From Pseudomonas aeruginosa PAO1 (GTDB lineage Bacteria > Pseudomonadota > Gammaproteobacteria > Pseudomonadales > Pseudomonadaceae): a stretch of 64,000 bases of DNA. Position 1 is the first letter of the stretch. Each line of letters begins with the position of its first letter. A program made the translations under genes and the position numbers. The stretch is from the NCBI RefSeq assembly GCF_000006765.1, contig NC_002516.2. The stretch is one strand, 5' to 3'. This document shows positions 1 through 64,000 of this stretch, piece by piece. The notes under the pieces were generated by a model. That model did not search any database and was not told the DNA's origin. It worked only from the letters and a program-made list of their open reading frames with translations.

Positions 1-2
1 AG

Positions 3-65
3 CTGGAGGAGTTCGAGTACTCGATCTCCGACCTCGAGTACAACTGGTACCTGCACACCGTGTGA
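3..65 (+). CDS. pauA4: 3' end (partial) of a glutamine-synthetase-like gamma-glutamylpolyamine synthetase
   Basis: Reads LEEFEYSISDLEYNWYLHTV-stop, the typical C-terminus of GS-like PauA/PuuA proteins. It lies upstream of a polyamine-type permease. The symbol comes from recalled synteny. Confidence 0.65.
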   Translation: MEEFEYSISDLEYNWYLHTV

Positions 66-69
66 GCAT

Positions 70-108
70 GGGCGGGCGGCTCCGGTCCGGCGCCGCCCGC
101 CCGTTCTT
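70..108 (+). terminator. Probable intrinsic terminator after the GS-like gene
   Basis: Perfect 11-bp stem GGGCGGGCGGC / GCCGCCCGCCC followed by GTTCTT. Confidence 0.55.
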
Positions 109-221
109 CCGTCGAGGTTCCCACCCTTGCTGAAGGTAGACGGCGGCAAGCCTGCGGTTTCCGCCCGTCCGCCTTCCTTTGCTGTGCATTAGAAAAAGAA
201 GAAATCGAGGCAAGCATACCC

Positions 222-1592
222 ATGTCGAATCCTCCCCCCACCGCAGAACGAACCCAGCTTCGCAAGTCCCTCAAGCTGTGGCAGATCGTCATGATCGGGT
301 TGGCCTACCTGACCCCGATGACCGTCTTCGACACCTTCGGCATCGTATCCGGGATTTCCCAGGGACACGTGCCCACCGCCTACCTGCTGGCCCTCGCCGG
401 CGTGCTGTTCACCGCGATCAGCTACGGCAAGCTGGTCCGCCAGTTCCCCACCGCAGGCTCGGCCTATACCTACGCGCAACGAGCGATCAATCCCCATGTC
501 GGCTTCATGGTCGGCTGGTCGTCGCTGCTGGACTACCTGTTCCTGCCGATGATCAACGCACTGCTGGCGAAGATATACCTGACCGCATTGTTCCCCGAGG
601 TCGCCCCGTGGATCTGGGTGGTGATGTTCGTGCTGATCATGACCCTCATCAACATCAAGAGCGTGAACCTGGTCGCCAATTTCAACACCGTCTTCGTGCT
701 GGTCCAACTGGCGATCATCGTGGTCTTCATCGGCCTGGTGATTCACGGCCTGAACAACGGGGAGGGGACCGCCACGGTGCTCAGTACCCAGCCGTTCTTC
801 TCCGAGCACGCGCATCTCTCGGCGATGGTGGCGGGGGCGACGATCCTCTGCTTTTCCTTCCTCGGTTTCGACGCGGTGACTACTCTGTCCGAGGAAACCC
901 GCGACGCCGGCAGGGTGATCCCGCGGGCGATCTTCCTCACCGCGCTGTACGGCGGGGTGATCTTCATCACCGTGTCGTATTTCCTGCAGTCCTATTTCCC
1001 GACCAACGTACGCTTCAAGGAACCCGACGCGGCGCTGCCGGAAATCGCCCTGTACGTCGGCGGCAAGCTGTTCCAGTCGATCTTCCTCTGCGCCACCTTC
1101 ATCAATACCCTGGCGTCGGGCCTGGCCTCCCAGGCCAGCGTGTCGCGCCTGCTGTACGTGATGGGGCGGGACAACGTGCTGCCGGAGCGGATCTTCGGCT
1201 TCGTCCATCCGAAATGGCGTACGCCGTCGATCAACGTGCTCATCGTGGGCATGGTGGCGCTCTCGGCGATCTCCTTCGACCTGGTGACCGCGACCGCGCT
1301 GATCAATTTCGGCGCCCTGGTGGCCTTCACCTTCGTCAATCTCTCGGTGATCGTGCATTTCTATGTGCGCGGCGGGCGCAACCGCAGCCTCAAGGAGCAT
1401 TTCCACTACCTGGTCCTGCCATTGCTCGGCGCGGCCATCGTCGCGGTGCTCTGGCTCAACCTGGAAAGCACCTCGCTGGTGATGGGGCTGATCTGGGCCG
1501 GACTGGGCTTCGGCTACCTGTTCTACCTGACTCGCAGCTTCAGCCGTCCGCCGCCGCGCTTCCAGGAGAGCGAGCTGAGCCCGACCCAGTGA
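222..1592 (+). CDS. APC-family amino acid/polyamine permease (PuuP/PlaP-like), 456 aa
   Basis: About 12 hydrophobic segments, motifs [15 protein letters not shown] and [15 protein letters not shown], and an A-rich leader (AAAAAGAAGAAA). Confidence 0.9.
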
Positions 1593-1651
1593 GGCGAGCG
1601 GTGAATGGATTCAGCGGAAATGTGAAGGAAAAAGATTGGTAATCTTCACGA

Positions 1652-1735
1652 AATTTTCACGGTGACGGGTCAATCATAGACCCATGGCTAACGGACTAGC
1701 CCCCCATCTGAAGCCCGCCTCATGGCGGGCTTTGG
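1652..1735 (+). ncRNA. Candidate ~85-nt small RNA in the permease-sstT intergenic region
   Basis: Extended -10 TG-G-TAATCT (1637-1645), then hairpins at 1667-1683 and 1686-1701 (loop ACGGAC) and a terminator stem at 1711-1732. The start site is inferred. Confidence 0.35.
1711..1735 (+). terminator. Intrinsic terminator hairpin
   Basis: AAGCCCGCC-TCAT-GGCGGGCTT followed by a short T run. Confidence 0.6.
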
Positions 1736-2079
1736 CTATCTGCAGACAGCGAATTTCGCGTTTTCCCTCCTTTTCACAGGGATTTCCGGCCTCCCGGCTG
1801 GCAATGCGCCTGCGACGACATGTCCGAATCCAGACAGAATTGGACGCCCCCAAAAAGCGCAGACACGGCTAGAATCCACGCCGTCCCGATCCGGTTCGAT
1901 GGCCGTGGCGGGGGAGCCCGGTATCCGCTGGTCGGTGTTTCCTGTGGTGCTGCGCGTCCTTCCCTAGACTACCCGGCTCGCTCGAACCATCCCTTCGCGG
2001 GGGCGGAACGGCACAGGGTCGTTCGGCATGGAAGCTGCCTGGGCCGGCCTTCGACACACCTATAAGAGTAGAAATCTGC

Positions 2080-3309
2080 ATGACATACCCTGAACGTCCC
2101 CTGCTTCATCTGCTGACGCGTACCAGCCTGGTGGGCCAGATCATCGTCGGCCTGATCGCCGGCCTGCTGCTCGCCAGCTTCTTCCCGGCCGCCGCGCTCA
2201 AGGTCGGCTTCATCGGCAAGGTCTTCGTTTCCGCGCTGAAGGCCGTCGCGCCGGTACTGGTGTTCGTCCTGGTGATGGCATCCATCGCCAACCACAAGCA
2301 AGGCCAGCAGACCCATATCCGGCCGATCCTGCTGCTGTACCTGGTCGGCACCTTCAGCGCCGCGGTGGTGGCGGTGATCGCCAGCTTCGCCTTCCCCTCG
2401 AGCCTGGTGCTGGCCAGCCATCCGGGCGAGATGTCGCCTCCGGGCGGCATCGCCGAGGTGCTCCAGTCCCTGCTGCTGAGCGTGGTGGACAACCCGGTCA
2501 ACGCCCTGATCTCGGCCAACTTCATCGGCATCCTGGCCTGGGCCATCGGCCTCGGCATCGCCTTCCGCCACGCCAGCGACACCACCCGCAACCTGCTCTC
2601 CGAGCTGTCCAACGGCGTCTCGCTGATCGTCAAGGTGGTGATTCGCTTCGCCCCGCTGGGCATCTTCGGCCTGGTCGCCTCGACCTTCGCCGAGTCCGGC
2701 GTCGAGGCCCTGAAAGGCTATGCCCACCTGCTGGTGGTGTTGCTCGGCTGCATGCTGTTCGTGGCCTTCGTGGTCAACCCGCTGATCGTGTTCCTGAAGA
2801 TCCGCCGCAATCCCTATCCGCTGGTGCTGACCTGCCTGCGCGAAAGCGGCATGACCGCGTTCTTCACCCGCAGCTCGGCAGCCAATATCCCGGTCAACCT
2901 GCAGCTCTGCGAGCGCCTGGGCCTGCACGAAGACACCTATTCGGTATCGATCCCGCTGGGCGCGACCATCAACATGGCTGGCGCGGCGATCACCATCACC
3001 GTGCTGACCCTGGCAGCGGTGCATACCCTGGGCATCGCCGTGGACGTACCGACCGCGATCCTGCTCAGCGTGGTGGCGTCGATCTGCGCCTGCGGCGCGT
3101 CCGGCGTGGCCGGCGGTTCGCTGCTGCTGATCCCGCTGGCCTGCAGCCTGTTCGGGATTCCCAGCGAGGTGGCGATGCAGGTGGTGGCGGTAGGCTTCAT
3201 CATCGCGATCCTCCAGGACTCCGCGGAGACCGCGCTGAACTCCTCGACCGACGTGCTGTTCACCGCAGCCGCCTGCGAGGCGGAAGAGCGCAAGGCGAGC
3301 GCCGCCTGA
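2080..3309 (+). CDS. sstT: Serine/threonine:Na+ symporter (DAACS family), 409 aa
   Basis: Matches SstT motifs [38 protein letters not shown] and [13 protein letters not shown]. Confidence 0.93.
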
Positions 3310-3327
3310 TTCGATCCCTGGGTCACG

Positions 3328-3360
3328 GAAGAAACCGCCTTCGGGCGGTTTCTTCGTTTC
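3328..3360 (+). terminator. Intrinsic terminator of sstT
   Basis: GAAGAAACCGCC-TTCG-GGCGGTTTCTTC followed by GTTT. Confidence 0.85.
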
Positions 3361-3429
3361 GCCCCGGCGTGCTTTGACCTGTGCGCCGCGCTGCGGCCTA
3401 ATGGTCGCCCGTCCTTCCCGAGTTGCCGC

Positions 3430-4332
3430 ATGTCGTCTCCTTCCTTGCCCGATGCCAGTCTCCGCGCCAGCACCCTGCATCTGCCGGCCGGTCCCTGGAG
3501 CACCGTGCTCGACTGTCTCTGCGCGCGTTTCCCGGCAATCGACCGCGACACCTGGCTGGCGCGCATGCAGCGGGGCCGGGTGCTGGACGCCGAGGGGCGT
3601 GCGCTGGGCCCGCAGGCGGCATATCGCGAAGGCCTGCGTGTGCACTACTTCCGCGAGTTGCCGGTGGAGGCACCGATTCCTTTCGAGGCGCGCATCCTGT
3701 ACCGCGACGAGCATCTGCTGGTGGCGGACAAGCCGCACTTCCTGCCGGTGATGCCGGCCGGCGGCTACGTCGAGCAGACGCTCCTGGCGCGGCTGGCCCG
3801 CAGCACCGGCAATCGCGACCTGGTGCCGCTGCACCGGATCGACCGGCATACCGCCGGGCTGGTGCTGTTCTCGACCAATCCCGGCAGCCGCGGGCGCTAC
3901 CAGGCGCTGTTCCGCGAGCGGCGCATCGACAAGTGCTACGAAGCGATCGCTCCGGCCTTGCCGCAACTGGACTTCCCGTTGCTGCGCAGGACCCGCCTGG
4001 TGCCCGGCGAGCCGTTCTTCCGCATGCGCGAAGGCGAGGGCGAGCCGAACAGCGAGACGCGCATCGAGGTCGTCGAGCGCAACGGCCGCTGGTGGCGCTA
4101 CCGGCTGTATCCGGTGACCGGCAAGAAGCACCAGCTGCGCGTGCACCTTGCGGCACTCGGCGCGGGTATCCAGAACGATGGGTTCTATCCCGAGCTGCTG
4201 GACGCCGAGGGCAGCCCCGACGACTACCTGCGGCCGCTCAAGCTGCTGGCCAGGGGGCTGTGCTTCGACGACCCGCTGAGCGGGGAGAGGCGTATGTTCG
4301 AATCCGGGCTGCGGCTCGATTGGCAGGTGTAG
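3430..4332 (+). CDS. RluA-family RNA pseudouridine synthase, 300 aa
   Basis: Motifs VADKPHFLPV, HRIDRHTAGLVL (catalytic Asp) and TGKKHQLRVH. Confidence 0.92.
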   Translation: MSSPSLPDASLRASTLHLPAGPWSTVLDCLCARFPAIDRDTWLARMQRGRVLDAEGRALGPQAAYREGLRVHYFRELPVEAPIPFEARILYRDEHLLVADKPHFLPVMPAGGYVEQTLLARLARSTGNRDLVPLHRIDRHTAGLVLFSTNPGSRGRYQALFRERRIDKCYEAIAPALPQLDFPLLRRTRLVPGEPFFRMREGEGEPNSETRIEVVERNGRWWRYRLYPVTGKKHQLRVHLAALGAGIQNDGFYPELLDAEGSPDDYLRPLKLLARGLCFDDPLSGERRMFESGLRLDWQV

Positions 4333-4334
4333 GC

Positions 4335-4514
4335 GACAGGCTCGCCAGCGGAATGCTGGCGTACGTCGCCGACCCGGAGCGCATGGCGCGTTTCTATGAA
4401 CAGGCGCTCGGCCTGGAGGGGCTGCGCGGGCGAGTAGAAGGATCGCCCGCTGGTGCGGCTGGACGCGCCCGCCGGAGCGGGCGCGGGTCGCTCAGGGACG
4501 CTTGTCCAGCTTGA
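4335..4514 (+). pseudogene. Truncated VOC/glyoxalase-family gene relic
   Basis: Frame reads GDRLASGMLAYVADPERMARFYEQALGLEG (ATG at 4353), the typical first beta-alpha unit of VOC proteins. It then degenerates and runs into the 3' end of the convergent gene. Confidence 0.5.
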
Positions 4515-6366
4515 CCACCAGGCGCAGTTGCTCGACGCAACCGCGGCTCTGCTCGATCAGCTTGCCGAACTCGGCGCTGTTGATCTCGTCGTGGTTGAGC
4601 CAACTGGTCTTCTGCACTTCCCGATAACGATAGTGGTAGCCGCCATCCTTGGCCGGTTCGGCCTGCAGGTCGATGTCGAACCAGGGACTGCGGATCTCGC
4701 AACTGTGCGCCGGCTCGTCAGTCTTGCCGCCGGACAGGCTGATGTCGTAGGACGTGATCTGCGGTTCGCCCAGGTACAGCTCGGCCAACTGGCCTTCGCT
4801 ACGGTACTTGGCGAAGGCATCCCACTGGCTGGCCAGGTCCTGGCGGTTGTAGAAATACTCTCCGCCGAGCCGGTCGAGGGCGCGGCGGTCGGTAAGCCTG
4901 GCACTGATCGTATAGCTGGGCGGCAGCACGAACTGGCTGTCGTCGCGCTCCAGCACGCAGTCGCTGCCTTCCTTGGCGAAGTTGCGGCACAGGTCCTGGT
5001 CGGTGCTGGTGCGGCCGCGCTGGCGATCGGCGACGCTGAGCTGCATCAGCGGCGCGTTGGAAAGCTCCACGCGCGACTCGACCCGGGCTTCGCCGTCATG
5101 GGTGTAATGCTCGCTGCGGGTCACGCGCAGGGTGTCGCCGGGCGCTTCCAGCGGAATCTCGTCGCGCCGCACCTTGCCGTCGGCGCCCAGCACCAGCGCC
5201 CAGCGCTGCTGGATGTCGGGCATGATGCGGCCGGGAGCGAACACCGGGTTGGTCGGGTCCAGCCACCAGGTCTTGCCGTCCACCTCGGCGCGGACGATGG
5301 CATGGTTCGGCGCGTACATGCCGGGCACCAGCAGGTCCCAGACCACGTCGCCGCGGCTGACCAGGGTCGGTTCGGCCTTGATCCCGGCGGCCTTGAGCAT
5401 GGCGGCGAGGAGGATCGCCAGGTCCTTGCAGTCGCCGTAGCCATTGCGCTCGATCTCCGCCAGGGAGAAGGGCACGTAGCCGCGCTCGCTGGCGCGCCAG
5501 TCGCCCAGGTAGCGGTAGGTGTCGTTGATGTACTGCATCAGGCCGGCGACCTGCTCGCGGGCCGGCTTGCCCTTCACCGCGGCGACGGCCGCCGCGGCGC
5601 CCTTGGGCAGCTCCGCGGCGAGGATCTCGTTGTAGCGCGCGGCGAACGGGCCGAAGTTGTCCTGCAGGTCCAGCGAACTGCCCAGCTCCAGGCGCGGGGT
5701 ATGGCGCAGGTAGGCGTTGCCGGCTTCGTTGATGTAGTTGGTGTATTGCGGCTTTTTCAGGCTGACCTTGAGGGTCTTCTTGTCGGCGCTCTGTTCGATG
5801 CGATAGGCGTCCATCAGCTCGCTGCGCACGAAGATCGGCCGCTCGGCCTTGAACTCGGCGACGAAGCGGTCGTCGCGCACCGGCATCGGCGGGCGGCTGA
5901 GAATGTAGTGGAACTGGGTGCTCAGCGGCTTGGCGGTGAAGTGCTCGCGCAGGGTGTAGCTGATGCGGGTGCCGACGCGCAGGTTGGGGAACGCCAGGGA
6001 GGTCTGGCGTTCGCGCAGGAAGCCCTGGTCCGGGTTCGGCGCGGTGCGCGTATCGATCTGCGACTGGTCCAGCGGCACCGGCTTGCCGCCGGGCTGGGTC
6101 AGCTCGGCCTTCTCCACGATCAGGCTGTCGGTCTCCGCGTAGCTGCGATCGATGCGCGAGAGCATCTCGCGGCCGCTCGGCTTGAGGATGGTGAAGCTGT
6201 AGGTGCTCACGCAATCGGTGCTGTTGTCGGCGTTGAACTGGCAGCGGAACTCGGTTTCGCCGGCCAGCGGCGCCTCGGCGATCGGTTGCAGCGCGGCGAG
6301 GGCCGGGGTGGCGGCGCAGAAGACGCTGGCGGCGAGGAAGGAAGGGGAGAAGGGATGACGGGGCAT
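4492..6366 (-). CDS. Exported DUF3857 + transglutaminase-like domain protein, 624 aa
   Basis: Signal peptide MPRHPFSPSFLAASVFCAATPALA. Papain-like triad motifs GYGDCKDLA, PNHAIV and WLDPTN. The N-terminal domain is DUF3857-like. Start chosen at ATG 6366. Confidence 0.85.
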   Translation of the reverse strand: MPRHPFSPSFLAASVFCAATPALAALQPIAEAPLAGETEFRCQFNADNSTDCVSTYSFTILKPSGREMLSRIDRSYAETDSLIVEKAELTQPGGKPVPLDQSQIDTRTAPNPDQGFLRERQTSLAFPNLRVGTRISYTLREHFTAKPLSTQFHYILSRPPMPVRDDRFVAEFKAERPIFVRSELMDAYRIEQSADKKTLKVSLKKPQYTNYINEAGNAYLRHTPRLELGSSLDLQDNFGPFAARYNEILAAELPKGAAAAVAAVKGKPAREQVAGLMQYINDTYRYLGDWRASERGYVPFSLAEIERNGYGDCKDLAILLAAMLKAAGIKAEPTLVSRGDVVWDLLVPGMYAPNHAIVRAEVDGKTWWLDPTNPVFAPGRIMPDIQQRWALVLGADGKVRRDEIPLEAPGDTLRVTRSEHYTHDGEARVESRVELSNAPLMQLSVADRQRGRTSTDQDLCRNFAKEGSDCVLERDDSQFVLPPSYTISARLTDRRALDRLGGEYFYNRQDLASQWDAFAKYRSEGQLAELYLGEPQITSYDISLSGGKTDEPAHSCEIRSPWFDIDLQAEPAKDGGYHYRYREVQKTSWLNHDEINSAEFGKLIEQSRGCVEQLRLVVKLDKRP

Positions 6367-6458
6367 CGGTGCCTCAGGATGAAACGTTTGAGCGGAGCTC
6401 CCAGGCGTCGCCTGGCGCATGGGGGCGCCGGGCGATAGCCGGGGAGATGGACCCTGAA

Positions 6459-6473
6459 TGATAGGTTTTATCA
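6459..6473. promoter_or_regulatory. Palindromic operator-like site upstream of the transglutaminase-like gene
   Basis: TGATA-GGTTT-TATCA in an AT-rich patch about 95 bp upstream of the start. Confidence 0.4.
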
Positions 6474-6540
6474 ATTCCGCATGTCGACCGGCGGGTCCGG
6501 TTATGTGCGGGATGTCGCCGTTGCGATCTTTTCGCCGGCT

Positions 6541-6801
6541 TCATTTGCCGGGCTTTGCCGTTCTGTGGCAGGCGCACGCCTGTTCCTGGCGCTCCGGAAC
6601 CGGGTCGTAGCCGCCCGGGTGCCAGGGGTGGCAGCGCAGCAGCCGGCGCGCGCCGAGGTAGCCGCCTCGCAGCGCGCCATGCACGCGGATGGCTTCCAGG
6701 GTGTAGTGCGAGCAACTGGGGTAGAAGCGGCAGCGGGGACCGATCAGCGGGCTGATTGCGTACTGGTAGAAGCGGATCAGCCCGATCAGCAGGAACTTCA
6801 T
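6541..6801 (-). CDS. yidD: Membrane protein insertion efficiency factor YidD, 86 aa
   Basis: [33 protein letters not shown]...[17 protein letters not shown] is the YidD signature. Confidence 0.93.
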
Positions 6802-6859
6802 GGCGAGCCCTCGGCGGGGTTGCGGCGGCGAGCGGGCATTGTAGCGCCGTTGTCGGTCC

Positions 6860-8214
6860 TCAAGGAGCATTCTCCGCCGCGCAATAAAGGATCCGCCCGT
6901 CGACGAGGCTGCGAGCAGTCGCCAGGCGGCCGCGCAGGCCGGGTTCTTCCGGCGCCAGCGTGCCCTCGCGCCAAGCGCCTCCGCGCAATGGAATCAGTGC
7001 CGAACGGCCGTAGCCCGGGCAGTACGCCTCGGCGTCGCCCTCCAGATAGTCGACGCCGTCCAGGGTCAGCTCGCCGACATTCCAGCGCGCGCCGAGGTAG
7101 GCCTGGCGGAACGGCCCGTCGGCAAGGACGTAGAAGCCCCCGCGCACCTCGCTGGCCGCCGTGGCGAAGCCGATGGTGCGTCGCGGTTGCGGGATCACCA
7201 GCAGCGGTCGCCGTGGGTCGGCGAAGGCCTCCTGCAACTCGACCAGGCGCTGGCGGGTGGCGCCCATCTCGCGCCGGTAGCGCTCGCCGCGCGCCCGCGC
7301 GTCGTCGGGAAGTTCGCTCCAGGCCGGAGGCTGGTCGCGCAGCAGGTAGTCCAGCGGCCAGGTGCCGGCCGTCGCGGCTTCCTTCCAGTCCGCGTCGTCG
7401 TCGCGCAGGTCCAGCAGCACTCCGGCCAGCGCGCCGATCTCGTAGGCTTCGCTGTCGACGCCGACGCCGATCTCGTTGGCATCGTAGAAGGCCAGGGCGT
7501 ACTCCCGCAGCGCCTGCCGATAGCGTTGCGGATCCTCGGCGAAATCTGTGCGGTACGCGCGGCGGCGGCCATCTCGATGTAGCGCGCGGTGCCTTCGCTG
7601 AGATCGACCTGCGCCGCCAGCCGGCTTTCCTCGGGAGCCGCTTCGCGCCAGCGGCGCAGCCAGCCCTGGGCGTCGCTCAGGTAGCTGTCGCGCTGCCTGG
7701 GCGTGCGCAGGGCCTGGAGCAGCGACTGGAACAGGGCATAGCGGTATTCCCGCGGGCGCGGGTCGAGCGTGGCCAGGTCGCCGCGATAGCCACCGGGCTT
7801 GCGCAGGCCCGGCCAGTCTTCCTGGGCGTAGCGATGGAAGGCTTCGTGCGGGCCGATGGCGGCCAGCGTCTCGCTATTGCCGGTATTGCTCCGCAGGTGC
7901 GCGGCGCTGATCTGCAGCAGCACCGCCGGACGGCCCCGGTAACGCGGAAAGGCATAGCTCAGGTCGAGATCCGGGTCGCTGTCGCCCGCCGCCGTGGTGC
8001 GCTGCGCGCGGCCTTCGGCATCGGCGACCCAGGTACTGCGGCCATCGCTGTAGAGGAAGGCCTTGTCGGCCATCCGCCAGCCGGGCCAGAGTCGTTCGCT
8101 GTGCTGGCCGACGGCATGGACATAGGCCAGGTAGCGGCGGGCGAACGACTCGCTGTCCGTCGCCGCGGCGGGAAGGGACAGGGCAAGCAGGAGCAGGGGC
8201 AGGGCTCGGGTCAT
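6860..8214 (-). pseudogene. Secreted HExxH (gluzincin-like) metallopeptidase gene interrupted by a 1-bp deletion
   Basis: Signal peptide, H123EAFH127 and a downstream SEGTARY (E207). The frame breaks at codon 220 (7555/7556). Restoring one C gives ...ARYRTDFAEDPQRYRQALREY..., continuous into the 6860-7420 ORF, for 451 aa in total. Confidence 0.8.
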
Positions 8215-8301
8215 GGCGGGTACGGTTGCGCAAGGTCGGTCGGGGCGACGAAGGTATGCCGCCGCTTCCCGATTGACCGTCGCGGCCGCTGCCGCGTTCC
8301 C

Positions 8302-9234
8302 CTAGGCGGTGTTGCGCGCCCGCGCCAGGTCGCGCAGCGGCGGGGCGCCGAACAGCCGGCTGTACTCGCGGCTGAACTGCGACGGGCTTTCGTAGCCGAC
8401 CCGGTAGCCGGCGGCGGCCACTTCCAGGCCCTCGCTGAAGATCAGCCGGCGCGCTTCCTGCAAGCGCAGCTGCTTCTGGTACTGCAACGGGCTCATCGCG
8501 GTCACGGCCTTGAAGCGGTGGTGCAGGGTCGAGGGGCTGAGGTTGACCACCTGGGCCAGTTGCTCGATGCGCAGCGGCTTGCCGTAGTTCTGGTTGATCC
8601 AGTCGATGGCGCGGGTGATGCGGTGGGCCTGGCTGTCGGCGATGGCGATCTCGTGCAGGCGCTGGCCCTGGCCGCTGCGCAGCAGCCGGTAGAAAATCTC
8701 GCGGAGGATCAGCGGCGCCAGCATCGGGATGTCGCGCGGGCTGTCCAGCAGATGGATCAGGCGCAGCACGGCATCCAGCAGGCTGGCGTCGATACGGTCG
8801 ACGTAGAGGCCGCGGTCGCCGCGCCGGCTGGCCACTTCCATGGGCCCGGCGTCGGAGATCAACTGGGTGATTTCCGCCGGGTCGATATCCAGCCGGACGC
8901 AGAGGTAGGGCGCGTCCGGCGAGGCGTCGATCACCTGGCCGGCCAGCGGCAGGGTGACCGAGACCACCAGGTAGTGCAACGGATCGTAGATATAGCGTTC
9001 CTCGGCCAACTGCACCTCCTTGCGGCCCTGGGCGATGATGCACAGGGCAGGTTTGTGCATGCCGCGCGCCGGCAGGGTGGGGCCGTCGGCGCGGATCAGG
9101 GCGAGGGGTTCGACGGCGGTGCCGTAGATACCGTCGCGGGGGCAATGCCTGAGCAGCGACTGCGCCAGTTCGCTCTGGCGCTGGCGCAATTCGGCGGGGA
9201 GATCGACGGAAAGAAGCGGGGTGTTTTCGCTCAT
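8302..9234 (-). CDS. cmrA: AraC-family regulator with AraC_N domain (CmrA), 310 aa
   Basis: C-terminal AraC double HTH (SPLQYQKQLRLQEARRL...GYESPSQFSREYSRLFG). Numbering from ATG 9234 puts A68, L89, H204 and N214 at the positions I recall for CmrA gain-of-function mutations. Confidence 0.88.
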   Translation of the reverse strand: MSENTPLLSVDLPAELRQRQSELAQSLLRHCPRDGIYGTAVEPLALIRADGPTLPARGMHKPALCIIAQGRKEVQLAEERYIYDPLHYLVVSVTLPLAGQVIDASPDAPYLCVRLDIDPAEITQLISDAGPMEVASRRGDRGLYVDRIDASLLDAVLRLIHLLDSPRDIPMLAPLILREIFYRLLRSGQGQRLHEIAIADSQAHRITRAIDWINQNYGKPLRIEQLAQVVNLSPSTLHHRFKAVTAMSPLQYQKQLRLQEARRLIFSEGLEVAAAGYRVGYESPSQFSREYSRLFGAPPLRDLARARNTA

Positions 9235-9310
9235 GCGGGGACTCGCGGGGGAAACCTTCCCAAGACTAGCGCGCGTCGCGGCGACAGGCATCCATCGCGC
9301 TGCGCGATGG

Positions 9311-9409
9311 CAGGATCAGGCAAGCATTCGCCAGGAACAGGCAAGCCAGCTCGTTTCACCGGGCGCAAGCGGATGAGAAAAAACCGGAACGCGGCAGTTT
9401 CAGGCAAGA
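9311..9409 (+). promoter_or_regulatory. Three helically phased direct repeats, putative CmrA binding sites
   Basis: CAGGATCAGGCAAGC (9311), CAGGAACAGGCAAGC (9332) and CAGTTTCAGGCAAGA (9395), at offsets of 21 and 63 bp. Confidence 0.6.
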
Positions 9410-9515
9410 ACCCGACAGTATCCGTCTACCGATTCCCCGCGCCGTCCCCCTAATCTGGCTGGCATGGCGGAATCTCCGTCATGCCGATGGGAAATACCTG
9501 CAGGGGGACACACCT

Positions 9516-9689
9516 ATGTCAAATCAACAGGCCAGACTGTCATCGGGCGGCGTGCCGCTGGAGCGCGCGCCGGGCGCCTCCCGTTCGCGGTCGCGCGACG
9601 GCGCTCTGGTCCCCGACACGCCTTCCCGTTCGCCTGCCGGCCCCGCCGCGGGCGGCACGCTGGCGCGGACCCATCCCGGCAACTGGTAA
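9516..9689 (+). CDS. Small ORF (57 aa, MSNQQARLSSGG...THPGNW), below the ORF-track cutoff
   Basis: SD-like GGGGGA before ATG 9516. TAA at 9687-9689 is immediately followed by the GGAGG SD of the next gene. Confidence 0.45.
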   Translation: MSNQQARLSSGGVPLERAPGASRSRSRDGALVPDTPSRSPAGPAAGGTLARTHPGNW

Positions 9690-9704
9690 TCGGAGGCAGG
9701 GCAC

Positions 9705-10112
9705 ATGCGTCACCCTTACACCCCACAGCGGCCGGCCGGCGTCTCGGCGCCGCCGGCCCTTCCACTCCTGGTGCCGCTTGCGCAGCGGCGAATCCATGTC
9801 GAGGAGGCAGAGAGCATGCCAGCGTTCAATCGGGCCAGTCACCTGGTCAGCATTCGCGCCCGCAGCGGCCAGTCGCACCGCCTCGGCCTGCGCCTGCAAG
9901 AGCTGGCGCAGGCGGGCCAGGCCGCGCCCGGTTGCCTGCGCTACGAACTGCGCCAGGCGGACGGGGACGCCGACCTGTGGCTGTTGCACAGCGAGTGGAG
10001 CGATGAAGCTGCCATGCAGGCGTACCTGTCCGGCGACGCCCAGCGGGTCTTCGCCGAGGTGCTCTGGCAAGCGCTGGCGGCGACCCTGGACGTGCAGGAG
10101 CGGCCGTTCTGA
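9705..10112 (+). CDS. ABM-family (antibiotic biosynthesis/quinol monooxygenase) protein
   Basis: ABM-like core APGCLRYELRQ...WLLHSEWSDEAAMQAYL. An alternative start at 9816 also has an SD (GAGGAG). Confidence 0.82.
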   Translation: MRHPYTPQRPAGVSAPPALPLLVPLAQRRIHVEEAESMPAFNRASHLVSIRARSGQSHRLGLRLQELAQAGQAAPGCLRYELRQADGDADLWLLHSEWSDEAAMQAYLSGDAQRVFAEVLWQALAATLDVQERPF

Positions 10113-10169
10113 AACCGGGCGGGCGGATGACGCGGCGCGGCGTCCGCCCGTCCCCCTTGTTCTGGCCTC

Positions 10170-12164
10170 TCAGCGACCCGGCGCGACCGGCGACTGGTCC
10201 GCTCGTTCGTCTTCGACGTCGCGATGTCGCTCGAAGGCGGTCGCCGGCGAGCCATCGGCATTGACCTGCAACACCGCGCGCGGACGGCCGTCCTCGCCAA
10301 TGAATACCTGGCCGATCCCGGCGCTGTTCCACAGGCGCTCGCCGGCCTGGCTGTGCTGCGGAACGCGCGGGCGGATTTCCAGGCTGCGCCGCTGGGTCAG
10401 CCAGTTCAGCGGCGACCAGGGCGCATAGAGCCAGCGATTGAGGCGGTCGAACCAGTCCAGCAGGCGTCGCGGGAATTCGTTCTTGATCCCGCTGCTGGTG
10501 ATCTGCCAGAGCCGTGGCCCGCGCTCGCGATGGCGAATCCGGATGTCGTAGACGAAGGAGTAATGCACGTCGCCGGAAAGGATCAGGTAGTTACCCGGCG
10601 TACGCGAGTGGCGGAAGATGTTCATCATCACCGAGGCCGCGCCGCGATGGGCCATCCAGTTTTCCGCATCGACCAGCAGCGGCTGGCCGATCCAACTGAA
10701 AAGCTTCTGTACGCCCTCGATCAGCTTGACCCCGAACATCGGCGCCGGCGACACGATGATCGCCGCCTTTTCGCCGAGCAGGTCCTGCTGGAATTCACTC
10801 AGTGCCTCCCAGTCCATCAGCCCGGAGGGCCGGCCCAGGTTGCGCTCGCTACGCCAGCGGCGGGTGCGCGTGTCGAGGACGATCAGGGTCGGGCTGCCAG
10901 GCAACCGGTAGTGCCAGTGCTGGAAGTCGAGCAGGGCATCGAGCAGGCGGTCCTGCTCGGCGCAGGGCAGCCGGCCGTCTGCCGCGGCACCCTCCATCAG
11001 GGCCGCGACCGGCGCCAGCCATTCGCCGCAATGCTGCGGGTCGTTGCCCCAGCCCTGGCAGAGCAGGTAGGCGAGCAGGGCGTTGCCGATGATCCGCCGG
11101 GAGAACGGATGGCCGTAGGCGGTCAGCTCCCAGCGTGCTGAAAGGTTCCAGTCGTCGGTGATGTCGTGGTCGTCGAAGATCATCAGCGACGAGATATGCG
11201 CCAGCGCCCGCGCCACGCGGGGCAGGCCATCGCGGAAGGCTTCGATGTGCCGGCGCTCGCCGGCGAAGCGCTGCGCGTGCCGCGCATCCAGCCCCGGCGG
11301 CGGTTCCAGCCTGACCAGGCGCCAGGGCGCCGGCGACCAGACCAGCAGGTACATCGCCAGCACCTCGGCCAGGCCGACCAGATGGTTGTGGGCGTTGGCC
11401 GAGGTGAAGATCGGCTTCTTCACCCCGCCGAAGAAGCGCTCGCGCAGGGCTTCGTTGGACTCGAAGGCGGGCAGCAAGTCCTCGCGCCGGTAGTAGGTGG
11501 CCGGGTGCGCGTAGAGTGCCTCGCTGTCGTTCACCAGTGCGCCTTCCAGGTGTTCGCCGTACAGGCCGAGGCGGTGGATCAACCCATGGATGGCCACCAG
11601 CATCGGCCCGGCGACGTCGTCGGCGTAGACCTGGTCGCCGCTCATCATCAGCAACGCCGGGCGGCTTTCGGCCTGCAGCAGGTTTTCCTCCAGCAGCCGG
11701 TCGACCTGCAGTAGGCCATCGGCCGCTGGGTGATGCGGCTTGCGGCAGGAGCCGTGGAGCAACTGGTCGAGACGTGGCTTGAGCACCAGGCTGGCGCGCT
11801 GGCGACCGGGGTAGAGCAGATGCGGTGCCCATTCGGCGATTCCCGCAGGCTCCCGGCCGTCGGCGGCGAGGCGCAGGTCGTAGTCGACCAGGCGGGCGCA
11901 GGGCAACGGCGGGTCGAGCGCGACATCCAGCAGGTGCAGCCAGGCATGGGTGCCGATGCGGATGGCCGAGTGGGTTCCTTCCGCGAGGCGGACCCGACGC
12001 TCCGCCTCGCCTTCGCTGGCGAGGATCAGTTCGATGGTCGTCGGGCATGACGTGGCCAGCCAGAACACCAGGCGTCCGGGCTCTGCGCGGCGCAGCAGGG
12101 GACCGGCCAGGACCAGGGGCAGGGCTTCGTCAGGCGGGGTGTCGTTGGGGAGCGAGGCGGACAT
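10170..12164 (-). CDS. PhoD-like metallophosphoesterase, 664 aa, no obvious signal peptide
   Basis: Motifs GSCRKP, MSGDQVYADD, FDDHDITDDWN, LDTRTRR and LSGDVHYS. Confidence 0.82.
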   Translation of the reverse strand: MSASLPNDTPPDEALPLVLAGPLLRRAEPGRLVFWLATSCPTTIELILASEGEAERRVRLAEGTHSAIRIGTHAWLHLLDVALDPPLPCARLVDYDLRLAADGREPAGIAEWAPHLLYPGRQRASLVLKPRLDQLLHGSCRKPHHPAADGLLQVDRLLEENLLQAESRPALLMMSGDQVYADDVAGPMLVAIHGLIHRLGLYGEHLEGALVNDSEALYAHPATYYRREDLLPAFESNEALRERFFGGVKKPIFTSANAHNHLVGLAEVLAMYLLVWSPAPWRLVRLEPPPGLDARHAQRFAGERRHIEAFRDGLPRVARALAHISSLMIFDDHDITDDWNLSARWELTAYGHPFSRRIIGNALLAYLLCQGWGNDPQHCGEWLAPVAALMEGAAADGRLPCAEQDRLLDALLDFQHWHYRLPGSPTLIVLDTRTRRWRSERNLGRPSGLMDWEALSEFQQDLLGEKAAIIVSPAPMFGVKLIEGVQKLFSWIGQPLLVDAENWMAHRGAASVMMNIFRHSRTPGNYLILSGDVHYSFVYDIRIRHRERGPRLWQITSSGIKNEFPRRLLDWFDRLNRWLYAPWSPLNWLTQRRSLEIRPRVPQHSQAGERLWNSAGIGQVFIGEDGRPRAVLQVNADGSPATAFERHRDVEDERADQSPVAPGR

Positions 12165-12491
12165 TGGTACGGGCGTTGTCGACGCGGCGAAACAAGCTGA
12201 CGAGTATGCCGCTTTCGGCGGATCGCGGCGTTGCTATTTCGTAAGGAATGACGACAGTCGTCGCGGGATGGCGATCTTCTAATGCCAAAAAGTTAAGTAC
12301 ACCTTAATTAATATTCTTTTTTGCGTTCGGGCTTCTGCGGCATATTGCCTTCCGCGCAGGCCCGGCGGCCTGCCATCGCTGTTTGCGGGAGGGACACGTG
12401 CAATCCGACGTCGGCGCCGCCTCCCGCCGATCAAGGTTTCGCCTGCCACCCCGACGCCCGGTGGCGCAGGCCCGTAGCACGAGAGTGCGGA

Positions 12492-12998
12492 ATGGGCATG
12501 GATCAGACACGCAATCGCCTCGTCGGCCTGATGTTCCAGAACGACTATTCCTGGCTGAGCGGGCGCCTGCGGCGCTACCTCGGCTGCCCCCACAGCGCCG
12601 AGGACATCGCCTCGGAAACCTTCCTCAAGGTCCTTGCCCTGCCGGACCCGGCAAGCATCCGCGAGCCGCGCGCGCTGCTCACCACCATCGCCCGCCGGCT
12701 GATGTACGACGGCTGGCGGCGCCAGGACCTGGAACGCGCCTACCTGGAAAGCCTGGCCGGGCTTCCGGAGGCCCTCGCGCCGTCCGCCGAGGAGCAGGCC
12801 CAGGTGGTGGAAACCCTGCTGCGCCTGGAGCGCATGCTCGCCGGGCTGTCGCCGAAGGCCCGCGCCGCCTTCATCCATAGCCAGATCGGCGGACTGACCT
12901 ACGTGGAGATCGCCTGCTTGCTGGAGGTTTCCGTCAGCCGCATCCACCAGTACATGGTCGAGGGCTTCAAGCAGTGCTACCAGGTGCTTGCCGAATGA
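12492..12998 (+). CDS. FecI-like ECF sigma factor, 168 aa
   Basis: Region 2 AEDIASETFLK and region 4 GLTYVEIACLLEVSVSRIHQYM. It overlaps the anti-sigma start (ATGA). Confidence 0.9.
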   Translation: MGMDQTRNRLVGLMFQNDYSWLSGRLRRYLGCPHSAEDIASETFLKVLALPDPASIREPRALLTTIARRLMYDGWRRQDLERAYLESLAGLPEALAPSAEEQAQVVETLLRLERMLAGLSPKARAAFIHSQIGGLTYVEIACLLEVSVSRIHQYMVEGFKQCYQVLAE

Positions 12999-13948
12999 GC
13001 CAGGGAAGGCGAGAACGCATCCTCGACGAAGCGGCGCAGTGGATGGCGCTGCTGCAATCCGGCCATGCCGGCGCCGAGGAGCGCCTGGCGTTCCAGCAGT
13101 GGCGCCAGGCCGATGCCGAGCACGGTGCGGTGTTCGACCGGCTCAGCCTGGGCTTGCAGTCGTTTCGCAACGAGCCCCTGCACGGCTTGCGCGCCGAGCA
13201 ATTGATCGGAGCCCTCGAGGCGCCGTCCGCTCGTCGCCGGTTTCTCCAGCGCAGCCTCGCCCTGGCGGCGTTCGGCGTGGCGACGCTGGCGCTGGGGCGG
13301 ATCGGCATCGTCGGCTTCCCCTGGCCCGGCGACCTGTACACCGGCACCGGACAACGCCAGAGCTTCCGCCTGGAGGATGGCAGCCAACTGGTGCTGGACG
13401 CGCGCAGCCGGGTACGCCCCGAATTCGATGGCTACCGGCGTCGCCTGCGCTTACGCGAGGGCCGCCTGCTGGTTGACGTGGCACGGGATCCGGCGCGGCC
13501 TTTCGTCGTCGACACCGGGCGTGGCCAGGTCGAGGCGCAGGGAACCCGCTTCCAGGTCAGCGATGACGGCGCCAGCTCGCGAGTGGTGGTGCTCGAGTCG
13601 CGGGTGCGGATCACCACTGCCGACGGACGGCAATGCCTGTTGGAGCGCGGCCAGAGCGCCCGTTTCGACGCCTCGGCGATTCTCGCCCGAGGTCCTGCCG
13701 AAGGCGGCGAGAGCGCCTGGCTGGATGGCCGGCTGGAGGTCCGCGACCGCCCGCTGGGGGAGGTGCTGGAAGCGTTGCGCGCCTATCGCCGCGGCATCAT
13801 CAGCGTCGCCGACGACGCGGCGGCGCTGCGCGTCAGTGGCATCTACCCGCTGGACGACAGCGGCGTGGCGCTGGCATTGCTGGAGCAGAGCCTACCGATC
13901 CGGCTCGACTACCACGGGCCCTACTGGGTCAGCATCGCCAGCCGCTGA
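12995..13948 (+). CDS. FecR-like anti-sigma/transmembrane sensor, 317 aa
   Basis: EAAQWMALL N-terminal domain, a TM segment, then TGTGQRQSFRLEDGSQLVLDARS and the GTRF motif. Confidence 0.9.
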   Translation: MSQGRRERILDEAAQWMALLQSGHAGAEERLAFQQWRQADAEHGAVFDRLSLGLQSFRNEPLHGLRAEQLIGALEAPSARRRFLQRSLALAAFGVATLALGRIGIVGFPWPGDLYTGTGQRQSFRLEDGSQLVLDARSRVRPEFDGYRRRLRLREGRLLVDVARDPARPFVVDTGRGQVEAQGTRFQVSDDGASSRVVVLESRVRITTADGRQCLLERGQSARFDASAILARGPAEGGESAWLDGRLEVRDRPLGEVLEALRAYRRGIISVADDAAALRVSGIYPLDDSGVALALLEQSLPIRLDYHGPYWVSIASR

Positions 13949-13985
13949 GGCGCGCGCCCGGCGGCGAGCCGGGCGGCGCGACGCT

Positions 13986-14456
13986 TCAGAACGGCTTGGT
14001 CGGCAGGTACTTGCCGTCGAGGGTGATCACCGCCCGCGAGCCGCCTTCCGGGTCCTCGACCTTCTTGATGTCCAGCTTGAAGTTGATCGCGCTGATGATG
14101 CCGTCGCCGAACTGTTCGTGGACCAGCGCCTTCAGGGTGCTGCCGTAGACTTGCAGCATCTCGTAGAAGCGATAGATGGTCGGGTCGCTGGGAATGCCGC
14201 CGGGAATGCTGCCGCGCAGCGGGATGCTTTGCAGCAGGAGCACCGCGTCGTCGTCCAGGCCGAGTTGGGCGGCGACCTTGCGCGCCGCCGCCTCTGGCAG
14301 GGCATGCTGGCCGAGCAGGGCGGCGGTGACGAAGGTCAGGGCGAGACCGGTGCCGTCGGCCAGGTCCTGCCAGGACAGGCCCAGGCGGGCCTTGTTCAGG
14401 ACCACGGTCTCGGCCAGTTGCTGGCGCGCGTTGGGGGACACTTGGCTGTGTTGCAT
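13986..14456 (-). CDS. cynS: Cyanase, 156 aa
   Basis: Motifs [26 protein letters not shown] and ITLDGKYLP. Confidence 0.96.
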
Positions 14457-14495
14457 GAGATGACTCTCCTTGCGGGTGGTTGTGAGGGAAGGGAT

Positions 14496-15158
14496 TCAGG
14501 CGACCGCCTGCCCGGGTTCGCCGCCTACCGCGCGCACTTCGGGATGCTCGGCGAGGGAGACGAAGCGCCGGCTGGCGCCGTCGAGGGCGTCGATGCGGCC
14601 GCTTTCGATGTCGTAGACCCAGCCGTGCAGGTTCAGCCGACCCTGCTCCAGGGCGCGGGCGACGCAGGGGTGGGTGCGCAGGTTGGCCAGTTGGGCGATC
14701 ACGTTGTGCCGCACCAGGGCGTCCAGCCGCGCCGCCTCGGAGGCGTGTTCGTGGGCGCTGTTCATCGCCCGTGCGGCCTCGGCGTGGTGCAACCAGCCGG
14801 CCACCGCCGGCAGCTGGTCGAGACAGGCGCAGGAAGCGATGGCGCCCATCGCGCCGCAGTCCGAGTGGCCGCAGACCACGATGTCGCCGACCCCGAGCAC
14901 CGCCACCGCGTATTCCACCGAGGCGCTGACCCCGCCGGGCTGCGGCCCGTAGCCGGGGACGATGTTGCCGGCATTACGGATCACGAAGAGTTCGCCGGGC
15001 TCGCGCTGGGTCAGCAGTTCGGGGACCACCCGGCTGTCCGAGCAGGCGATGAACAGTGCCTTGGGGGCTTGCCGGGTGGCCAGGGACTTGAACAGTTGCG
15101 AGCGCGCCGGGTAGGCGTCGCGCTGGAAGCGGAGAAAGCCGTCGATGATGTCACGCAT
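14496..15158 (-). CDS. cynT: Beta-class carbonic anhydrase, 220 aa
   Basis: Zn motifs ACSDSRV and CGHSDCGAM, plus RNAGNIV. Start at ATG 15158. Confidence 0.94.
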
Positions 15159-15272
15159 GGCGCTGGGCTCCTGGCCGTCGAATGGTGGGGCCAGGATGCG
15201 CGGATTGAGCCATAGGGTCCAAGACCGGTTTATTATTCCAGTCATTGGTCTGGTCTATAGTTGGATGTTTCC

Positions 15273-16160
15273 ATGCTGCTTCGCCACCTGCGCTACCTGC
15301 TCGCTGTCGCCGAGCATCGCAACTTCACCCGCGCCGCCGAGGCGCTGCACGTTTCGCAGCCGACCCTGTCGCAGCAGGTGCGGCAACTGGAAGAGCAACT
15401 GCGCGTGCAATTGCTCGACCGCTCCGGCAGGAGCGTGCGTCCCACCGATGCCGGCGAGCTGTACCTGCTTCATGCGCGGCGTGCCTTGCGCGAGCTGGAA
15501 GCGGCGCAACGAGCGATCCACGAGGTGCGCGACCTCAGTCGCGGCCGCCTGCGCCTGGGCATGACGCCGACCTTCACCTGCTATCTGGTGGGCGCCCTGG
15601 TGGATCCGTTCAATCAGCGCTATCCGGGCATCGAGTTGAGCCTCGAGGAGTTGCCCCAGGACGCCCTGGAGGCGGCGCTGATCGACGATCGCCTGGACCT
15701 TGGCGTGGCCTTCAGCGAGCCGGGTTCGGTGGAGATCGACAGCCAGCCGCTCTACCTGGAGCGCCTGGGCCTGGTGCTGGGGGCGGAACACCCGGCGGCG
15801 GACGCGCCGCTGGCCGCCGCAGCGCTGGCGGAGTTGCCGTTGGCGTTGTTGCGCGACGACTTCGCCACGCGCCGGCACATCGACGCTTACCTGCGCCAGC
15901 AAGGGGTGACGGCGCGGGTGGCGCTGGAGGCGAACTCGATCAGCGCCATCGTCGACGTGGTTCGCCGCGGAAGACTGGCCAGCATCCTGCCGGAGGCGGT
16001 GGCGCGCCAGCAGGCCGGGTTGCGCTGCGTGGCGCTGCGGCCGGCGCTGCCGACCCGCCAGGTAGCGCTGTTCTGGCGCCAGGGCAGCCACCCCGGTGCC
16101 GCGCGCCTGGCCTTCCAGGCCCTGGCGCTGGAACTCGGCGCCGAGCTGGGCGACGCCTGA
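15273..16160 (+). CDS. cynR: LysR regulator of the cyn operon, 295 aa
   Basis: LysR HTH NFTRAAEALHVSQPTLSQQVRQLE, divergent from cynTS. Confidence 0.9.
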   Translation: MLLRHLRYLLAVAEHRNFTRAAEALHVSQPTLSQQVRQLEEQLRVQLLDRSGRSVRPTDAGELYLLHARRALRELEAAQRAIHEVRDLSRGRLRLGMTPTFTCYLVGALVDPFNQRYPGIELSLEELPQDALEAALIDDRLDLGVAFSEPGSVEIDSQPLYLERLGLVLGAEHPAADAPLAAAALAELPLALLRDDFATRRHIDAYLRQQGVTARVALEANSISAIVDVVRRGRLASILPEAVARQQAGLRCVALRPALPTRQVALFWRQGSHPGAARLAFQALALELGAELGDA

Positions 16161-16166
16161 GCGGGA

Positions 16167-17582
16167 TCAGCCGCGACTCGGCTGCAACGCCGCGGGTTCC
16201 TCACGGCGCAGCCGCAAGGCCAGGGCGGCGCCGAACAGGGCGAGCAGGGCGCTGAGCGCGGTCACCCATTCGATGCCGCGCGCCTGGCTGGCCAGCAGGC
16301 TGGCGGCATCGGCGCCGCGCACCTGGGCGTTGGCCAGCGCCACCAGCAGGGCCAGGCCGAGCGCGCCGCCGATCTGCTGGGTCATCGAGGCCATCCCCGA
16401 GGCGACGCCCTGTTCGGCGGGATCGACGCCGCTGGCGGCGCTCACCCACATGGCGGTCCAGGTCATGCCCTGGCCGACGCTGAGGATCACGATGGCCGGC
16501 AGCAGCGCCAGGAAGCCGCGCCCCAGCGGCAGGCACGCTGCCAGCAGGCCGAGCCCGAGTGCGCCCAGCAGCAGGCCGGCGACCAGCGTCGCGCGTGCCC
16601 CGTGGCGGGCCAGCAGGCGCTCGGCGACGCGGATACCGAGGGTGCAGAGCAGAGTCGCCGGGAGGAACGCCAGGCCGGTCTGCAACACGCTGTAGCCGTA
16701 CACCGACTGGAAGTAGATGGCCAGGAAGTAGTACTGCACGCCGTAGCTGCTCATGAAGATCGCGGTCAGCAGCATCGCCACCTGCAGGTTGCGGTTGCCC
16801 AGCAGGCGCAGCGGCATCAGCGGGTCGCGGCTGTAGTGTTCGATGGCGAGGAACGCCAGTAGCAGCGGGACGGAAAGGTAAAGTCCGAAACGTACCGAGG
16901 GCGCATCCCAGCCCGACTCGGGGCCCTGGACCAGGGCGAAGACCAGCAGGGTGGCGCCGGCGGTGACCGTCAGCGCGCCGGCCAGGTCGAAGCGCCGACC
17001 GCGCTGGCGCCGGGCGTCGGCCGGGATCAGGCGCAGGGCGAGCAGCGCCGCGGCGCCGGCCAGCGGCACGTTGACCAGGAAGATCGAGGCCCAGCCGAAC
17101 AGCTCGGTGAGCGCGCCGCCGAGCGCCGAGCCGAGGGCCAGGCCGAACGCCGAGGCGATGCTCCAGATCGCCAGGGCACGATTGCGCGCCGGGCCCTCGG
17201 CGAAGTGATTGCCGATCAGCGCCAGGGTCGCCGGGAACAGCAGCGCGCCACCCAGGCCCTGCACGGCGCGGGCGAGGATCAACGGCAACTCGCTCTGGGC
17301 CAGCCCGCCCGCGAGGGAGGCGAGGGCGTACAGGCTTTGCCCGAGGACGTACATGCGGCGCCGGCCGAGCAGGTCGGTGGCGCGCCCGCCGAGCAGGAGG
17401 AAGCCGCCGAAGGCCACCGTATAGGCGCTCACCACCCATTGCAGGCGTTGCGCCGAAAAATCCAGCGCCCGGCTGATTTCCGGCAGAGCGACGAACACGA
17501 TGGTGGCGTCGAGGGCGATGATCAGTTGCGCGCAGGCGAGCAGGGCGAGCATCCAGTTGGAAGGGGCGGCACGGTCCGTCAC
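16167..17582 (-). CDS. MFS transporter (14-TMS DHA2-like), 471 aa
   Basis: Motifs ALDATIVFVALP, GGRATDLLGRRR and WASIFLVNVP. GTG start. Confidence 0.88.
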   Translation of the reverse strand: MTDRAAPSNWMLALLACAQLIIALDATIVFVALPEISRALDFSAQRLQWVVSAYTVAFGGFLLLGGRATDLLGRRRMYVLGQSLYALASLAGGLAQSELPLILARAVQGLGGALLFPATLALIGNHFAEGPARNRALAIWSIASAFGLALGSALGGALTELFGWASIFLVNVPLAGAAALLALRLIPADARRQRGRRFDLAGALTVTAGATLLVFALVQGPESGWDAPSVRFGLYLSVPLLLAFLAIEHYSRDPLMPLRLLGNRNLQVAMLLTAIFMSSYGVQYYFLAIYFQSVYGYSVLQTGLAFLPATLLCTLGIRVAERLLARHGARATLVAGLLLGALGLGLLAACLPLGRGFLALLPAIVILSVGQGMTWTAMWVSAASGVDPAEQGVASGMASMTQQIGGALGLALLVALANAQVRGADAASLLASQARGIEWVTALSALLALFGAALALRLRREEPAALQPSRG

Positions 17583-17692
17583 GGTGGGACTCCTGGTCTG
17601 GGTTGGGCGCGGCCAGTGTTTCTCATGCTGGAATCGTGATAAATAGCCTCTCCGTCCTTTCACTGATGAAAATAATCATCGATGAGATCGCC

Positions 17693-18595
17693 ATGGACCT
17701 GAATGCCGTCAAGTTGCTCGCCCGCGTGGCCGAGACCCGTAGCTTCACCCAGGCCGCCGTTTCTCTCGGTCTGACCCAGTCCGGCCTGTCGCGCGCCATC
17801 GGCCGGCTGGAAGCCGAACTCGGCGTGCGTCTGCTGCACCGCACCACCCGCAGCGTCAGCCTGACCCCGGACGGCCAGCTGTTCTACGAGCGCTGCGCAC
17901 CCTTGCTGGCGGAACTGGAGGAAGTCGAGAAGTTGCTGGTGGACCGCCAGTGCGCGCCGAGCGGTCCGCTGAAGATCACCACCCCGCAGGCGCTCGGGCG
18001 GATCGTGATCATGCCGGTGCTGCGCGAACTGACGCGGTGCTACCCGCAATTGCAGATCGAGGCGGCGATGACCGATCGCCTGGTCGACCTCACCGAGGAA
18101 GGCTTCGACGCCGCCGTGCGTCTCGGTCGGGTCGGCGACGTGCGCCTGATCGCCCGGCCATTGGCGGCGTTGCGCTGGGTCACGGTGGCGTCGCCGGAAT
18201 ACCTGCGTGGCCACGGCACGCCGGAGCGCCTGGAGCAACTCGCCGGGCACAACTGCCCGACGGTGCGCGACCTGCATACCGGCAAGCTGCTGGAATGGCA
18301 GTTCCAGCGCGACGGCCAGCCGCTGAGCCTGGCGGTGCGCGGCGACCTGGTGCTGGACGTGGCCGACGCGCTGGTCGACGCGGCGCTGGTCGGCCAGGGC
18401 ATCGTCCAGGTGATGGGCTTCATGGCCGAGGAGGCGATCCGCCGGCGTCGACTGGTACGCATCCTCCAGCCGTTCGAACCGCCGCTGTGCCCGGTGTCGC
18501 TGATCTACCCGCCGTCGCGGCAGTGCTCGCTGAAGATCGGCGCGCTCTACGAGGAACTGAAGAGCGCGCACTGGTGCGGGGCGCTGACGTACTGA
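17693..18595 (+). CDS. LysR-family regulator (CrgA-like), 300 aa
   Basis: HTH SFTQAAVSLGLTQSGLSRAIGRLE, divergent from the MFS gene. Confidence 0.9.
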   Translation: MDLNAVKLLARVAETRSFTQAAVSLGLTQSGLSRAIGRLEAELGVRLLHRTTRSVSLTPDGQLFYERCAPLLAELEEVEKLLVDRQCAPSGPLKITTPQALGRIVIMPVLRELTRCYPQLQIEAAMTDRLVDLTEEGFDAAVRLGRVGDVRLIARPLAALRWVTVASPEYLRGHGTPERLEQLAGHNCPTVRDLHTGKLLEWQFQRDGQPLSLAVRGDLVLDVADALVDAALVGQGIVQVMGFMAEEAIRRRRLVRILQPFEPPLCPVSLIYPPSRQCSLKIGALYEELKSAHWCGALTY

Positions 18596-18608
18596 CCCGA
18601 GGGCGGCA

Positions 18609-18756
18609 GGGCGGATAACGCCGTGTTCGGACCGGCGGATAGCCGCAAGCGGCTATTCGCCCTACACGGGGCAAGGCCGGTAGCCGAGCTTGGGGAAGAT
18701 TGTCGGGTAGGGCGAATAACGCCGGAGGCGTTATCCGCCGCTATGCCTATTCGCCC
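18609..18756. repeat. REP cluster including an inverted REP doublet (REPIN-like)
   Basis: GGCGGATAGCCGC-AA-GCGGCTATTCGCC-CTAC (18634-18665) and GTAG-GGCGAATAACGCC-GGA-GGCGTTATCCGCC (18707-18739), with partial copies on both sides. Confidence 0.8.
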
Positions 18757-18857
18757 GCGCTTATAAGCTCAGAACAAAGCGTTCCAAGCCTGCCATGCAA
18801 ATCTCCCGCGCTCATCGCTCATCCCCTGGAAACCATGTTTTCGGGGGGAACCGAACG

Positions 18858-21815
18858 ATGCCGCACCATGCTCCATCCACACGCCTGCCTTCCAGCCTGG
18901 CCCTGGCCGCGCTGCTCGCGGCGGCCTACGCCGCGCCGCCGGAGGCACGTGCGGAGACGCCCGCGCCCGCCGCCAAGGCGCTCACCTTCGACGTCGCCGC
19001 CGGCCCGCTGGACCAGGTGCTGCTGGGCATCTCGCGACAGAGCGGCTTGCTGATCTCCTTCGAGCAGTCGCTGGTGCGCGGCCGGCAGGCGCCGGCGGTG
19101 CGCGGTCCGCTGAGTGTCGACCAGGCCCTGGAACAGGCCCTGCGCGGTAGCGGCCTGCAGTTCCGCCGTTCCGAGCGCGGCGCGGTGATTTCCGCCGCGC
19201 CGCTGCGCGCGGCCGTACCGGCGGCGAAGGTGCAGCCGCTGGCGGCGAAAGCGGAGCAGACCCTGGAGCGGGTGGTGGTGACCGGCTCGCGGATTCCCCG
19301 CGCCCAGCAGGAAGGGCCGTCGCCGGTCACGGTGATCAGCAGCGAGGAAATCCAGAACCGTGGCTACCGCAACGTCTTCGAGGCCTTGCAGACGCAGACC
19401 CAGAACACCGGCATGACCCAGGGCGAGGACTACGGCAACACCTGGCAGCCGGCGGCCAACGCCCTCAACCTGCGCGATCTCGGCCCCAACCACACGCTGG
19501 TGCTGATCAACGGCCGGCGCGTCGCCGACTACCCGACCGCCTATGGCGGCTCGGTGAACTTCACCAACCTGGCGAACATCCCGGCGGTCATGATCGACCG
19601 CATCGAGATCCTCAGCGGCGGCGCCTCGGCGATCTACGGCTCGGATGCCATCGCCGGGGTGGTCAATATCGTCCTGAAGAAGAAATTCGATGGCGTCGAC
19701 GTCAACCTGCGCGCCGGCACCACCGAGCGCGGCGGCGGCGACAACCAGCGCCTGCAACTGGTCGGCGGCGGCGCGACGGGCGACTTCGAAGGCCTGTTCG
19801 GCCTGCAGGTCGAGCAGCGCCAGCCGGTCTGGGCCAACCAGCGCGGTTTCATGGACAGCTACCCGGACGGCAACAACGTCGGCTACCGGCTGAACCCGCA
19901 GAGCGGACGCTACCTCGGCGACGCCTCCTGCGCCGGCCTCGGCGGCCTGTTCGGCGGCAACGTGGCGCCGGTGCCGGGCGCCAGGGGGGGCTATCGCTGC
20001 ATGACCGACCAGTACTACAACAACTACTGGACCCTACAGACCAAGAAGGAAAACTACGACGGCTACGCCGGCGGCACCTGGCACCTGAGCGACAGCGGCA
20101 AGCTGTTCGCCGACCTGCTGTTCGGCTTCGACCACCTGCAGAACAATACCCGCGGGCCGTCCTTCACCTCGCCGGACTTCATCAATGCCTCCAGCGGCGA
20201 CCTGGAGCGCTGGTACCGGCTGTTCTCGCCCGAGGAGATCGGCGGCAAGAGCAGCAACAACAGCAAGTGGCGCGAGGTGTCCTGGACCGGCACCCTCGGC
20301 TACAGCGACCGCGTCGCCAATACTTCCTGGGAATACGAACTGGCCGCGACCCGCTCCGAGTACCGCAGCGACCGCACTACCCGCTACACCCCAGCGGCCG
20401 GGATCCTCGACCTGTACCTGGGCCGCAAGCTCGGCGAACGCGACGGCTACCCGGTCTACGATCCCGATCCGGCGCGCCTCGGACGTCCGCTGAGCGAGGA
20501 AGAGTGGCGCAGCCTGCGGCGCAACGTGACCCAGCACAGCGAGTCCTACTCGCAGACCTACAGCTTCACCGGCAACGGCGAGCTGTTCGACCTGCCGGCC
20601 GGCCCGGTGGCCTTCGCCGGCGTGCTGGAGGTGGGCAAGCAGGGCTACAGGATCCGTCCCGACTCGCAATACAACGACGGCTCTCTCTACAACGTCTCCA
20701 AGGCCAGCAGCTCCGGCGGCTCGCGCGACCGTTACGCCGCCGGCGGCGAATTCAGCATCCCGCTGCACGACACGCTGCTGGCGTCCGCCGCCGGCCGCTG
20801 GGACCAGTACAGGTTCAGCGGTCGCACCGAGGAGCAGACCACCTACAACCTGGGGCTGGAGTGGCGCCCGCTGACCAGCCTGCTGCTACGCGGCAGCTAC
20901 GGCACCAGCTTCCGCGCGCCGGACCTGAACTACATCTACCAGGCCGACGCCAACGGCTACTACCCGGCGCAGAAGGACTACTACGGTTGCGAGAAAGGCG
21001 TCGACGGCGCCTGCAAGAACGGCCGGGTCGACTACGTGCAGAGCGGCACGCCCGACCTGAAGTCCGAGCGCGGGCGCTACTGGAGCTACGGCTTCGTCTG
21101 GTCGCCGTCGAGCAGGTTCGACTTTTCCGCCGACTACTACCACATCCAGATCGATGACCTGCTGACCACCCTCGATCCGGACAAACTGCTGCGCGACGAG
21201 GCGGCCTGCCGCAGCGGCGGGCTCGATCCGGACTCGGCGCAGTGCCGCGACACCCTGGCGCGGGTCGAGCGCAACGCCGGCGACGCCAGCGTCGACCCGA
21301 ATCGCCTGAACAAGGTCTACGTCAATGCCATCAACGCGGCCAAGGAGCGCACCAGCGGCATCGACCTGCGCAGCAACATCCGCTGGGGCGCCGGCGACTA
21401 CGGCGCCTTCTCCTCGACCCTCGGCTACACCCTGGTGTTGTCCCACGACTACAAGCAGTCCGACGACTACCCCAGCGAGAACCAGCGCGACAGCCTCGAC
21501 TCCCACGACTGGCGCAGCAAACTCAACGCCAGCCTGACCTGGGACTACGCACAGTTCACCTCGACGCTCTTCGCGGTGCGCTACGGCAGCGTTACCAACG
21601 CCGCTGGCAGCGGGCGCCTGAGCCCGTGGACGGTGTTCAACGCCAGCGCCCGCTACCGGCTCAACGAACGCGCCAGCGTCGGCCTGACGGTGAACAACCT
21701 GCTCGACCAGATCAAGGAGGACGACTCCGATGGCTGGCCGTACTATCCCACCGGCAACTACGACGCCATGGGCCGCCAATGGTGGCTGGACTTCAGCTAT
21801 CACTTCGGTGGTTGA
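18858..21815 (+). CDS. sppR: TonB-dependent receptor with N-terminal signalling (STN) domain
   Basis: Signal peptide, STN-like FDVAAGPLDQVL...LEQALRGSGL, TonB box VVVTGSRI, plug motif GASAIYGSDAIAGVVNI and a C-terminal YHF. Upstream in-frame ATG at 18795. Name from recalled synteny. Confidence 0.88.
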   Translation: MPHHAPSTRLPSSLALAALLAAAYAAPPEARAETPAPAAKALTFDVAAGPLDQVLLGISRQSGLLISFEQSLVRGRQAPAVRGPLSVDQALEQALRGSGLQFRRSERGAVISAAPLRAAVPAAKVQPLAAKAEQTLERVVVTGSRIPRAQQEGPSPVTVISSEEIQNRGYRNVFEALQTQTQNTGMTQGEDYGNTWQPAANALNLRDLGPNHTLVLINGRRVADYPTAYGGSVNFTNLANIPAVMIDRIEILSGGASAIYGSDAIAGVVNIVLKKKFDGVDVNLRAGTTERGGGDNQRLQLVGGGATGDFEGLFGLQVEQRQPVWANQRGFMDSYPDGNNVGYRLNPQSGRYLGDASCAGLGGLFGGNVAPVPGARGGYRCMTDQYYNNYWTLQTKKENYDGYAGGTWHLSDSGKLFADLLFGFDHLQNNTRGPSFTSPDFINASSGDLERWYRLFSPEEIGGKSSNNSKWREVSWTGTLGYSDRVANTSWEYELAATRSEYRSDRTTRYTPAAGILDLYLGRKLGERDGYPVYDPDPARLGRPLSEEEWRSLRRNVTQHSESYSQTYSFTGNGELFDLPAGPVAFAGVLEVGKQGYRIRPDSQYNDGSLYNVSKASSSGGSRDRYAAGGEFSIPLHDTLLASAAGRWDQYRFSGRTEEQTTYNLGLEWRPLTSLLLRGSYGTSFRAPDLNYIYQADANGYYPAQKDYYGCEKGVDGACKNGRVDYVQSGTPDLKSERGRYWSYGFVWSPSSRFDFSADYYHIQIDDLLTTLDPDKLLRDEAACRSGGLDPDSAQCRDTLARVERNAGDASVDPNRLNKVYVNAINAAKERTSGIDLRSNIRWGAGDYGAFSSTLGYTLVLSHDYKQSDDYPSENQRDSLDSHDWRSKLNASLTWDYAQFTSTLFAVRYGSVTNAAGSGRLSPWTVFNASARYRLNERASVGLTVNNLLDQIKEDDSDGWPYYPTGNYDAMGRQWWLDFSYHFGG

Positions 21816-21818
21816 GCC

Positions 21819-23627
21819 ATGCCCGGACGCATCCTGGTCTTCGCCTGCTGCCTGCTCGCCAGCCTGGCCCGCAGCGAGCCGCGCCATGCCATCACGCTCT
21901 ACGACGAGCCGGCGAAATATCCGCCGGGTTTCCAGCACTTCGACTTCGTCGACCCGCAGGCGCCCAAGGGCGGCAGCCTGCGGCGGATGGAAAGCGGCAG
22001 CTTCGACACGCTGAACCCCTTCGCCAACCGCGGCACGCCGATCAGCATGACCCAGGCCGCGCTGATCTACGAAACCCTCGGCTTCCAGTCACTGGACGAG
22101 CCGTTCACCGAATACGGCTACCTGGCGCGCTACATCGAGAAAGCCCCGGACAACAGCTGGGTGCGTTTCCATATCGATCCGCGGGCGCGCTTCAGCGACG
22201 GCGTGGCGGTCACCGCCGAGGACGTGAAGTTTTCCTTCGATAGCCTGGTCGAGCAGGGCAGCCCGTTCTGGCGCGCCTACTACAAGGAGGTCCGCGAGCC
22301 GGTGGTGGAGGATCGCCTGCGCATCCGCTTCGATTTCCGTCATGCCGGCAACCGCGAGCTGCCGCTGGTGCTGGCCCAGCTCTACGTGCTGCCCAGGCAT
22401 TGGTGGCAGGGACGCGACTTCAACCGCAGCAGCATGCAGCCGCCGCTGGGCAGCGGACCTTACCGGCTGGAGAAGGCCGAGGCGGGGCGTTCGGTGAGCT
22501 ACCGGCGCAACCCCGACTGGTGGGCTCGCGACCTGCCGGTCGGGCGTGGCCTGTACAACTTCGAGCGGATCCGTTTCGACTACTACCGCGACAGCGGCGT
22601 GGCCTTGCAGGCGTTCAAGGCCGGGCAGGCCGACATCAATGTCGAGACCAGCGTCAAGGCCTGGAGCAGCGGCTACGACTCGCCGGCCCTGCGCGATGGC
22701 CGGTTGCGCCAGGAGAGCTTTCCCTACCCGTACCCGGCCAGCCTCCAGGGCCTGGTGTTCAACCTGCGCCGGCCGCTGTTCGAGGACCGCCGGGTACGCC
22801 AGGCGCTGAGCCTGTTGTTCGACTTCGAATGGACCAACCGGCAGCTCTTCGGCGGTCGCTACAAGCGCCTGCGCAGCTATTTCGACAACTCGGAGATGGC
22901 CGCTCGCGGCCTGCCCGGCGCCGACGAACTGGCCTTGCTGGAGCCGCTGCGCGGGCAGATCCCCGAGGAGGTCTTCGGCCAGGCCTACGCTCCGCCGGTG
23001 AACGACGGCAGCGGCGATATCCACGAGCGCCTGGTGCAGGCCTACCGCCTGCTCGGCGAGGCCGGCTGGCATGCCGTCGACGGGCGCCTGCTGGATACCG
23101 CCGGACGGCCGCTGCGCTTCGACCTCCTGCTCCAGGGCAAGAGCCTGGAGCGCGCGCTGCTGCCGTTCCAGCGCAACCTGGCGCGGATCGGCATCGATAT
23201 GCGCCTGCGCCAGGTGGACGCTTCGCAATACATCGAGCGCATACGTGCGCGGGACTACGACATGATCGTTTCGAGCTTCTCCCAGTCCAATTCGCCGGGC
23301 AACGAGCAGTACAGCTTCTGGCATTCCTCCAGCTACGCCGATCCCGGCGGCTACAACCGCATCGGCCTGAAGGACCCGGCCATCGACCGGCTGGTCCAGG
23401 CGGTGGTCGAGGCCGACTCGCGGGCCGCCCTGGAAACCGCCGTGCGCGCCCTCGACCGGGTGCTGCAATGGGGCTACTACCTGATCCCGACCTGGTATTC
23501 CGACGAGGTCTGGATCGCCAGCTGGAATCGCTTCGGCCGACCGCCGCAGGCGCCGCGCTACAGCCTGGGGCTGAACACCTGGTGGGAAGTCCGCGAGCGG
23601 GCCGCGCCGAGCCGGGAGGCGCAGTGA
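21819..23627 (+). CDS. sppA: ABC transporter solute-binding protein (YejA-like, family 5)
   Basis: Motifs [20 protein letters not shown] and PPLGSGPY. Confidence 0.88.
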
Positions 23628-23628
23628 C

Positions 23629-24702
23629 ATGGGCGGCTACCTGTTGCGCCGCCTGGCGCTGATCCTGCCGACCCTGCTGGGCATCCTGCTGATCAACTTC
23701 GCCATCGTCCAGGCCGCACCCGGCGGGCCGGTGGATCAGGCCATCGCGCGCCTGCAGGGCGTCGACGGCGGCGGCCCGCTGGGGCGTGGCGGGGAGGGTG
23801 GGCATGGCGCTCTGGAACCGCAGCGCCACGGCGAGACCGGCATCGATCCGCAGCTGGTGGCCGCCCTGGAGCGCCAGTACGGCTTCGACAAGCCGCCGCT
23901 GCAACGGCTCTGGCTGATGCTGTCGAGCTACGCCCGGCTGGATTTCGGCGAGAGCTTCTACCGCGACGCGCGGGTCATCGACCTGATCGCCGAGAAGCTG
24001 CCGGTCTCGCTGTCCCTGGGCTTGTGGGCGACACTGATCACCTACCTGGTGTCGATTCCCCTGGGGGTGGCCAAGGCGGTGCGCCACGGCAGCGCCTTCG
24101 ACCTGTGGAGCAGCGCGCTGGTGGTGATCGGCTATGCGGTGCCCGGCTTCCTCTTCGCCATCGTCCTGATCGTGCTGTTCGCCGGCGGCAGCTACCTGGA
24201 CTGGTTCCCCCTGCGCGGCCTGGCTTCCGAGGGCGCCGAGCGCCTCGGCCCGCTGGCGCGCTTCGCCGATTACCTCTGGCACCTGGCGCTGCCGGTGGGT
24301 TCGCTGGTGGTCGGCGGTTTCGCCAGCCTGACCCTGCTGACCAAGAACAGCTTCCTCGACGAGATATCCAGGCAGTACGTCGCCACCGCTCGCGCCAAAG
24401 GGCTCAGCGAGCGCCGGGTGCTCTACGGCCATGTGTTCCGCAACGCCATGTTGCTGGTGGTGGCCGGGCTGCCGGCGGCGCTGGTCTCGGTGTTCTTCAC
24501 CGGGTCGCTGCTGATCGAGGTGCTGTTCTCCCTCGACGGCCTCGGCCTGATGGGCTACGAAGCGGCGCTCGGCCGCGACTACCCGGTGGTGTTCGGCAGC
24601 CTGTTCATCTTCACCCTGCTCGGGTTGCTGGTGAAGCTGGCCGGCGACCTGGCCTACAGCCTGGTCGACCCGCGCATCGACTTCGCCGCGAGGAGACAGT
24701 GA
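23629..24702 (+). CDS. sppB: ABC permease (YejB-like)
   Basis: Motifs [34 protein letters not shown] and YSLVDPRI. Confidence 0.9.
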
Positions 24703-24703
24703 G

Positions 24704-25720
24704 ATGGCCATCGTCCTTTCCCCGCTGCACCGCCGCCGCCTCGCCGCGTTCCGCGCCAACCGCCGCGGGCGCCTGGCGCTGCGGCTGTTCCTCGCGCTGT
24801 TCGTCACCTGCCTGTTCGCCGAGCTGATCGCCAACGACCGCCCGCTGCTGCTGGAATACCGTGGCCAGTGGTTCCTGCCGGTGCTGCGGGACTATCCGGA
24901 AACCGCCTTCGGCGGCGAGCTGCCGTTCCCGCCGGACTACCGCGGCCGCTTCATGAGCGAACGCATCGCCCGCGACGGCTGGGCGCTGTGGCCGCCGATC
25001 CGCTTCGACGCGCGCAGCATCAACTACGCGCGCCCGGCGCCGGCGCCGCCCTCGGCGGAGAACTGGCTGGGCACCGACGACCAGGGCCGCGACGTGCTCG
25101 CGCGGGTGATCTACGGCCTGCGCCTGTCGATCCTCTTCGCCCTCGGCTTGACCCTGGCCTCGTCGTTGCTGGGAATCTGCGCAGGCGCGGTGCAGGGCTA
25201 CTACGGCGGCTGGATCGACCTGTTCGGCCAGCGCTTCATCGAGGTCTGGTCGGGTCTGCCGATGCTTTACCTGCTGATCATCCTCGCCAGCCTGGTGCAG
25301 CCCGGGGTCGGCTGGCTGCTGGCGATCATGCTGCTGTTCTCCTGGACCAGCCTGGTCGACGTGGTTCGCGCCGAGTTCCTGCGCGGTCGTCACCTGGAGT
25401 ACGTCAAGGCGGCGCGGACCCTCGGCCTCGGCGACGCCGGGGTGATGTTCCGGCACATCCTGCCCAACGCCATGGTCGCGACCCTGACCTTCCTGCCGTT
25501 CCTGCTCTGTGGCGCGGTGACCACCCTGACCGCCCTCGACTTCCTCGGTTTCGGCCTGCCGCCCGGCTCGCCGAGCCTTGGCGAACTGGTCGGGCAGGGC
25601 CGCGACAACCTCCAGGCGCCCTGGCTCGGGCTGACCGTGTTCGTGGTCCTGGCGACCTTGCTCAGCCTGCTGGTGTTCATCGGCGAAGCGGTGCGCGACG
25701 CCTTCGATCCGAGGACATGA
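24704..25720 (+). CDS. sppC: ABC permease (YejE-like)
   Basis: Motifs WLGTDDQGRDV, RHILPNA and GEAVRDAFDPR. Confidence 0.9.
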   Translation: MAIVLSPLHRRRLAAFRANRRGRLALRLFLALFVTCLFAELIANDRPLLLEYRGQWFLPVLRDYPETAFGGELPFPPDYRGRFMSERIARDGWALWPPIRFDARSINYARPAPAPPSAENWLGTDDQGRDVLARVIYGLRLSILFALGLTLASSLLGICAGAVQGYYGGWIDLFGQRFIEVWSGLPMLYLLIILASLVQPGVGWLLAIMLLFSWTSLVDVVRAEFLRGRHLEYVKAARTLGLGDAGVMFRHILPNAMVATLTFLPFLLCGAVTTLTALDFLGFGLPPGSPSLGELVGQGRDNLQAPWLGLTVFVVLATLLSLLVFIGEAVRDAFDPRT

Positions 25721-25721
25721 G

Positions 25722-27332
<1,611 letters not shown>

Positions 27333-27477
27333 GGCGGGAAACCATGCTGACTCTAAGGATGTTCCGAAAGGTTCTTTCCAGACGCCCCGGCGCTTTTCTT
27401 AAGATCGGCCTGCGGGCCCGTCAGGGACAAGGAGCCATGTCGGCTTCCGGGTCCGTCCGATCGATTGGGGGAATGCG

Positions 27478-28659
27478 ATGAGTTCGTTACCGTTGTACTT
27501 CGATTACGCCGCCACCACGCCCGTGGACGAGCGCGTGATCCGGGCCATGGTGGAGTGTCTCGGCTACCAGGCGTGTTTTGGCAATCCCGCGTCGAATTCC
27601 CATGCCTACGGCCGCCAGGCGCGGCGGGCAGTGGAGCGGGCCAGGGAGCAGGTGGCCGCGCTGGTCGGCGCCAGCGCCGGGCAGATCGTCTGGACTTCCG
27701 GCGCCACCGAATCCAACAACCTGGCCCTCAAGGGCGTGGCCCAGGCGCTGGACGCACCCGGCCACCTGATCACCAGTCGCCTGGAGCACAAGGCGGTGCT
27801 GGACACCGTGCAGCAACTCGCCGATGACGGCTGGAGCGTGACCTGGCTGGCGCCCGGCACCGATGGCCTGATCCGGCCGGAACAGGTGGAGGCGGCCTGG
27901 CGCGCCGATACCCGCCTGGTGTCGCTGATGCGGGTCAACAACGAACTCGGCACCCTGACCGACATCGCCGCCATCGGCGAACGGGTGCGCGAGCGCGGCG
28001 CGCTGTTCCACGTCGACGCGGCGCAGGCCAGCGGCAAGGTGGCGATCGACCTGGGCCGCCTGGCGGTGGACCTGATGTCGTTCTCCGCACACAAGACCTA
28101 CGGGCCCAAGGGCATCGGCGCGTTGTACGTCGGGCCGCGCGCCGAGCGGCGGCTGAAGGCGCAGATCCACGGCGGCGGACACGAGCAGGGCCTGCGTTCC
28201 GGGACCCTGGCGACCCACCAGATCGTCGGTATGGGCGAGGCCTTCGCCCTCGCCGGCGAGCTTTTCGAGGAGGAGGGCAGGCGCATCGCCGGACTCCAGC
28301 GGCGTCTGCTGGAGGGGCTGGCGCAGATCGACGGCTGGCGCCTGAACGGCAGCGCCGACGCACGCATCGCGCATACCCTGAACCTGACCTTCGACAACCC
28401 GGCCTTTGTCCCCCAGGCACTGGAGTCCAGCCTGGCGGTGTCCAGCACCTCGGCCTGCAACTCGGCGCGGCCGGCGCCGTCCCACGTGCTTCTCGCCCTC
28501 GGCCACGATGCCGCCAGCGCTGGCCGCAGCGTGCGCCTGAGCCTCGGTCGCTACACCCGCGAGGCCGACGTCGACGCGGCGGTGGCCGCCCTCAAGGCCG
28601 CGGCGGATAGTGGCGCGCCGGCGTGGCAGCCGTTCCTCGGGGTATCCAGGGCAGGCTGA
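27478..28659 (+). CDS. IscS/NifS-like PLP-dependent cysteine desulfurase, 393 aa
   Basis: Motifs [20 protein letters not shown] (PLP Lys) and SSTSACNS (catalytic Cys). Confidence 0.9.
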
Positions 28660-28697
28660 GCGGCCGGCTCGACCCGCCCTCGCCGAAGCCAGGGGCT

Positions 28698-28727
28698 GCG
28701 GATAACCGCGAAGCGGTTATTCGCCCT
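28698..28727. repeat. Single REP element
   Basis: GCGGATAACCGC-GAA-GCGGTTATTCGC-CCT, same family as the 18.6-kb copies. Confidence 0.72.
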
Positions 28728-28861
28728 GCGGCTCCAGGGGCTTTTCGTCTTTGCCGCCATTTCCCGGCAATGTGCGCTTGGCGGATCATCCAGGTTGGGT
28801 ATCATGCGTCGCCATTCCCATCCACCGCCGACGGAAGTCAGGCTTTGCCTGCGTGAGCCCA

Positions 28862-30085
28862 ATGGACGATCTCTCCCCCGATTCCGCCTTGCCGCCTGCC
28901 GGCAGCGCCCAGGACAACGACGCGCCGCGCCAGTTGGTGGTCTGCATCGACGGAACCTCGAACCGCTTCGGCGACCAGCCGACCAACGTGGTGCGCCTGT
29001 ACCGCTCGCTGTCGCGCGATCCGCGCAGGGTGCTGGCCTACTACGACCAGGGCGTCGGCACCTTCGGCCTGAAGGAAACCCTGTTCGAGTGGCAGAAGTT
29101 TCCCTCGCGGATCGCCGGCCTGGCCTTCGGCTGGGGGCTCAAGCGCAACGTCGAGGGCGCCTATCGCTTCCTCGCCGAGCACTACCGGCCCGGCGACCAG
29201 ATATTCCTCTTCGGCTTTTCCCGCGGGGCCTACGCGGTGCGCGTGCTGGCCGCGATGCTGCGCGCGGTGGGCCTGATCGATGCGCACCAGCCGCACCTCT
29301 TCGACTACGCCTGGACCCTGCTCACCACCCGCATGCCGCCCCGCGACGAAGACAAGCGGGCCGGCACGCGTCGCCGCGGACCGGACTTCGGCCTGCTGGG
29401 ACGCTTCCGCAAGGTCTTCGGCCGGCAGGTGAAGGTGCACTTCCTCGGCCTGTTCGACACCGTGACCTCGGTGGGCTGGGTCTACGACCCGCTGACCGTG
29501 CCGTATTCCTCGAACAACGAAATGGTCGACGTGGTCCGCCAGGCCCTGGCCATCGACGAATGCCGCTGCTTCTTCCGGCAGAACCTCTGGTTCGGCGAGA
29601 AGGACCGCAAGTCCGACGTGTTGCAGGTGTGGTTCCCCGGCATGCACTCCGATGTCGGCGGTGGCTATGCGCCGAAGGACTCGCGGCTGGCTCTGGTGGC
29701 CTTTACCTGGATGCTCGGCGAGGCGCTGGAGGCCGGCCTGCATGTCGACCCGGCGCGCAGCCGCGACCAGTTGCGCGCACGTTCGAAGCAGGGCCCGGAC
29801 CCGACCGCGCCGATCCTGCCGGTGATGACCCGGCCCTGGCGCCTGGCCGAGTGGCTGCCGCTGCTGGTCTGGGACCGCCGCAGCGGCAACCGCGCCTGGC
29901 GCTGGTCGCGTGGCCGGCCGCGCTCGCGGCCGCTGGAACCGGTCGGGCAGGAAACCCGGGTCAAGCTGCACCGTTCGGTGCAGCGGCGGCTGGACGAATG
30001 CCCCGACTACCGGCCGTGCAACCTGCCAGCGCTGGAACGCTGCGACCTCATCGACGATTCGCCGTTGCTTGACGGCTACCGCTAG
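28862..30085 (+). CDS. DUF2235 (Tle1-like alpha/beta hydrolase, phospholipase-type) protein, 407 aa
   Basis: Motifs CIDGTSN, YYDQGVGT, GFSRG (GxSxG), FLGLFDTV and WFPGMHSDVGGG. Confidence 0.87.
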   Translation: MDDLSPDSALPPAGSAQDNDAPRQLVVCIDGTSNRFGDQPTNVVRLYRSLSRDPRRVLAYYDQGVGTFGLKETLFEWQKFPSRIAGLAFGWGLKRNVEGAYRFLAEHYRPGDQIFLFGFSRGAYAVRVLAAMLRAVGLIDAHQPHLFDYAWTLLTTRMPPRDEDKRAGTRRRGPDFGLLGRFRKVFGRQVKVHFLGLFDTVTSVGWVYDPLTVPYSSNNEMVDVVRQALAIDECRCFFRQNLWFGEKDRKSDVLQVWFPGMHSDVGGGYAPKDSRLALVAFTWMLGEALEAGLHVDPARSRDQLRARSKQGPDPTAPILPVMTRPWRLAEWLPLLVWDRRSGNRAWRWSRGRPRSRPLEPVGQETRVKLHRSVQRRLDECPDYRPCNLPALERCDLIDDSPLLDGYR

Positions 30086-30104
30086 CGGCTGGCCGCGATC
30101 GCGT

Positions 30105-31082
30105 TCAGAACCACATGCGGATACCGGCGACGAAGCGCGCCTCGTCGTCGTCCTCGCCCTCGGCGCGGGCCAGGTCGGCGCTGTTGCCGTAGGAGCGGTT
30201 CCAGGTCACCCCGATGTAGGGCGCGAACTCGCGACGGATCTCATAGCGCAGGCGCAGGCCCAGCTCGCTATCGGCAAGGCCCGAACCGATGCCGCGGGCG
30301 GGATCGTTCCTGCCGTACAGGTTGACCTCGGCGCTGGGCTGGAGGATCAGCCGGTTGGTCAACAGGATGTCGTACTCGCCCTCCAGGCGCAGCGCGCTCT
30401 GGCCGTTCTCGCCGAGGAAGGCGGTGACTTCCGCCTCGAAGTCGTAGAGCGCCAGGCCCTGCACGCCGAACGCCGCCCAGGTCTGCGGCGAGCCGGGCTT
30501 GAAATCCTGGCGCACGCCGGCGACCAGGTCCCACCAGGGACCGATGGCGTGCCCGAACAGCGCCTGGACCTCGGCGTCCTCGGTCTTGCCGTCGAGCCGT
30601 TCGCCTTCGCTGCGCAGCCACAGGCGGTTGATGTCGCCGCCGATCCAGCCGCTGGCGTCCCAGGCCAGCGCGCTGCCGTCGTCGGCGTCCTGGTATTCCA
30701 ACTGGTCGAGCAGGAAGAAGCTGTTCAGCGCGCTGTCGTGCACCTTGTGCCCCTCCAGCGGCGGAAAGGCGGCACGGCGGTCGGCCTCGGTCGGCACCGG
30801 GATCGGCGTACGGCTCTGGCTGGACGCGGCCTGCGCCGGAGGTTGCCGCGCAGCGTGGCTCATCCCCGGCATCCGGCCATGGTCCATTCCCCGGTGCTCC
30901 ATGGGCTGTGCCGGGGCGGGCGATGCGGCGCCGTGGTCCATGCCAGGCATCGCGCCGTGGTCCATGGCCGAGTGCTCCATGCCATTGTCCTGCGCGGCCT
31001 CGACGGGATTCGGCAGGCCCAGCAGCAGACCCAGGGCGAGGGCACCGCCGGCCAGGCGGGCGGGTTTCGGCTGGCGGCTCAT
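30105..31082 (-). CDS. pcoB: Copper resistance outer-membrane protein B, 325 aa
   Basis: His/Met-rich N-terminus followed by a CopB barrel ([29 protein letters not shown]). Confidence 0.93.
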
Positions 31083-32977
31083 GCGTTGTCTCCTTCGTCT
31101 ACCCGCACTTCGCGGAACATGCCCATCTCCATGTGGAACAGCAGGTGGCAGTGGTAGGCCCAGCGCCCCAGGGCGTCGGCGGTGACCCGGTAGCTGCGGC
31201 GGGTGCCCGGCGGCATGTCGATGGTGTGCTTGCGCACCAGGAAGTTGCCTTGCTCGTCCTCCAGGTCGCTCCACATGCCATGCAGGTGGATCGGGTGGGT
31301 CATCATGGTGTCGTTGACCAGGACGATCCGCAGGCGCTCGCCGTAGGTCAGGCGCAGCGGCTCGGCGTCGGAGAACTTGATGCCGTCGAAGGACCAGGCG
31401 AACTTCTCCATGTGCCCGGTCAGGTGCAGCTCGATGGTGCGCCCCGGCTCGCGGCCGTCCGGGTCGGCGAAGCGGCTGCGCAGGTCGGCGTAGGTCAGCA
31501 CCCGCCGCCCGTTGTCGCGCAGGCCGAGGCCGGGGTCGGCGAGCTTCGGTGTCGGCGTCATGGTCTGCATGTCGACCAGCGGGTTGCCGTCCTCCGAAGC
31601 CGGATGGGACTGCATCGGCATGGCGCCCATGCCCATCCTGGAATGGTCCATGCCGTTCATGTCCATGCCGGCCATCTTGGAGTGGTCCATGCCGTTCATG
31701 TCCATGCCGGCCATCTTGGAGTGGTCCATGCCGCTCATGTCCATGCCGGCCATCTTGGAGTGGTCCATGCCGTTCACGTCCATGCCCGACATCTTCGAAT
31801 GGTCCATCTCGCTGGCGGGCCTCGTCGCCGCGCCATGCCCCATGGCGCCGTGGTCCATGCCGCCCATGCCCATGTCGTCCATGCCGATCAGCGGGCGCGG
31901 ATCGGGCGTCGGCACCGGCGCGCTAAGCCCTTCGGCCAGCGCCAGGGTGCCGCGGGCGTAGCCGCTGCGGTCCATGGACTGGGCGAAGAGGGTATAGGCG
32001 CGCTCGCCGCCCGGCTCGACGATCACGTCGTAGGTCTCGGCCACGGCGATGCGCAACTCGTCGACGCTGACCGGCTCGACGTGCTGTCCGTCGGCGGCCA
32101 CCACGGTCATCTTCAGGCCGGGAATGCGGACGTCGAAATAGCTCATTGCCGAGGCGTTGACGAAGCGCAGGCGGAGCTTTTCGCCGGGGCGGAACAGGCC
32201 GGTCCAGTTGCCGTCCGGCGGCTGTCCGTTGAGCAGGTAGGTATAGGTGTAGCCGCTGACGTCGGCGAGATCGGTGGGACTCATCTTCATCTCGGCCCAC
32301 ATCTTGCGGTCGGCCAGGGTCGCGGCCCAGCCGTTGGCGCTGACGTCGTCGATGAAGTCGCCGACGGTGCGCTTGTGGAAGTTGTAGTAGTCGGACTGCT
32401 TCTTCAGCTTGGCGAGGATGCGCTGCGGCTTCTCGTCCGACCAGTCGCTGAGCAGCACCACGTAGTCGCGGTCGTAGCTGAACGGTTCCGGCTCGCGGGC
32501 GTCGATCACCAGGGCGCCGTAGACCCCGGCCTGCTCCTGTAGCCCCGAGTGGCTGTGGTACCAGTAGGTGCCGTTCTGCCGGACCTTGAAGCGGTATTCG
32601 TAGAGACCGCCGGGAGCGATGCCCTCGAAGCTGAGGCCCGGCACGCCATCCATGTTGGCCGGCAGGATGATGCCGTGCCAGTGGATCGAGGTGTCCTCGG
32701 CGAGGCGGTTGCGCACCCGCAGGGTCACGTTGTCGCCTTCGCGCCAGCGCAGGGTCGGGCCGGGCAGCGAACCGTTGATGGTCATGGCGGCGGCCGGCGA
32801 GCCGCTGAGGTTCACCGGGGTCTCGCCGATGAACAGGTCGAAACTGTCGCCGGCGAGCAGGTTCTGCTGGCCCGGCCCGGCCAGGGCCCAGGCCGGGGCG
32901 CGCCAGAGACCCAGTCCGCCGAGCAGACCGGTGGCGGCGAGGCCTTTGACGAAGGTGCGTCGCGAAGTTCTGTGCAT
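31079..32977 (-). CDS. pcoA: Periplasmic multicopper oxidase, 632 aa
   Basis: Tat signal SRRTFVK and four copper motifs HWHG, WYHSH, HPIHLHG and HCHLLFH. Confidence 0.96.
31641..31807. repeat. 39-bp in-frame tandem repeat (about 4.3 copies) in pcoA encoding [13 protein letters not shown]
   Basis: TGGTCCAT recurs at 31644, 31683, 31722, 31761 and 31800, exactly 39 bp apart. Confidence 0.92.
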
Positions 32978-33108
32978 CCGCTGGTTTCCACGCAGGTGGC
33001 AGGACGGACTGCGCGAGCCTGCGCAGCCGGGAAGTCGCGGCCCCGCCAGGGCGGTGCGGCGATGCGGACACCCTAGCGGCGCGCGCCTGTCGGCAAGCTG
33101 TGGGGAAG

Positions 33109-33124
33109 ATTACAGTGCTGTCAG
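33109..33124 (-). promoter_or_regulatory. CopR/CusR-type copper box upstream of pcoA
   Basis: Minus strand CTGACAGCACTGTAAT resembles the cop box (TGACA-N4-TGTAAT). It is about 130 bp upstream of pcoA. Confidence 0.72.
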
Positions 33125-33125
33125 C

Positions 33126-33764
33126 TCAGCGCGGCGGGTTCACCAGGTGGCGGTCGAAACCGCGCGCCACCAGGCGTTCCCAGGCGTCCATGACCTGCGC
33201 CGGGATCGGGCAGGCGACCTGGAAGCCCAGCGCCGGGTAACGCATGATGCGGTCAAGGTCGCCGACCATCTCGTCGATCACCCCGAGTACGCCGACCAGG
33301 TTCGAGATGCCGTCGGGAAATGCGTAGTCGGGCGCATCCACGTGTCCCTCCAGACCCGGCCAGCGGACCGGCAGGGTCAGCGCCACGCGGCGGATCGAGT
33401 TGGGCTTGGTGACGAAGGTCGCGCGGCGCAGGTCGGGGAACAGCTCGCGGGCGAAGGCGATGTTCTCGGCGAAGTTGGTCGCCCGCGGCTCGATCACGAT
33501 GAGGCTGTCGCTTACCCCGCGTGCCCTGGCGTGGCGGGCGAACAGCTCGGCTTCCGGCTCGACCCAGAGATGGCGCGTCCAGTGCCCGGTGTTGCCGGTG
33601 AACAGCAGGCGTTCGGCGAGGCCGCGTTCGAGCAGTTCGCAGGCGTGGTCGCAGACCCGCAGGTCGTAGGAGCCGCACACCACCAGCAGTTCGCAGGGCA
33701 CATGGCAGCGGCCCTGGCCGAGGAAGTCCCAGAGCAGCCGGGCATCTTGCAGGGTCGGGCTCAT
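33126..33764 (-). CDS. YdcF/DUF218 (SanA/ElyC-like) protein, 212 aa
   Basis: Motifs LLFTGNTG, EPEAELFA, IEPRATNFAENI and VTKPNSIRR. The start overlaps the HAD gene stop. Confidence 0.82.
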   Translation of the reverse strand: MSPTLQDARLLWDFLGQGRCHVPCELLVVCGSYDLRVCDHACELLERGLAERLLFTGNTGHWTRHLWVEPEAELFARHARARGVSDSLIVIEPRATNFAENIAFARELFPDLRRATFVTKPNSIRRVALTLPVRWPGLEGHVDAPDYAFPDGISNLVGVLGVIDEMVGDLDRIMRYPALGFQVACPIPAQVMDAWERLVARGFDRHLVNPPR

Positions 33765-34465
33765 GGGACGCCAACGCTCCTCTCGCTGCCGGTCGTGGCG
33801 GGGTGCCGATGCTGGCAGTACAGCCGGTCGTCTTCGCGGACGATCCGTAGCTCGCGGAAATCCCGGACCGACCAGCGCGCGCCGGCGGCGAGCAGGCCGC
33901 TCTCCTCGCCGATCGCCACGCAGGTCGCGCCGGCGGCACAGGCGGCCTGCACGCCGCTGAGGGAGTCTTCGAACACCAGGCAGCGCGACGGTGCCACGCC
34001 GAGCCTGGCCGCGGCCAGGCGATAGCCATCCGGAGCCGGCTTGCCGTGGACCACGTCGTCGCGGCTGACCAGGGTGCGGAACGCCGCCTGCAGGTCGTGC
34101 TGGCGCAGCACGTGGTCGATGCGTGCCGGCCAACTGCTGGTGACCAGCGCCAAGGGCACGTCCAGCCAACGCAGCTGGCGGATCACCGCGGCGACGCCGG
34201 GCAGCAGGGGACAGTCGGCGCCTTCCTCCAGCGCATCGACCCGTTGCTTGAGGATCCGCCGGCGCTCCATCGGCAGGTGGCCGAACAGATAGTCCAGGGT
34301 GTAGCCGCCCGGGCGACCGTGCACGTGGTCGCGCAGGCAGTCCGGGCCGAGCGCCACGCCCTGTTCGCCGGCGACCCGGCTCCAGGCCGCGGCGATGGCT
34401 TCGCGGGAGCTGATCAGGACGCCGTCCATGTCAAACAGAACGGCTGAAAACGCTAGTCGATGCAT
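33761..34465 (-). CDS. HAD-superfamily phosphatase (beta-PGM/sugar-phosphatase-like)
   Basis: Motifs FDMDGVL (DxD), LVTSS, GKPAPDGY and VFEDSLSGV. Confidence 0.9.
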   Translation of the reverse strand: MHRLAFSAVLFDMDGVLISSREAIAAAWSRVAGEQGVALGPDCLRDHVHGRPGGYTLDYLFGHLPMERRRILKQRVDALEEGADCPLLPGVAAVIRQLRWLDVPLALVTSSWPARIDHVLRQHDLQAAFRTLVSRDDVVHGKPAPDGYRLAAARLGVAPSRCLVFEDSLSGVQAACAAGATCVAIGEESGLLAAGARWSVRDFRELRIVREDDRLYCQHRHPATTGSERSVGVP

Positions 34466-35594
34466 CTCGGGCACTCTGTAGGGCAAGCCAGACCAGGACC
34501 GCGCCGCCGAGGGCGAACAGCGCCATGATCAGATAGGACCACTGCGGCAGGCCTTCGTACAGCCAGCCGGCGGCCGGACTGGCGAGGCCCATGGGCAGCG
34601 CTACCGCCAGAGAGTAGTAGATCCCCTGGGTCAGTACCCGCGCGCTTTCCGGCGCGTGGTCGCGGATGTAACGCATCACCGCGGCGTGGTAGGCGGCGAA
34701 GCTGAGGGCGTGCAGGCACTGGCCGAGGAGGATCGCGGCGAGGTGTTCGCTGCCGGCCAGCAGGCCCCAGCGCAGCGCCGCGCAAAGGCTGGAGAAGAGC
34801 ATCACCTGGAGCGCCGGGTGGCGGTCCAGGATGCGGTTGGAGACGGCGAAGAAGCTGATCTCGGCGATCACCGCCAGGCCCCAGAAGGCGCCGACCGAGA
34901 ACGACGAGTAGCCCAGCGTCTGCCAGCCCAGCGAGGCGGTGGTGAAGTACAGCGAGTGGCTCAGTTGGATCATTCCCGCCGCGGCGATGGCCAGCAGCAG
35001 GGGGCGTTGCCGGAGGATCCCGCGCAGGTCGGGACGGCGCCTGGCGCCCGGCAGCGGCGAGTCCGGACGGCGCAGGCTGCGGCGACGGAGGAACAGGCAG
35101 GCCAGCGCGGTGAGCAGCATCGTCAGGCCGACCAGGGCGGGCACCAGTTGCTGGCCGAAACGACCGAGCAGCAGGCCGCCCAGGGTCGCGGTGAGGATGA
35201 AGGCCAGCGAACCGACCGCGCGTACCCGCCCGTAGTTCTGCAGGGCGGCCTTGTCGCGCTTGAGCAGGTAGGACTCGGTGAGCGGCAGCACGCTGGTCCA
35301 GAACGCGCCGTAGAGCACGCTCAGGGCGATGAACAGCGGCAGGCCCTCGGCCAGCTGGAACAGCAGGGCGCAGGCGCCGGCCAGGGCCGCCAGCAGGGTC
35401 GCCAGGCGCAACTGGTCGATGCGCCAGTCGGCCACGTAGGTCAGCGCCACCCCGGCGATCACCTGCGGCCAGTAGGCCGCGGCGATCAACAGGCCGATCT
35501 GGCTGGCGCCGAAGCCCAGGCTGGCCAGCCAGGTCGGCCAGAACGGATAGATCAGCCCCTCGGCGGCGAAGTAGCCGGAAAAGATCAGGTACAT
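34431..35594 (-). CDS. MFS_1-like transporter (HcaT / nucleoside:H+ symporter-like), 387 aa
   Basis: 12 TMS, with YPFWPTWL, YGRVRAVGSLAF, AEISFF and LHALSFAAYH. Confidence 0.85.
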   Translation of the reverse strand: MYLIFSGYFAAEGLIYPFWPTWLASLGFGASQIGLLIAAAYWPQVIAGVALTYVADWRIDQLRLATLLAALAGACALLFQLAEGLPLFIALSVLYGAFWTSVLPLTESYLLKRDKAALQNYGRVRAVGSLAFILTATLGGLLLGRFGQQLVPALVGLTMLLTALACLFLRRRSLRRPDSPLPGARRRPDLRGILRQRPLLLAIAAAGMIQLSHSLYFTTASLGWQTLGYSSFSVGAFWGLAVIAEISFFAVSNRILDRHPALQVMLFSSLCAALRWGLLAGSEHLAAILLGQCLHALSFAAYHAAVMRYIRDHAPESARVLTQGIYYSLAVALPMGLASPAAGWLYEGLPQWSYLIMALFALGGAVLVWLALQSARDASTSVFSRSV

Positions 35595-35637
35595 GCCGGT
35601 TCCCGCGTCGCCGTGCCGGTTCGCTGCGGTTTGCGCC

Positions 35638-37362
35638 TCACTCGAAGCGCGCCCTGGCGAAGGCGTTCTCGCCCTTGCGCCAGACCAGCAGGGACTCGCC
35701 CAGCACCACCAGGTCGACCATGCCGTCCTCCAGCGCGCCGAGGGCGTCCTGCGGGGCGCAGACGATCGGTTCCTCGTGGCGGTTGAAGGAGGTGTTGATC
35801 AGCGCCGGCTGGCCGCTGCGGGCATGCCAGGCATGCAGCAGGGCGTGCATGAACGGATCGGCCTGCGGCCGGATGATCTGTGGCCGCGCGGTGCCGTCGA
35901 CATGCACCACCGCCGGGCAGCGCGCGCGGAAATCCGCATGGCAGTCGTAGGTCATGGTCATGTAGTCGGCCGCCACCTGGTGTTCACGCCAGCCAACGTA
36001 GCAAGCCTCGGCGTGTTCTACCGCGGTGACCGGGGCGAATGGCATGAACTCGGTGCGTTCCATGCGCTGGTTGAGCCAGTCGTTGGCGCTGGCATCGCCG
36101 GGATGGTAGACGATGCTGCGGTTGCACAAGGCGCGCGGACCGAACTCCATGCGGCCCTTGAACATGCCCAGCACCTGGTTTTCCCGCAGCGCTTCGACCA
36201 GCGTCTCGATCAGGTTGGCTGGCCGGCTGTAGGCCAGCTGCGGGTACTGGCTGGCGATCAGCTCGGCATTCTGCGCGGCGCTGCGCGCGTCCGGCCCGAG
36301 GGCCATGCTCGGCGCCGGGAAGCGCGTACCGTTCTCGCGATAGGCCACCGCCACCGCCGCGGCCAGGGCCAGGCCGCCGTCGCCCATGCAGGGCAGCACG
36401 TAGACATCGCGGACCCCGGGGATCTCGCGCAGGCGCTGGTTCAGCTTGACGTTGCCGAACACCCCGCCGGCCAGGCACAGGTTGGCACAACCGGTGCGCG
36501 CCACGTGCTCCCGGGCGATGGCCACCAGCAGGTCTTCGGAGTGCCGTTGCGCGGCGGCGGCGACATCCGCCGGGCGTTCCGCCGCGCAGCGTTGCAGCAG
36601 CGGATCGCTGTAGCCGTCGTAGGAGGGCAGGTACAGTTCGCCGCAGCGGGCGCGCAGGCGGCCGTTCTCCAGGCGGATCATGTCGTTCATCAGCGGCAGC
36701 AGCTTTTCCGCGTCGCCGAACGCCGCCAGGCCGGTGATCTTGCCTTCGTGGCGGTTCGGCTTGAAGCCGAGCAGGCGGGTGATGCGCCCGTAGAAGTAGC
36801 CCAGGCTGTCGACGCTGGTCTCGCGTTGCAGGACCGTCTCGCCGCCGTCGGCGCGGTAGTGGGTGACGGTGAGCGACTGGAAGTCGCCGCGGCCGTCGCA
36901 GGTGAGGGTCAGCGCCTCGTCGAACGGCGAGCAGACGAATGCGCCGAGGGCGTGGCATTCGTGATGGTCGATGTACTCGACCTTGCCGCGCAGGCCGTTG
37001 GCGCGGACGAAGGCATCGAATTCGCCGCGCTTGGCCTTGTCGTTGGCCATCTCGTCGGCGATCCGCTTGCGCAGGTGCGGCAGGCCCTCGGGACGCTCGC
37101 GGGCTTCCTCGAGGACCCGGTCCAGGTAGAGGTCGAGGTGCCGCCCGGCGTCGAACCCGGCGTTCCAGCCGTAGGCGATGCGGTCGATGTCGGCCAGGTC
37201 GATGCCGGCCTCGCCGAGCACATAGTCGATGGAGCGGCTCGGCCAGGCCTTGTGGTCCTTCTGGCGGGTGAAGCGCTCCTCGCTGGCGGCGGCGACGATC
37301 CCGCCGTCGCGCACCAGGCAGGCGCCGGCCAGGTCGTTGTTGGTGATCCCGAGAATGATCAT
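35638..37362 (-). CDS. O-carbamoyltransferase (NodU/CmcH/TobZ family), 574 aa
   Basis: Kae1-like HHECHA, TCDGRGD, LAGGVFGNVKLN and GDGG, plus YrdC-like RMEFGPRALCNRS, FMPFAP, HVDGTARPQ and INTSFNRHEEP. Confidence 0.94.
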   Translation of the reverse strand: MIILGITNNDLAGACLVRDGGIVAAASEERFTRQKDHKAWPSRSIDYVLGEAGIDLADIDRIAYGWNAGFDAGRHLDLYLDRVLEEARERPEGLPHLRKRIADEMANDKAKRGEFDAFVRANGLRGKVEYIDHHECHALGAFVCSPFDEALTLTCDGRGDFQSLTVTHYRADGGETVLQRETSVDSLGYFYGRITRLLGFKPNRHEGKITGLAAFGDAEKLLPLMNDMIRLENGRLRARCGELYLPSYDGYSDPLLQRCAAERPADVAAAAQRHSEDLLVAIAREHVARTGCANLCLAGGVFGNVKLNQRLREIPGVRDVYVLPCMGDGGLALAAAVAVAYRENGTRFPAPSMALGPDARSAAQNAELIASQYPQLAYSRPANLIETLVEALRENQVLGMFKGRMEFGPRALCNRSIVYHPGDASANDWLNQRMERTEFMPFAPVTAVEHAEACYVGWREHQVAADYMTMTYDCHADFRARCPAVVHVDGTARPQIIRPQADPFMHALLHAWHARSGQPALINTSFNRHEEPIVCAPQDALGALEDGMVDLVVLGESLLVWRKGENAFARARFE

Positions 37363-37433
37363 GCGGTGTCCTCTTGCGCGAACGGGTGGGGGGCGAGAGG
37401 CGTAATAGGTTGCATGGCACCGGGAGCCCAACA

Positions 37434-37488
37434 ACCTGCCAGATCTGGTCGCCTGCGAAATCTGGCAGGGCTACCGGATCTGGTAGCT
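37434..37488. promoter_or_regulatory. Three overlapping las/rhl (lux-type) boxes
   Basis: ACCTGCCAGATCTGGTCGCC (37434-53), GCCTGCGAAATCTGGCAGGG (37451-70) and GGCTACCGGATCTGGTAGCT (37469-88). The last two fit CT-N12-AG exactly. Confidence 0.75.
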
Positions 37489-37541
37489 GGACAGCCGTCG
37501 ACGGGCTTGCCGGCCATACCGGCCGGGCGCCCGCGCCGGCA

Positions 37542-40184
37542 TCAGAAGCTGTAGCTGAGGCGGCCGAACAGGATGCGCCCGTAGGGATCGGTGTAGCGCG
37601 GGTCGTAGCCGCTCTGGAAGGTGTAGGTCTGGTTGCTGAACGGCGGTTCGCGGTCGAACAGGTTCTTCACCCCGAGGGTCAGCCCCAGCGCGTGGCTGAG
37701 GCGGTAGCTGCCGGCCAGGTCCCAGAGGTTCCACGAGCCGACCTTGCCGTGGCTGGCGCGGTCGTAGTCGTTGTAGCCGCTGGTGTAGCGGTTGCTCAGG
37801 GTGGCCTGCCAGGCGTCGCGGCTCCAGGTGGCGTTGGCGACGTGCTTCCAGCGGGCGATCACGCCGACGCCCTGGAAGTCGCCGACGTTGTCCAGGTACT
37901 GGCCGCCGATCTGCTGCTGGAAGTCGTAGCGGGACACGTAGGTGCCTTGCAGGTCGAGCCCGAACTGCCCGTAGCGGCTGGCCGGGAAACGATAATCGAG
38001 GCTCAGGTCGACGCCGCTGGTCTTCACTTTGCCGAGGTTGGCCAGTCCGGTGACGACGTGATCGATCGAGCCGTCGGCCTTGCGCACGATGCGTCCGGCG
38101 TAGGCCTGCGGGTCGGCGAAGATCGCCGCTTCGGGAAACTCGGCGATCTGGTTGGCGATCCTGATCCACCAGAAGTCCAGGCCGACGGAAAGGTCGCGCA
38201 GCGGCTGGTAGACCAGGCCCAGGGTAACGTTGCGCGCGGTTTCCGGTCGCAGGTCGGTATTGCCGCCGGTGGCGTTGTAGAACTGCTGGGCGCAGTCGCG
38301 GTTGGCGATGCCGCCCTGGCTCGGCTGGCCGCCGGCGCACAGGCGCGGGTCGTCGTAGTTGGCGCTGGTATAGGTGGTGAAGGTCGGGTTGTACAGTTCG
38401 TACAGCGACGGCGCACGGAAACCTTCGCTGTAGGCGCCGCGCAGGACCAACTGGCGGAACGGCTGGAAGCGGAACGAATATTTCGGGTTGCTGGTGCTGC
38501 CGAAGTCGCTGTACTTGTCGTGGCGGATCGCCGCGCTGAGTTCCAGGCTGTCCAGCACCGGCACGTTGAGTTCGGCGTACTGCGCCTTCAGGTTGCGCTC
38601 GCCGCTGACCGTGGCGGCGGGATCGACGCCGAGGCTCTGCACGTTGCCGGCGAAGTCCTGGATGTCCTGGTGGAACGCTTCCTTGCGGAACTCGCCGCCC
38701 AGCGCCAGGGCCGCCGGCCCGGCGCCGAACCAGTCGCCGATCTCCCGGCTGGCGCGGGCGTCCAGGCCCTTGACGCGGCCGACCGAGGTACGGAAGTCGC
38801 CGCTCAGGGCATGGCTGCCGAGGTAGGCGAGGCCGGCGTCGGTCTGCGGCCCGAACGGGTTCAGCGTCCCGTTGGCGATGCCGAGGGCGGCGGCGCGATC
38901 ATCGACGTAGCCGCTGTGGATATGGTCGACCACCTTGTTCTGGTTGTACGAGGCGCCGATATCGTAGTCCCAGCCGGCGAACTGGCCGTCGAAGCCGAGC
39001 AGCAGGCGCTGGCCGGTGTTCTGCGAGGATTGCAGGCGCGGCCCGAGCACGCTCTGTCGCCAGTTGACCTCCACCGGCCGGCTCGGGTCGAGGACGAAGC
39101 CGCCGGGTCCGGGAGTGATGCCGTTGCCGGGATAGAAGGCGGTGCCGGGATCGATCTGCAGGCCGGTGAGGGTCCCTGGGCCGACCTGGGTAGCGTTGTC
39201 GCTGCGCGACCAGAAGTACTCCAGGCTGACGTTGTGCTCGTCGGCCAGCTTGCCGGTGGCGCGGCTGAACACCGAGGTCTTCTCGGTTTCCGGCACCAGG
39301 TCGAGGTAGCGCCACAGGCTCTGCCGGCAGATGCCGTTGCGCGGAATCAGGTCGGCGCCCTTGCAACCGCCGGCGGCCAGCGGATTGCTGGCGTTGGCGC
39401 CCTGGCTCCAGTTGCCGGGGAAGGCGGTGCCGGAGCTGTAGTCGAGGCCGCGTCCCGGCTGGTAGTTGTAGGTGTAGCCGCGGTCCTTGGCGCCGAGGCG
39501 CTCCTGCTTGTCGTAGTTGGCCACCGCGAAGACATTGAAGCGATCCTCCTCCAGCTCGCCGAAGCCCCAGCTAGCGCTGACGTTGCGCTGGTTGCCGCCG
39601 CCGTCGTGGGTGGGGGAGGCGTAGCCGCTGTCGAAGCGGCCTTCGTTCAGGCTCTTGCGGGTGATGAAGTTGATCACCCCGCCGATGGCATCGGTGCCGT
39701 ACAGCGCGGAGGCGCCGTCGCGCAGCACCTCGACCCGGTCGATGGCGGCGAAGGGAATGGTGTTGAGATCCACCGCGGAGCCGTCGATGGCATTGTTCGC
39801 CAGGCGCCGGCCGTTGAGCAGCACCAGGGTCTTGTTCGCGCCGATTCCGCGCAGGTCGGCGAACGAGGCGCCGCCGGTGGCGCTGCCGACCGAGCGACTG
39901 GAGTTGTATACGCCCTGGTTGCCGGAAAGCCGGCCGATCAGTTCCTCGGTGCTGGTCACGCCCTGTTGGCGCAGCTCCTCGGCGCGCAGGACGCTGATCG
40001 GCACCGCGGTTTCCGCATCGACCCGGCGGATCGCGCTGCCGGTCACCTCGATTCGTTGCAACTGGACCGTGGGCGGGTCGACAGGCGCCTGTTCCTCCGC
40101 CGCGGCGGCGCTGCCGGGAGCGAGCTGCAGGGCCAGCAGCAGGGCGGCGCCCAGCGGCGCGTCGGTGTGGAGCGATCGGTGCAT
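37542..40184 (-). CDS. TonB-dependent receptor, 880 aa, no STN domain
   Basis: Signal peptide, TonB box IEVTGSAI, plug [17 protein letters not shown] and a C-terminal YSF. Confidence 0.92.
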
Positions 40185-40459
40185 GGTCGGGGCATCCCTT
40201 GTTCCGGTGTGTCCAGGGATGTCCGTCGAGCCGGGGGATTTTCCAGGGACGGCTTAGACCTTTGCGCCATGAGTTTATGTCCGCTGGGAACAAGCCCTGC
40301 CGTCGCGCCTTTCGTCGGCGGGCCGGAGCGGCAGAACCAGTCCCCTCTGCCGAGGTCGAAAAGCAGGCGTCGCGGCGGTGCTGCGGCGTCCTTTCTTCAG
40401 CTACATTTTTCTTTCAGCAGTCGTTCCCATCATCCAGGGCAGCACCCAAGGGGCAGATC

Positions 40460-42568
40460 ATGGCTCGCACCACTCCCATCGAGCTTTATCGCAACATCGG
40501 CATCGTCGCCCACGTCGACGCCGGCAAGACCACGACGACCGAGCGGATCCTCTTCTACACCGGCGTCAACCACAAGATGGGCGAGGTCCATGACGGCGCG
40601 GCGACCATGGACTGGATGGTCCAGGAGCAGGAGCGCGGCATCACCATCACCTCGGCGGCGACCACGGCCTTCTGGCAGGGCTCGACCAAGCAGTTCCCGC
40701 ACCGCTATCGCTTCAACATCATCGACACCCCCGGCCACGTCGACTTCACCATCGAGGTGGAGCGCTCGCTGCGCGTGCTCGATGGCGCGGTGGTGGTGTT
40801 CAGCGGCGCCGACGGAGTCGAGCCGCAGTCCGAGACGGTCTGGCGCCAGGCCAACAAGTACCATGTGCCGCGCCTGGCCTACGTCAACAAAATGGATCGC
40901 CAGGGCGCCGATTTCCTCCGCGTGGTCGCGCAGATCAAGCAACGCCTGGGCCATGTCCCGGTGCCGATCCAACTGGCGATCGGCTCGGAGGAAAACTTCA
41001 GCGGGCAGATCGACCTGGTGAAGATGAAGGCCATCTACTGGAACGATGCCGACCAGGGCACCAGCTACCGCGAGGAGGAGATCCCGGCGGAGCTGCGGGC
41101 GCTGGCCGAGGAGTGGCGGGCGCACATGGTCGAGGCCGCTGCCGAGGCCAACGACGAACTGATGAACAAGTATCTGGAAGGCGAGGAACTGAGCATCGAG
41201 GAGATCAAGGCCGGGCTGCGCCAGCGGACCCTGGCCAACCAGATCGTACCGGCGGTGCTCGGCTCCTCGTTCAAGAACAAGGGCGTGCCGCTGGTGCTCG
41301 ACGCGGTGATCGACTATCTCCCGGCTCCGTCGGAAATCCCGGCGATCAGGGGCACCGACCCGGACGACGAAGAGAAGCACGACGAGCGCCATGCGGACGA
41401 CGACGAGCCTTTCTCGGCGCTGGCGTTCAAGATCGCCACCGACCCCTTCGTCGGCACCCTGACCTTCGCCCGCGTGTATTCCGGGGTGCTGACTTCCGGC
41501 GACGCGGTGCTTAACTCGGTGAAAGGCAAGAAGGAGCGGGTCGGGCGGATGGTGCAGATGCACGCCAACCAGCGCGACGAGATCAAGGAAGTGCGCGCCG
41601 GCGACATCGCCGCGCTGATCGGCATGAAGGACGTGACCACCGGCGACACCCTGTGCGCCATCGACAAGCCGATCATCCTCGAACGCATGGACTTCCCCGA
41701 TCCGGTGATCTCGGTGGCGGTGGAACCGAAGACCAAGGCCGACCAGGAGAAGATGGGCATCGCCCTGAGCAAGCTGGCCCAGGAAGACCCGTCGTTCCGC
41801 GTGAAGACCGACGAGGAGACCGCGCAAACCATCATTTCCGGGATGGGCGAGTTGCACCTGGACATCATCGTCGACCGCATGCGCCGCGAGTTCGGCGTCG
41901 AAGCCAATATCGGCAAGCCGCAGGTGGCCTATCGCGAGACCATCCGCAACACCTGCGAGATCGAGGGCAAGTTCGTCCGCCAGTCCGGCGGCCGCGGCCA
42001 GTTCGGCCATTGCTGGATCCGCTTCGCTCCGGCCGACGAGGGGCAGGAAGGCCTGGAGTTCCACAACGAGGTGGTCGGCGGGGTGATTCCCCGCGAATTC
42101 ATCCCGGCGATCCAGAAGGGCATCGAGGACCAGATGCAGAACGGCGTGCTCGCCGGCTACCCGCTGATCGGCCTGAAGGCGACGGTGTACGACGGCTCCT
42201 ACCATGACGTCGACTCCAGCGAGATGGCGTTCAAGATCGCCGCCTCGATGGCCACCAAGCAACTCTCGCAGAAGGGCGGAGCGGTGCTCCTGGAGCCGGT
42301 GATGAAGGTCGAGGTGGTGACCCCGGAGGACTACATGGGCGACGTGATGGGCGACCTCAACCGCCGGCGTGGCCTGATCCAGGGCATGGAGGATACCCCG
42401 GCGGGCAAGGTGATCCGTGCCGAGGTCCCGCTGGGCGAAATGTTCGGCTATGCCACCGACGTGCGCTCGATGTCCCAGGGGCGCGCGAGCTACTCGATGG
42501 AGTTCGTTCGCTATGCCGAGGTACCGGCCAGCGTGGCCGAGGGGATCGTCGCCAGGCAGGGCCGCTGA
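40460..42568 (+). CDS. fusA2: Elongation factor G paralogue (EF-G1B), 702 aa
   Basis: Motifs [20 protein letters not shown] and NKMD, and GMGELHL. It is outside an rpsL-rpsG-tuf context. Confidence 0.95.
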
Positions 42569-42739
42569 GAGCCGCCGCGCGCCGCCGAGGCCAGCGGCGG
42601 CGCGCGCCTTTGCGGGAGCGGCAGCCGCATCTTCGGCGCCGATGCGCTTGCCAAGCGAGGTTTTTGACGCCCCCTGGATGCTTAACTATAAGACAGTGAC
42701 CAAGGCCCGCACCTATACGGTCACAAGGATGGCGAATCG

Positions 42740-45334
42740 ATGCTTGCTTCAGCGATTGCCAGCGGTACCGCAGTCTCCCAGGTCTCCAAGCATCTCCTAA
42801 TGTTCCTGGCCGCCCTTTTCCTCGCCCTCGGTGCATGCGGCTGGGCGATCCTGCACATCGCCAGGCATCAGGACGACATCGCCATCGAGCAGAGCCATTT
42901 CTACGTGGAAAAGGCGCTGCAGAATCGCCGGGAAAATTCCGAGCAGTTCTCCACCACCTATTCCTTCTGGACCGACGCCTACGTCTATCTGGGAAACCGG
43001 GTCGACGCGGACTGGGCCTTCACCAAGAACAACCTCGGCTCGGTGCTCTACACCACCAATGGCTACGACGGCGTCTTCGTCATCGACGACCGTGGCACTC
43101 GCTACGCCATGCTCGAGGGCGAGCTTTCCGAACGCTCGCTGGCCGACTCGCTGAACGCCGACACCGGAGACATCCTCCGCTCCGCACGCCGTGCCGCGGT
43201 GGACGAGGCGGCGATCAGCCGCTACGTCGACTTCGACGGCGCACCGGCGATCCTGGTCGCCTCGGCGATCAAGCCCACCAGCGATCATGCGCCCATCGAC
43301 CTGGCCAAGGCCTCGGTGATGGTCTTCGTCGACCGGCTGACCCCGGCGAAGCTGGCCAAGCTCGGCGGCGACTACGGCATCGCCAACCTGCACCTGCTGG
43401 CCGGCGGCGCGGCGGGCGACAAGGAAAGCCTTGCCCTGGAGGGCACTCCCCATCGCCTGGCCTGGGTGTCGTCGCGTCCGGGTAGCGCCATGCTGCGGGA
43501 GACCGCGTTGCCGCTGCTGGGAATCTTCGTGCTCGCCGCCGGGCTGCTGTTCTGGCTGAGCCGCAGCGCCGTGCTCAACGCCCGCGCGGTGGATCGCCAG
43601 CAGAAGGTCCTGAAACGCAGCAACCAGGCCCTGCTGGCCAGCGAGGAACGTTTCAAGTCGATAGCCGAGGCGGCCTCGGACTGGATCTGGGAAGTCGACG
43701 GGCATTTCGTCTTCACCTATCTCTCCGTGCGCTTCCGCGACGTCACCGGCTACCAGCCGGAGGCCTGGATCGGGCGGCGGCTGGACGAGTTGCTGGATAG
43801 CGATACGGTGAACATCGTCAAGTGGCTGGAAGGGCTGCCCGATGCCGGTGCGCCGTCCAGCCTGGTCTGCGCTTTCCGCGACAGCCAGGGCCAGGCGCGG
43901 GTCGGCAAGCTGAGCGCCAGCGCGATCCGCAACGGCGTCGCCAGCGGCTATCGCGGCACGGCGGCCGACATCACCGACGAGGTCGAAGCCCATGCGAAGA
44001 TCCAGCATCTGTCCCTGCACGATGCCCTGACCGGCCTGCCGAACCGCAACAAGCTGTTCCAGTTCCTCGAACGCCTGCTGGCGGAAAAGGCTGGCAAGTC
44101 GCCGGTAGCGGTACTGATGCTCGACCTCGACCGCTTCAAGCCGATCAACGACCAGCACGGCCATCCCGCCGGCGATGCGGTGCTCTACGCCATCGCCGAA
44201 CGGCTGCGCGCCTCGACCCGCGACCAGGACATGGTTGCCCGGCTCGGCGGCGACGAGTTCGTGGTGGTCAGTACCCACGTGTCGTCGAAGCTGGAAATCG
44301 AGAAGTTCTGTAGCCGGCTGATCGACGTGATCAACCGCGAGGTCGCCTACGAAGGGCACAGCTTCCATGTCGGCGCCAGCATCGGCGTGGCCCTGGCGCC
44401 GGAGCACGGCGGCGATCCGCGGGGCCTGCTGCGTTGCGCCGACGTGGCGATGTACGAGGCCAAGGCCGCGGGGCGTAATACCTGGCGTTTCTACTTGGAA
44501 GCCATGGACTCCCATCTCGCCGAGAAGAAGCTGCGCGAGACCGAGTTGCGCGCCGCCTTGCAGAACGGCGAGTTCGAGTTGTACTACCAGCCGCGTTTCC
44601 TGGCGCAGGAACAGACGATCGCCTCGGCGGAAGCGTTGATCCGCTGGAACCATCCGCGCCGCGGGCTGATCGGCCCGGACGAGTTCATCGGCCTGGCGGA
44701 AGAAAGCGACCTGATCGTACAGATCGGCAACTGGGTGCTGCGCGAGGCCTGCGCCACCGCCGCCAGCTGGCCAGGCGAGGTGATGGTCTCGGTGAACGTG
44801 TCGCCGGCGCAGTTCATGACCGGCGATATCGTCTGGCAGGTGCGCGAGGCCCTGCGCCTGGCCCGCCTGGATGCTCGCCGGCTGGAGCTGGAAGTCACCG
44901 AGAACGTCATGCTCAACGATGTCGATGGCGCGCTGCGGACCATGACGGCCCTCAAGGAGCTGGGCGTCCGCCTCAACATGGACGACTTCGGTACCGGCTA
45001 TTCCTCGCTCGGCTACCTGCGCACCTATCCCTTCGACAGCATCAAGATCGACAAGCGCTTCGTCGCCAGCATGGAGAAGACCGGGCGCGACCGTTCGATC
45101 GTGCAGGCCATCATCAATCTCGGCAACGCCCTGAACCTGCGGGTCACCGCCGAGGGCGTGGAGACCGAAGGGCAGATGCATATCCTGCGCGACGAGCAAT
45201 GCCACGAACTGCAAGGGTTCCTGCTCAGCCGGCCGCTGGATGCGCAGCGCCTGCGCGATCTGCTGGAGCGCGAGGCGGGGCAGACCCAGGCGCCCCAGGT
45301 TTCCGCCGAAGGCCATGCTGCGCGCCGGCCTTGA
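42740..45334 (+). CDS. Membrane CHASE4-PAS-GGDEF-EAL c-di-GMP enzyme, 864 aa
   Basis: Two TMs, a PAS-like [12 protein letters not shown]-x5-[18 protein letters not shown] and EGVE. Confidence 0.9.
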
Positions 45335-45528
45335 GCGGGCGTCAGAAGGGCGCACGCGGTGCCTCGGCGGCCCTCGGTTCAGCGATCGCCCTGCGTATGG
45401 TTCAGAAAATGCTGAACTGATTATTTGACCTGACTGATTCCCTTCCCGTCTTCGCTTGCCGACACTCCGTCCTTCCCATGGCCTTGTGCCAGGGCCGCCG
45501 GCCGGAATGCCTGCTTCCGGCGAGCGAT

Positions 45529-45536
45529 AACAAGAA
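45529..45536 (+). promoter_or_regulatory. Hfq/Crc CA motif (AAnAAnAA) in the NCS1 gene leader
   Basis: AACAAGAA 15 nt upstream of the ATG. Confidence 0.45.
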
Positions 45537-45551
45537 TGACGAGGAAGCCGC

Positions 45552-46982
45552 ATGAGCAATAACAACGAGGCGTCACGCCCGAAGATCGAAGTGCGTTCGA
45601 TCGATTACGTTCCCCGCCACGAGCGTCACGGCAAGGTCTGGCACCAGGCGCCGTTCTGGTTCACCGGCAATTTCGTACTCACCACCATGGTCACCGGCTT
45701 CACCGGGCCGGCCCTCGGCCTGGGGGCGCTGTACTCGATCCTGGCGATCGTCCTCGGCGTCTGCTTCGGCACCTTCTTCATGGCCTTCCATGCCAACCAG
45801 GGTCCGCGCATGGGCTTGCCGCAGATGATCCAGTCGCGTGCCCAGTTCGGCCTGCGCGGGGCCATCGTGCCGTTCGCCGCGGTGGTCTTCGTCTATATCG
45901 GCTTCAACGTGTTCAACGTGATCCTCGCCACCGACGCGATCAACACCGTGCTGCCGGGACACCGCGCGCCCTGGTACGTCCTGCTGATCGGCGTGGCGGT
46001 GTTGCTCGCCATCGTCGGCCACGACCTGCTGCATACCGTGCAGCGCTGGCTGACCTACGTGATGATCGCGGTGTTCGGAGTCCTCACCGTCAGCGCGCTG
46101 CGCAGCCTCGAAGCGGACGCGGCGCTGGGCGGTACGCCGGCGTTCTCCTGGAGCGCGTTCCTGGTCCAACTGTCGGCCGCCGCCGGCTACCAGATCAGCT
46201 ATGCGGTCTACGTCTCCGACTACTCCCGCTACCTGCCGCACGAAACGCCGACCCGCAAGGTGATCTTCTGGACCTACCTGGGCGCCGCCGGTTCGGCGCT
46301 CTGGCTGATGTCGCTGGGCGCATTCCTGGCCTCGGCATTGCCGGCGCCGGACGCCATCGGCAGCGTGCGCGAGGTGGGCAACCGGCTGTATCCCGGCTTC
46401 GGCACCTTCACCGTGCTGATCGCCGTCCCGGCCCTGGTGGGGATCATGGCGGTCAACTGCTATGGCGCCATGCTCACCAGCCTCAGCGCCATCGATGCCT
46501 TCCGCAAGGTCACTCCGACCCTCAACCTGCGCGTCACCGGGATCGGCGTGATCGCCCTGGTGGTATTCGGCGTGGCCCTGTCAATCCCGGAAAGCTACCT
46601 GGGCAGCTTCAACACCTTCGTCCTGCTGATGCTGTACTTCCTGGTGCCCTGGACCGCGGTCAACCTGGTGGACTTCTACTTCGTGCGCAACGGTCACTAC
46701 GCGATCAGCGAAATCTTCAATCCCGAAGGCATCTACGGTCACTGGGGCCGACCGGGGTTGAGCGCCTACCTGGCCGGGTTGCTGGCGATGGTCCCGTTCA
46801 TGTCCCTGAGCTTCTACAGCGGTCCCTTCGCCGTGGCGCTGGGCGGCGCCGACGTCGCCTTCGTGGTCGGCCTGCTGGTGGCCGGCGCGGTCTATGCCTT
46901 CATGTGCCGGGCCCTGGACCTGGAGGCGGAACGACGGCTCGCCACCCTCGGCGAGCGCCTGCTGGAAGAGGGGGGCGCCTGA
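45552..46982 (+). CDS. NCS1 purine-cytosine permease family transporter, 476 aa
   Basis: Motifs FWFTGN, GPRMGLPQMIQSRAQFG and SDYSRYLP; 12 TMS. Confidence 0.88.
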   Translation: MSNNNEASRPKIEVRSIDYVPRHERHGKVWHQAPFWFTGNFVLTTMVTGFTGPALGLGALYSILAIVLGVCFGTFFMAFHANQGPRMGLPQMIQSRAQFGLRGAIVPFAAVVFVYIGFNVFNVILATDAINTVLPGHRAPWYVLLIGVAVLLAIVGHDLLHTVQRWLTYVMIAVFGVLTVSALRSLEADAALGGTPAFSWSAFLVQLSAAAGYQISYAVYVSDYSRYLPHETPTRKVIFWTYLGAAGSALWLMSLGAFLASALPAPDAIGSVREVGNRLYPGFGTFTVLIAVPALVGIMAVNCYGAMLTSLSAIDAFRKVTPTLNLRVTGIGVIALVVFGVALSIPESYLGSFNTFVLLMLYFLVPWTAVNLVDFYFVRNGHYAISEIFNPEGIYGHWGRPGLSAYLAGLLAMVPFMSLSFYSGPFAVALGGADVAFVVGLLVAGAVYAFMCRALDLEAERRLATLGERLLEEGGA

Positions 46983-47794
46983 TGGCCAAGGTTACCGTCG
47001 CCTGTTGCCAGATCGCTCCGCGGATCGGCGCACAGGAGCACAACCTGCGCCTGGCCGAGCGGGCGATCCGCGAGGCCGCACGGCGCGGCGCCAACGTCGT
47101 GGTGCTGCCCGAGCTGGCCGCCAGCGGCTACGTTTTCGCCGATCGCGGCGAAGCCCTGGCCCTGGCGGAAACCCGCGACGGACCGAGCCTGGGGTTGTGG
47201 AAAGCGCTGGCAGGCGAACTCGACCTGGTCATCGTCGGCGGCTTCTGCGAACGCCTCGACCCGCAGCGAGTGGCGAACAGCGCGGCGCTGGTGGACGCCG
47301 ACGGCGTGCGGGCGATCTATCGCAAGGCCCACTTGTGGAACGAGGAAAGCGGCATCTTCGAGGCCGGCGAGCAGCCACCGCCGGTGGTCGCTACCCGCTT
47401 CGGGCGAATCGCGGTGATGGTCTGCTACGACCTGGAGTTTCCCGAATGGGTGCGCCTGCCGGCGCTGTCCGGCGCGCAACTGCTCTGCGCGCCGGTGAAC
47501 TGGCCGGCGGCGCCGCGTCCCGAGGGCGAGCGGCCGGCGGAAGTGGTCAGGGTGCAGGCCAATGCCTCGGTCAACCGCCTGTTCATCGCCGCCTGCGACC
47601 GCTGCGGGCAGGAACGCGGGGTTGACTGGGTGGGCGGCTCGGTGATCGTCGACGCCGACGGCTACCCGCTGGACGGGCCGCTGCAGGGCGAGGCGGGTAT
47701 GCTGCTGGCCCGTCTCGACCTTGCCGAGGCCGACGAGAAACGCATCAGTGCGCACAACCACGTGCACCGCGACCGGCGACCCGAGCTGTATTGA
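46982..47794 (+). CDS. Nitrilase-superfamily carbon-nitrogen hydrolase, 270 aa
   Basis: E-K-C triad in LPELA, YRKAHL and CYDLEFPE. The start overlaps the permease stop. Confidence 0.9.
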   Translation: MAKVTVACCQIAPRIGAQEHNLRLAERAIREAARRGANVVVLPELAASGYVFADRGEALALAETRDGPSLGLWKALAGELDLVIVGGFCERLDPQRVANSAALVDADGVRAIYRKAHLWNEESGIFEAGEQPPPVVATRFGRIAVMVCYDLEFPEWVRLPALSGAQLLCAPVNWPAAPRPEGERPAEVVRVQANASVNRLFIAACDRCGQERGVDWVGGSVIVDADGYPLDGPLQGEAGMLLARLDLAEADEKRISAHNHVHRDRRPELY

Positions 47795-47865
47795 GCGCGC
47801 GATACCCTGGGCGCGGCAAAGCGACCCCGGTGTTTGCCGGCGGCCGGACGCAGCTGGGCGAATGA

Positions 47866-47902
47866 AAAAGGGCGCGGGCCAGTATCGGCGCCGCGCCCTT
47901 TT
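47866..47902. terminator. Bidirectional intrinsic terminator between convergent genes
   Basis: AAAAGGGCGCGG...CCGCGCCCTTTT. Confidence 0.75.
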
Positions 47903-47916
47903 GCCGGAGGAGAACC

Positions 47917-49578
47917 TTATTCCAGTTCGGCTGCGCTCTCTTCCTGGCGCTTCAACCCGGTATGACTGATGGCGTGCAGAGCGGTATTGAACTGTACGGT
48001 CTCGTTGAAACCCTTGACGATCTGCGCCAGCTTCTCGCGGGCGCTTTCCAGCTTCTTGAAGCGCTCGCCGAGTTCCAGGCTGCGCTGCTGGACGCTGGCT
48101 TCGCGCTTTTCCAGTTCGGCCTGGCGCAGGTTCTGCTGGCTGCGCAACTCTTCGAGGCGTTCCTGCTCGATCTGCAGTACCTCGGCTCGCCGCGCGCTGC
48201 TGCGCTCGCGGGCTTCGACGCTTTCCGCGAGTTGTTGCAGGGCCGCGCTGCGCTCGGCGAGGAGACGGTTGCTCTGCTCGGTTTCCCGCTCCAGCGCCTG
48301 GCGGTCGTCCTGCAGGCGCTTGTGCCACTGCCGGAGCTGCTTTTCCTTTTCCTGCAATTGCCGCTCCTTCTCGTGCAGTTGCGTCTGGAGCGACTCCAGC
48401 GACTCCTGCTGCTTGAGCGCTTCCTGCTTCTGCTGGCTCAGTTGCTGGGCCATGCCGGCGAGGTCGGCCAGCGTGCCCTGCACGTCCTGTAGCAGATGCT
48501 CGGTATCGTTGCCGATATCGAGCGCGGTATCCGTATCCACGTGGGCTTCATCCTCGGGTTGGCGAATGACGGCGGCGGCCTGGGTGGGCGCCTCTCTGGC
48601 GTTGGCCCCGCCCTCGGCGCCGGCCAGGCGTGCGGGCGGCACCCGGAGGCGCAGCGACAGGCTGGGGACCCTGGCCGATACCGGTTCCGGCGCGGGTGCG
48701 GCGAGGGGGGAGGGGCTCGGGGGCATGGAGGATTCCTCGGCGGCGTCTGGAGACGGAAGGTTGGCGCTGCCCGTGGCGTCGGCGGCGTGCAGCGCGGGGT
48801 GGAGCATCTGCGCCAGGTCGGCAAGCTCCTCGCGAAGATGACTGGCGTTGTCGACGAAGGCGCCGATGGCCTCGGCATCCGCTACCTTGGCGGACTGCTC
48901 CGCTTTCGCCGCGAACTCGGCTGGCGCCCCACCCTCGGGCGCTGCCGTTTCCGCCTCCGGCCGCGGCTCGGGCTCGACGCATCCGGCCTCGGTGACGGTT
49001 TCGTCTTCCGCCGCCTCGGGCTCGTCGATGGGCTCCGCCGGCCCGTCCGTGGTCTCGTCCGCATCGTCTTCGGCGAGGACATCGGGAGCGGCGTCTTCGA
49101 AAAGGGCCTCCTGGACGAGCGGCGGGACTTCCGCGCAGGGTTCCTCGCCATCCAGGGCGGGGCCGTAGCCATGGGGGGACTCGAAGGTGACGAGCTTCAT
49201 CACCCATTCGCGTTCGAGCACCAGGGAGCGGTGTTCTTCCCGCCGCGAGGGGGCGATGGCCGCGTCCTGCAGGTCGATGAGGTGGTAGGCGAGATCGCTG
49301 GTCCGGCGGTTGCCGGTGGTGGCTTCGCGGACCAGTTGGCGGAACACCTGGATGGCCGCCTCGCAGGCCTCGTCGGTGTCGAGACGGCCCAGGCGGAAGC
49401 CGTCGTCGGTCTTGAACAGGGAGGCGATGTAGACGCGCGAGTCGTTTTCGTCGACCTGTTCGTTGAGGCTGTAGGCGATGAAGTTGCGGTCGCTGGCGGG
49501 AATGGCGAAACCACACAACAAGGCCGCATTCAGTTCCGTCTGCTCGGCAGTTTCCACACTGATGGTTCGAAGAAGCAT
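47917..49578 (-). CDS. Hypothetical 553-aa protein: globular N-domain, acidic Pro/Ala-rich linker, long C-terminal coiled coil
   Basis: Composition of the translation; Q/E/K/R heptads from about residue 385 to 545. Confidence 0.8.
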   Translation of the reverse strand: MLLRTISVETAEQTELNAALLCGFAIPASDRNFIAYSLNEQVDENDSRVYIASLFKTDDGFRLGRLDTDEACEAAIQVFRQLVREATTGNRRTSDLAYHLIDLQDAAIAPSRREEHRSLVLEREWVMKLVTFESPHGYGPALDGEEPCAEVPPLVQEALFEDAAPDVLAEDDADETTDGPAEPIDEPEAAEDETVTEAGCVEPEPRPEAETAAPEGGAPAEFAAKAEQSAKVADAEAIGAFVDNASHLREELADLAQMLHPALHAADATGSANLPSPDAAEESSMPPSPSPLAAPAPEPVSARVPSLSLRLRVPPARLAGAEGGANAREAPTQAAAVIRQPEDEAHVDTDTALDIGNDTEHLLQDVQGTLADLAGMAQQLSQQKQEALKQQESLESLQTQLHEKERQLQEKEKQLRQWHKRLQDDRQALERETEQSNRLLAERSAALQQLAESVEARERSSARRAEVLQIEQERLEELRSQQNLRQAELEKREASVQQRSLELGERFKKLESAREKLAQIVKGFNETVQFNTALHAISHTGLKRQEESAAELE

Positions 49579-49677
49579 AAGCCCTGGAGATCCCGTTGGT
49601 GCTTGAAAGGTGTAACGGGCGAGGGTACCGGGAGCTATGGGCGAGGTAACTTGGACGAGTCCTATTGCCTTGTAAGA

Positions 49678-49694
49678 AAAATCTTGAAGATTTT
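49678..49694. promoter_or_regulatory. Perfect AT-rich palindrome upstream of the coiled-coil gene
   Basis: AAAATCTT-G-AAGATTTT. Confidence 0.5.
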
Positions 49695-49754
49695 ACTGCG
49701 TGCCGTGCCCAGCGCACCGCGCAGGCTCGTCCGCTCGTACGGGGCCGGCGCGCT

Positions 49755-49964
49755 TCAGCGATCCGCCATCAGGACGACGATGGCCTCGGCGACGAAGTCG
49801 GCGTTGCGCTCCAGGGTCTGCAGGTGGTTCATGACGACATCGTAGGTTTCGCCGCCTTCATGGCGCTTCGCCCAGATCGCCAGCTCCTCCAGGGCCATGC
49901 CGAGGGCACTCTGGTTCTGGTTGAGACGGCAGAGCAGGGCGACAGTCAGGTCGTGATCCAGCAT
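49755..49964 (-). CDS. Small helical hypothetical protein, 69 aa
   Basis: SD AGGAG 7 nt before the ATG. The sequence LCRLNQNQSALGMALEELAIW...LQTLERNADFV resembles a small-protein family I recall from many pseudomonads. Confidence 0.7.
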   Translation of the reverse strand: MLDHDLTVALLCRLNQNQSALGMALEELAIWAKRHEGGETYDVVMNHLQTLERNADFVAEAIVVLMADR

Positions 49965-50479
49965 GGCGGTACTCCTGATCCTGAAAAACTCAGCGTAGCC
50001 CCCCCTGGCGCTCCGCCGACACGGAAGCGGTTCACGAAAAGACGAAACGGTTCAGCCGCTGCCGACGGGGTGGCCTGCGTTCGTGGCCGGTGCCCACGGC
50101 GCAGCGCTTTCGATAGCCCCCCGGCAGCTTCGGACCGACCTGGCAAGGGGACCTATCCGAACGGCGAGGGTGGCCCGCGGTGGTGGCGCGCCGCATGGCC
50201 AGTTCCCCATGCCGCCTGGCTATACTGGCGGCGCGGGAACAAGACGCCGTCCATGAAGAGCGTCCCGGACCCGAACGTCGCGCTTCCTGTCATCTCCGCT
50301 ACCTATCTTTCGTTCTTCTGCCGCGAAACGGCTTTCGGAAGCAGGCTGCCGGCGGTCGTTCGTCGCGCCGTCCCGGGGTTTCCCTGCCCGTGCCGATCCG
50401 ACCCGTGTTGCCAGCGAGGGGTATGTACGCAATGTCCGTGACCGATGCCAGTTTCCCGATCATCAACTGGTCGAAGGCG

Positions 50480-51382
50480 ATGCCTTCGTTGCGCCAGCTG
50501 ATGTATTTCGCCTGTGTCGCCGAGTACGGCAGCATCGGCCAGGCCGCCGAGGTGCTGCACGTTTCGCAGCCGTCGCTGTCGCGGCAGATCCAGGCGCTCG
50601 AAGTGCACATCGGCGAGGCGCTGTTCGTCCGCGGTCCGGCCGGGGTGAGCCTGACCGAGGTGGGCAGGGTGGTGCATTGCCGCGCGGTGAAGATCATCGC
50701 CGAGGCCAAGGCGCTGACCCGCGACATCGGCGACGGCGACGACCGCCAGTTGCACATCGGTTTCAGCCGCTACCTCGATCCCGGCTGGTCCGGCGAGCTG
50801 GCCCGGCAACTGAAGGAAGCGCGGGTGTGCAGCGCCGTTTCGCCATCCTGGGCGCCATCGCTGGACCTGCTCAGCCTGGTCCGCGAGTCGTCCCTGGACG
50901 CGGCGATCATCGGCGCGCCGCCGAAGGTGGTGCGCGAATACGAGCTGATGGAGATCGGCAGCTACGAGCACGTCATCGCCCTGTCGGAAACCCTGCACCG
51001 GCGACTGGCGCCCGACTGGTCGCTGAACGACCTGATTGGCGAGCCGCTGCTGGTACCGAAGGACTCGCTGTTTCCCGCCTACAGCCAGTTCATGAACGAT
51101 GCGATGGATGCCGCCGCCTTCGCGCCCCGGCGCAGCGTGCGGCCGAACGACCTGAGCATTCTCCTGGCCCAGGTCGCCAGCGGCGACGGCTTCGCCTTCC
51201 TGCCGTTGTCGCTGACCAAGTTCGCCTATCCGGGGGTGGCCTTCACCGCTCTGCCGGCGGCGGTCAACGAAGGCTTCCGCCTGCCGGTGGGGCTGGCGGT
51301 GTCGCCGACTTCGCGGCTTCGCGCCAGCGACACCCAGTTCGAATGCTTCGTCGAGACCGCGCGGCGGGTCGCCGCCGGTTGA
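50480..51382 (+). CDS. odsR: LysR regulator of the oxylipin (ODS) system, 300 aa
   Basis: LysR HTH SIGQAAEVLHVSQPSLSRQIQALE, convergent with the diol synthase genes. Name from recalled synteny. Confidence 0.78.
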   Translation: MPSLRQLMYFACVAEYGSIGQAAEVLHVSQPSLSRQIQALEVHIGEALFVRGPAGVSLTEVGRVVHCRAVKIIAEAKALTRDIGDGDDRQLHIGFSRYLDPGWSGELARQLKEARVCSAVSPSWAPSLDLLSLVRESSLDAAIIGAPPKVVREYELMEIGSYEHVIALSETLHRRLAPDWSLNDLIGEPLLVPKDSLFPAYSQFMNDAMDAAAFAPRRSVRPNDLSILLAQVASGDGFAFLPLSLTKFAYPGVAFTALPAAVNEGFRLPVGLAVSPTSRLRASDTQFECFVETARRVAAG

Positions 51383-51418
51383 GGGACGCGGCCGGGAGCG
51401 CCGGCCGCGCGAGGGGCT

Positions 51419-53323
51419 TCAGAGGGTCTTCATGTACTCGACCAGGGCGCGGCGCTGCTGCTCGTTGAACTGCGCGTTGCCGTAGTCGTGGCCGCCATTG
51501 GCGTTGCCCGGCTTGCCGCTGTCGAAGAGGAAGCGGTTGGCGCCGCCGGCATCGGTGATGTAGCCGACGTTGACCGGGTCGAACTCGACGCTGCCGGTAT
51601 AGAAGGTCCGCGGCCGCAGGTCCGGCGGCAGCAGCAGGTCGTAGAGGGTCGCCACCGAGCCGTTGTGCAGGTAGGGCGGGCTGGCCCAGATACCGTTCAG
51701 CGGGCGCGCCTTGTAGGCCATCAGGTCGCTGGTCATCGCCAGGCACTGCTCCAGGCGCCGGGCCTTGTCGCTGTCGGCCGCGACGTTTTCGGCCAGGAGC
51801 AGGGCGCCTGGCGCGTCCGCGGCGGTCGCTTCGGCGCTGTCGGCGTCGGGGCTGTCCGGCACCGGACTGATCAGCGGCGGCAACTGCCCGTCGAAGATGC
51901 CCAGGGCGGCGGTCTGGAAGGCACCCAGGGCGACGCTCAGGCCGCGCGCGGCCAGGGCCTGGACCACCACTTCCTGGAGCACGTCCACCGCATAGGCCTG
52001 CTTGCCGTAGAAACCGCGCTGGCCGGTGCCGACGAAGGACAGGTAGGGCTTGCCGCGCACGTAGCCGGTCTTCAGTTGGGCGATGCTGTTGCAGGCGGTC
52101 CACGGGTCGGTGCCGATCGGCGCGACCTCGCCGCGCGCCTGCAGGTGGGTGAGCACGGTCTTCACCGGGGTCCGCAGGTCGTTGCGGTCCAGCGGCGTGT
52201 GGCAGCTGGAGCAATGTTGCCGGTACAGCTCGCGGCCCTCGGCGACCCTGGTCGGCTCCGGGGCGCCGAACAGCTGGTTCGGCCAGGCCGGCGGCTTCAG
52301 TTGGCCGAGCTGGTCTTCGATGCGGATCAGGTTGTCGACGTTGATGCTCGACGGGTAGCCGATGTGCAGCGCCGACTGGATCGGGCTGAGCACCTTGACG
52401 TCGGCGAATACCCCGACCGCCTCGCCGGCGTTGCGCGCCAGGGCGCCGACGTCGAACTTGCGGTTGTCGATGTCGACCACGTTGATGTGGTTCGGGTTGA
52501 AGCCGGTCCACTGCACGCGGTCCAGCTGCGGTACGTTCCACAGGAACGGATAGCTCACGGGGGCGTCCTCGGCGCCGTAGATCTGCTCGTCGGCGTGCAG
52601 TTCGTAGCCCACCGAGTTGAAGATCGAACCGATGGCGTCCAGGCGGCCCGGGCCGAACTCGGGATCGTGCGGCAGGTTGAAGTGCGAGCCGTCGCGCAGG
52701 CGCACGATGGTGGCGTCCAGGGCTGCCTGCAGGCGCGCCTTGTTGGCGTCGTTGTAGCCGCTGACCAGGCCGTCGGCGCCGAGCACCTTGCGGGCGAAGC
52801 GCTCGAACTTGGCGGTGTCGGCGCGGGTGCTCTGCAGGGCGCCGAGGATCTCCAGCTGGAAGCCGGCGAGGTCGCCCATGGTCTGCCCGCCGTAGACGGT
52901 CAACTGGGTGCCCTGGTAGCTGATGTGCGAGGTGTGGCACATGCTGCAGGTCGGTCCGACCCAGGGTTCCCTGGAGCCCTGCAGGGCTTTCCAGCGCAGC
53001 TTGGTGAAGGTCAGGTCGCTGTCGTCGCTGCGGTCGACCGCGTAGCCCTGCACCACCTTCACGCTGGAACCGCCGAGGGTGTGCGGGACATAGCCGTACT
53101 GGCGGATCAGCGCATCGGACATCAGCGGTTCTTCGCTGGCGCGCTGCTCCAGCGCCACCAGCCAGGCCAGCGGCAGCATCCGCGAGCCCTGGCCGGCTTC
53201 CAGCCAGGCGGTCTTCTGGGTCTGGTTCCAGCCCTGGTCGAGGTCGACGCCGCTGTCGTCGGCGAATGCCGGGGCACCGGCGAGGACGGAAAGGATGGCA
53301 AGGCTGAGTCGCGATAGGGTCAT
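51419..53323 (-). CDS. Di-heme cytochrome c peroxidase/RoxA-like enzyme; oleate 10S-dioxygenase by synteny, 634 aa
   Basis: Signal peptide, CSMCH and CSSCH heme motifs, and YKARPLNGIWASPPYLHNGSV. Confidence 0.85.
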   Translation of the reverse strand: MTLSRLSLAILSVLAGAPAFADDSGVDLDQGWNQTQKTAWLEAGQGSRMLPLAWLVALEQRASEEPLMSDALIRQYGYVPHTLGGSSVKVVQGYAVDRSDDSDLTFTKLRWKALQGSREPWVGPTCSMCHTSHISYQGTQLTVYGGQTMGDLAGFQLEILGALQSTRADTAKFERFARKVLGADGLVSGYNDANKARLQAALDATIVRLRDGSHFNLPHDPEFGPGRLDAIGSIFNSVGYELHADEQIYGAEDAPVSYPFLWNVPQLDRVQWTGFNPNHINVVDIDNRKFDVGALARNAGEAVGVFADVKVLSPIQSALHIGYPSSINVDNLIRIEDQLGQLKPPAWPNQLFGAPEPTRVAEGRELYRQHCSSCHTPLDRNDLRTPVKTVLTHLQARGEVAPIGTDPWTACNSIAQLKTGYVRGKPYLSFVGTGQRGFYGKQAYAVDVLQEVVVQALAARGLSVALGAFQTAALGIFDGQLPPLISPVPDSPDADSAEATAADAPGALLLAENVAADSDKARRLEQCLAMTSDLMAYKARPLNGIWASPPYLHNGSVATLYDLLLPPDLRPRTFYTGSVEFDPVNVGYITDAGGANRFLFDSGKPGNANGGHDYGNAQFNEQQRRALVEYMKTL

Positions 53324-53362
53324 CGGGCGGTTCTCTCTATTGGGCATGTGGGCGGGGCCGGC

Positions 53363-55237
53363 TCACAGGGTCTTGAGGTATTCGAGCAACGCCAGGCGCT
53401 GGCTTTCGTCGTACTCGCGGGCGAAGTCGTGGCCGGCGTTGGAGTTGCCTTCCAGGTGGGTGTCGAAGAGGAAGGCGTTGTCCGGGCCGGGCGCGGTGAG
53501 GTAGCCGACCCGGCTCGGATCGAACTCGTGGCTGCCGGTGTAGAAGGTGGCCGGCCGTTGCTCCTGGGGCAGCAGCAGGTCGTACAGCGACGGCACCGAA
53601 CCGTTGTGCAGGTAGGGTGCGGTGGCCCAGATGCCGTTCAGCGGGCGAGCGATGTAGCCGAGGAATGGATGCTCGGTATTCAGGCAGTAGTCCTTGCGCG
53701 CACTCTTGTCGGTGGGGACTTCGCCGGCGGCGAGGCTCTGCGCCTGGCTGTCGGCAGGGGCGGCGCCGGCCAGCAGCAATTGTCCGGCGGGCACCGCTTG
53801 CAGGCTGTCGGAGCCGGGCAGGGTCTGCTGCCCGGTGACGATGGCGTGGATGATCTCGGCGATGCCGTCGGCCAGCTGGCCTTTCTTGCCGAGCATGATC
53901 TGGAACACCTCGGGGACCTGCATGTCGGCGATCTTCGAAGTCCGCCCGACGATGCCGACGCCGCTGGGGGTGCCGAGGGACGGTCGGAACAGGCCGAAGT
54001 AGTTGCCGCTGGGGCTGCTGAAGGTGAAGGTGTTGCAGGCCATCCACGGGTCGGTGCCGATCGGCGCGTCGTCGCCATGGGCCTTCAGGCGCACCTGGCG
54101 GACCTTGATCGGGGTTTGCAGGTCGTCGCGGCCGATGCTCGCATGGCAGGCCGCGCAGTTCTCCTCGTAGAGGCGCTTGCCCTGGGCCAGCCTGGCGCTG
54201 TCCGGGGCGCCGAACAGCTGGCTCGGCCAGGCCGGCGCCTTGAGCTTGTGGATCAGGCCCTCGACACGGGTCAGGTTGTCCACGCGGATGCTCGATATAT
54301 AGCCCTCCAGGCCGGACAGCGGATGGCTGACCACGTCGCCGTAGTCGCCCTGGACCACGCCGATGTCGCCGGCCAGGTAGCCGAGGTCGAAGACCTGGCC
54401 GTTGAGGTCGAGGACCTTGACGTTGGGCACGAATCCGCTGGATTGCAGCTTGTCCATCTGCAACGTGTGCCACAGTGCCGGGAAGCTGGTCGGCGCGTCG
54501 GTCGGGTTCGCTTGCAGATGGCGGGCGCCGGAGTTGATTGCCGCGCGGTTGAGTGACTGGCCGGTGGCGTCGAGGCGCCCCGGGCCGGGTTGCAGGTCGG
54601 TCGCGGACATGCTCAGCAGGGTGTCGATCAGCGCCGCGCGTTTGACCAGGGCGGCCTTCAGCAGCTCGCGGTTGGCCGGGCTGTCCTCGCTGCCGAGGAC
54701 GTTGCCGGCGAAGCGCGCGAACTTGTCGCCGTCGTCGCTGGTGCGGCGCAGCGCGGCGAGCACTTCGTCGAAGATCGCCTGGACGTTGGCCAGGGTGGCG
54801 CCGGCGTCGACGGTCAGTTCGCTGCCACGGTAACTGATGTCGGTGGAGTGGCAGCCGGCGCAATTCAGCCCGACCCAGGGTTCGCTGGACGACTGGCGGG
54901 CTTTCCAGCGCAGGCGGGTGTCGGAGAACTGGCTGTCGTCCTGCTGGTCGAGGGCGAAGCCGCGCGGCAGGCGCAGTTCGCCGCCTTGCCAGTTGCGCAG
55001 GGGAAAGCCGAGGCGCCGGGCGTTGTCTTCGGAGAACAGGCGCTCCTCGCTGTCCGGACGCTCCAGCGCCTGGGCCCAGGCCAGCGGCAGCAGCCGCGAA
55101 CCGAGCGAGGCGTCGTACCAGGAGGCGCGTTGCTCGGCGTTCCAGCCTTGCTCGAGCTGGATTTCGGTGGCGACGGCAGGGCTGCCGGCGGCGGCCAGTG
55201 CGGCGGCCAGCAGGACCCGCGAAAAGGTCGGATGCAT
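53363..55237 (-). CDS. Di-heme paralogue; 7,10-hydroperoxide diol synthase by synteny, 624 aa
   Basis: Signal peptide, CAGCH and CAACH heme motifs, and ARPLNGIWATAPYLHNGSV. It is a tandem paralogue of the downstream gene. Confidence 0.85.
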   Translation of the reverse strand: MHPTFSRVLLAAALAAAGSPAVATEIQLEQGWNAEQRASWYDASLGSRLLPLAWAQALERPDSEERLFSEDNARRLGFPLRNWQGGELRLPRGFALDQQDDSQFSDTRLRWKARQSSSEPWVGLNCAGCHSTDISYRGSELTVDAGATLANVQAIFDEVLAALRRTSDDGDKFARFAGNVLGSEDSPANRELLKAALVKRAALIDTLLSMSATDLQPGPGRLDATGQSLNRAAINSGARHLQANPTDAPTSFPALWHTLQMDKLQSSGFVPNVKVLDLNGQVFDLGYLAGDIGVVQGDYGDVVSHPLSGLEGYISSIRVDNLTRVEGLIHKLKAPAWPSQLFGAPDSARLAQGKRLYEENCAACHASIGRDDLQTPIKVRQVRLKAHGDDAPIGTDPWMACNTFTFSSPSGNYFGLFRPSLGTPSGVGIVGRTSKIADMQVPEVFQIMLGKKGQLADGIAEIIHAIVTGQQTLPGSDSLQAVPAGQLLLAGAAPADSQAQSLAAGEVPTDKSARKDYCLNTEHPFLGYIARPLNGIWATAPYLHNGSVPSLYDLLLPQEQRPATFYTGSHEFDPSRVGYLTAPGPDNAFLFDTHLEGNSNAGHDFAREYDESQRLALLEYLKTL

Positions 55238-55522
55238 CGTGTTCCCCTCATGGCTGACGACGTCTGCGTCCCCACAGGGCAGAGCGATGCAGTGCGCTCG
55301 ATGGCTGGGCGTGCCGCCACTTCGTCCCTGACGGGAGCGCGCCGGCCGCGGCGCGCCGCGGGCCGGAACGTCCGGTTGGGCACTACGCTACGGAGTCGCG
55401 GCGGCCGGCGGGTAATGCTTTTTGTGCGACGGAAAAGGTATGGGAAACGGAACCGCCCGGTCCGGAAAGGGCGCGCCGGTCGGGCTTCGCCGTGCGCGCC
55501 AGGTTCGCAGGGCGGAGAGCGC

Positions 55523-56929
55523 CTAGGGCGTTGCCCGTTCTATCGGACAATCCCTGCCGGGCTTGCGGACGAAGACCAGGTAGAGTGCGCTGAGCAGCGC
55601 AAGGAACGGCACGCCGAAGACCAGGGTCATGCGGAACGCCTCGGTGAAGAAGGTGGTGACCAGAATCGCCGCCATCAGCGCCAGGCCGAGCAATGTCGAC
55701 CAGGGCGCCAGGCGCATGCGGAAGGCCAGCGGCGCGCCGCCGTGGCGGGCGCGGTGGCGGCGGAAGCAGAGGTGGGTGAAGAAGATCATCAGCCAGGTGA
55801 AGAGGGCGCCGAACATCGACACCGCCATCATCAGGGTGAAGGACTGCTCGGGGTAGACCAGGTTGAGCAGGGTCGCCAGGGCGATACCGACGCTCGACAG
55901 CAGCAGCGCGTTCAGCGGCACGCCCTGGCGGCTCAGTTCGCCGAGGCCCTTCGGCGCGTGCCCCGCGCGCGACAGGCTGAACATCATCCGGGTGGTGATG
56001 TAGAGCTGGCTGTTCATCGCCGACAGCGCGGCCACCAGCACCACGAAGTTCATCACCCCGGTGGCGCCGGGCAGGCCGATCGCCTGCATCACCGTGACGA
56101 ACGGGCTCTGGCTCTGCCCGGCCTGGTCCCAGGGGACGATGGCGAGCATCAGCGCCAGGGTCAGCAGGTAGAACACCACCAGGCGCACGATGGTCGAGCG
56201 GAACGCCGACCTCACCGCCTGTTCCGGATGTTCGGCCTCGGCGGCGGCGACCGCGATCATCTCCACGCTGAGATAACTGAAGATCGACACCACCACGGCG
56301 ATCCACATGCCTTTCAGGCCGTGCGGGAAGAAGCCGCCGTGGGCGCTGTAGTTGTGCACGCCGTAGGCCGGGTTGGCGGAGCCGAACACCAGGTAGGCGC
56401 CGAGCAGGATGAAGGCGACGATGGCGGCGATCTTCAGTGTCGAGAAGCAGTATTCGAAGTTGCCGAAGGCTTTCACGCTGCTGGCGTTCAGGCCGATCAG
56501 CAGGGTCGAGAAGGAGATGATCCAGACCCATTCCGGGATACCGGCGAACCAGTACTTCATGTACATGGCCACCGCCGTGACCTCGGTGCCCACCGCCAGG
56601 ACGATGGCCGCCCAGTAGGCGTAGCGCACCAGGAACCCGGCCAGCGGGCCGACGTAGTGCTCGGCGAAGGCGCCGAACGAGCCGGGGGTGGCATGGGCCA
56701 CGGTCATTTCCGCCAGGCAGCCCATCAGCAGCAGGGTGATCAGCGCGCCGATGGCGTAGCTGAGCAGGACGCTGGGGCCTGCGAAACCGATGGCGAAGGC
56801 GCTGCCCATGAACAGGCCGGTGCCGATGGCGCCGCCGATGGCGATCATGCTCATCTGCGCGGCCGAGAGCCGCCGTTGCAGGCCCTGTTCGCGGCGCGAG
56901 ATGGCCTCGAAGCCCTGGGGGTCGTTCAT
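55523..56929 (-). CDS. APC amino acid permease, 468 aa, downstream of kynU
   Basis: Motifs MIAIGGAIGTGLFMGS and SAMNSQLYITTRMMFSL. Confidence 0.9.
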   Translation of the reverse strand: MNDPQGFEAISRREQGLQRRLSAAQMSMIAIGGAIGTGLFMGSAFAIGFAGPSVLLSYAIGALITLLLMGCLAEMTVAHATPGSFGAFAEHYVGPLAGFLVRYAYWAAIVLAVGTEVTAVAMYMKYWFAGIPEWVWIISFSTLLIGLNASSVKAFGNFEYCFSTLKIAAIVAFILLGAYLVFGSANPAYGVHNYSAHGGFFPHGLKGMWIAVVVSIFSYLSVEMIAVAAAEAEHPEQAVRSAFRSTIVRLVVFYLLTLALMLAIVPWDQAGQSQSPFVTVMQAIGLPGATGVMNFVVLVAALSAMNSQLYITTRMMFSLSRAGHAPKGLGELSRQGVPLNALLLSSVGIALATLLNLVYPEQSFTLMMAVSMFGALFTWLMIFFTHLCFRRHRARHGGAPLAFRMRLAPWSTLLGLALMAAILVTTFFTEAFRMTLVFGVPFLALLSALYLVFVRKPGRDCPIERATP

Positions 56930-57084
56930 CTGGATGTCCTCTGGAATCTTATTGGGGTTCTTATGAATTGCCGAGGGAACGTCGGTGGCGATGTGCGGGT
57001 GCCGGTCGCGGGCTCCTGTGCGCGAGAGCGGTGGGTGCTCGTGGGCCGCCCCGGGAATACCGGCGCGGTCCGCGCGGGCGGGAC

Positions 57085-58335
57085 TCAGGTCACCTTGTGC
57101 CGGACCTGGTAGCGCGGCTCTTTCCAGGCTTCGCTCTGGAGGATTTCCAGCAACGCCTGCACCGCATCCCAGACCTCGACGAAGCGGGTGTAAAGCGGGG
57201 TGAAGCCGAAGCGCAGGATGCCCGGCTCGCGGTAGTCGCCGATTACCCCCCGGTCGATCAGGGCCTGGACGATGGCGTAGCCCTGGGCATGCTCGAAGCT
57301 GACATGGCTGCCGCGCCGGGCATGCTCGCGCGGGGTCACCAGGGTCAGGCCGAAGCGTTCGCAACGGCTTTCCACCAATTCGATGAACAGATCGGCGAGG
57401 GCCAGCGACTTGTCGCGCAGGCGCTGCATGTCGGTCCGGGCGAAGATATCCAGGCCGCATTCGACCAGGGCCAGCGAGGTGATCGGCTGGGTGCCGCAGA
57501 GGAACCGGGTGATGCCTTCGCCGGGCTGGTAGCGCGGCTCCATGGCGAACTGGCGGGAATGACCGAACCAGCCGGACAGCGGTTGCCAGACACGCTCGCG
57601 CAGGCGCGGCGCGACCCACACGTAGGCCGGCGAGCCGGGGCCGCCGTTGAGGTACTTGTAGGTGCAGCCGATGGCGTAGTCGGCGTCGGCCGCGTGCAGG
57701 TCCAGCGGCAGCGCGCCGGCCGAGTGGGCCAGGTCCCAGATCGCCAGGGCGCCGTTTTCGTGGACCAGGCGGGTGACCTCGCGCATGTCGTGCAGGTAGC
57801 CGGTCTTGTAGTTGACATGGCTGAGCATCACCACCGCGGTATCCGCGTCGATCGCCGCCGGCAATTGCTCCGGGTCATCTACCAGGCGTAGCCGGTAGCC
57901 GCGCTGGAGCATGTCGGTAAGGCCCTCGGCGATGTACAGATCAGTGGGGAAGTTGCTCGATTCGGAAACGATCACCTTGCGCCCTGGCGCGTCTTCCTCC
58001 TGGATCCGTAGGGCGGCGCTGAGCACCTTGAACAGGTTGATCGATGTGGTGTCGGTGATCACCACTTCGCCGGCGCGCGCGCCGATCAGGGGCGCCAGCT
58101 TGTCGCCGAGGCGCTCCGGCAGGCCGCGCCAGTCGGCGCTGTTCCAGCTGCGGATGAGCCCCTCGCCCCATTCCGCGGCGACCACTTCGGCGGCGCGCTC
58201 CACGGCGGCCCGGGGGCGGGCGCCGAGGGAGTTGCCGTCGAGGTAGATCACGCCGTCGGGCAGGGCGAACAGTTGGCGCAGGTCGGCCAGGGGATCGCCG
58301 GCGTCGAGCGCCAGGCAGTCGTCACGAGTGGTCAT
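57085..58335 (-). CDS. kynU: Kynureninase, 416 aa
   Basis: Motifs [16 protein letters not shown] and [11 protein letters not shown]. Confidence 0.96.
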
Positions 58336-58338
58336 CGG

Positions 58339-58980
58339 TTACTCCGCGGTAGGCAGGGCGCGCAGCACGGCACGCACCGGGCTGGCATCGAGGTGGGTGA
58401 ATTTCAGCGGCAGGGCGAGTAGTTCGTAGTCGCCGGCGGGCACGTCGTCGAGGACCACGCCTTCGAGGATCGCCATGCCGTGGCGGCCCACCGCGTGGTG
58501 GGCGTCGAGGGTCTTGGAGTGCTGGGGGTCGAGCGACGGGGTGTCGATGCCGACCAGCCTGACGCCGCGCTCGGCGAGGCACTCGATGGTGGCCGGAGCG
58601 ATAGCGCAGAAGCCTTCCGGCCAGTTCGCCGGGACCCGTTCGAAGGTCCGTAGCAGCACCCGCGAGGGCAGGTCGTCGAGCTGGCCGGCGAGGTGTTCGG
58701 GGGTCACCAGCGGGTTAGCGCCGATACAGTGGATCACCCGGCACGGTCCCATGTAGATGTCCAGCGGCACCTGGCCGATGGGCAGGCCGTCGGCGCGGTA
58801 GTGCAGGGGGCCGTCGACGTGGGCGCCGGTATGCGGCGAAAGGGTGATCCGGCCGACGTTGACCGGGCACTGCTCGTCCAGCCGCGCCGCCCATTCCTGC
58901 TGGAACGGCGTGTCGCCGGGCCAGGTCGGCGTGTTCGGGTCGAGGGCGGGACTGATGTCCCAGTAGCGGAGCGAAGTCAT
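58339..58980 (-). CDS. kynB: Kynurenine formamidase (cyclase family), 213 aa
   Basis: Motifs [19 protein letters not shown] and DASPVRAVL. Confidence 0.95.
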
Positions 58981-59027
58981 TGTTTTTCTCCGGAAGTCCA
59001 GCGAATGATAATGAACGAGATTTCGGA

Positions 59028-59079
59028 GAATTTTCGTGCGAAATGCAAGGTCGCATGGCAGTCTGTTCGCACAAAATTC
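59028..59079. promoter_or_regulatory. Inverted repeat in the kynB-kynR divergent region (probable KynR site)
   Basis: GAATTTTCGTGCGAA ... TTCGCACAAAATTC. Confidence 0.5.
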
Positions 59080-59112
59080 GAAGATAGCTATTCATTCTGA
59101 TAGGAATTGCAC

Positions 59113-59589
59113 ATGTCCCTGGACGCCATCGATCTGCGCATTCTCCGTCACCTGCAGCAGGACGGGCGGATGAGCAACCAGGACCTGGCGGAGAAGGTCT
59201 CCCTCTCGCCATCCGCCTGCCTGCGCCGGCTGCGCCTGCTGGAAAGCGAGGGGATCATCCGCGGCTACTCGGTGGAACTGGATGCCGAGCGACTGGGCGT
59301 GGAGCTGGAAGCCATCGTCCATGTGTCGCTGCGCCAGGACGTCGAGGGTTGGCACGAGGCGTTCATCGCCAGGGTCCGGGACTGGCCGGAGGTGGTCACC
59401 GCCTATGTGGTGACCGGCGCCACCAACTATGTGCTACGGGTCCGGGCGCGCAACCTCAAGCACTATTCGGACTTCATCGTGAACAAGCTGAACCGCGCCG
59501 CCGGCGTCACCGACATCCGCTCGGAAATCGTCCTGCAGGAGATCAAGGCCGGTGCCGACCTGCTCGACCTGGTGAACCTGAAGAGTTGA
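59113..59589 (+). CDS. kynR: Lrp/AsnC regulator of kynBU, 158 aa
   Basis: LDAIDLRILRHLQQDGRMSNQDLAEKVSLSPSACLRR is an Lrp HTH; it is divergent from kynB. Confidence 0.92.
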   Translation: MSLDAIDLRILRHLQQDGRMSNQDLAEKVSLSPSACLRRLRLLESEGIIRGYSVELDAERLGVELEAIVHVSLRQDVEGWHEAFIARVRDWPEVVTAYVVTGATNYVLRVRARNLKHYSDFIVNKLNRAAGVTDIRSEIVLQEIKAGADLLDLVNLKS

Positions 59590-59790
59590 ACGGGGCGACC
59601 CCTCATAAAAGCATGAGTGCAATGAGAGGGACGAATTTTCAGTCGCCGAGGGAAATAATTATTTTGTCTTTTTTCATGGGGTTACGAGTTATTAGCTAAT
59701 GAATAAATAGTCTGCCGGAATTGATTTTCCCCGTGCTAGGTTTCCTCCGTCCCCGTTGCCGGGTTGTCAACGTTACACGGAGGTTAGGCG

Positions 59791-61065
59791 GTGAGTGAAT
59801 ATATCGAGACCGACGACGCAAGTTACTTCCGGGTCAGGCGCCAGGCCTATGTTTCCGCGGAACTGCACCGGCGCGAACTGCACGAGATATTCGACGACAG
59901 CTGGCTGTATGCCGCCCACCTCAGCGAACTGCGCGAGCCCGGCGACTTCATCACCCGCGACGTCGGCGGGCGCAACCTGATCATCCAGCGTCGCGCCGAT
60001 GGCGAGCCGGCGGTCTACCTGAACGCCTGCGCGCACCGTGGGGCCAAGGTCTGCGCCGAGCGCCAGGGCAACAGCCAGCGTTTCACCTGTCCCTACCATG
60101 GCTGGACCTACGACAGCCACGGCAGCCTGATCGGCCTGCCGGACAAGGCCGCCTACCAGCATGCCGGGCAATGCCATCCGGAGCTGTCCCTGACACAGGT
60201 GAAACACGCGGTCTACCGCAACTTCCTGTTCATCCACTACGGCGCCCGGCAAGCGTCCCTGGAAACCTACCTGGGCCAGGCGAAGGACTATATCGACCTG
60301 ATCTGCGACCAGTCCGAGGCGGAACTGGAGATCATCCCCGGCGGCTTCGAGCATTCGATCAAGGCCAACTGGAAGCTGCTCGCGGAAAACGGCGTGGACG
60401 CCTACCACCTGCCGTTCGCCCACAAGCGCTACCTGGAATACCTGAATACCCTCGGCACCGATCCGGAGTCGCACAAGCGCCATGGCCGCGGCGAAGCGCT
60501 GGGCAACGGCCACGCGCTGATCATCAGCGGCCCGCCGTCCACCGGACGGCCGATCGCCTACTGGAGTCCGTTGTTCCCGGAAGCGCTCAAGCCGTCCATC
60601 GCCGCCAAGTTCGAACGCCTGGTGGAACGCTTCGGGCAGGCGCGGGCAGAGGACATCGCCCACACCAACAAAAGCCTGTTCATCTTTCCCAACCTGGTGA
60701 TCAACGACATCCTCGGCCTGAACATCCGCTCGTTCTTCCCGACCGCCGCCGATGAGGTCAGCGTCACCGTATGGGGCGCCGGCTTCGCCGATGAGACCCG
60801 CGAGGAGCGGGCGGCGCGGATCAATGGGTTGATCTCGTTCATCGGCCCGGGCGGTTTCGGCACCCCCGACGACGTCGAGATCCTCGAATCCTGTCAGCGC
60901 GCCTACGCCCACGCCGCCCTCGGCTACAGCGATTTTTCCCGCGGCATGGGACCGGCAACCCGCCGCCACGTCGACGAGGAGCAGAACCGCGGCTTCTGGC
61001 GCGAGTGGAGCCGCCGGCTCGGGCAGCAGCCCGCCGCCCTGCGGCGTCTCGCCGTGGCCGTCTGA
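59791..61065 (+). CDS. Rieske ring-hydroxylating oxygenase alpha subunit, 424 aa
   Basis: Rieske motifs CAHRG and CPYHGW, mononuclear Fe motif ENGVDAYHLPFAH, and DDVEILE. GTG start. Confidence 0.93.
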   Translation: MSEYIETDDASYFRVRRQAYVSAELHRRELHEIFDDSWLYAAHLSELREPGDFITRDVGGRNLIIQRRADGEPAVYLNACAHRGAKVCAERQGNSQRFTCPYHGWTYDSHGSLIGLPDKAAYQHAGQCHPELSLTQVKHAVYRNFLFIHYGARQASLETYLGQAKDYIDLICDQSEAELEIIPGGFEHSIKANWKLLAENGVDAYHLPFAHKRYLEYLNTLGTDPESHKRHGRGEALGNGHALIISGPPSTGRPIAYWSPLFPEALKPSIAAKFERLVERFGQARAEDIAHTNKSLFIFPNLVINDILGLNIRSFFPTAADEVSVTVWGAGFADETREERAARINGLISFIGPGGFGTPDDVEILESCQRAYAHAALGYSDFSRGMGPATRRHVDEEQNRGFWREWSRRLGQQPAALRRLAVAV

Positions 61066-61152
61066 GCCGTCTTCAACCATCGCTCCCTGCAGATCCCTGC
61101 GCGCCGCCCTGGCTACGCGGGGAATAAAGGGTCACTGCAAGGAACGTCATCC

Positions 61153-62985
61153 ATGTGTGGAATCACCGGCTGGACCGACTGGAGCCGCGACCTCGGCGAG
61201 CAGCGCAGCATCCTCGAACGCATGACCCGTACCCTGGCCCCGCGCGGGCCGGACGCCGAAGGCCTGTGGCTGTCGCGGCACGCGCTGCTCGGCCATCGGC
61301 GCCTGGCGATCATCGACCTGGAGAACGGCGCCCAGCCGATGCTTGCCGAGGCTGGCGGGCGGGTGGCGCTGACCTACAGCGGCGAGGTCTACAACTTCCG
61401 CGAGCTGCGCGCCGAGCTGGAGACGCTGGGCCAGGTCTTCCGCACCCGCTCGGACACCGAAGTGGTGCTGCGCGCCTATCTGCAATGGGGCGAGGCTTCC
61501 TTCGTCCGGCTCCGCGGCATCTACGGCTTCGCCCTGTGGGACGAGCGCGAGCAGAGCCTGTGGCTGGTGCGCGATCGCTTCGGGGTCAAGCCGCTGTACT
61601 ACTACCCGACCGCCGGAGGCGTGCTGTTCGCCTCGGAACCCAAGGCGATCTTCGCCAACCCCGAGGCCAACCCGGTGCTCGACGCCAGCGGCATCGCCGA
61701 GCTGTTCGCCCTGACCACCGCGCCGACTCCCGGCCACGGCCTGTACAAGGGCCTGCGCCAGGTCCGGCCGGGCCAGGCGCTGCGCTTCGACCGCAATGGT
61801 GTGCGCGAGTTGGTCTACTGGGCGCTGCGCGCGGAACGTCACGAAGAGGGCGCCGAGGACAGCGCCGAACGCGCCGGCCAGTTGCTCCGCGAGGCGGTGG
61901 CCGAGCAACTGGTGGCCGACGTCCCGCTGGGCAGCCTGCTTTCCGGCGGGCTAGACTCCAGCGCCATCAGTGCCTTCGCGGTGGCCGCGCTGGATGGCGA
62001 CGCGCGGCGCCTGCCGACCTTCTCCGTGGACTTCCCCGGCGAAGGCCGCGGCTTCGTCCCGACGCCCTGGCAAAGCAGCTGGGACGAACCCTATGCGCAG
62101 CTGGCGGCGAACTTCCTCGGTACGCCGCACCGTACCGTGCTGGTCGCCCCGGAAGAGGTGCTGGAACAGGACGAGGCGGTGCTCCAGGCCCGCGACCTGC
62201 CCGGCTGGGGCGAGCTGGACGCCTCGCTCTACCTGCTGTTCCGCCAGGTCCGCGAGCACACCACGGTGGCACTGTCGGGCGAGTCGGCCGACGAGGTGTT
62301 CGGCGGCTACCCGTTCTTCCACGACCCGAGCGCCCTCGCACACGACGGCTTCCCCTGGCTGGCCGGCAAGAGCGGGCCCTGGCAACTGCTGCGGCGGGAG
62401 GTCGCCGAACGGGTGGCGGCGCCGGAATACATCCGGGCGCGCTACCGCGAGGCCCTCGCCGAAGTGCCGCGGCTGGATGGCGAGGATGCCGCCCAGCGAC
62501 GCCAGCGCGAGGTCGCCTACCTGGCGCTGAGCCGCTGGCTGCCGGCGATGCTCGAACGCAAGGACCGGATGAGCATGGCGGTCGGCCTGGAAGTGCGCGT
62601 GCCGTTCTGCGACCACCGCCTGGTGGAGTACGTATGGAACCTGCCCTGGGCGCTGAAGAGCGTCGCCGGGGAAAGCAAGAGCCTGCTGCGCCGGGCCCTG
62701 CGCGGGCACCTGCCGCAGGCGATCCTGGAGCGGCGCAAGAGCGGTTTCCCGGCCAACCCCGACCCACGTTACCTGGCGCTGCTGCGCGAGCGGGTCGGCC
62801 GCCTGCTCGACGACGGCCGCTCGCCGCTGTTCGAACTGGTGGACGCCGGGCGGGTCCGCCAGGCTCTCGAACAGGGCACGCCGCTGCCCAGCCCGCGTGC
62901 CTCGGCGAGCCCGACCGCCGGCCTGGCCTACCTGCTGAACCTGGACCGCTGGCTGACCCGCCATGGGGTCGACATCAGCCTCTGA
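61153..62985 (+). CDS. AsnB/PhzH-like glutamine-dependent amidotransferase, 610 aa
   Basis: Ntn N-terminal MCG, plus RGPD, SGGLDSS, LSGESADEVFGGY and LEVRVPFCD. Confidence 0.92.
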   Translation: MCGITGWTDWSRDLGEQRSILERMTRTLAPRGPDAEGLWLSRHALLGHRRLAIIDLENGAQPMLAEAGGRVALTYSGEVYNFRELRAELETLGQVFRTRSDTEVVLRAYLQWGEASFVRLRGIYGFALWDEREQSLWLVRDRFGVKPLYYYPTAGGVLFASEPKAIFANPEANPVLDASGIAELFALTTAPTPGHGLYKGLRQVRPGQALRFDRNGVRELVYWALRAERHEEGAEDSAERAGQLLREAVAEQLVADVPLGSLLSGGLDSSAISAFAVAALDGDARRLPTFSVDFPGEGRGFVPTPWQSSWDEPYAQLAANFLGTPHRTVLVAPEEVLEQDEAVLQARDLPGWGELDASLYLLFRQVREHTTVALSGESADEVFGGYPFFHDPSALAHDGFPWLAGKSGPWQLLRREVAERVAAPEYIRARYREALAEVPRLDGEDAAQRRQREVAYLALSRWLPAMLERKDRMSMAVGLEVRVPFCDHRLVEYVWNLPWALKSVAGESKSLLRRALRGHLPQAILERRKSGFPANPDPRYLALLRERVGRLLDDGRSPLFELVDAGRVRQALEQGTPLPSPRASASPTAGLAYLLNLDRWLTRHGVDISL

Positions 62986-63012
62986 GCGGCACTTTCTTCC
63001 CGGAGGATACTC

Positions 63013-63522
63013 ATGAGCCTTGCCTTGTCCCGTCCCGACAGCGACCTGCTGGCGCGGGTCAGCGATTTCCTCGTCGCCGAAGCCGAGCTGCTCGACGACC
63101 GCCTGCTGGATACCTGGTTCGCGCTGTTCGAGCGCGCCGCACGCTACCGGGTGCTGCCCTTGCAGGAGCAACTGGCCGGCCAGGCGCCGGAGGACAGCCT
63201 GTACATCATCGACGACGACCACGTGCGCCTGCGCGAGCGGGTCGACAGCATCCTCGGCGGGCATACCTGGATGGAGCAGCCGCGCTCGCGCACCCGCCGC
63301 CTGGTGGGCAACGTGCGGCTGAAGCGGGTCGAGGGCGAACTGGTCAGCAGCCGCAGCAACTTCGTCGTCCATCAGTTCCGCAACCGCGAGGCCTGGAGCT
63401 TCGTCGGCGAAGCCAGTCATGTCCTGCGCGACGGCCCCGGGGGCTTGCGCATCGTCTCGCGGGAGATCCGCCTGGACCACGAGACCATCAGCGCCCAGCG
63501 GCGCATCAGCATCATCCTGTGA
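63013..63522 (+). CDS. Ring-hydroxylating oxygenase beta subunit, 169 aa
   Basis: FLVAEAELLDDR, EQPRSRTRRLVGNV and IVSREIRLD (SnoaL-like beta subunit). Confidence 0.92.
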   Translation: MSLALSRPDSDLLARVSDFLVAEAELLDDRLLDTWFALFERAARYRVLPLQEQLAGQAPEDSLYIIDDDHVRLRERVDSILGGHTWMEQPRSRTRRLVGNVRLKRVEGELVSSRSNFVVHQFRNREAWSFVGEASHVLRDGPGGLRIVSREIRLDHETISAQRRISIIL

Positions 63523-63532
63523 GGCGCCGCCC

Positions 63533-64000
63533 ATGAATACCGATCCGTTGCTGCCCGGCTTCGACTACCTGACCCTGCACACCTCCGCCGCGCGCCTCCG
63601 CGTCGCCGTGAAGGGCAGCGGCCCGCCGCTGCTGCTGTTGCATGGCTATCCGCAGACCCACCTGGCCTGGCATCGCATCGCTCCGCGCCTGGCCGAGGAC
63701 TACAGCGTGGTCCTCGCCGACCTGCGCGGCTATGGCGAATCGCGGGCGCTGGACGAGGAGGGCGCCGACTATTCCAAGGCCGCGCTGGCCCGCGACCAAC
63801 TGGAAACGATGGGCCAGCTAGGCTTCGAACGCTTCGCGGTGATCGGCCACGACCGCGGCGCGCGGGTCGGCTATCGCCTGGCGCTGGACCATCCGCAAGC
63901 GGTCGCGGCCTTCGTCTCGCTGACCGTGGTGCCGATCCTCGACAACTGGGCCGCGGTGAACAAGGTCTTCGCCCTCAACGCCTACCACTGGTTCCTCCTC
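63533..64000 (+). CDS. Alpha/beta hydrolase, fluoroacetate dehalogenase/epoxide hydrolase-like (partial, runs off the window)
   Basis: Translation MNTDPLLPGF...LLHGYPQTH...DLRGYG...GHDRGARV...YHWFL. Confidence 0.88.
   Translation, partial: MNTDPLLPGFDYLTLHTSAARLRVAVKGSGPPLLLLHGYPQTHLAWHRIAPRLAEDYSVVLADLRGYGESRALDEEGADYSKAALARDQLETMGQLGFERFAVIGHDRGARVGYRLALDHPQAVAAFVSLTVVPILDNWAAVNKVFALNAYHWFLL

Follow-up and report, generated by a model that had tools for sequence, protein, structure and literature searches.

Carbamoyltransferases, proposed sugar capping and the PA2069-PA2066 operon

TobZ (tobramycin), VtdB (venturicidin), GdmN (geldanamycin/ansamitocin) and NovN (novobiocin) are O-carbamoyltransferases (CTs) that decorate a finished scaffold within large biosynthetic clusters. 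Their presumed common chemistry is the formation of carbamoyl-AMP from carbamoyl phosphate and ATP, followed by O-carbamoyl transfer. NodU and NolO, the rhizobial CTs that modify GlcNAc of the Nod factor, belong to the same family; the acceptor of NodU is a GlcNAc hydroxyl, the substrates are chito-oligosaccharides and the genes lie in nod operons. Pathways that pair a synthase with a dedicated HAD phosphatase include trehalose (OtsA/OtsB), sucrose (SPS/SPP) and kanosamine (NtdB) synthesis, and in Escherichia coli the sugar-phosphate stress trio consists of YigL (HAD phosphatase), SetA (MFS efflux) and a LacA-type capping acetyltransferase. To our knowledge, none of these synthase-phosphatase and stress systems uses a carbamoyl group or is carried as a single mobile cassette.

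We analyzed a stretch of 64,000 nucleotides of the Pseudomonas aeruginosa PAO1 genome (the window), in which four co-directional genes occupy positions 33126-37362 on the minus strand (Table 1). As the initial annotation had described, they encode a CT, an MFS_1_like carrier, a HAD-IA phosphatase and a DUF218/YdcF protein, and each of them reached its Pfam cut-off. Of the overlapping junctions described there, the 35-nt overlap of the MFS and HAD genes and the ATGA start/stop overlap of the HAD and DUF218 genes were found, whereas the CT and MFS genes are separated by 43 nt. GC3 of the operon genes (0.87-0.91) is like that of the genes around them. Neither an NRPS/PKS nor any other scaffold synthase was present among 25 neighboring ORFs scanned, in agreement with the earlier description, and the only ORF of at least 1000 aa in the window encodes a TonB-dependent receptor.

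Table 1. Coordinates of the operon genes, their upstream neighbor and the promoter region in the window
Feature	Position	Strand	Description
O-carbamoyltransferase (CT), TobZ/NodU/CmcH family, PA2069	35638..37362	-	574 aa, 63.4 kDa; Pfam Carbam_trans_N + Carbam_trans_C
MFS_1_like carrier, PA2068 (cassette carrier type A)	34431..35594	-	387 aa; Pfam MFS_1_like
HAD-IA beta-phosphoglucomutase-like phosphatase, PA2067	33761..34465	-	234 aa; Pfam HAD_2 + Hydrolase
DUF218/YdcF-family protein, cytoplasmic, PA2066 (accessory cassette member)	33126..33764	-	212 aa, 23.9 kDa; Pfam DUF218
TonB-dependent receptor, PA2070 (neighbor)	37542..40184	-	880 aa; Pfam Plug + TonB_dep_Rec_b-barrel
Promoter region, three abutting 16-nt lux-type boxes	37436..37486	-	sequence, inverted repeats

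The RhlR ChIP-seq motif reported for the "PA14_37745 operon" (GCCCTGCCAGATTTCGCAGGC; PMC10732425) has exactly one match in the window, at 37451-37471(-), 98 nt upstream of the CT gene, and none in 100 shuffles; the locus is therefore PA2069-PA2066. Three 16-nt lux-type boxes with inverted repeats lie there at 37486-37471, 37468-37453 and 37451-37436, the middle one within the ChIP-seq motif, and the first two contain the CT-N12-AG dyad of LasR/RhlR-controlled promoters. The quorum control proposed for the operon is thus borne out by the upstream sequence, but the operon is not a new orphan. Its quorum control has already been published: quorum sensing regulates all four genes together, PA2069-PA2066 is a direct RhlR target whose ChIP peak coincides with the box found here, and PA2069 is among the strongest and most reproducible RhlR/PqsE-dependent genes and, in clinical isolates, is part of the core lasR regulon. 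No assigned product was found in the literature searched. What is new in this study is a comparative hypothesis for a known locus, together with the monophyletic CT+HAD cassette described below, whose carriers vary.

Components and distribution of the cassette

PA2069 has the architecture of its family on one chain, an N-terminal Kae1/ASKHA-like domain (Carbam_trans_N, 146.7 bits, profile positions 2-346 of 346) and a C-terminal YrdC-like domain (Carbam_trans_C, 184.8 bits, 2-168 of 170). VtdB, NovN, GdmN and TobZ share this layout; they were matched in a PDB sequence search with E-values of 1e-51 to 1e-62 and by the AF2 model of PA2069 (pLDDT 87.6) with TMq of 0.75-0.84, but are only 28-29% identical to PA2069. 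Among 85 aligned homologues 68 positions are near-universally conserved, including HH..H, D and D: H133, H137 and D328 are identical in all 85, and H134 and D156 in 84. By analogy with TobZ and Kae1, we take these His/His/Asp/Asp positions to be metal ligands. Family membership predicts that PA2069 uses carbamoyl phosphate and ATP to O-carbamoylate a hydroxyl of a small molecule. The His14 of TobZ, which is next to the acceptor, is absent in PA2069, where Asn9 aligns with the residue substituted in the TobZ H14N variant (3vex). Asn is found at this position in all 22 CTs of the cassette described below, so the transfer step may be unlike that of TobZ; His is rare in the wider subfamily, and it is uncertain whether this residue is a family-defining trait. 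The best NCBIfam model for PA2069 is NodU (NF041651), with 118 bits against a cut-off of 1000, and identity to rhizobial plasmid CTs is about 32-35%. PA2069 would thus be NodU-like in its working at best and, by this score, is not a NodU orthologue.

PA2067 matched HAD_2 (93.5 bits, cut-off 23.8) and HAD-SF-IA-v3 (TIGR01509; 79.6 bits, cut-off 29.4), and contains the four HAD motifs (DMDG, of the DxDG nucleophile type, at residue 12, VTSS at 108, GKP at 141 and EDS at 166), which places it in the HAD-IA group. The nearest named models are sugar and hexitol phosphatases, and its PDB neighbors are phospho-sugar and pseudouridine-5'-phosphate phosphatases. It stays below the cut-offs of the beta-phosphoglucomutase family (TIGR02009; 110.7 against 153.35) and of the sugar phosphatases HxpA (90.6 against 282) and HxpB (88.2 against 191). 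PA2067 is related to these enzymes, but such scores do not assign its substrate, and it could be a mutase instead of a phosphatase. PA2068 matched MFS_1_like (PF12832) with 166.8 bits (cut-off 25.2). Its best NCBIfam match is the 3-phenylpropionate MFS model (HcaT equivalog; 216 bits, below the cut-off of 259), followed by weaker matches to sugar-efflux, galactoside and nucleoside permeases; in the PDB it matched the YegT nucleoside transporter with an E-value of 2.4e-7.

In a tree of the 85 CT homologues, the 22 CTs taken to be HAD-linked, including one next to a HAD gene split by an IS, together form a single clade. Its members come from Pseudomonas, Vreelandella, Chromobacterium, Sorangium, Streptomyces/Kitasatospora, Saccharothrix, Cedecea, Vibrio, Aliivibrio, Xenorhabdus and Tenacibaculum, and hence from at least four phyla (Pseudomonadota, Myxococcota, Actinomycetota and Bacteroidota). 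The flanks differ at every locus, and no scaffold synthase adjoins the cassette at any locus examined. The search for the four-gene module in other taxa, suggested in the initial annotation, had a mixed outcome: CT+HAD recurs across these phyla and a carrier is usual, but DUF218 joins in some Pseudomonadota only. Judged by gene content, what is conserved is the CT+HAD pair with a carrier rather than the full set of four. The core of the operon is best explained as a self-contained, horizontally travelling cassette of a CT, a dedicated HAD-IA phosphatase and a sugar-type inner-membrane carrier. None of 14 other cassette loci has an upstream palindromic lux-type box that matches the one in the window, and for this reason the quorum wiring is, on promoter sequence, specific to P. 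aeruginosa.

The carrier slot is filled by three unrelated proteins, two MFS types and one PTS EIIC. Type B, a TsgA-like MFS (43% identity between Kitasatospora and Tenacibaculum), has no similarity to type A. The third type, an EIIC-only PTS protein, occurs in two cassettes and the two proteins are just 36% identical. Their best model is the GlcNAc-specific IIBC (471.7 and 519.4 bits), of which they match only the EIIC part, stopping at the inter-domain linker and lacking EIIB; the glucose model comes next with 323-341 bits, and the maltose and alpha-glucoside models are also far lower. Five cassette lineages have no linked carrier. In one lineage (L122) nagB-nagA lies directly upstream of the cassette, and the Chromobacterium cassette adjoins a full nag operon; because the two NagA proteins are only 34% identical, these associations are independent. 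The Vibrio, Cedecea and Dongshaea cassettes neighbor pgi, GH1 phospho-glucosidase and glpX/S6PP-like genes. Beyond the cassette clade, the closest CTs are found in glycan clusters that also contain PIG-L, NeuB, glycosyltransferase and methyltransferase genes.

Proposed hexosamine carbamoylation and its alternatives

We consider the best explanation, with a probability of roughly 0.45, to be a route in which a hexosamine phosphate is converted to the free sugar, then to the O-carbamoyl sugar, which is transported. The HAD protein would remove phosphate from a phosphorylated hexosamine-type sugar, at best guess GlcNAc-6-phosphate, and the CT would form carbamoyl-AMP from carbamoyl phosphate and ATP and with it carbamoylate one hydroxyl of the liberated sugar. 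Transfer at O-6, as for NodU, is possible, and would explain the loss of the O-6-phosphorylating domain in the PTS-type carriers. The carbamoylated sugar would then pass the membrane through the carrier, most likely by export. The phosphatase and transferase may also act in reverse order, as in synthase-plus-phosphatase pathways. The logic would resemble that of OtsA/OtsB, SPS/SPP, NtdB and YigL/SetA/LacA, in which a committed phosphatase frees a sugar, with capping of a hydroxyl by a transferase and export by an MFS protein. While TobZ and its relatives act within large clusters, PA2069 travels with a phosphatase and a carrier only, and its proposed substrate is a monomer freed by the phosphatase, in contrast to the oligosaccharides of NodU and NolO. 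In P. aeruginosa, the cassette has been brought under RhlR/PqsE control and has gained a cytoplasmic YdcF-type DUF218 protein. The product may serve in signaling or as an antimetabolite, or its synthesis may be an outlet for amino-sugar phosphate.

The hexosamine reading is favored by the domain content and intact catalytic motifs, the joint quorum regulation of the four genes, the single HAD-linked clade with its ever-changing flanks, the fold shared with VtdB, GdmN, NovN and TobZ, the GlcNAc-type EIIC-only carriers in two cassettes and the nag genes beside two. Supporting points are NodU as the top NCBIfam model of the CT, though far below cut-off, the glycan-cluster location of the nearest non-cassette CTs and the nearness of the HAD protein to sugar-phosphate phosphatases. 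Against it, no mention of a carbamoylated GlcNAc monomer was found in the literature searched, the GlcNAc clue is confined to 3 of about 15 cassette lineages, and in P. aeruginosa both an EIIC carrier and adjoining nag genes are absent from the cassette. The type A MFS scores best on a 3-phenylpropionate model and weakly on nucleoside carriers, and the carrier-less lineages, the possible mutase nature of the HAD protein and the Asn at the His14 site also count against it.

PA2066 is an add-on to this cassette, and may be the tailoring or resistance factor proposed in the initial annotation. It matched DUF218 with 48.6 bits (cut-off 27.6), up to position 99 of the 133 in the profile, and its mass calculated here equals the published 23.9 kDa. 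A PDB sequence search gave no match. The sole significant fold match in the PDB of its AF2 model (pLDDT 95.2) is E. coli YdcF (3CA8; Foldseek, TMq 0.80, E 7.5e-11), to which it is about 20% identical. It has no N-terminal hydrophobic segment in sequence or model and, like YdcF, no signal peptide or membrane anchor, as in the cytoplasmic YdcF-like class. The family also includes the Upr-like proteins SanA (UprA), UprB and UprC; its periplasmic members have been reported to cleave the sugar-1-diphosphate bond of C55-PP-GlcNAc/MurNAc-type carriers, a reaction that likewise involves amino sugars, while the YdcF branch has been stated to lack several residues of the Thr/His/Glu catalytic core and has no defined function. 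PA2066 orthologues (46-68% identity; 39 invariant columns among 33 aligned) occur on their own in Aquitalea, Fluviispira, Niveibacterium, E. mendocina and no fewer than 17 metagenome contigs, in housekeeping-like contexts with neither HAD nor any conserved partner beside them. Stigmatella has an orthologous HAD-DUF218 pair without CT, next to a nucleotidyltransferase gene. Most DUF218 orthologues lack an adjacent HAD, and most cassette HADs lack an adjacent DUF218.

A more specific proposal, which we think unlikely to hold as a whole, is that the product is a diffusible O-carbamoylated GlcNAc monomer, such as 6-O-carbamoyl-GlcNAc, released under RhlR/PqsE control with DUF218 feeding the pathway. 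It would be the single-sugar counterpart of the carbamoylated end of the Nod factor, and the cap would hide the sugar from PTS phosphorylation; it may serve as a signal or an antimetabolite, or deny chitin and peptidoglycan amino sugars to competitors. PA2066 would supply the pathway by cutting a diphosphate-linked GlcNAc donor, and this activity would also account for the toxic effect of its over-production.

The three-step logic may hold with another acceptor from central metabolism, such as a nucleoside, polyol, neutral hexose or hydroxy amino acid. This alternative is a wider version of the initial reading, whose sugar-like acceptor freed from a phosphate ester is supported here, with the comparative data narrowing it towards a hexosamine. 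The matches of the type A MFS to nucleoside:H+ symporter models and YegT, the similarity of the HAD protein to pseudouridine-5'-phosphatase and to hexitol and deoxyglucose-6-P phosphatases, the nucleotidyltransferase gene in Stigmatella and the neighbors of the Vibrio, Cedecea and Dongshaea cassettes point this way, but both PTS-type carriers prefer the GlcNAc model over the glucose model, over-produced PA2067 has been reported to give no relief of glycerol-3-phosphate stress, and O-carbamoylserine has no support in the literature searched or in the gene contexts; we regard a non-hexosamine acceptor as rather doubtful. Import of a siderophore- or antibiotic-like cargo by PA2070 and the MFS, with carbamoylation inside the cell, would fit the position of PA2070 directly upstream of the CT gene on the same strand and the fact that the type A, type B and EIIC families are mostly importers. 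We judge it very improbable: a 179-nt gap and the RhlR box, downstream of the PA2070 stop codon, separate the two genes, and no TonB-dependent receptor accompanies the cassette elsewhere (tblastn of 80 CT loci and gene tables of the other cassette contexts). The strictly co-inherited HAD would be left without a role, since an imported compound would not be phosphorylated. In published reporter work the PA2070 promoter was inactive under the metal conditions tested, and its regulation has been linked to an ECF sigma factor; PA2070 is probably not part of the cassette. Modification of a surface polysaccharide or LPS sugar has a precedent in WapO (PA5005), the second CT of the family in P. aeruginosa, whose operon type, with PIG-L deacetylase and glycosyltransferase genes, resembles the surroundings of the nearest non-cassette CTs, and DUF218 relatives work on lipid-linked glycans. 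Whereas WapO belongs to an LPS-core assembly operon, PA2069 is quorum-regulated and has no glycan-assembly partners; no glycosyltransferase, flippase or polymerase gene adjoins any cassette, which always contains a soluble-sugar-type phosphatase and usually a small-solute carrier. The LPS core is, moreover, already served by WapO. There is hardly any likelihood that the cassette acts on surface glycans.

The initial annotation had not considered a published alternative, in which PA2066 is an antibacterial toxin that is loaded into Hcp2 for delivery by the H2 type VI secretion system (T6SS), PA2067 would be its immunity protein, and the CT and MFS would be unrelated operon mates. A pull-down with Hcp2 gave a 10-fold enrichment of PA2066, its co-purification with Hcp2-His was weak, and the N-terminally tagged protein cut E. 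coli survival by about 2 log (PMC8262886). Later papers list PA2066 as an effector, and like the Hcp-loaded effectors Tse1-Tse4 it is small, below the Hcp lumen limit. The HAD-DUF218 pair of Stigmatella exists without a CT, a single stand-alone orthologue has PAAR genes 4 kb away, and cleavage of C55-PP-sugar bonds, known from DUF218 relatives, may be toxic in the cytoplasm. In the same work, however, the Hcp2 interaction was lost on gel filtration, C-terminally tagged PA2066 was non-toxic and secretion was not shown (PMC8262886). Unlike the genes of Tse1-Tse4, that of PA2066 has no adjacent immunity gene, the 148 nt between its stop codon and pcoA containing no ORF for one, and the window ORFs scanned include no hcp, vgrG or PAAR gene. 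Its orthologues are strongly conserved across phyla and mostly solitary, and HAD is tied to CT rather than to DUF218 in most lineages, so that PA2066 and PA2067 are not co-inherited as an effector-immunity pair would be. The gene contexts do not support the toxin reading, which we consider quite unlikely.

Significance of the cassette

In conclusion, the function of PA2069 is still lacking after two decades of transcriptomics in a major opportunistic pathogen, and the hexosamine reading puts in place of this annotation blank a defined chemical hypothesis, open to checking against data already available. The listing of PA2066 among T6SS effectors in the literature is called into question. The operon represents a type of scaffold-less biosynthetic cassette, spread over at least four phyla, that would escape standard cluster miners. 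If the proposal of an O-carbamoyl-GlcNAc monomer is true, the product would establish a new class of small molecules under quorum control, and its source would be a minimal cassette not recognized by cluster-mining tools.

The PA2069-PA2066 operon and its quorum control

The window has a GC content of 0.62-0.71, and its four co-directional genes for an O-carbamoyltransferase (CT) of the TobZ/NodU family, an MFS carrier, a HAD-IA hydrolase (HAD) and a DUF218 protein have GC3 values of 0.87-0.91, as real genes show. In the initial annotation they were described as a four-gene operon with overlapping junctions. The operon is as described, and two of the three junctions do overlap, MFS/HAD by 35 nt and HAD/DUF218 by an ATGA start/stop, but CT and MFS are separated by a gap of 43 nt. 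A P. aeruginosa protein cluster of 1494 sequences matches the CT at 99% identity. The operon is PA2069-PA2066, because the RhlR motif, the neighbouring genes and the mass of the DUF218 protein all agree. The 21-nt RhlR ChIP-seq motif listed for the "PA14_37745 operon" (PMC10732425) occurs exactly once in the 179-nt gap upstream of CT; the gene order around PA2070 is the published one, in which PA2070 has fusA2 on one side and the carbamoyl transferase gene PA2069 on the other; and the DUF218 protein has a mass of 23.9 kDa, as reported for PA2066. Consensus scans of 32900-37700 found no sigma-70 promoters and no intrinsic terminators, so the limits of the operon are taken from gene spacing and from its published co-regulation.

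Coordinates of the features discussed
Sequence	Coordinates	Strand	Length	Feature
Window	33126-37362	-		four-gene operon
Window		-	574 aa	CT; Carbam_trans_N and Carbam_trans_C, both full length
Window		-	387 aa	carrier, MFS_1_like
Window		-	234 aa	HAD-IA hydrolase; all four HAD motifs
Window		-	212 aa	DUF218 protein
Window	37486-37471	-	16 nt	first lux-type dyad
Window	37468-37453	-	16 nt	middle lux-type dyad
Window	37451-37436	-	16 nt	third lux-type dyad
Window	28751-30085	+	444 aa	Tle1-like phospholipase catalytic domain (PF09994, 260 bits)
Window	47917-49578	-	553 aa	ORF, GC3 0.83
Window	51419-55237	-	642 and 624 aa	tandem RoxA-like cytochrome c genes
L086, Xenorhabdus sp. TH1	8993-17053			cassette amid integrative-conjugative-element genes
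L087, Vreelandella zhaodongensis	8000-14750			four-gene cassette
L088, Stigmatella aurantiaca	7282-9522			HAD orthologue, DUF218, nucleotidyltransferase
L091, Halomonas huangheensis	1-7639			solitary DUF218 orthologue
L116, metagenome contig	4004-7636			CT, MFS, DUF218, AraC-type regulator

Quorum control of these genes, which the initial annotation had proposed, is borne out by published co-regulation and by the RhlR ChIP motif upstream of CT; it is published and not new. Quorum-sensing inhibition lowers all four genes together, all four are counted in the core regulon of lasR in clinical isolates, RhlR targets PA2069 and PqsE boosts its induction, and a PQS probe pulled down PA2069 in quorum-proficient cells only. 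Searches with the printed RhlR motif and with a generic dyad of the nucleotide pattern CT-N12-AG found three abutting lux-type dyads, 17-18 nt apart from centre to centre. Only the middle dyad, whose centre is 98 nt upstream of the start codon of CT, lies within the published motif. The first looks like a LasR-type box, and the third departs from the CT-N12-AG frame at one position.

Two other observations in the window concern an ORF with gene-like codon bias and no Pfam match, and paralogous RoxA-like cytochrome c genes in tandem.

The CT-HAD cassette in other bacteria

An alignment of CT homologues was used to scan genomes, and the resulting 80 loci were searched with the window's proteins by tblastn and profiles; the contexts described here are a sample. 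The order CT-MFS-HAD-DUF218 is kept in six other Pseudomonas species (identities of 69-72% for CT, 57-63% for MFS, 53-54% for HAD and 62-67% for DUF218). Vreelandella also has all four genes, as a block between a nirD-like gene and a nirD-like fragment; in V. zhaodongensis these are Rieske_2 sequences of 129 and 36 aa, an arrangement that suggests insertion of the cassette into the nirD-like gene or next to it. The four-gene module that the initial annotation suggested looking for in other taxa is thus present in these two groups, but elsewhere the unit is CT plus HAD, often with a carrier and without DUF218. This unit, called the cassette here, is arranged as CT-MFS-HAD in Sorangium and Chromobacterium, CT-HAD-MFS in Kitasatospora and Streptomyces, HAD-MFS-CT in Tenacibaculum and CT-HAD in Aliivibrio. 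In Vibrio and Cedecea CT-HAD is accompanied by a divergent LysR gene (the two LysR proteins are 36% identical), and in Dongshaea CT and HAD form a convergent pair that adjoins a LysR gene.

In a simple neighbour-joining tree of 85 CTs, one clade comprises all 22 CTs counted as HAD-linked, including that of Xenorhabdus, whose HAD gene is split by an insertion sequence. Co-inheritance of CT and HAD is strict. The nearest outgroups, where examined, belong to glycan clusters with glycosyltransferase, NeuB, PIG-L and methyltransferase genes, the operon type of WapO, the LPS-core carbamoyltransferase of P. aeruginosa. The flanks of the cassette vary by lineage and include a type I restriction system, an integrative conjugative element, nitrite reductase genes and housekeeping genes; as the initial annotation had remarked for the operon, no scaffold synthase was found among the flanking genes of the cassettes sampled. 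The TonB-dependent receptor gene PA2070 was rejected as part of the unit, because the RhlR box follows its stop codon and no such receptor lies beside any other cassette examined. Within 330 nt upstream of the cassette at 14 other loci, that of Chromobacterium included, no palindromic lux-type dyad matched those of the window, so the quorum wiring is an acquisition of P. aeruginosa. Complete E. coli genomes gave no match to the cassette. Plasmid carriage was dropped, since the CTs in PLSDB are distant (at most 35% identity) and mostly rhizobial.

The CT is of the TobZ type and intact. Its AF2 model (pLDDT 87.6) matches VtdB, GdmN, NovN and TobZ with TMq of 0.75-0.84, and the metal-site positions are kept in at least 84 of the 85 homologues. 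Thirteen residue positions are specific to the cassette clade and 68 are near-universal. At residue 9, which aligns with TobZ His14 as placed by the substituted residue of variant 3vex, 22/22 cassette CTs have Asn. 3vex is the H14N variant crystallised with the carbamoyl-adenylate intermediate, and the cassette CTs are its natural equivalent at this position; the Asn sets them apart from TobZ. The HAD is likewise intact and belongs, as a phosphatase or mutase, to the sugar-phosphate branch.

DUF218 and the toxin claim for PA2066

The AF2 model of DUF218 (pLDDT 95.2) matched only E. coli YdcF (TMq 0.80), and a PDB sequence search with the protein gave nothing significant. DUF218 adjoins a CT in 22 of 80 metagenome loci; seven of these are P. 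aeruginosa itself at 95-100% identity (eight with one truncated contig), and 14 others show 55-68% identity. It stands alone in at least 17 metagenome loci having at least 3 kb of upstream sequence, and its contexts differ throughout in Aquitalea, Fluviispira, Niveibacterium, E. mendocina and Halomonas huangheensis. In Stigmatella aurantiaca a HAD orthologue (48% identical to that of the window) and DUF218 are followed by a nucleotidyltransferase gene (NTP_transf_2/DUF4037), with no CT within 8 kb, and the metagenome cassette L116 has CT, the MFS type of the window and DUF218 but no HAD, followed by an AraC-type regulator. Because DUF218 occurs alone or in varied contexts, pairs with HAD without CT and enters L116 without HAD, it is an independent enzyme recruited into the cassette in some Pseudomonadota.

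PA2066 has been reported as an Hcp2-loaded toxin, with PA2067 as its possible immunity protein, from one pull-down, weak co-purification and the toxicity of one tagged form (PMC8262886). However, hcp, vgrG and PAAR genes were not seen among the window ORFs scanned, no immunity ORF lies downstream of DUF218 in the window, DUF218 has no conserved partner in the other contexts examined, and HAD is tied to CT, not to DUF218. These contexts lend no support to the toxin claim, which is unlikely but may still hold. The only T6SS-like neighbour among all DUF218 contexts examined is a PAAR gene in Halomonas huangheensis, which lies, with two DUF6708 genes, 4 kb from a solitary DUF218 orthologue, an opposite-strand efflux operon being between them. 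In the window a protein with a T6SS Tle1-like domain is encoded 3 kb from DUF218, beyond pcoB and pcoA. A role in anti-phage defence was dropped, as PADLOC gave zero matches for the four proteins.

Carriers and the proposed chemistry

Three unrelated carriers fill one slot of the cassette. No similarity was detected between the MFS of the window (type A) and the MFS proteins in the cassettes of actinomycetes and Tenacibaculum (type B). The type B proteins share 43% identity and distantly resemble TsgA. Scanning metagenomes with the DUF218 alignment revealed the third type in L122, a metagenome locus with the order nagB-II, nagA, CT, a 410-aa PTS EIIC, HAD and DUF218. On the GlcNAc-specific IIBC model this EIIC reaches 471.7 bits, but the match covers only profile positions 5-389 of 475, and the ORF ends just past the inter-domain linker. 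The Xenorhabdus cassette (LysR, CT, split HAD, EIIC) has a 391-aa EIIC with 519.4 bits against this model, the match spanning positions 1-383; it likewise stops at the linker. The EIIC gene is next to the HAD gene, which contains one insertion sequence. The two EIICs are only 36% identical. A complete nag operon adjoins the Chromobacterium cassette, and its NagA is only 34% identical to that of L122.

The filling of one slot by unrelated carriers argues that carriage of the same small solute across the membrane belongs to the cassette's job. The two EIIB-less GlcNAc-type channels and the two independent nag neighbourhoods, from 3 of about 15 cassette lineages, point to a GlcNAc-like sugar as the probable solute. 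O-6 of the sugar is the site at which the EIIB domain adds phosphate and NodU a carbamoyl group. Loss of EIIB would be expected if a carbamoyl group already blocks this position. A 2026 preprint in which periplasmic DUF218 proteins are reported to cleave the bond between sugar and diphosphate in C55-PP-GlcNAc/MurNAc carriers is a further hint of amino-sugar chemistry, though no more than an indirect one; the cytoplasmic YdcF branch was left undefined there.

We propose that HAD would free a hexosamine-type sugar from its phosphate, that CT would cap a hydroxyl of the sugar using carbamoyl phosphate and ATP, and that the carrier would pass the capped product across the membrane. Transport is probably outwards, since HAD would have nothing to do if the compound were imported without a phosphate. 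CT may also act before HAD, on the model of the trehalose- or sucrose-phosphate pathways. To this chemistry with a hexosamine-type acceptor we give a probability of 0.45. The same logic of dephosphorylation, carbamoylation and transport may apply to another class of acceptor, although we consider this unlikely. Glycerol-3-phosphate was rejected as the HAD substrate, because over-production of PA2067 was published to give no relief of glycerol-3-phosphate stress. O-carbamoyl-serine was rejected as the product; neither context nor literature supports it, and the HAD belongs to the sugar-phosphate type.

The component proteins belong to known families, and the locus and its regulation were already known. 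No prior description of the CT, HAD and carrier cassette as a unit, of its spread across phyla or of its GlcNAc-type carriers was found in the literature, and, in agreement with the initial annotation, none of the papers that the literature search turned up assigns a product to PA2069-PA2066. With the chemistry proposed here, one of the best-known orphan quorum-sensing targets gains a testable chemical hypothesis.

Follow-up and report, generated by a model that had tools for sequence, protein, structure and literature searches.

Quorum-sensing control of the Pseudomonas aeruginosa PAO1 gene PA2069 by LasR and RhlR, its transcription start and two boxes in its upstream region have already been published, and the layout described here is an incremental detail of that picture. 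The question that this locus raises is why three las-rhl boxes should stand side by side in front of one operon, and which of them the two receptors use. We examined it in a window of 64 kb, meaning the whole stretch of DNA analysed, which comprises 64,000 nucleotides of contig NC_002516.2; positions refer to this window unless stated otherwise. Taking all lines of evidence together, we consider it probable that the array serves the PA2069-PA2066 promoter as its quorum-sensing operator region, although the best RhlR box lies outside the usual activating position, which counts against this explanation.

The three boxes and their conservation

The sequence-only reading described three lux-type boxes at 17- and 18-bp spacing, two with CT-N12-AG ends and one with CT-N12-CG, and the sequence reads exactly so (Table 1). 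The array sits in the 179-bp spacer between PA2070 and PA2069. With start-to-start distances of 17 and 18 bp, the three units were placed by the repeat finder in one direct-repeat family, 71-82% alike among themselves, and the array as a whole forms an imperfect 51-bp dyad with box 2 at its centre (direct repeat D1 and inverted repeats I1 and I3). Dyad symmetry is greatest in box 3, where seven of eight pairs match. The array had also been called overlapping; this is true of the flanks of the 20-bp extended boxes, which share 2-3 bases, but the 16-bp cores merely abut, with gaps of 1 and 2 bp and zero core overlap. Deviations from the CT-N12-AG ends, like that of box 1, also occur among published validated sites (Wurtzel 2012, PMC3460626).

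Table 1. Positions of the boxes, promoter elements and genes at the PA2069 locus
Feature	Position	Strand	Remarks
Box 1	37436-37451	minus	CTGCCAGATCTGGTCG; CT-N12-CG; coding strand CGACCAGATCTGGCAG
Box 2	37453-37468	minus	CTGCGAAATCTGGCAG; exact CT-N12-AG; coding strand CTGCCAGATTTCGCAG
Box 3	37471-37486	minus	CTACCGGATCTGGTAG; exact CT-N12-AG; coding strand CTACCAGATCCGGTAG
Whole array (20-bp extended boxes)	37434-37488	minus	upstream of the PA2069 promoter
-35-like hexamer TTGTTG	37429-37434	minus	-35 to -30, directly after box 1; putative, placed from the mapped start
TATTAC hexamer	37402-37407	minus	-8 to -3 from the mapped start
Transcription start, PA2069-PA2066 operon	37399	minus	Wurtzel 2012 Table S3 (PMC3460626); 37-nt 5' leader
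PA2069 (PA14_37745), carbamoyltransferase, NodU/CmcH type, 574 aa	35638-37362	minus	99% identical to P. aeruginosa protein
PA2068, MFS transporter	34431-35594	minus	
PA2067, HAD-family phosphatase	33761-34429	minus	
PA2066, YdcF/DUF218 protein	33126-33764	minus	last gene of the transcription unit
PA2070, TonB-dependent receptor	37542-40184	minus	upstream, outside the operon
Strong G+C-rich hairpin	37490-37543	minus	begins at the PA2070 stop codon; no U run after

The boxes had been likened to those of lasB, rhlA and phzA1, a likeness that holds against the sequences quoted in papers. Specifically, 15 of the 16 positions of box 2 agree with the rhlA box and 14 of the 16 of box 3 with the phzA1 box, while box 1 shares 13 of 16 positions with the lasB box, as counted by eye, and 15 of 16 with the rahU box.

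Taken alone, the CT-N12-AG pattern shows no enrichment in the 64-kb window (158 matches versus 195 expected) and is thus uninformative, and we therefore built two weight matrices from published sites, leaving the PA2069 locus out of both. The RhlR matrix covers 21 nt and was derived from 25 RhlR ChIP-seq motifs (Keegan 2023), and the LasR matrix covers 16 nt and was derived from 31 LasR sites (Wurtzel 2012 Table S4). When both strands of the 64 kb were scored with the RhlR matrix, box 2 ranked first (19.4 bits), box 1 second (13.6 bits) and box 3 about sixth (9.4 bits); boxes 1 and 2 fall inside the range of the training sites' own scores (12.8-31 bits) and box 3 falls below it. With the LasR matrix, box 3 was the best hit in the window (19.9 bits), and boxes 1 and 2, at 17.4 bits each, took the third and fourth places; all three lie inside the training range of 9.9-23.6 bits. 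In 300 shuffles of the window with dinucleotide composition preserved, neither matrix ever found three such sites within 60 bp. The RhlR and LasR training lists overlap heavily, however, so that the matrices separate the two regulators poorly.

The LasR matrix also drew attention to sites elsewhere in the window. The second-ranking one, CTATTCATTCTGATAG at 59088-59103 (context 58980-59113), receives 19.4 bits from the LasR matrix and 13.1 bits from the RhlR matrix, and lies between the divergent genes kynB (arylformamidase, 58342-58980, minus strand) and an Lrp-family regulator gene (59113-59589, plus strand). kynB (PA2081) is a LasR ChIP-chip target recorded with 'no match to consensus motif' (Wurtzel 2012, PMC3460626), and this las-type box, which precedes the kynB transcription start by about 95 bp, may be the missing LasR site. 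Another match, ATAGCTGATCTGGTAG at 46187-46202 on the minus strand (14.2 bits), apparently lies within a long ORF (45552-46982, plus strand).

P. paraeruginosa ATCC 9027 has preserved all three boxes; box 1 is identical there, box 2 carries two changes and box 3 one, with all CT/AG ends retained. Within P. aeruginosa, 10 contigs show no variation inside the boxes. In a selection test, the three P. paraeruginosa substitutions preserved the matrix scores weakly better than random changes, a difference that was not significant (p about 0.09-0.14). Similarity between the two species starts about 10 bp upstream of box 3. PA2070 is missing at the P. paraeruginosa locus (contig L001, 5514-6000, compared with window 37363-40198), where fusA2 (96% identical at the protein level) lies immediately next to the PA2069 orthologue in divergent orientation.

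The gene order carbamoyltransferase-MFS-HAD-YdcF is shared by about 20 further Pseudomonas species and by Vreelandella and Xylophilus (loci L001-L017, L021, L022, L024 and L074 were surveyed, the counterpart in the window being 33126-37362). No boxes were found upstream of the orthologues, which are about 72% identical, in the roughly 20 other Pseudomonas species, and the PA2070 receptor gene was found in no flank of the other cassette loci within at most 6 kb on each side. Since the boxes occur in P. aeruginosa and P. paraeruginosa and not upstream of the other Pseudomonas orthologues, the array is, judged from these sequence comparisons, a lineage-specific addition of these two species by which an older cassette was put under quorum-sensing control. 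The carbamoyltransferase-HAD pair was also seen in actinomycetes and Vibrionaceae.

PA2066 (YdcF) has been put forward as a putative antibacterial effector carried by Hcp2, with PA2067 as its possible immunity protein (Howard 2021). The broad conservation of its linkage to carbamoyltransferase and transporter genes suggests that they share a small-molecule pathway, instead of or besides an effector role.

Promoter, binding and expression

PA14_37745, PA14_37760, PA14_37770 and PA14_37780, corresponding to PA2069-PA2066, form one transcription unit (Wurtzel 2012, PMC3460626). In PA14 coordinates, its transcription start is at 3364801 and the ORF start at 3364838 (Wurtzel 2012 Table S3, PMC3460626); the position of this start in the window was cross-checked via the published -52 position of box 1, and it falls inside the interval of about 37395-37420 that had been predicted. 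Counted from the start, box 1 spans -52 to -37 (centre -44.5), which is the position of most mapped LasR and RhlR boxes, box 2 spans -69 to -54 (centre -61.5) and box 3 spans -87 to -72 (centre -79.5). The spacings of 17 and 18 bp amount to 1.62 and 1.71 helical turns, so that neighbouring dimers would be rotated by about 225-255 degrees and their 20-bp footprints would just touch.

The TATTAC hexamer that had been proposed as a -10-like element is present but lies 4 nt too close to the start for a normal -10, the slot of which (-12 to -7) reads AACCTA. The promoter scanner found no match to the sigma-70 consensus in 37200-37700, as expected for an activator-dependent promoter. Within the PA2069 leader, a run of six C residues on the minus strand occupies 37388-37393 (+7 to +12); it is five C residues long in the P. 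aeruginosa contigs L071 and L075, one of which is a low-quality assembly.

A promoter separate from that of the upstream receptor had been suggested, and this is borne out by the operon's own mapped start and by the RNA data, in which all four operon genes are RhlR-dependent (wild type/rhlR mutant, 204/5, 115/7, 195/18 and 110/16) and PA2070 is not (27/15). The G+C-rich hairpin that begins at the PA2070 stop codon is very stable and may represent a 3' end that is factor-dependent or atypical.

Published binding data place the two receptors on this region. Box 1, CGACCAGATCTGGCAG, was first described as a 'LasR binding site' at -52 to -37 (Wurtzel 2012 Table S4, PMC3460626), and the LasR site at PA2069 was checked by a lacZ fusion and a gel shift in the same work. 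The search was confined to the vicinity of -52, with box 1 being chosen by position and not by footprinting, and the gel-shift fragment extended over about 37375-37548, so that all three boxes were inside it. ChIP-seq peaks at PA2069 have also been listed for nine factors, LasR being one of them (Huang 2019), and the PA2069 promoter was not reported in LasR ChIP-chip (Gilbert 2009, as tabulated by Wurtzel 2012, PMC3460626).

For RhlR, the MEME motif given for the ChIP-seq site 'PA14_37745 operon' is the reverse complement of 37451-37471, i.e. box 2 (Keegan 2023 Table 1, PMC10732425), and box 2 is identical to the 16-nt core of the 'rhl-box consensus' oligonucleotide, which RhlR binds with a Kd of 23 nM (McCready 2019). 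RhlR binding at the site fell from 424 in the wild type to 112 on mutation of pqsE, 37 on mutation of rhlI and 5 on mutation of rhlR (Keegan 2023, PMC10732425), and in a repeat RhlR ChIP-seq it was 34 without and 409 with C4-HSL (2026 J Bacteriol paper). The published peak centre, PA14 3364761, corresponds to about position 37439 in the window. When peak centres were calibrated against box centres for nine other promoters that two papers have in common, the peaks were shifted towards higher coordinates by a mean of 19.6 bp (sd 19); box 2 fits this offset best (+21.5), and boxes 1 (+4.5) and 3 (+39.5) are within about one sd, the uncertainty of the peak centre being as large as the box spacing.

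Expression at the locus changed 34-fold with RhlR, 14.6-fold with RhlI and 1.5-fold with PqsE (Keegan 2023, PMC10732425). Among the 40 sites of that study, the ChIP enrichment of 424 is among the lowest and the expression change among the largest. In the absence of lasR and all other quorum-sensing genes, PA2069 was induced 36.8-fold by RhlR alone and 223.9-fold by RhlR plus PqsE (Letizia 2022).

These data agree with the sequence-only reading in that LuxR-type operators receive LasR and RhlR(-PqsE) input here, LasR by gel shift and lacZ fusion and RhlR by a ChIP-seq peak that depends on C4-HSL and PqsE. By their form, their matrix scores and the regulation of the genes downstream, the three boxes are las-rhl boxes, box 1 alone having the usual position; the published ChIP-seq (RhlR) and gel shift (LasR) show binding at the level of the region.

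Proposed use of the boxes by LasR and RhlR

In the explanation that we favour, transcription begins at the published start, 37399, and box 1, abutting a weak -35, is the most likely site at which a bound dimer recruits RNA polymerase, because its centre at -44.5 is the usual seat of LuxR-type activators. According to the published data, the main activator in vivo is RhlR with C4-HSL, which suffices in the absence of LasR and is strengthened by PqsE. LasR binds the fragment in vitro in the gel shift and also acts indirectly, through its activation of rhlR. Box 2 is nearest to the RhlR consensus and box 3 most like the published LasR sites, and both may be auxiliary, either raising the local occupancy of activator or offering separate landing places for RhlR and LasR, so that a promoter with poor core elements could be fired by either regulator.

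The auxiliary boxes could also be occupied together with box 1. Two or three LuxR-type dimers would then stand at once on a compact platform, for example RhlR-PqsE on box 2 and LasR or RhlR on boxes 1 and 3, with the main activator working from -61.5. If true, LuxR-type regulators would have a promoter architecture that has not been described for them, and this might account for why poor core elements and a low ChIP signal go together with a fold-induction that ranks among the largest of the RhlR regulon. We nevertheless regard such a platform as unlikely; the low RhlR ChIP enrichment (424) fits poorly with dense cooperative occupancy by several dimers, from which a switch-like response had been predicted, and argues weakly against it. 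A PqsE dimer bridging two RhlR dimers on adjacent boxes was also considered and was dropped, as the PqsE:RhlR complex is 2:2 (Borgert 2022).

Among the rival explanations, the one that survives best, although we still hold it to be doubtful, is that the two receptors act through OR logic, with LasR on box 1 (or box 3) and RhlR on box 2, as alternatives and not simultaneously, so that the operon is on in lasR-defective strains. Two independent papers indeed give LasR and RhlR different boxes, the RhlR matrix favours box 2 and the LasR matrix box 3, RhlR is sufficient without LasR, and the extended footprints have flank bases in common. However, the preference of the matrices carries little discrimination, given the heavy overlap of the site lists, the assignment of box 1 to LasR was made by its nearness to -52 and not from a footprint, and the LasR gel-shift fragment carried all three boxes.

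We think it improbable that box 1 is the single working box, with boxes 2 and 3 being remnants of a local duplication of about 17 bp that contribute little. The units are direct repeats of 71-82% likeness, as a duplication would leave them, but selection for the same binding site would also yield similar units. One box suffices at most LasR and RhlR promoters, ChIP occupancy is low and the matrix scores show no significant excess conservation; against this, box 2 is the window's closest match to the RhlR consensus and is the MEME motif under the peak, and the CT/AG ends of all three boxes are kept across two species.

A role at the RNA level, in which the palindromes would terminate or stabilise the receptor transcript at its 3' end, is highly improbable, for although minus-strand RNA of 37400-37545 folds at -74.8 kcal/mol (z -3.6) and the array itself makes a long hairpin (37439-37483), such a hairpin is inevitable from three abutting palindromes, the scanner found no U run and no terminator-like site in 37200-37700 that would qualify as an intrinsic terminator, there is no relevant Rfam match, P. 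paraeruginosa has the array but lacks the receptor gene at this locus, and published protein binding accounts for the sequence.

We thus return to the array as the quorum-sensing operator region of the operon. If its boxes are occupied together, it would be a compact natural case of signal integration by two quorum-sensing receptors; if they are not, it would be an ordinary single-box promoter plus two spare copies. PA2069 is among the most strongly RhlR-induced genes of P. aeruginosa, and its promoter is therefore a useful quorum-sensing read-out.

Comparison with known promoters

What our analysis adds to the published work is that the 'LasR site' and the 'RhlR motif' are two different, adjacent boxes, that a third box lies alongside, that all three are kept in P. 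paraeruginosa, and that the array is absent from this cassette in other species. In the searchable literature, outside which some older papers lie, we found no mention of box 3 or of the abutting three-box layout and no data on the need for individual boxes in activation, and a phrase search for tandem or multiple lux or las boxes found no paper. No searchable main text contains the exact sequence of box 1 or of box 3, that of box 1 being given only in one supplement (Wurtzel 2012, PMC3460626), where PA2069 is not listed as a multi-site promoter (Table S4).

Compared with the single-box promoters (rhlA, phzA1, rahU and lasB site 1), the PA2069 boxes share the 16-bp CT-N12-AG dyad at 13-15 of 16 identical positions, box 1 takes the same -52 to -37 position as most mapped sites, and here too RhlR binds the region in vivo, LasR binds it in vitro and activation depends on AHL. 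PA2069 differs from them in having three boxes, in that the best RhlR match is centred at -61.5 and not beside the -35, and in that the distal end of box 1 is CG, not CT. For other bacterial activators, the class II and class I positions are close to -44.5 and -61.5, respectively. By analogy with these CRP-type positions, the centres of boxes 1 and 2 would lie near the places from which such activators work, and that of box 3, at -79.5, would be off the usual phase.

Single boxes had been called typical and a stacked triple array unusual, which is broadly true, but promoters with several boxes are known: PA3326 (clpP2/aze) has four LasR sites and lasB has two, so that these promoters, like that of PA2069, have more than one LuxR-type box per start (Wurtzel 2012 Table S4, PMC3460626). 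In PA3326 the spacing is about 30-33 bp and in lasB 61 bp, in both cases near whole helical turns and with room between the dimers, whereas in PA2069, with its spacing of 17-18 bp, the sites abut and face different sides of the helix.

Follow-up and report, generated by a model that had tools for sequence, protein, structure and literature searches.

PhzH, a glutamine-dependent AsnB-family enzyme of similar length to the one discussed below, amidates an aromatic carboxylate in Pseudomonas, turning phenazine-1-carboxylate into its carboxamide. TsnB9 (PDB ID: 7YLZ) is the hydroxyamidotransferase of trichostatin A biosynthesis, and its homolog SaHAT produces benzohydroxamic acid. The two-subunit carboxylate-type Rieske dioxygenases BenAB (benzoate), AntAB (anthranilate), CmtAb/Ac (p-cumate) and HcaEF (phenylpropionate) are the source of the best family models and homolog names for a Rieske alpha and beta pair that is found together with an AsnB-family gene at the end of the window, the 64,000-nucleotide stretch of Pseudomonas aeruginosa PAO1 DNA analyzed here. 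Rieske alpha, AsnB-family, Rieske beta and alpha/beta hydrolase genes form one run beside kynR, kynB and kynU, as a first-pass annotation of the stretch had described, and the open reading frames are located where that annotation put them. Since the window is from P. aeruginosa, the four genes are PA2083 to PA2086, with which an island of roughly 12 genes, PA2083-PA2094, begins.

All four genes are on the plus strand. The alpha subunit PA2083 (59791-61065, 424 aa) matches Rieske, PF00355 (E = 1.3e-18) and Ring_hydroxyl_A, PF00848 (E = 3.5e-14), and the 610-aa Ntn amidotransferase PA2084 (61153-62985) matches GATase_7 (E = 1e-44) and Asn_synthase (E = 2.9e-101). The beta subunit PA2085 (63013-63522, 169 aa) matches Ring_hydroxyl_B (E = 4.6e-43), and PA2086 (63533-64000), cut by the window end after its N-terminal 155 codons, matches Abhydrolase_1 (E = 3.4e-24). 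Read at full length in L024, a P. aeruginosa genome, PA2086 aligns with PDB ID: 4b9a, annotated as a probable epoxide hydrolase, at E = 1e-202, and its next PDB matches are fluoroacetate dehalogenases at 3e-83; it is an alpha/beta hydrolase of the fluoroacetate-dehalogenase/epoxide-hydrolase group. The spacings within the run are 87, 27, and 10 nt, and no terminator-like site is found in 58900-64000. An AT-rich intergenic region, read directly at 59590-59790 on the plus strand and presumed to regulate the first operon of the island, drops to a GC content of 0.58, the flanks being at about 0.68-0.70, and GGAGG stands 6-7 nt ahead of the GTG start of the alpha gene. No sigma-70 consensus promoter is found in that interval, which is compatible with an alternative promoter, ECF or other.

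The first-pass annotation expected the operon to run past the window end, and the downstream genes, read in L024, bear it out. They encode PA2087, a rare 4-Cys protein of the H-NOX/V4R/ATC-hydrolase fold group, a SAM methyltransferase, an SsuD-like flavin monooxygenase whose nearest relatives are SsuD/MsuD, 2 MFS carriers, one of them an efflux type resembling Cmx/MxcK, and a TonB-dependent transducer with an STN domain accompanied by an ECF sigma factor and a FecR-type anti-sigma factor. The last 3 are present in L024 and in a second lineage, L001, and with them the island carries a cell-surface signaling system. The receptor falls outside the siderophore-receptor subfamily, and no characterized receptor resembling it was found.

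What the first-pass annotation missed is that this locus is already known as a sulfur-starvation-induced, sulfur-depleted island with cell-surface signaling. It has been described as induced by sulfate limitation (PMC6555301), and in the supplements of PMC12581299 the PA2083-PA2094 RNAs rise by 2.5 to 4.6 log2 units under sulfur starvation and the proteins by 1.2 to 4.0, with PA2083 at +4.59 for RNA and +4.03 for protein and PA2085 at +3.18 and +2.41. In PA14, the island genes are co-regulated with the ssu, tau and ats genes. Composition follows the same line: Cys plus Met makes up 0-2.1% of 8 of 9 island proteins from PA2083 to PA2092, compared with a window median of 2.4%, the exception being the 4-Cys protein PA2087 at 2.8%; the sigma factor PA2093, outside that range, has 5.4%. 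PA2085 has no Cys and one internal Met, the SsuD-like monooxygenase has neither Cys nor Met and lacks internal Met in 3 lineages, and Met accounts for 0.94% of alpha orthologs but 1.88% of paralogs (p = 0.0065). By induction and by low Cys and Met, the island belongs to the sulfate-starvation-induced regulon. The earlier argument that an amidation step speaks for biosynthesis rather than catabolism is therefore less certain. The pathway had also been called undescribed, and no biochemical characterization of it was found in the searchable literature.

PA2084 begins Met-Cys, and it aligns with TsnB9 over residues 1-601, the full length, at E = 6e-162 and 44% identity. Against E. coli AsnB, E falls to 2.5e-43 and identity (K-12) to 30%, with the match split into 3 blocks. 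An AF2 model with pLDDT 91, compared by Foldseek, gives TM scores of 0.90/0.95 and an rmsd of 2.1 Å to 7ylz, versus 0.68 and 5-6 Å to E. coli AsnB (PDB ID: 1CT9). In the tree, PA2084 sits in a clade we call AsnB1, sister to the TsnB9 clade, with support of 95/96 for the TsnB9 group and 96/96 for the AsnB1 core. Sequence and predicted fold thus point to a specialized AsnB-family enzyme of TsnB9-like architecture rather than a housekeeping asparagine synthetase, as the first-pass annotation held, and TsnB9 is its best solved relative. That PA2084 might instead be a low-sulfur asparagine synthetase isozyme, lodged by chance in a dioxygenase operon, we consider very improbable. It does pass the broad TIGR01536 model (494 bits, cutoff 267), contains just 2 Cys and 5 Met, shares the two-domain fold of E. 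coli AsnB (Ntn glutaminase and PP-loop synthetase), and retains all catalytic core residues, the alignment with that enzyme giving Cys1, Arg49, Glu76, Asp98, the SGGLDS loop, and a Glu348 equivalent. But it fails the AsnB equivalog NF006949 (270.5 bits, cutoff 499), has TsnB9-type inserted regions, and carries Ser at the Asn74 equivalent; it keeps its place between alpha and beta over 64-78% divergence, and, in different phyla, it and its relatives are strictly coupled to a 4-Cys partner and to contexts other than housekeeping.

PA2083 shows the CxH...CxxH cluster motif and a putative D-x2-H-x4-H iron motif, and, together with a separate beta, these mark PA2083/PA2085 as a Rieske non-haem iron oxygenase of the alpha3beta3 type. 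Its best PDB match is naphthalene dioxygenase (8.6e-45), and a 99% identical protein carries a P. aeruginosa name. Identity among alpha subunits falls sharply, orthologs being at least 58% identical and all others at most 50%. The nearest NCBIfam model to PA2085 is HcaF-type, under cutoff. The best models for PA2083 are BenA at 237 bits (cutoff 781) and AntA at 203 (cutoff 672); because the scores are so far below both equivalog cutoffs, PA2083 is neither a benzoate nor an anthranilate 1,2-dioxygenase. The first-pass annotation saw no reductase or ferredoxin nearby, and this extends to L024 (including the 10 kb downstream of the window region), L001, L025, L034, L029 and L030, as well as to the window region itself.

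Under the proposal of the same annotation, the kyn genes would supply phenazine-1-carboxylate, anthranilate or a quinoline carboxylate, to be amidated by an enzyme like PhzH and oxidized by the Rieske enzyme. PA2084 does fall among the AsnB homologs that, as a broad class, act on bulky non-amino-acid carboxylates, benzoate and anthranilate dioxygenases supply the best alpha models even if far below cutoff, and the kyn genes are physically adjacent: an Lrp/AsnC regulator at 59107-59589 on the plus strand, then on the minus strand kynB, arylformamidase, at 58339-58980 (TIGR03035, 347 bits, cutoff 223) and kynU, kynureninase, at 57085-58335 (TIGR01814, 344, cutoff 246). However, kynBU/kynR are absent beside the island in L001, L025 and L034, the 3 other island-carrying lineages, and kynB barely moves under sulfur starvation, by +0.64 log2, while the island rises as given above. 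The adjacency is neither conserved nor co-regulated, and a link to kynBU or anthranilate is not supported. As to PhzH, the 3 motif strings quoted for the resemblance are all present in PA2084, but in 24 AsnB-family sequences, the most distant at 39% identity, their cores do not vary, and such family-wide motifs give PhzH no special claim. The 120 best database matches to PA2084, each with 53% identity or more, include no P. aeruginosa entries other than copies of PA2084 at 97-99%, so P. aeruginosa PhzH does not rank among them. No phz genes are found in the P. aeruginosa locus (L024), and phz genes go down under sulfur starvation (phzS and phzB1 rows, PMC12581299), opposite to the island. We regard this proposal as improbable.

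The alpha-AsnB-beta order is kept in L001 (78%), L034 (alpha 76%) and L025 (64%), so it holds in 4 Pseudomonas-type lineages; the interleaving noted at first pass is conserved, but within a small clade. Alpha and beta orthologs at 63-65% identity are adjacent and translationally coupled with nothing between them, and the AsnB1 gene may have been inserted between the once-coupled genes in the Pseudomonas lineage. A 4-Cys protein like PA2087 occurs within a few kb in 10 of 10 distinct AsnB1 loci examined, and tblastn finds it in 0 of 18 loci with more distant AsnB-like genes (L005-L022); the pairing of AsnB1 clade and 4-Cys protein is constant among the loci examined.

Outside Pseudomonas, in actinobacteria and Rhodomicrobium, the AsnB1 and 4-Cys module lies near genes for a DAHP synthase and another AsnB-like protein, for transport (an MFS exporter and high-affinity importers) and for SARP regulators, and in Mycobacteroides an HpaB-type aromatic hydroxylase is in a role the Rieske enzyme could play here. 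This neighborhood brings in the main rival reading, somewhat unlikely in our estimate, that the island makes and tailors a small aromatic amide or hydroxamate of shikimate origin, such as a chelator or a signal, with an MFS carrier exporting the product, the transducer and sigma/anti-sigma pair sensing and retaking it, and sulfur starvation acting as trigger only. TsnB9 is itself a secondary-metabolite tailoring enzyme; for Dip5, the OxyD/DacD-type AsnB homologs and ActJ/MatC, an amidating role of this kind has been proposed; the methyltransferase and Cmx/MxcK-like carrier would suit it; and the layout is like that of siderophore loci with cell-surface signaling. However, the P. aeruginosa island has neither the DAHP synthase nor the second AsnB gene found in the putative biosynthetic module, and no scaffold-forming enzyme, the receptor is not of the siderophore subfamily, siderophore genes fall under sulfur starvation (PMC12581299), and the SsuD-like monooxygenase and sulfur-depleted proteins favor scavenging.

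The reading we tentatively favor, quite possible though short of probable, is that of a sulfur-starvation island that takes up and processes an organic acid, probably an aromatic one. The transducer and an MFS carrier would serve to sense an extracellular acid and bring it into the cell; PA2084 would adenylate its carboxylate, on a non-amino-acid substrate, and swap the OH for nitrogen that its glutaminase site, at Cys1, frees from glutamine or one of its derivatives; the alpha3beta3 Rieske enzyme would oxygenate the same scaffold with electrons from a reductase encoded elsewhere; and the SsuD-like monooxygenase and hydrolase would finish a route for coping with sulfur shortage, its simplest purpose being to scavenge sulfur from the imported compound. 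Several points weaken it: no role in sulfur scavenging is known for an amidation that consumes ATP and glutamine, the AsnB1 and 4-Cys module outside Pseudomonas looks biosynthetic, the methyltransferase and efflux-type carrier suit biosynthesis as well, the island lacks a Rieske reductase or ferredoxin, and the transducer is unlike any characterized receptor. Either way, the oxygenase-amidotransferase run heads a sulfur-starvation island that is still poorly understood, and very probably not a phenazine- or kynurenine-linked pathway.

Set beside the described systems, PA2084 resembles TsnB9 in colinearity over the full length, Cys1, the PP-loop, Ser at the Asn74-equivalent position, and inserted regions that E. 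coli AsnB does not have, and by analogy it may likewise act on a bulky or aromatic carboxylate. It differs in its separate, well-supported sister clade, in the clade-specific motifs TAPTPGHG and LPSPRA, which TsnB9 lacks, and in having the 4-Cys partner, with no AurF-like TsnB7 or TsnB6 helper in the 22-kb P. aeruginosa locus. The TsnB6/7/9 hydroxamate-forming cassette also groups an oxygenase and accessory subunit with a TsnB9-like transferase, a methyltransferase being nearby, but TsnB7 is an AurF-like di-iron N-oxygenase, unlike the Rieske protein here, so the resemblance is at most analogous. PA2083/PA2085 share with BenAB, AntAB, CmtAb/Ac and HcaEF an alpha of Rieske and catalytic domains plus a beta, and depart from them in equivalog scores far below cutoff, an unrelated gene in between, and no reductase gene. 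The ssu, msu, sfn and ats systems are, like the island, induced by sulfur limitation and depleted in Cys and Met, with an SsuD/MsuD-like FMNH2 monooxygenase and a TonB-dependent receptor; the Rieske alpha and beta, AsnB-family enzyme, methyltransferase, and sigma/anti-sigma pair set the island apart from them.

The window ends inside a run of four co-directional genes (59791-64000) separated by short gaps. The first is a Rieske alpha subunit (PA2083, 59791-61065; Pfam Rieske 1.3e-18 and Ring_hydroxyl_A 3.5e-14) whose translation has the CxH...CxxH cluster motif and the D-x2-H-x4-H iron motif. It is followed by a 610-aa AsnB-family enzyme with the N-terminus Met-Cys (PA2084, 61153-62985; GATase_7 1e-44, Asn_synthase 2.9e-101), a Rieske beta subunit (PA2085, 63013-63522; Ring_hydroxyl_B 4.6e-43), and the N-terminal 155 codons of an alpha/beta hydrolase (PA2086, 63533 to the window end). 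Encoded 5' of alpha are an Lrp/AsnC regulator, an arylformamidase (kynB) and a kynureninase (kynU), all scoring above curated cutoffs. The ORFs, Pfam matches and curated-cutoff matches bear out the first-pass annotation of this run as a split Rieske pair with an AsnB-like gene inside it and a hydrolase behind it, next to kynBU. Partial proteins that NCBI names Pseudomonas aeruginosa match alpha and the AsnB-like product at 97-99% identity, and the remaining window genes agree with the PAO1 map, which gives the numbering PA2083-PA2086. A scan of 58900-64000 for promoters and terminators gave neither a terminator-like nor a sigma-70-like site.

The operon had been said to run past the window, with no reductase or ferredoxin in view, and both points hold downstream. 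There L024, a P. aeruginosa genome locus, supplies the rest of the hydrolase, the 218-aa PA2087, which has no Pfam match, and a SAM methyltransferase, and further on an STN-domain TonB-dependent transducer, a luciferase-like monooxygenase of the SsuD/MsuD-like kind, two MFS carriers (one lactate/oxalate-type, one efflux-type), and an ECF sigma factor with a FecR-type anti-sigma. The L024 island locus encodes neither a reductase nor a ferredoxin, and comparison of the transducer gave no informative characterised relative. PA2086 is the only island gene with crystal structures (PDB 4b9a and others, named 'probable epoxide hydrolase'), and after those entries it is nearest to fluoroacetate dehalogenases (E = 3e-83). 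According to PMC2809737, which cites Dötsch et al., a transposon mutant of the beta gene (63013-63522, as PA14_37550) has 16-fold higher piperacillin resistance, and the gene is stated there to be absent from strain PA7; neither is accounted for by any model considered here. Some P. aeruginosa isolates have frameshifted island alleles (L024 10001-12385 and 14861-17527; proteins P0002, P0003 and P0128), among them a PA2084 that continues in another frame to 793-794 aa, a 596-aa alpha-AsnB fusion, and a truncated transducer gene. Such alleles suggest decay of the island in part of the strains.

The best solved relative of PA2084 is not an asparagine synthetase but 7ylz, the trichostatin A hydroxyamidotransferase TsnB9, aligned colinearly across residues 1-601 (E = 6e-162, 44% identity), while the alignment to E. 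coli AsnB is broken into three blocks (2.5e-43, 30%). The AlphaFold model (pLDDT 91.3) agrees, superimposing on TsnB9 with a TM of 0.90 and an rmsd of 2.1 A; for E. coli AsnB the values are 0.68 and 5-6 A. PA2084 retains the whole catalytic core (Cys1, Arg49, Glu76, Asp98, SGGLDS and the Glu348 equivalent), and among the NCBI models it passes the broad asparagine-synthase cutoff and falls below the AsnB equivalog cutoff. We consider a plain asparagine synthetase very improbable. By its family, PA2084 would be expected to adenylate a carboxylate and to substitute nitrogen from the Cys1 site, and this is the same in all of the readings discussed below.

One position may say something about the donor. 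At the equivalent of E. coli AsnB Asn74, PA2084 has Ser (residue 75). Almost every member of its own clade, here AsnB1, and of the clade joining TsnB9 with a second paralog, AsnB2, has Ser, Ala or Gly there; E. coli AsnB and most outgroup rows have Asn. Judged from the alignment, replacement of this Asn may mark enzymes with a modified glutamine donor. Such donors are known in this branch of the family: TsnB9 moves hydroxylamine from glutamic acid gamma-monohydroxamate onto a carboxylate, and FzmA releases hydrazine from glutamylhydrazine. Positions 376 and 384, which we take to be the Asp-binding residues of AsnB, were also tried as a marker and are uninformative, as they differ from E. coli in all other sequences, outgroups included. 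A maximum likelihood tree of 39 sequences places PA2084 in AsnB1 (core support 96/96) together with other Pseudomonas, two further assemblies, Rhodomicrobium and many actinobacteria, with TsnB9 and AsnB2 as the sister group (95/96). Hence PA2084 is TsnB9-like, yet lies outside the TsnB9 subfamily.

A close resemblance to PhzH along the whole protein had been proposed, with three motifs as examples. They are present in PA2084, but they are not specific to PhzH: their cores (RGPD..W, DTEV.L..W and R.DR.SM...E.RVP) do not vary across 24 sequences whose identity falls as low as 39%, and each is readily recognised in E. coli AsnB. The 120 best database matches to PA2084 are all at least 53% identical, and those from P. 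aeruginosa are without exception copies of PA2084 itself at 97-99%; by this ranking, P. aeruginosa PhzH lies outside the 120 best.

What does accompany AsnB1 enzymes is a homolog of PA2087, a protein with four cysteines that are invariant across its family. Every distinct AsnB1 locus examined encodes a homolog at 39-70% identity no more than a few kb from its AsnB1 gene (L001, L002, L003, L023, L025, L027, L028, L031, L032 and L034, with L004 on the same contig as L027), and in L025, a distant assembly, the 4-Cys protein is fused to the methyltransferase. By tblastn, none of the 18 loci with more distant AsnB-like genes (L005-L022) has one. The family is rare, with 47 representatives among 1.84 billion proteins, and sequence searches against Pfam, NCBIfam and PDB gave no match, a profile of 25 sequences included; the UniProt/UniRef name 'ATC hydrolase' is not reproduced by current Pfam. 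The structural model is confident (pLDDT 89.6), and its fold matches are weak, to H-NOX and Bet3-type proteins. These agree with the kinship of H-NOX, V4R and ATC-hydrolase domains, which share a Cys cluster, described in PMC5847659. The 4-Cys protein may serve to bind a ligand or to open a ring.

The interleaved order had been put forward as a feature that should be conserved, and it does recur, in a narrow group of three other lineages, as alpha-AsnB-beta-hydrolase-4Cys-methyltransferase followed by transport genes. Pseudomonas sp. LRF_L74 (L001, 78% identity) and a metagenome contig (L034, alpha 76%) keep the island order; in L025 (AsnB 64%) the alpha stop overlaps the AsnB start. Two loci, L029 and L030, have alpha orthologs at 63-65% identity with beta directly 3', stop and start overlapping, and no AsnB gene, from which it follows that AsnB1 was inserted between a coupled alpha and beta. 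In both, which are from two taxa, a chorismate synthase that scores as a true AroC lies two genes from the pair (L029 10001-13837; L030 10001-14318). L029 also has a TonB receptor, an MFS carrier and a methyltransferase close by.

The flanks of the island vary, with kynBU in P. aeruginosa and a receptor and MFS carrier in L001, and in L034 (1-9478) the whole island directly adjoins ICE-type genes (ParA, AlpA, DUF2857, AcaB, DUF3158, SSB and topoisomerase), a setting that suggests horizontal transfer. Since each lineage has different neighbors, the island moves as a unit and adjacency to kynBU is not conserved. Under sulfur starvation kynB changes by only +0.64 log2 (PMC12581299). We dismiss the kynBU link, see no support for a PhzH link in the ranking or the motifs, and regard the model of a phenazine- or kynurenine-derived acid that is oxidized and amidated as improbable.

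Regulation gives a different direction. PMC6555301 names PA2083-PA2094 as a predicted 'extracellular sulfate locus' with a sigma factor, PA2093, responsive to sulfate limitation, and in PA14 the island genes co-vary with ssu, tau and ats genes. For PAO1 under sulfur starvation, the supplements of PMC12581299 give log2 RNA changes of +4.59 for PA2083 (protein +4.03), +3.69 for PA2084 (+2.49), +3.18 for PA2085 (+2.41), +3.27 for PA2086 (+2.21) and +3.19 for PA2087 (+1.18), and, for RNA, of +2.47 for PA2088, +3.02 for PA2089, +3.64 for PA2090, +2.82 for PA2092, +3.28 for PA2093 and +3.20 for PA2094. Publications on these genes are few, and no biochemical study of the pathway was found in the literature.

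The composition of the proteins tests the sulfur link independently. Tralau 2007 is said to have described sulfate-starvation-induced proteins as low in Cys and Met. The island monooxygenase has neither Cys nor internal Met over 359 residues, and internal Met is absent from it in three lineages; the beta subunit has 0 Cys and 1 Met, alpha 1 internal Met, and PA2084 2 Cys, one of them catalytic, and 5 Met. Of the nine island proteins in the range PA2083-PA2092, eight contain 0-2.1% Cys plus Met and one, PA2087, 2.8%; the median of 34 other genes in the window is 2.4%, and the sigma factor PA2093, with 5.4%, shows no depletion. Met is half as frequent in alpha orthologs as in paralogs (0.94% versus 1.88%, Mann-Whitney p = 0.0065).

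Elsewhere in the window, an 880-aa TonB-dependent receptor (37542-40184, minus strand) has no internal Met and just 4 Cys. Its place on the map is that of PA2070, up by +5.92 log2 in the sulfur-starvation proteome, and it looks like another protein of the sulfur-starvation response. At the opposite extreme, a multicopper oxidase of the PcoA/CopA type (31079-32977, minus strand) has the window maximum of 6.8% Met. Another signalling uptake system, an STN-domain TonB-dependent transducer followed by a four-gene ABC importer of the PA2057-PA2061 type, occupies 18795-27332 on the plus strand. Two tandem proteins of ~630 aa (51419-53347 and 53363-55237, minus strand), flanked by an amino-acid permease and a LysR gene, have a short RoxA-like cytochrome c motif as their sole Pfam match. 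EF-G and a CHASE4-GGDEF-EAL protein are also encoded in the window.

Because of its regulation, its sulfur-poor composition and its SsuD/MsuD-like monooxygenase, we assign the island to the sulfur-scavenging response, and the reading we rank first, at slightly below an even chance, is uptake and processing of a compound during sulfur shortage. The signalling transducer and the lactate/oxalate-type carrier suggest that an external organic acid is taken up. Our second-ranked reading, in which an aromatic amide or hydroxamate is made and exported, is less probable; the methyltransferase and the efflux-type carrier favor it and so does the ancestry of the AsnB1 module, while the same regulation, low sulfur content and monooxygenase pull the other way, to scavenging.

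That ancestry is seen outside Pseudomonas, where a 4-Cys protein, AsnB1 and AsnB2, usually with an MFS carrier, recur as a module in Embleya, Streptomyces, Mycobacteroides, Rhodomicrobium and the L031 assembly (L027 2458-15031; L032 6174-15045; L031 1072-6854; L028 7306-14340). A DAHP synthase gene lies with the module in L027, L032 and L031 (Embleya, Mycobacteroides and the L031 assembly), and is absent from the Rhodomicrobium module. Some loci add an amidase, SARP regulators, and Opp/Nik-type importers or a TonB receptor, and Mycobacteroides has, in addition, an aromatic hydroxylase of the HpaB type together with its flavin reductase. To judge by gene content, the module looks like an orphan shikimate-fed pathway; these loci suggest an aromatic acid as the substrate of AsnB1 enzymes, with an aromatic hydroxylase as a natural companion.

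The island genes have been annotated since 2000 and are conserved in nearly all P. aeruginosa, and sulfur limitation is a condition discussed for the cystic-fibrosis lung. With near-universal presence and strong induction by sulfur limitation, the chemistry of the island matters, and solving the pathway would explain an ATP-driven amidation within the sulfur-starvation response. The sulfur regulation was already published; what is new is that PA2084 resembles TsnB9, that the AsnB1 clade has an obligate 4-Cys partner, that there is evidence for AsnB1 insertion between coupled alpha and beta genes, that the island is mobile, and that the kynBU link is dismissed and the one to PhzH unsupported.

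The comparison with trichostatin can be carried a step further. In what we hold to be a long shot, the alpha-AsnB-beta trio would be a non-homologous counterpart of the TsnB6/7/9 cassette, making an aryl hydroxamate under sulfur starvation: the Rieske alpha3beta3 may N-hydroxylate glutamine or the nascent amide, and PA2084 with its 4-Cys partner may then pass hydroxylamine to an aromatic carboxylate. TsnB7/6 as a Rieske alpha/beta pair is ruled out, TsnB7 being AurF-like di-iron according to the literature. If true, two-subunit Rieske oxygenases would gain a new reaction, and a major pathogen a new metabolite. The placement of PA2084 beside TsnB9 and not AsnB, and the constancy of its 4-Cys partner, each yield concrete, cheap assays. 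The module widespread in actinomycetes, with its DAHP synthase and second AsnB homolog, resembles an orphan natural-product pathway, and whichever of the two systems is solved, it would inform the other.
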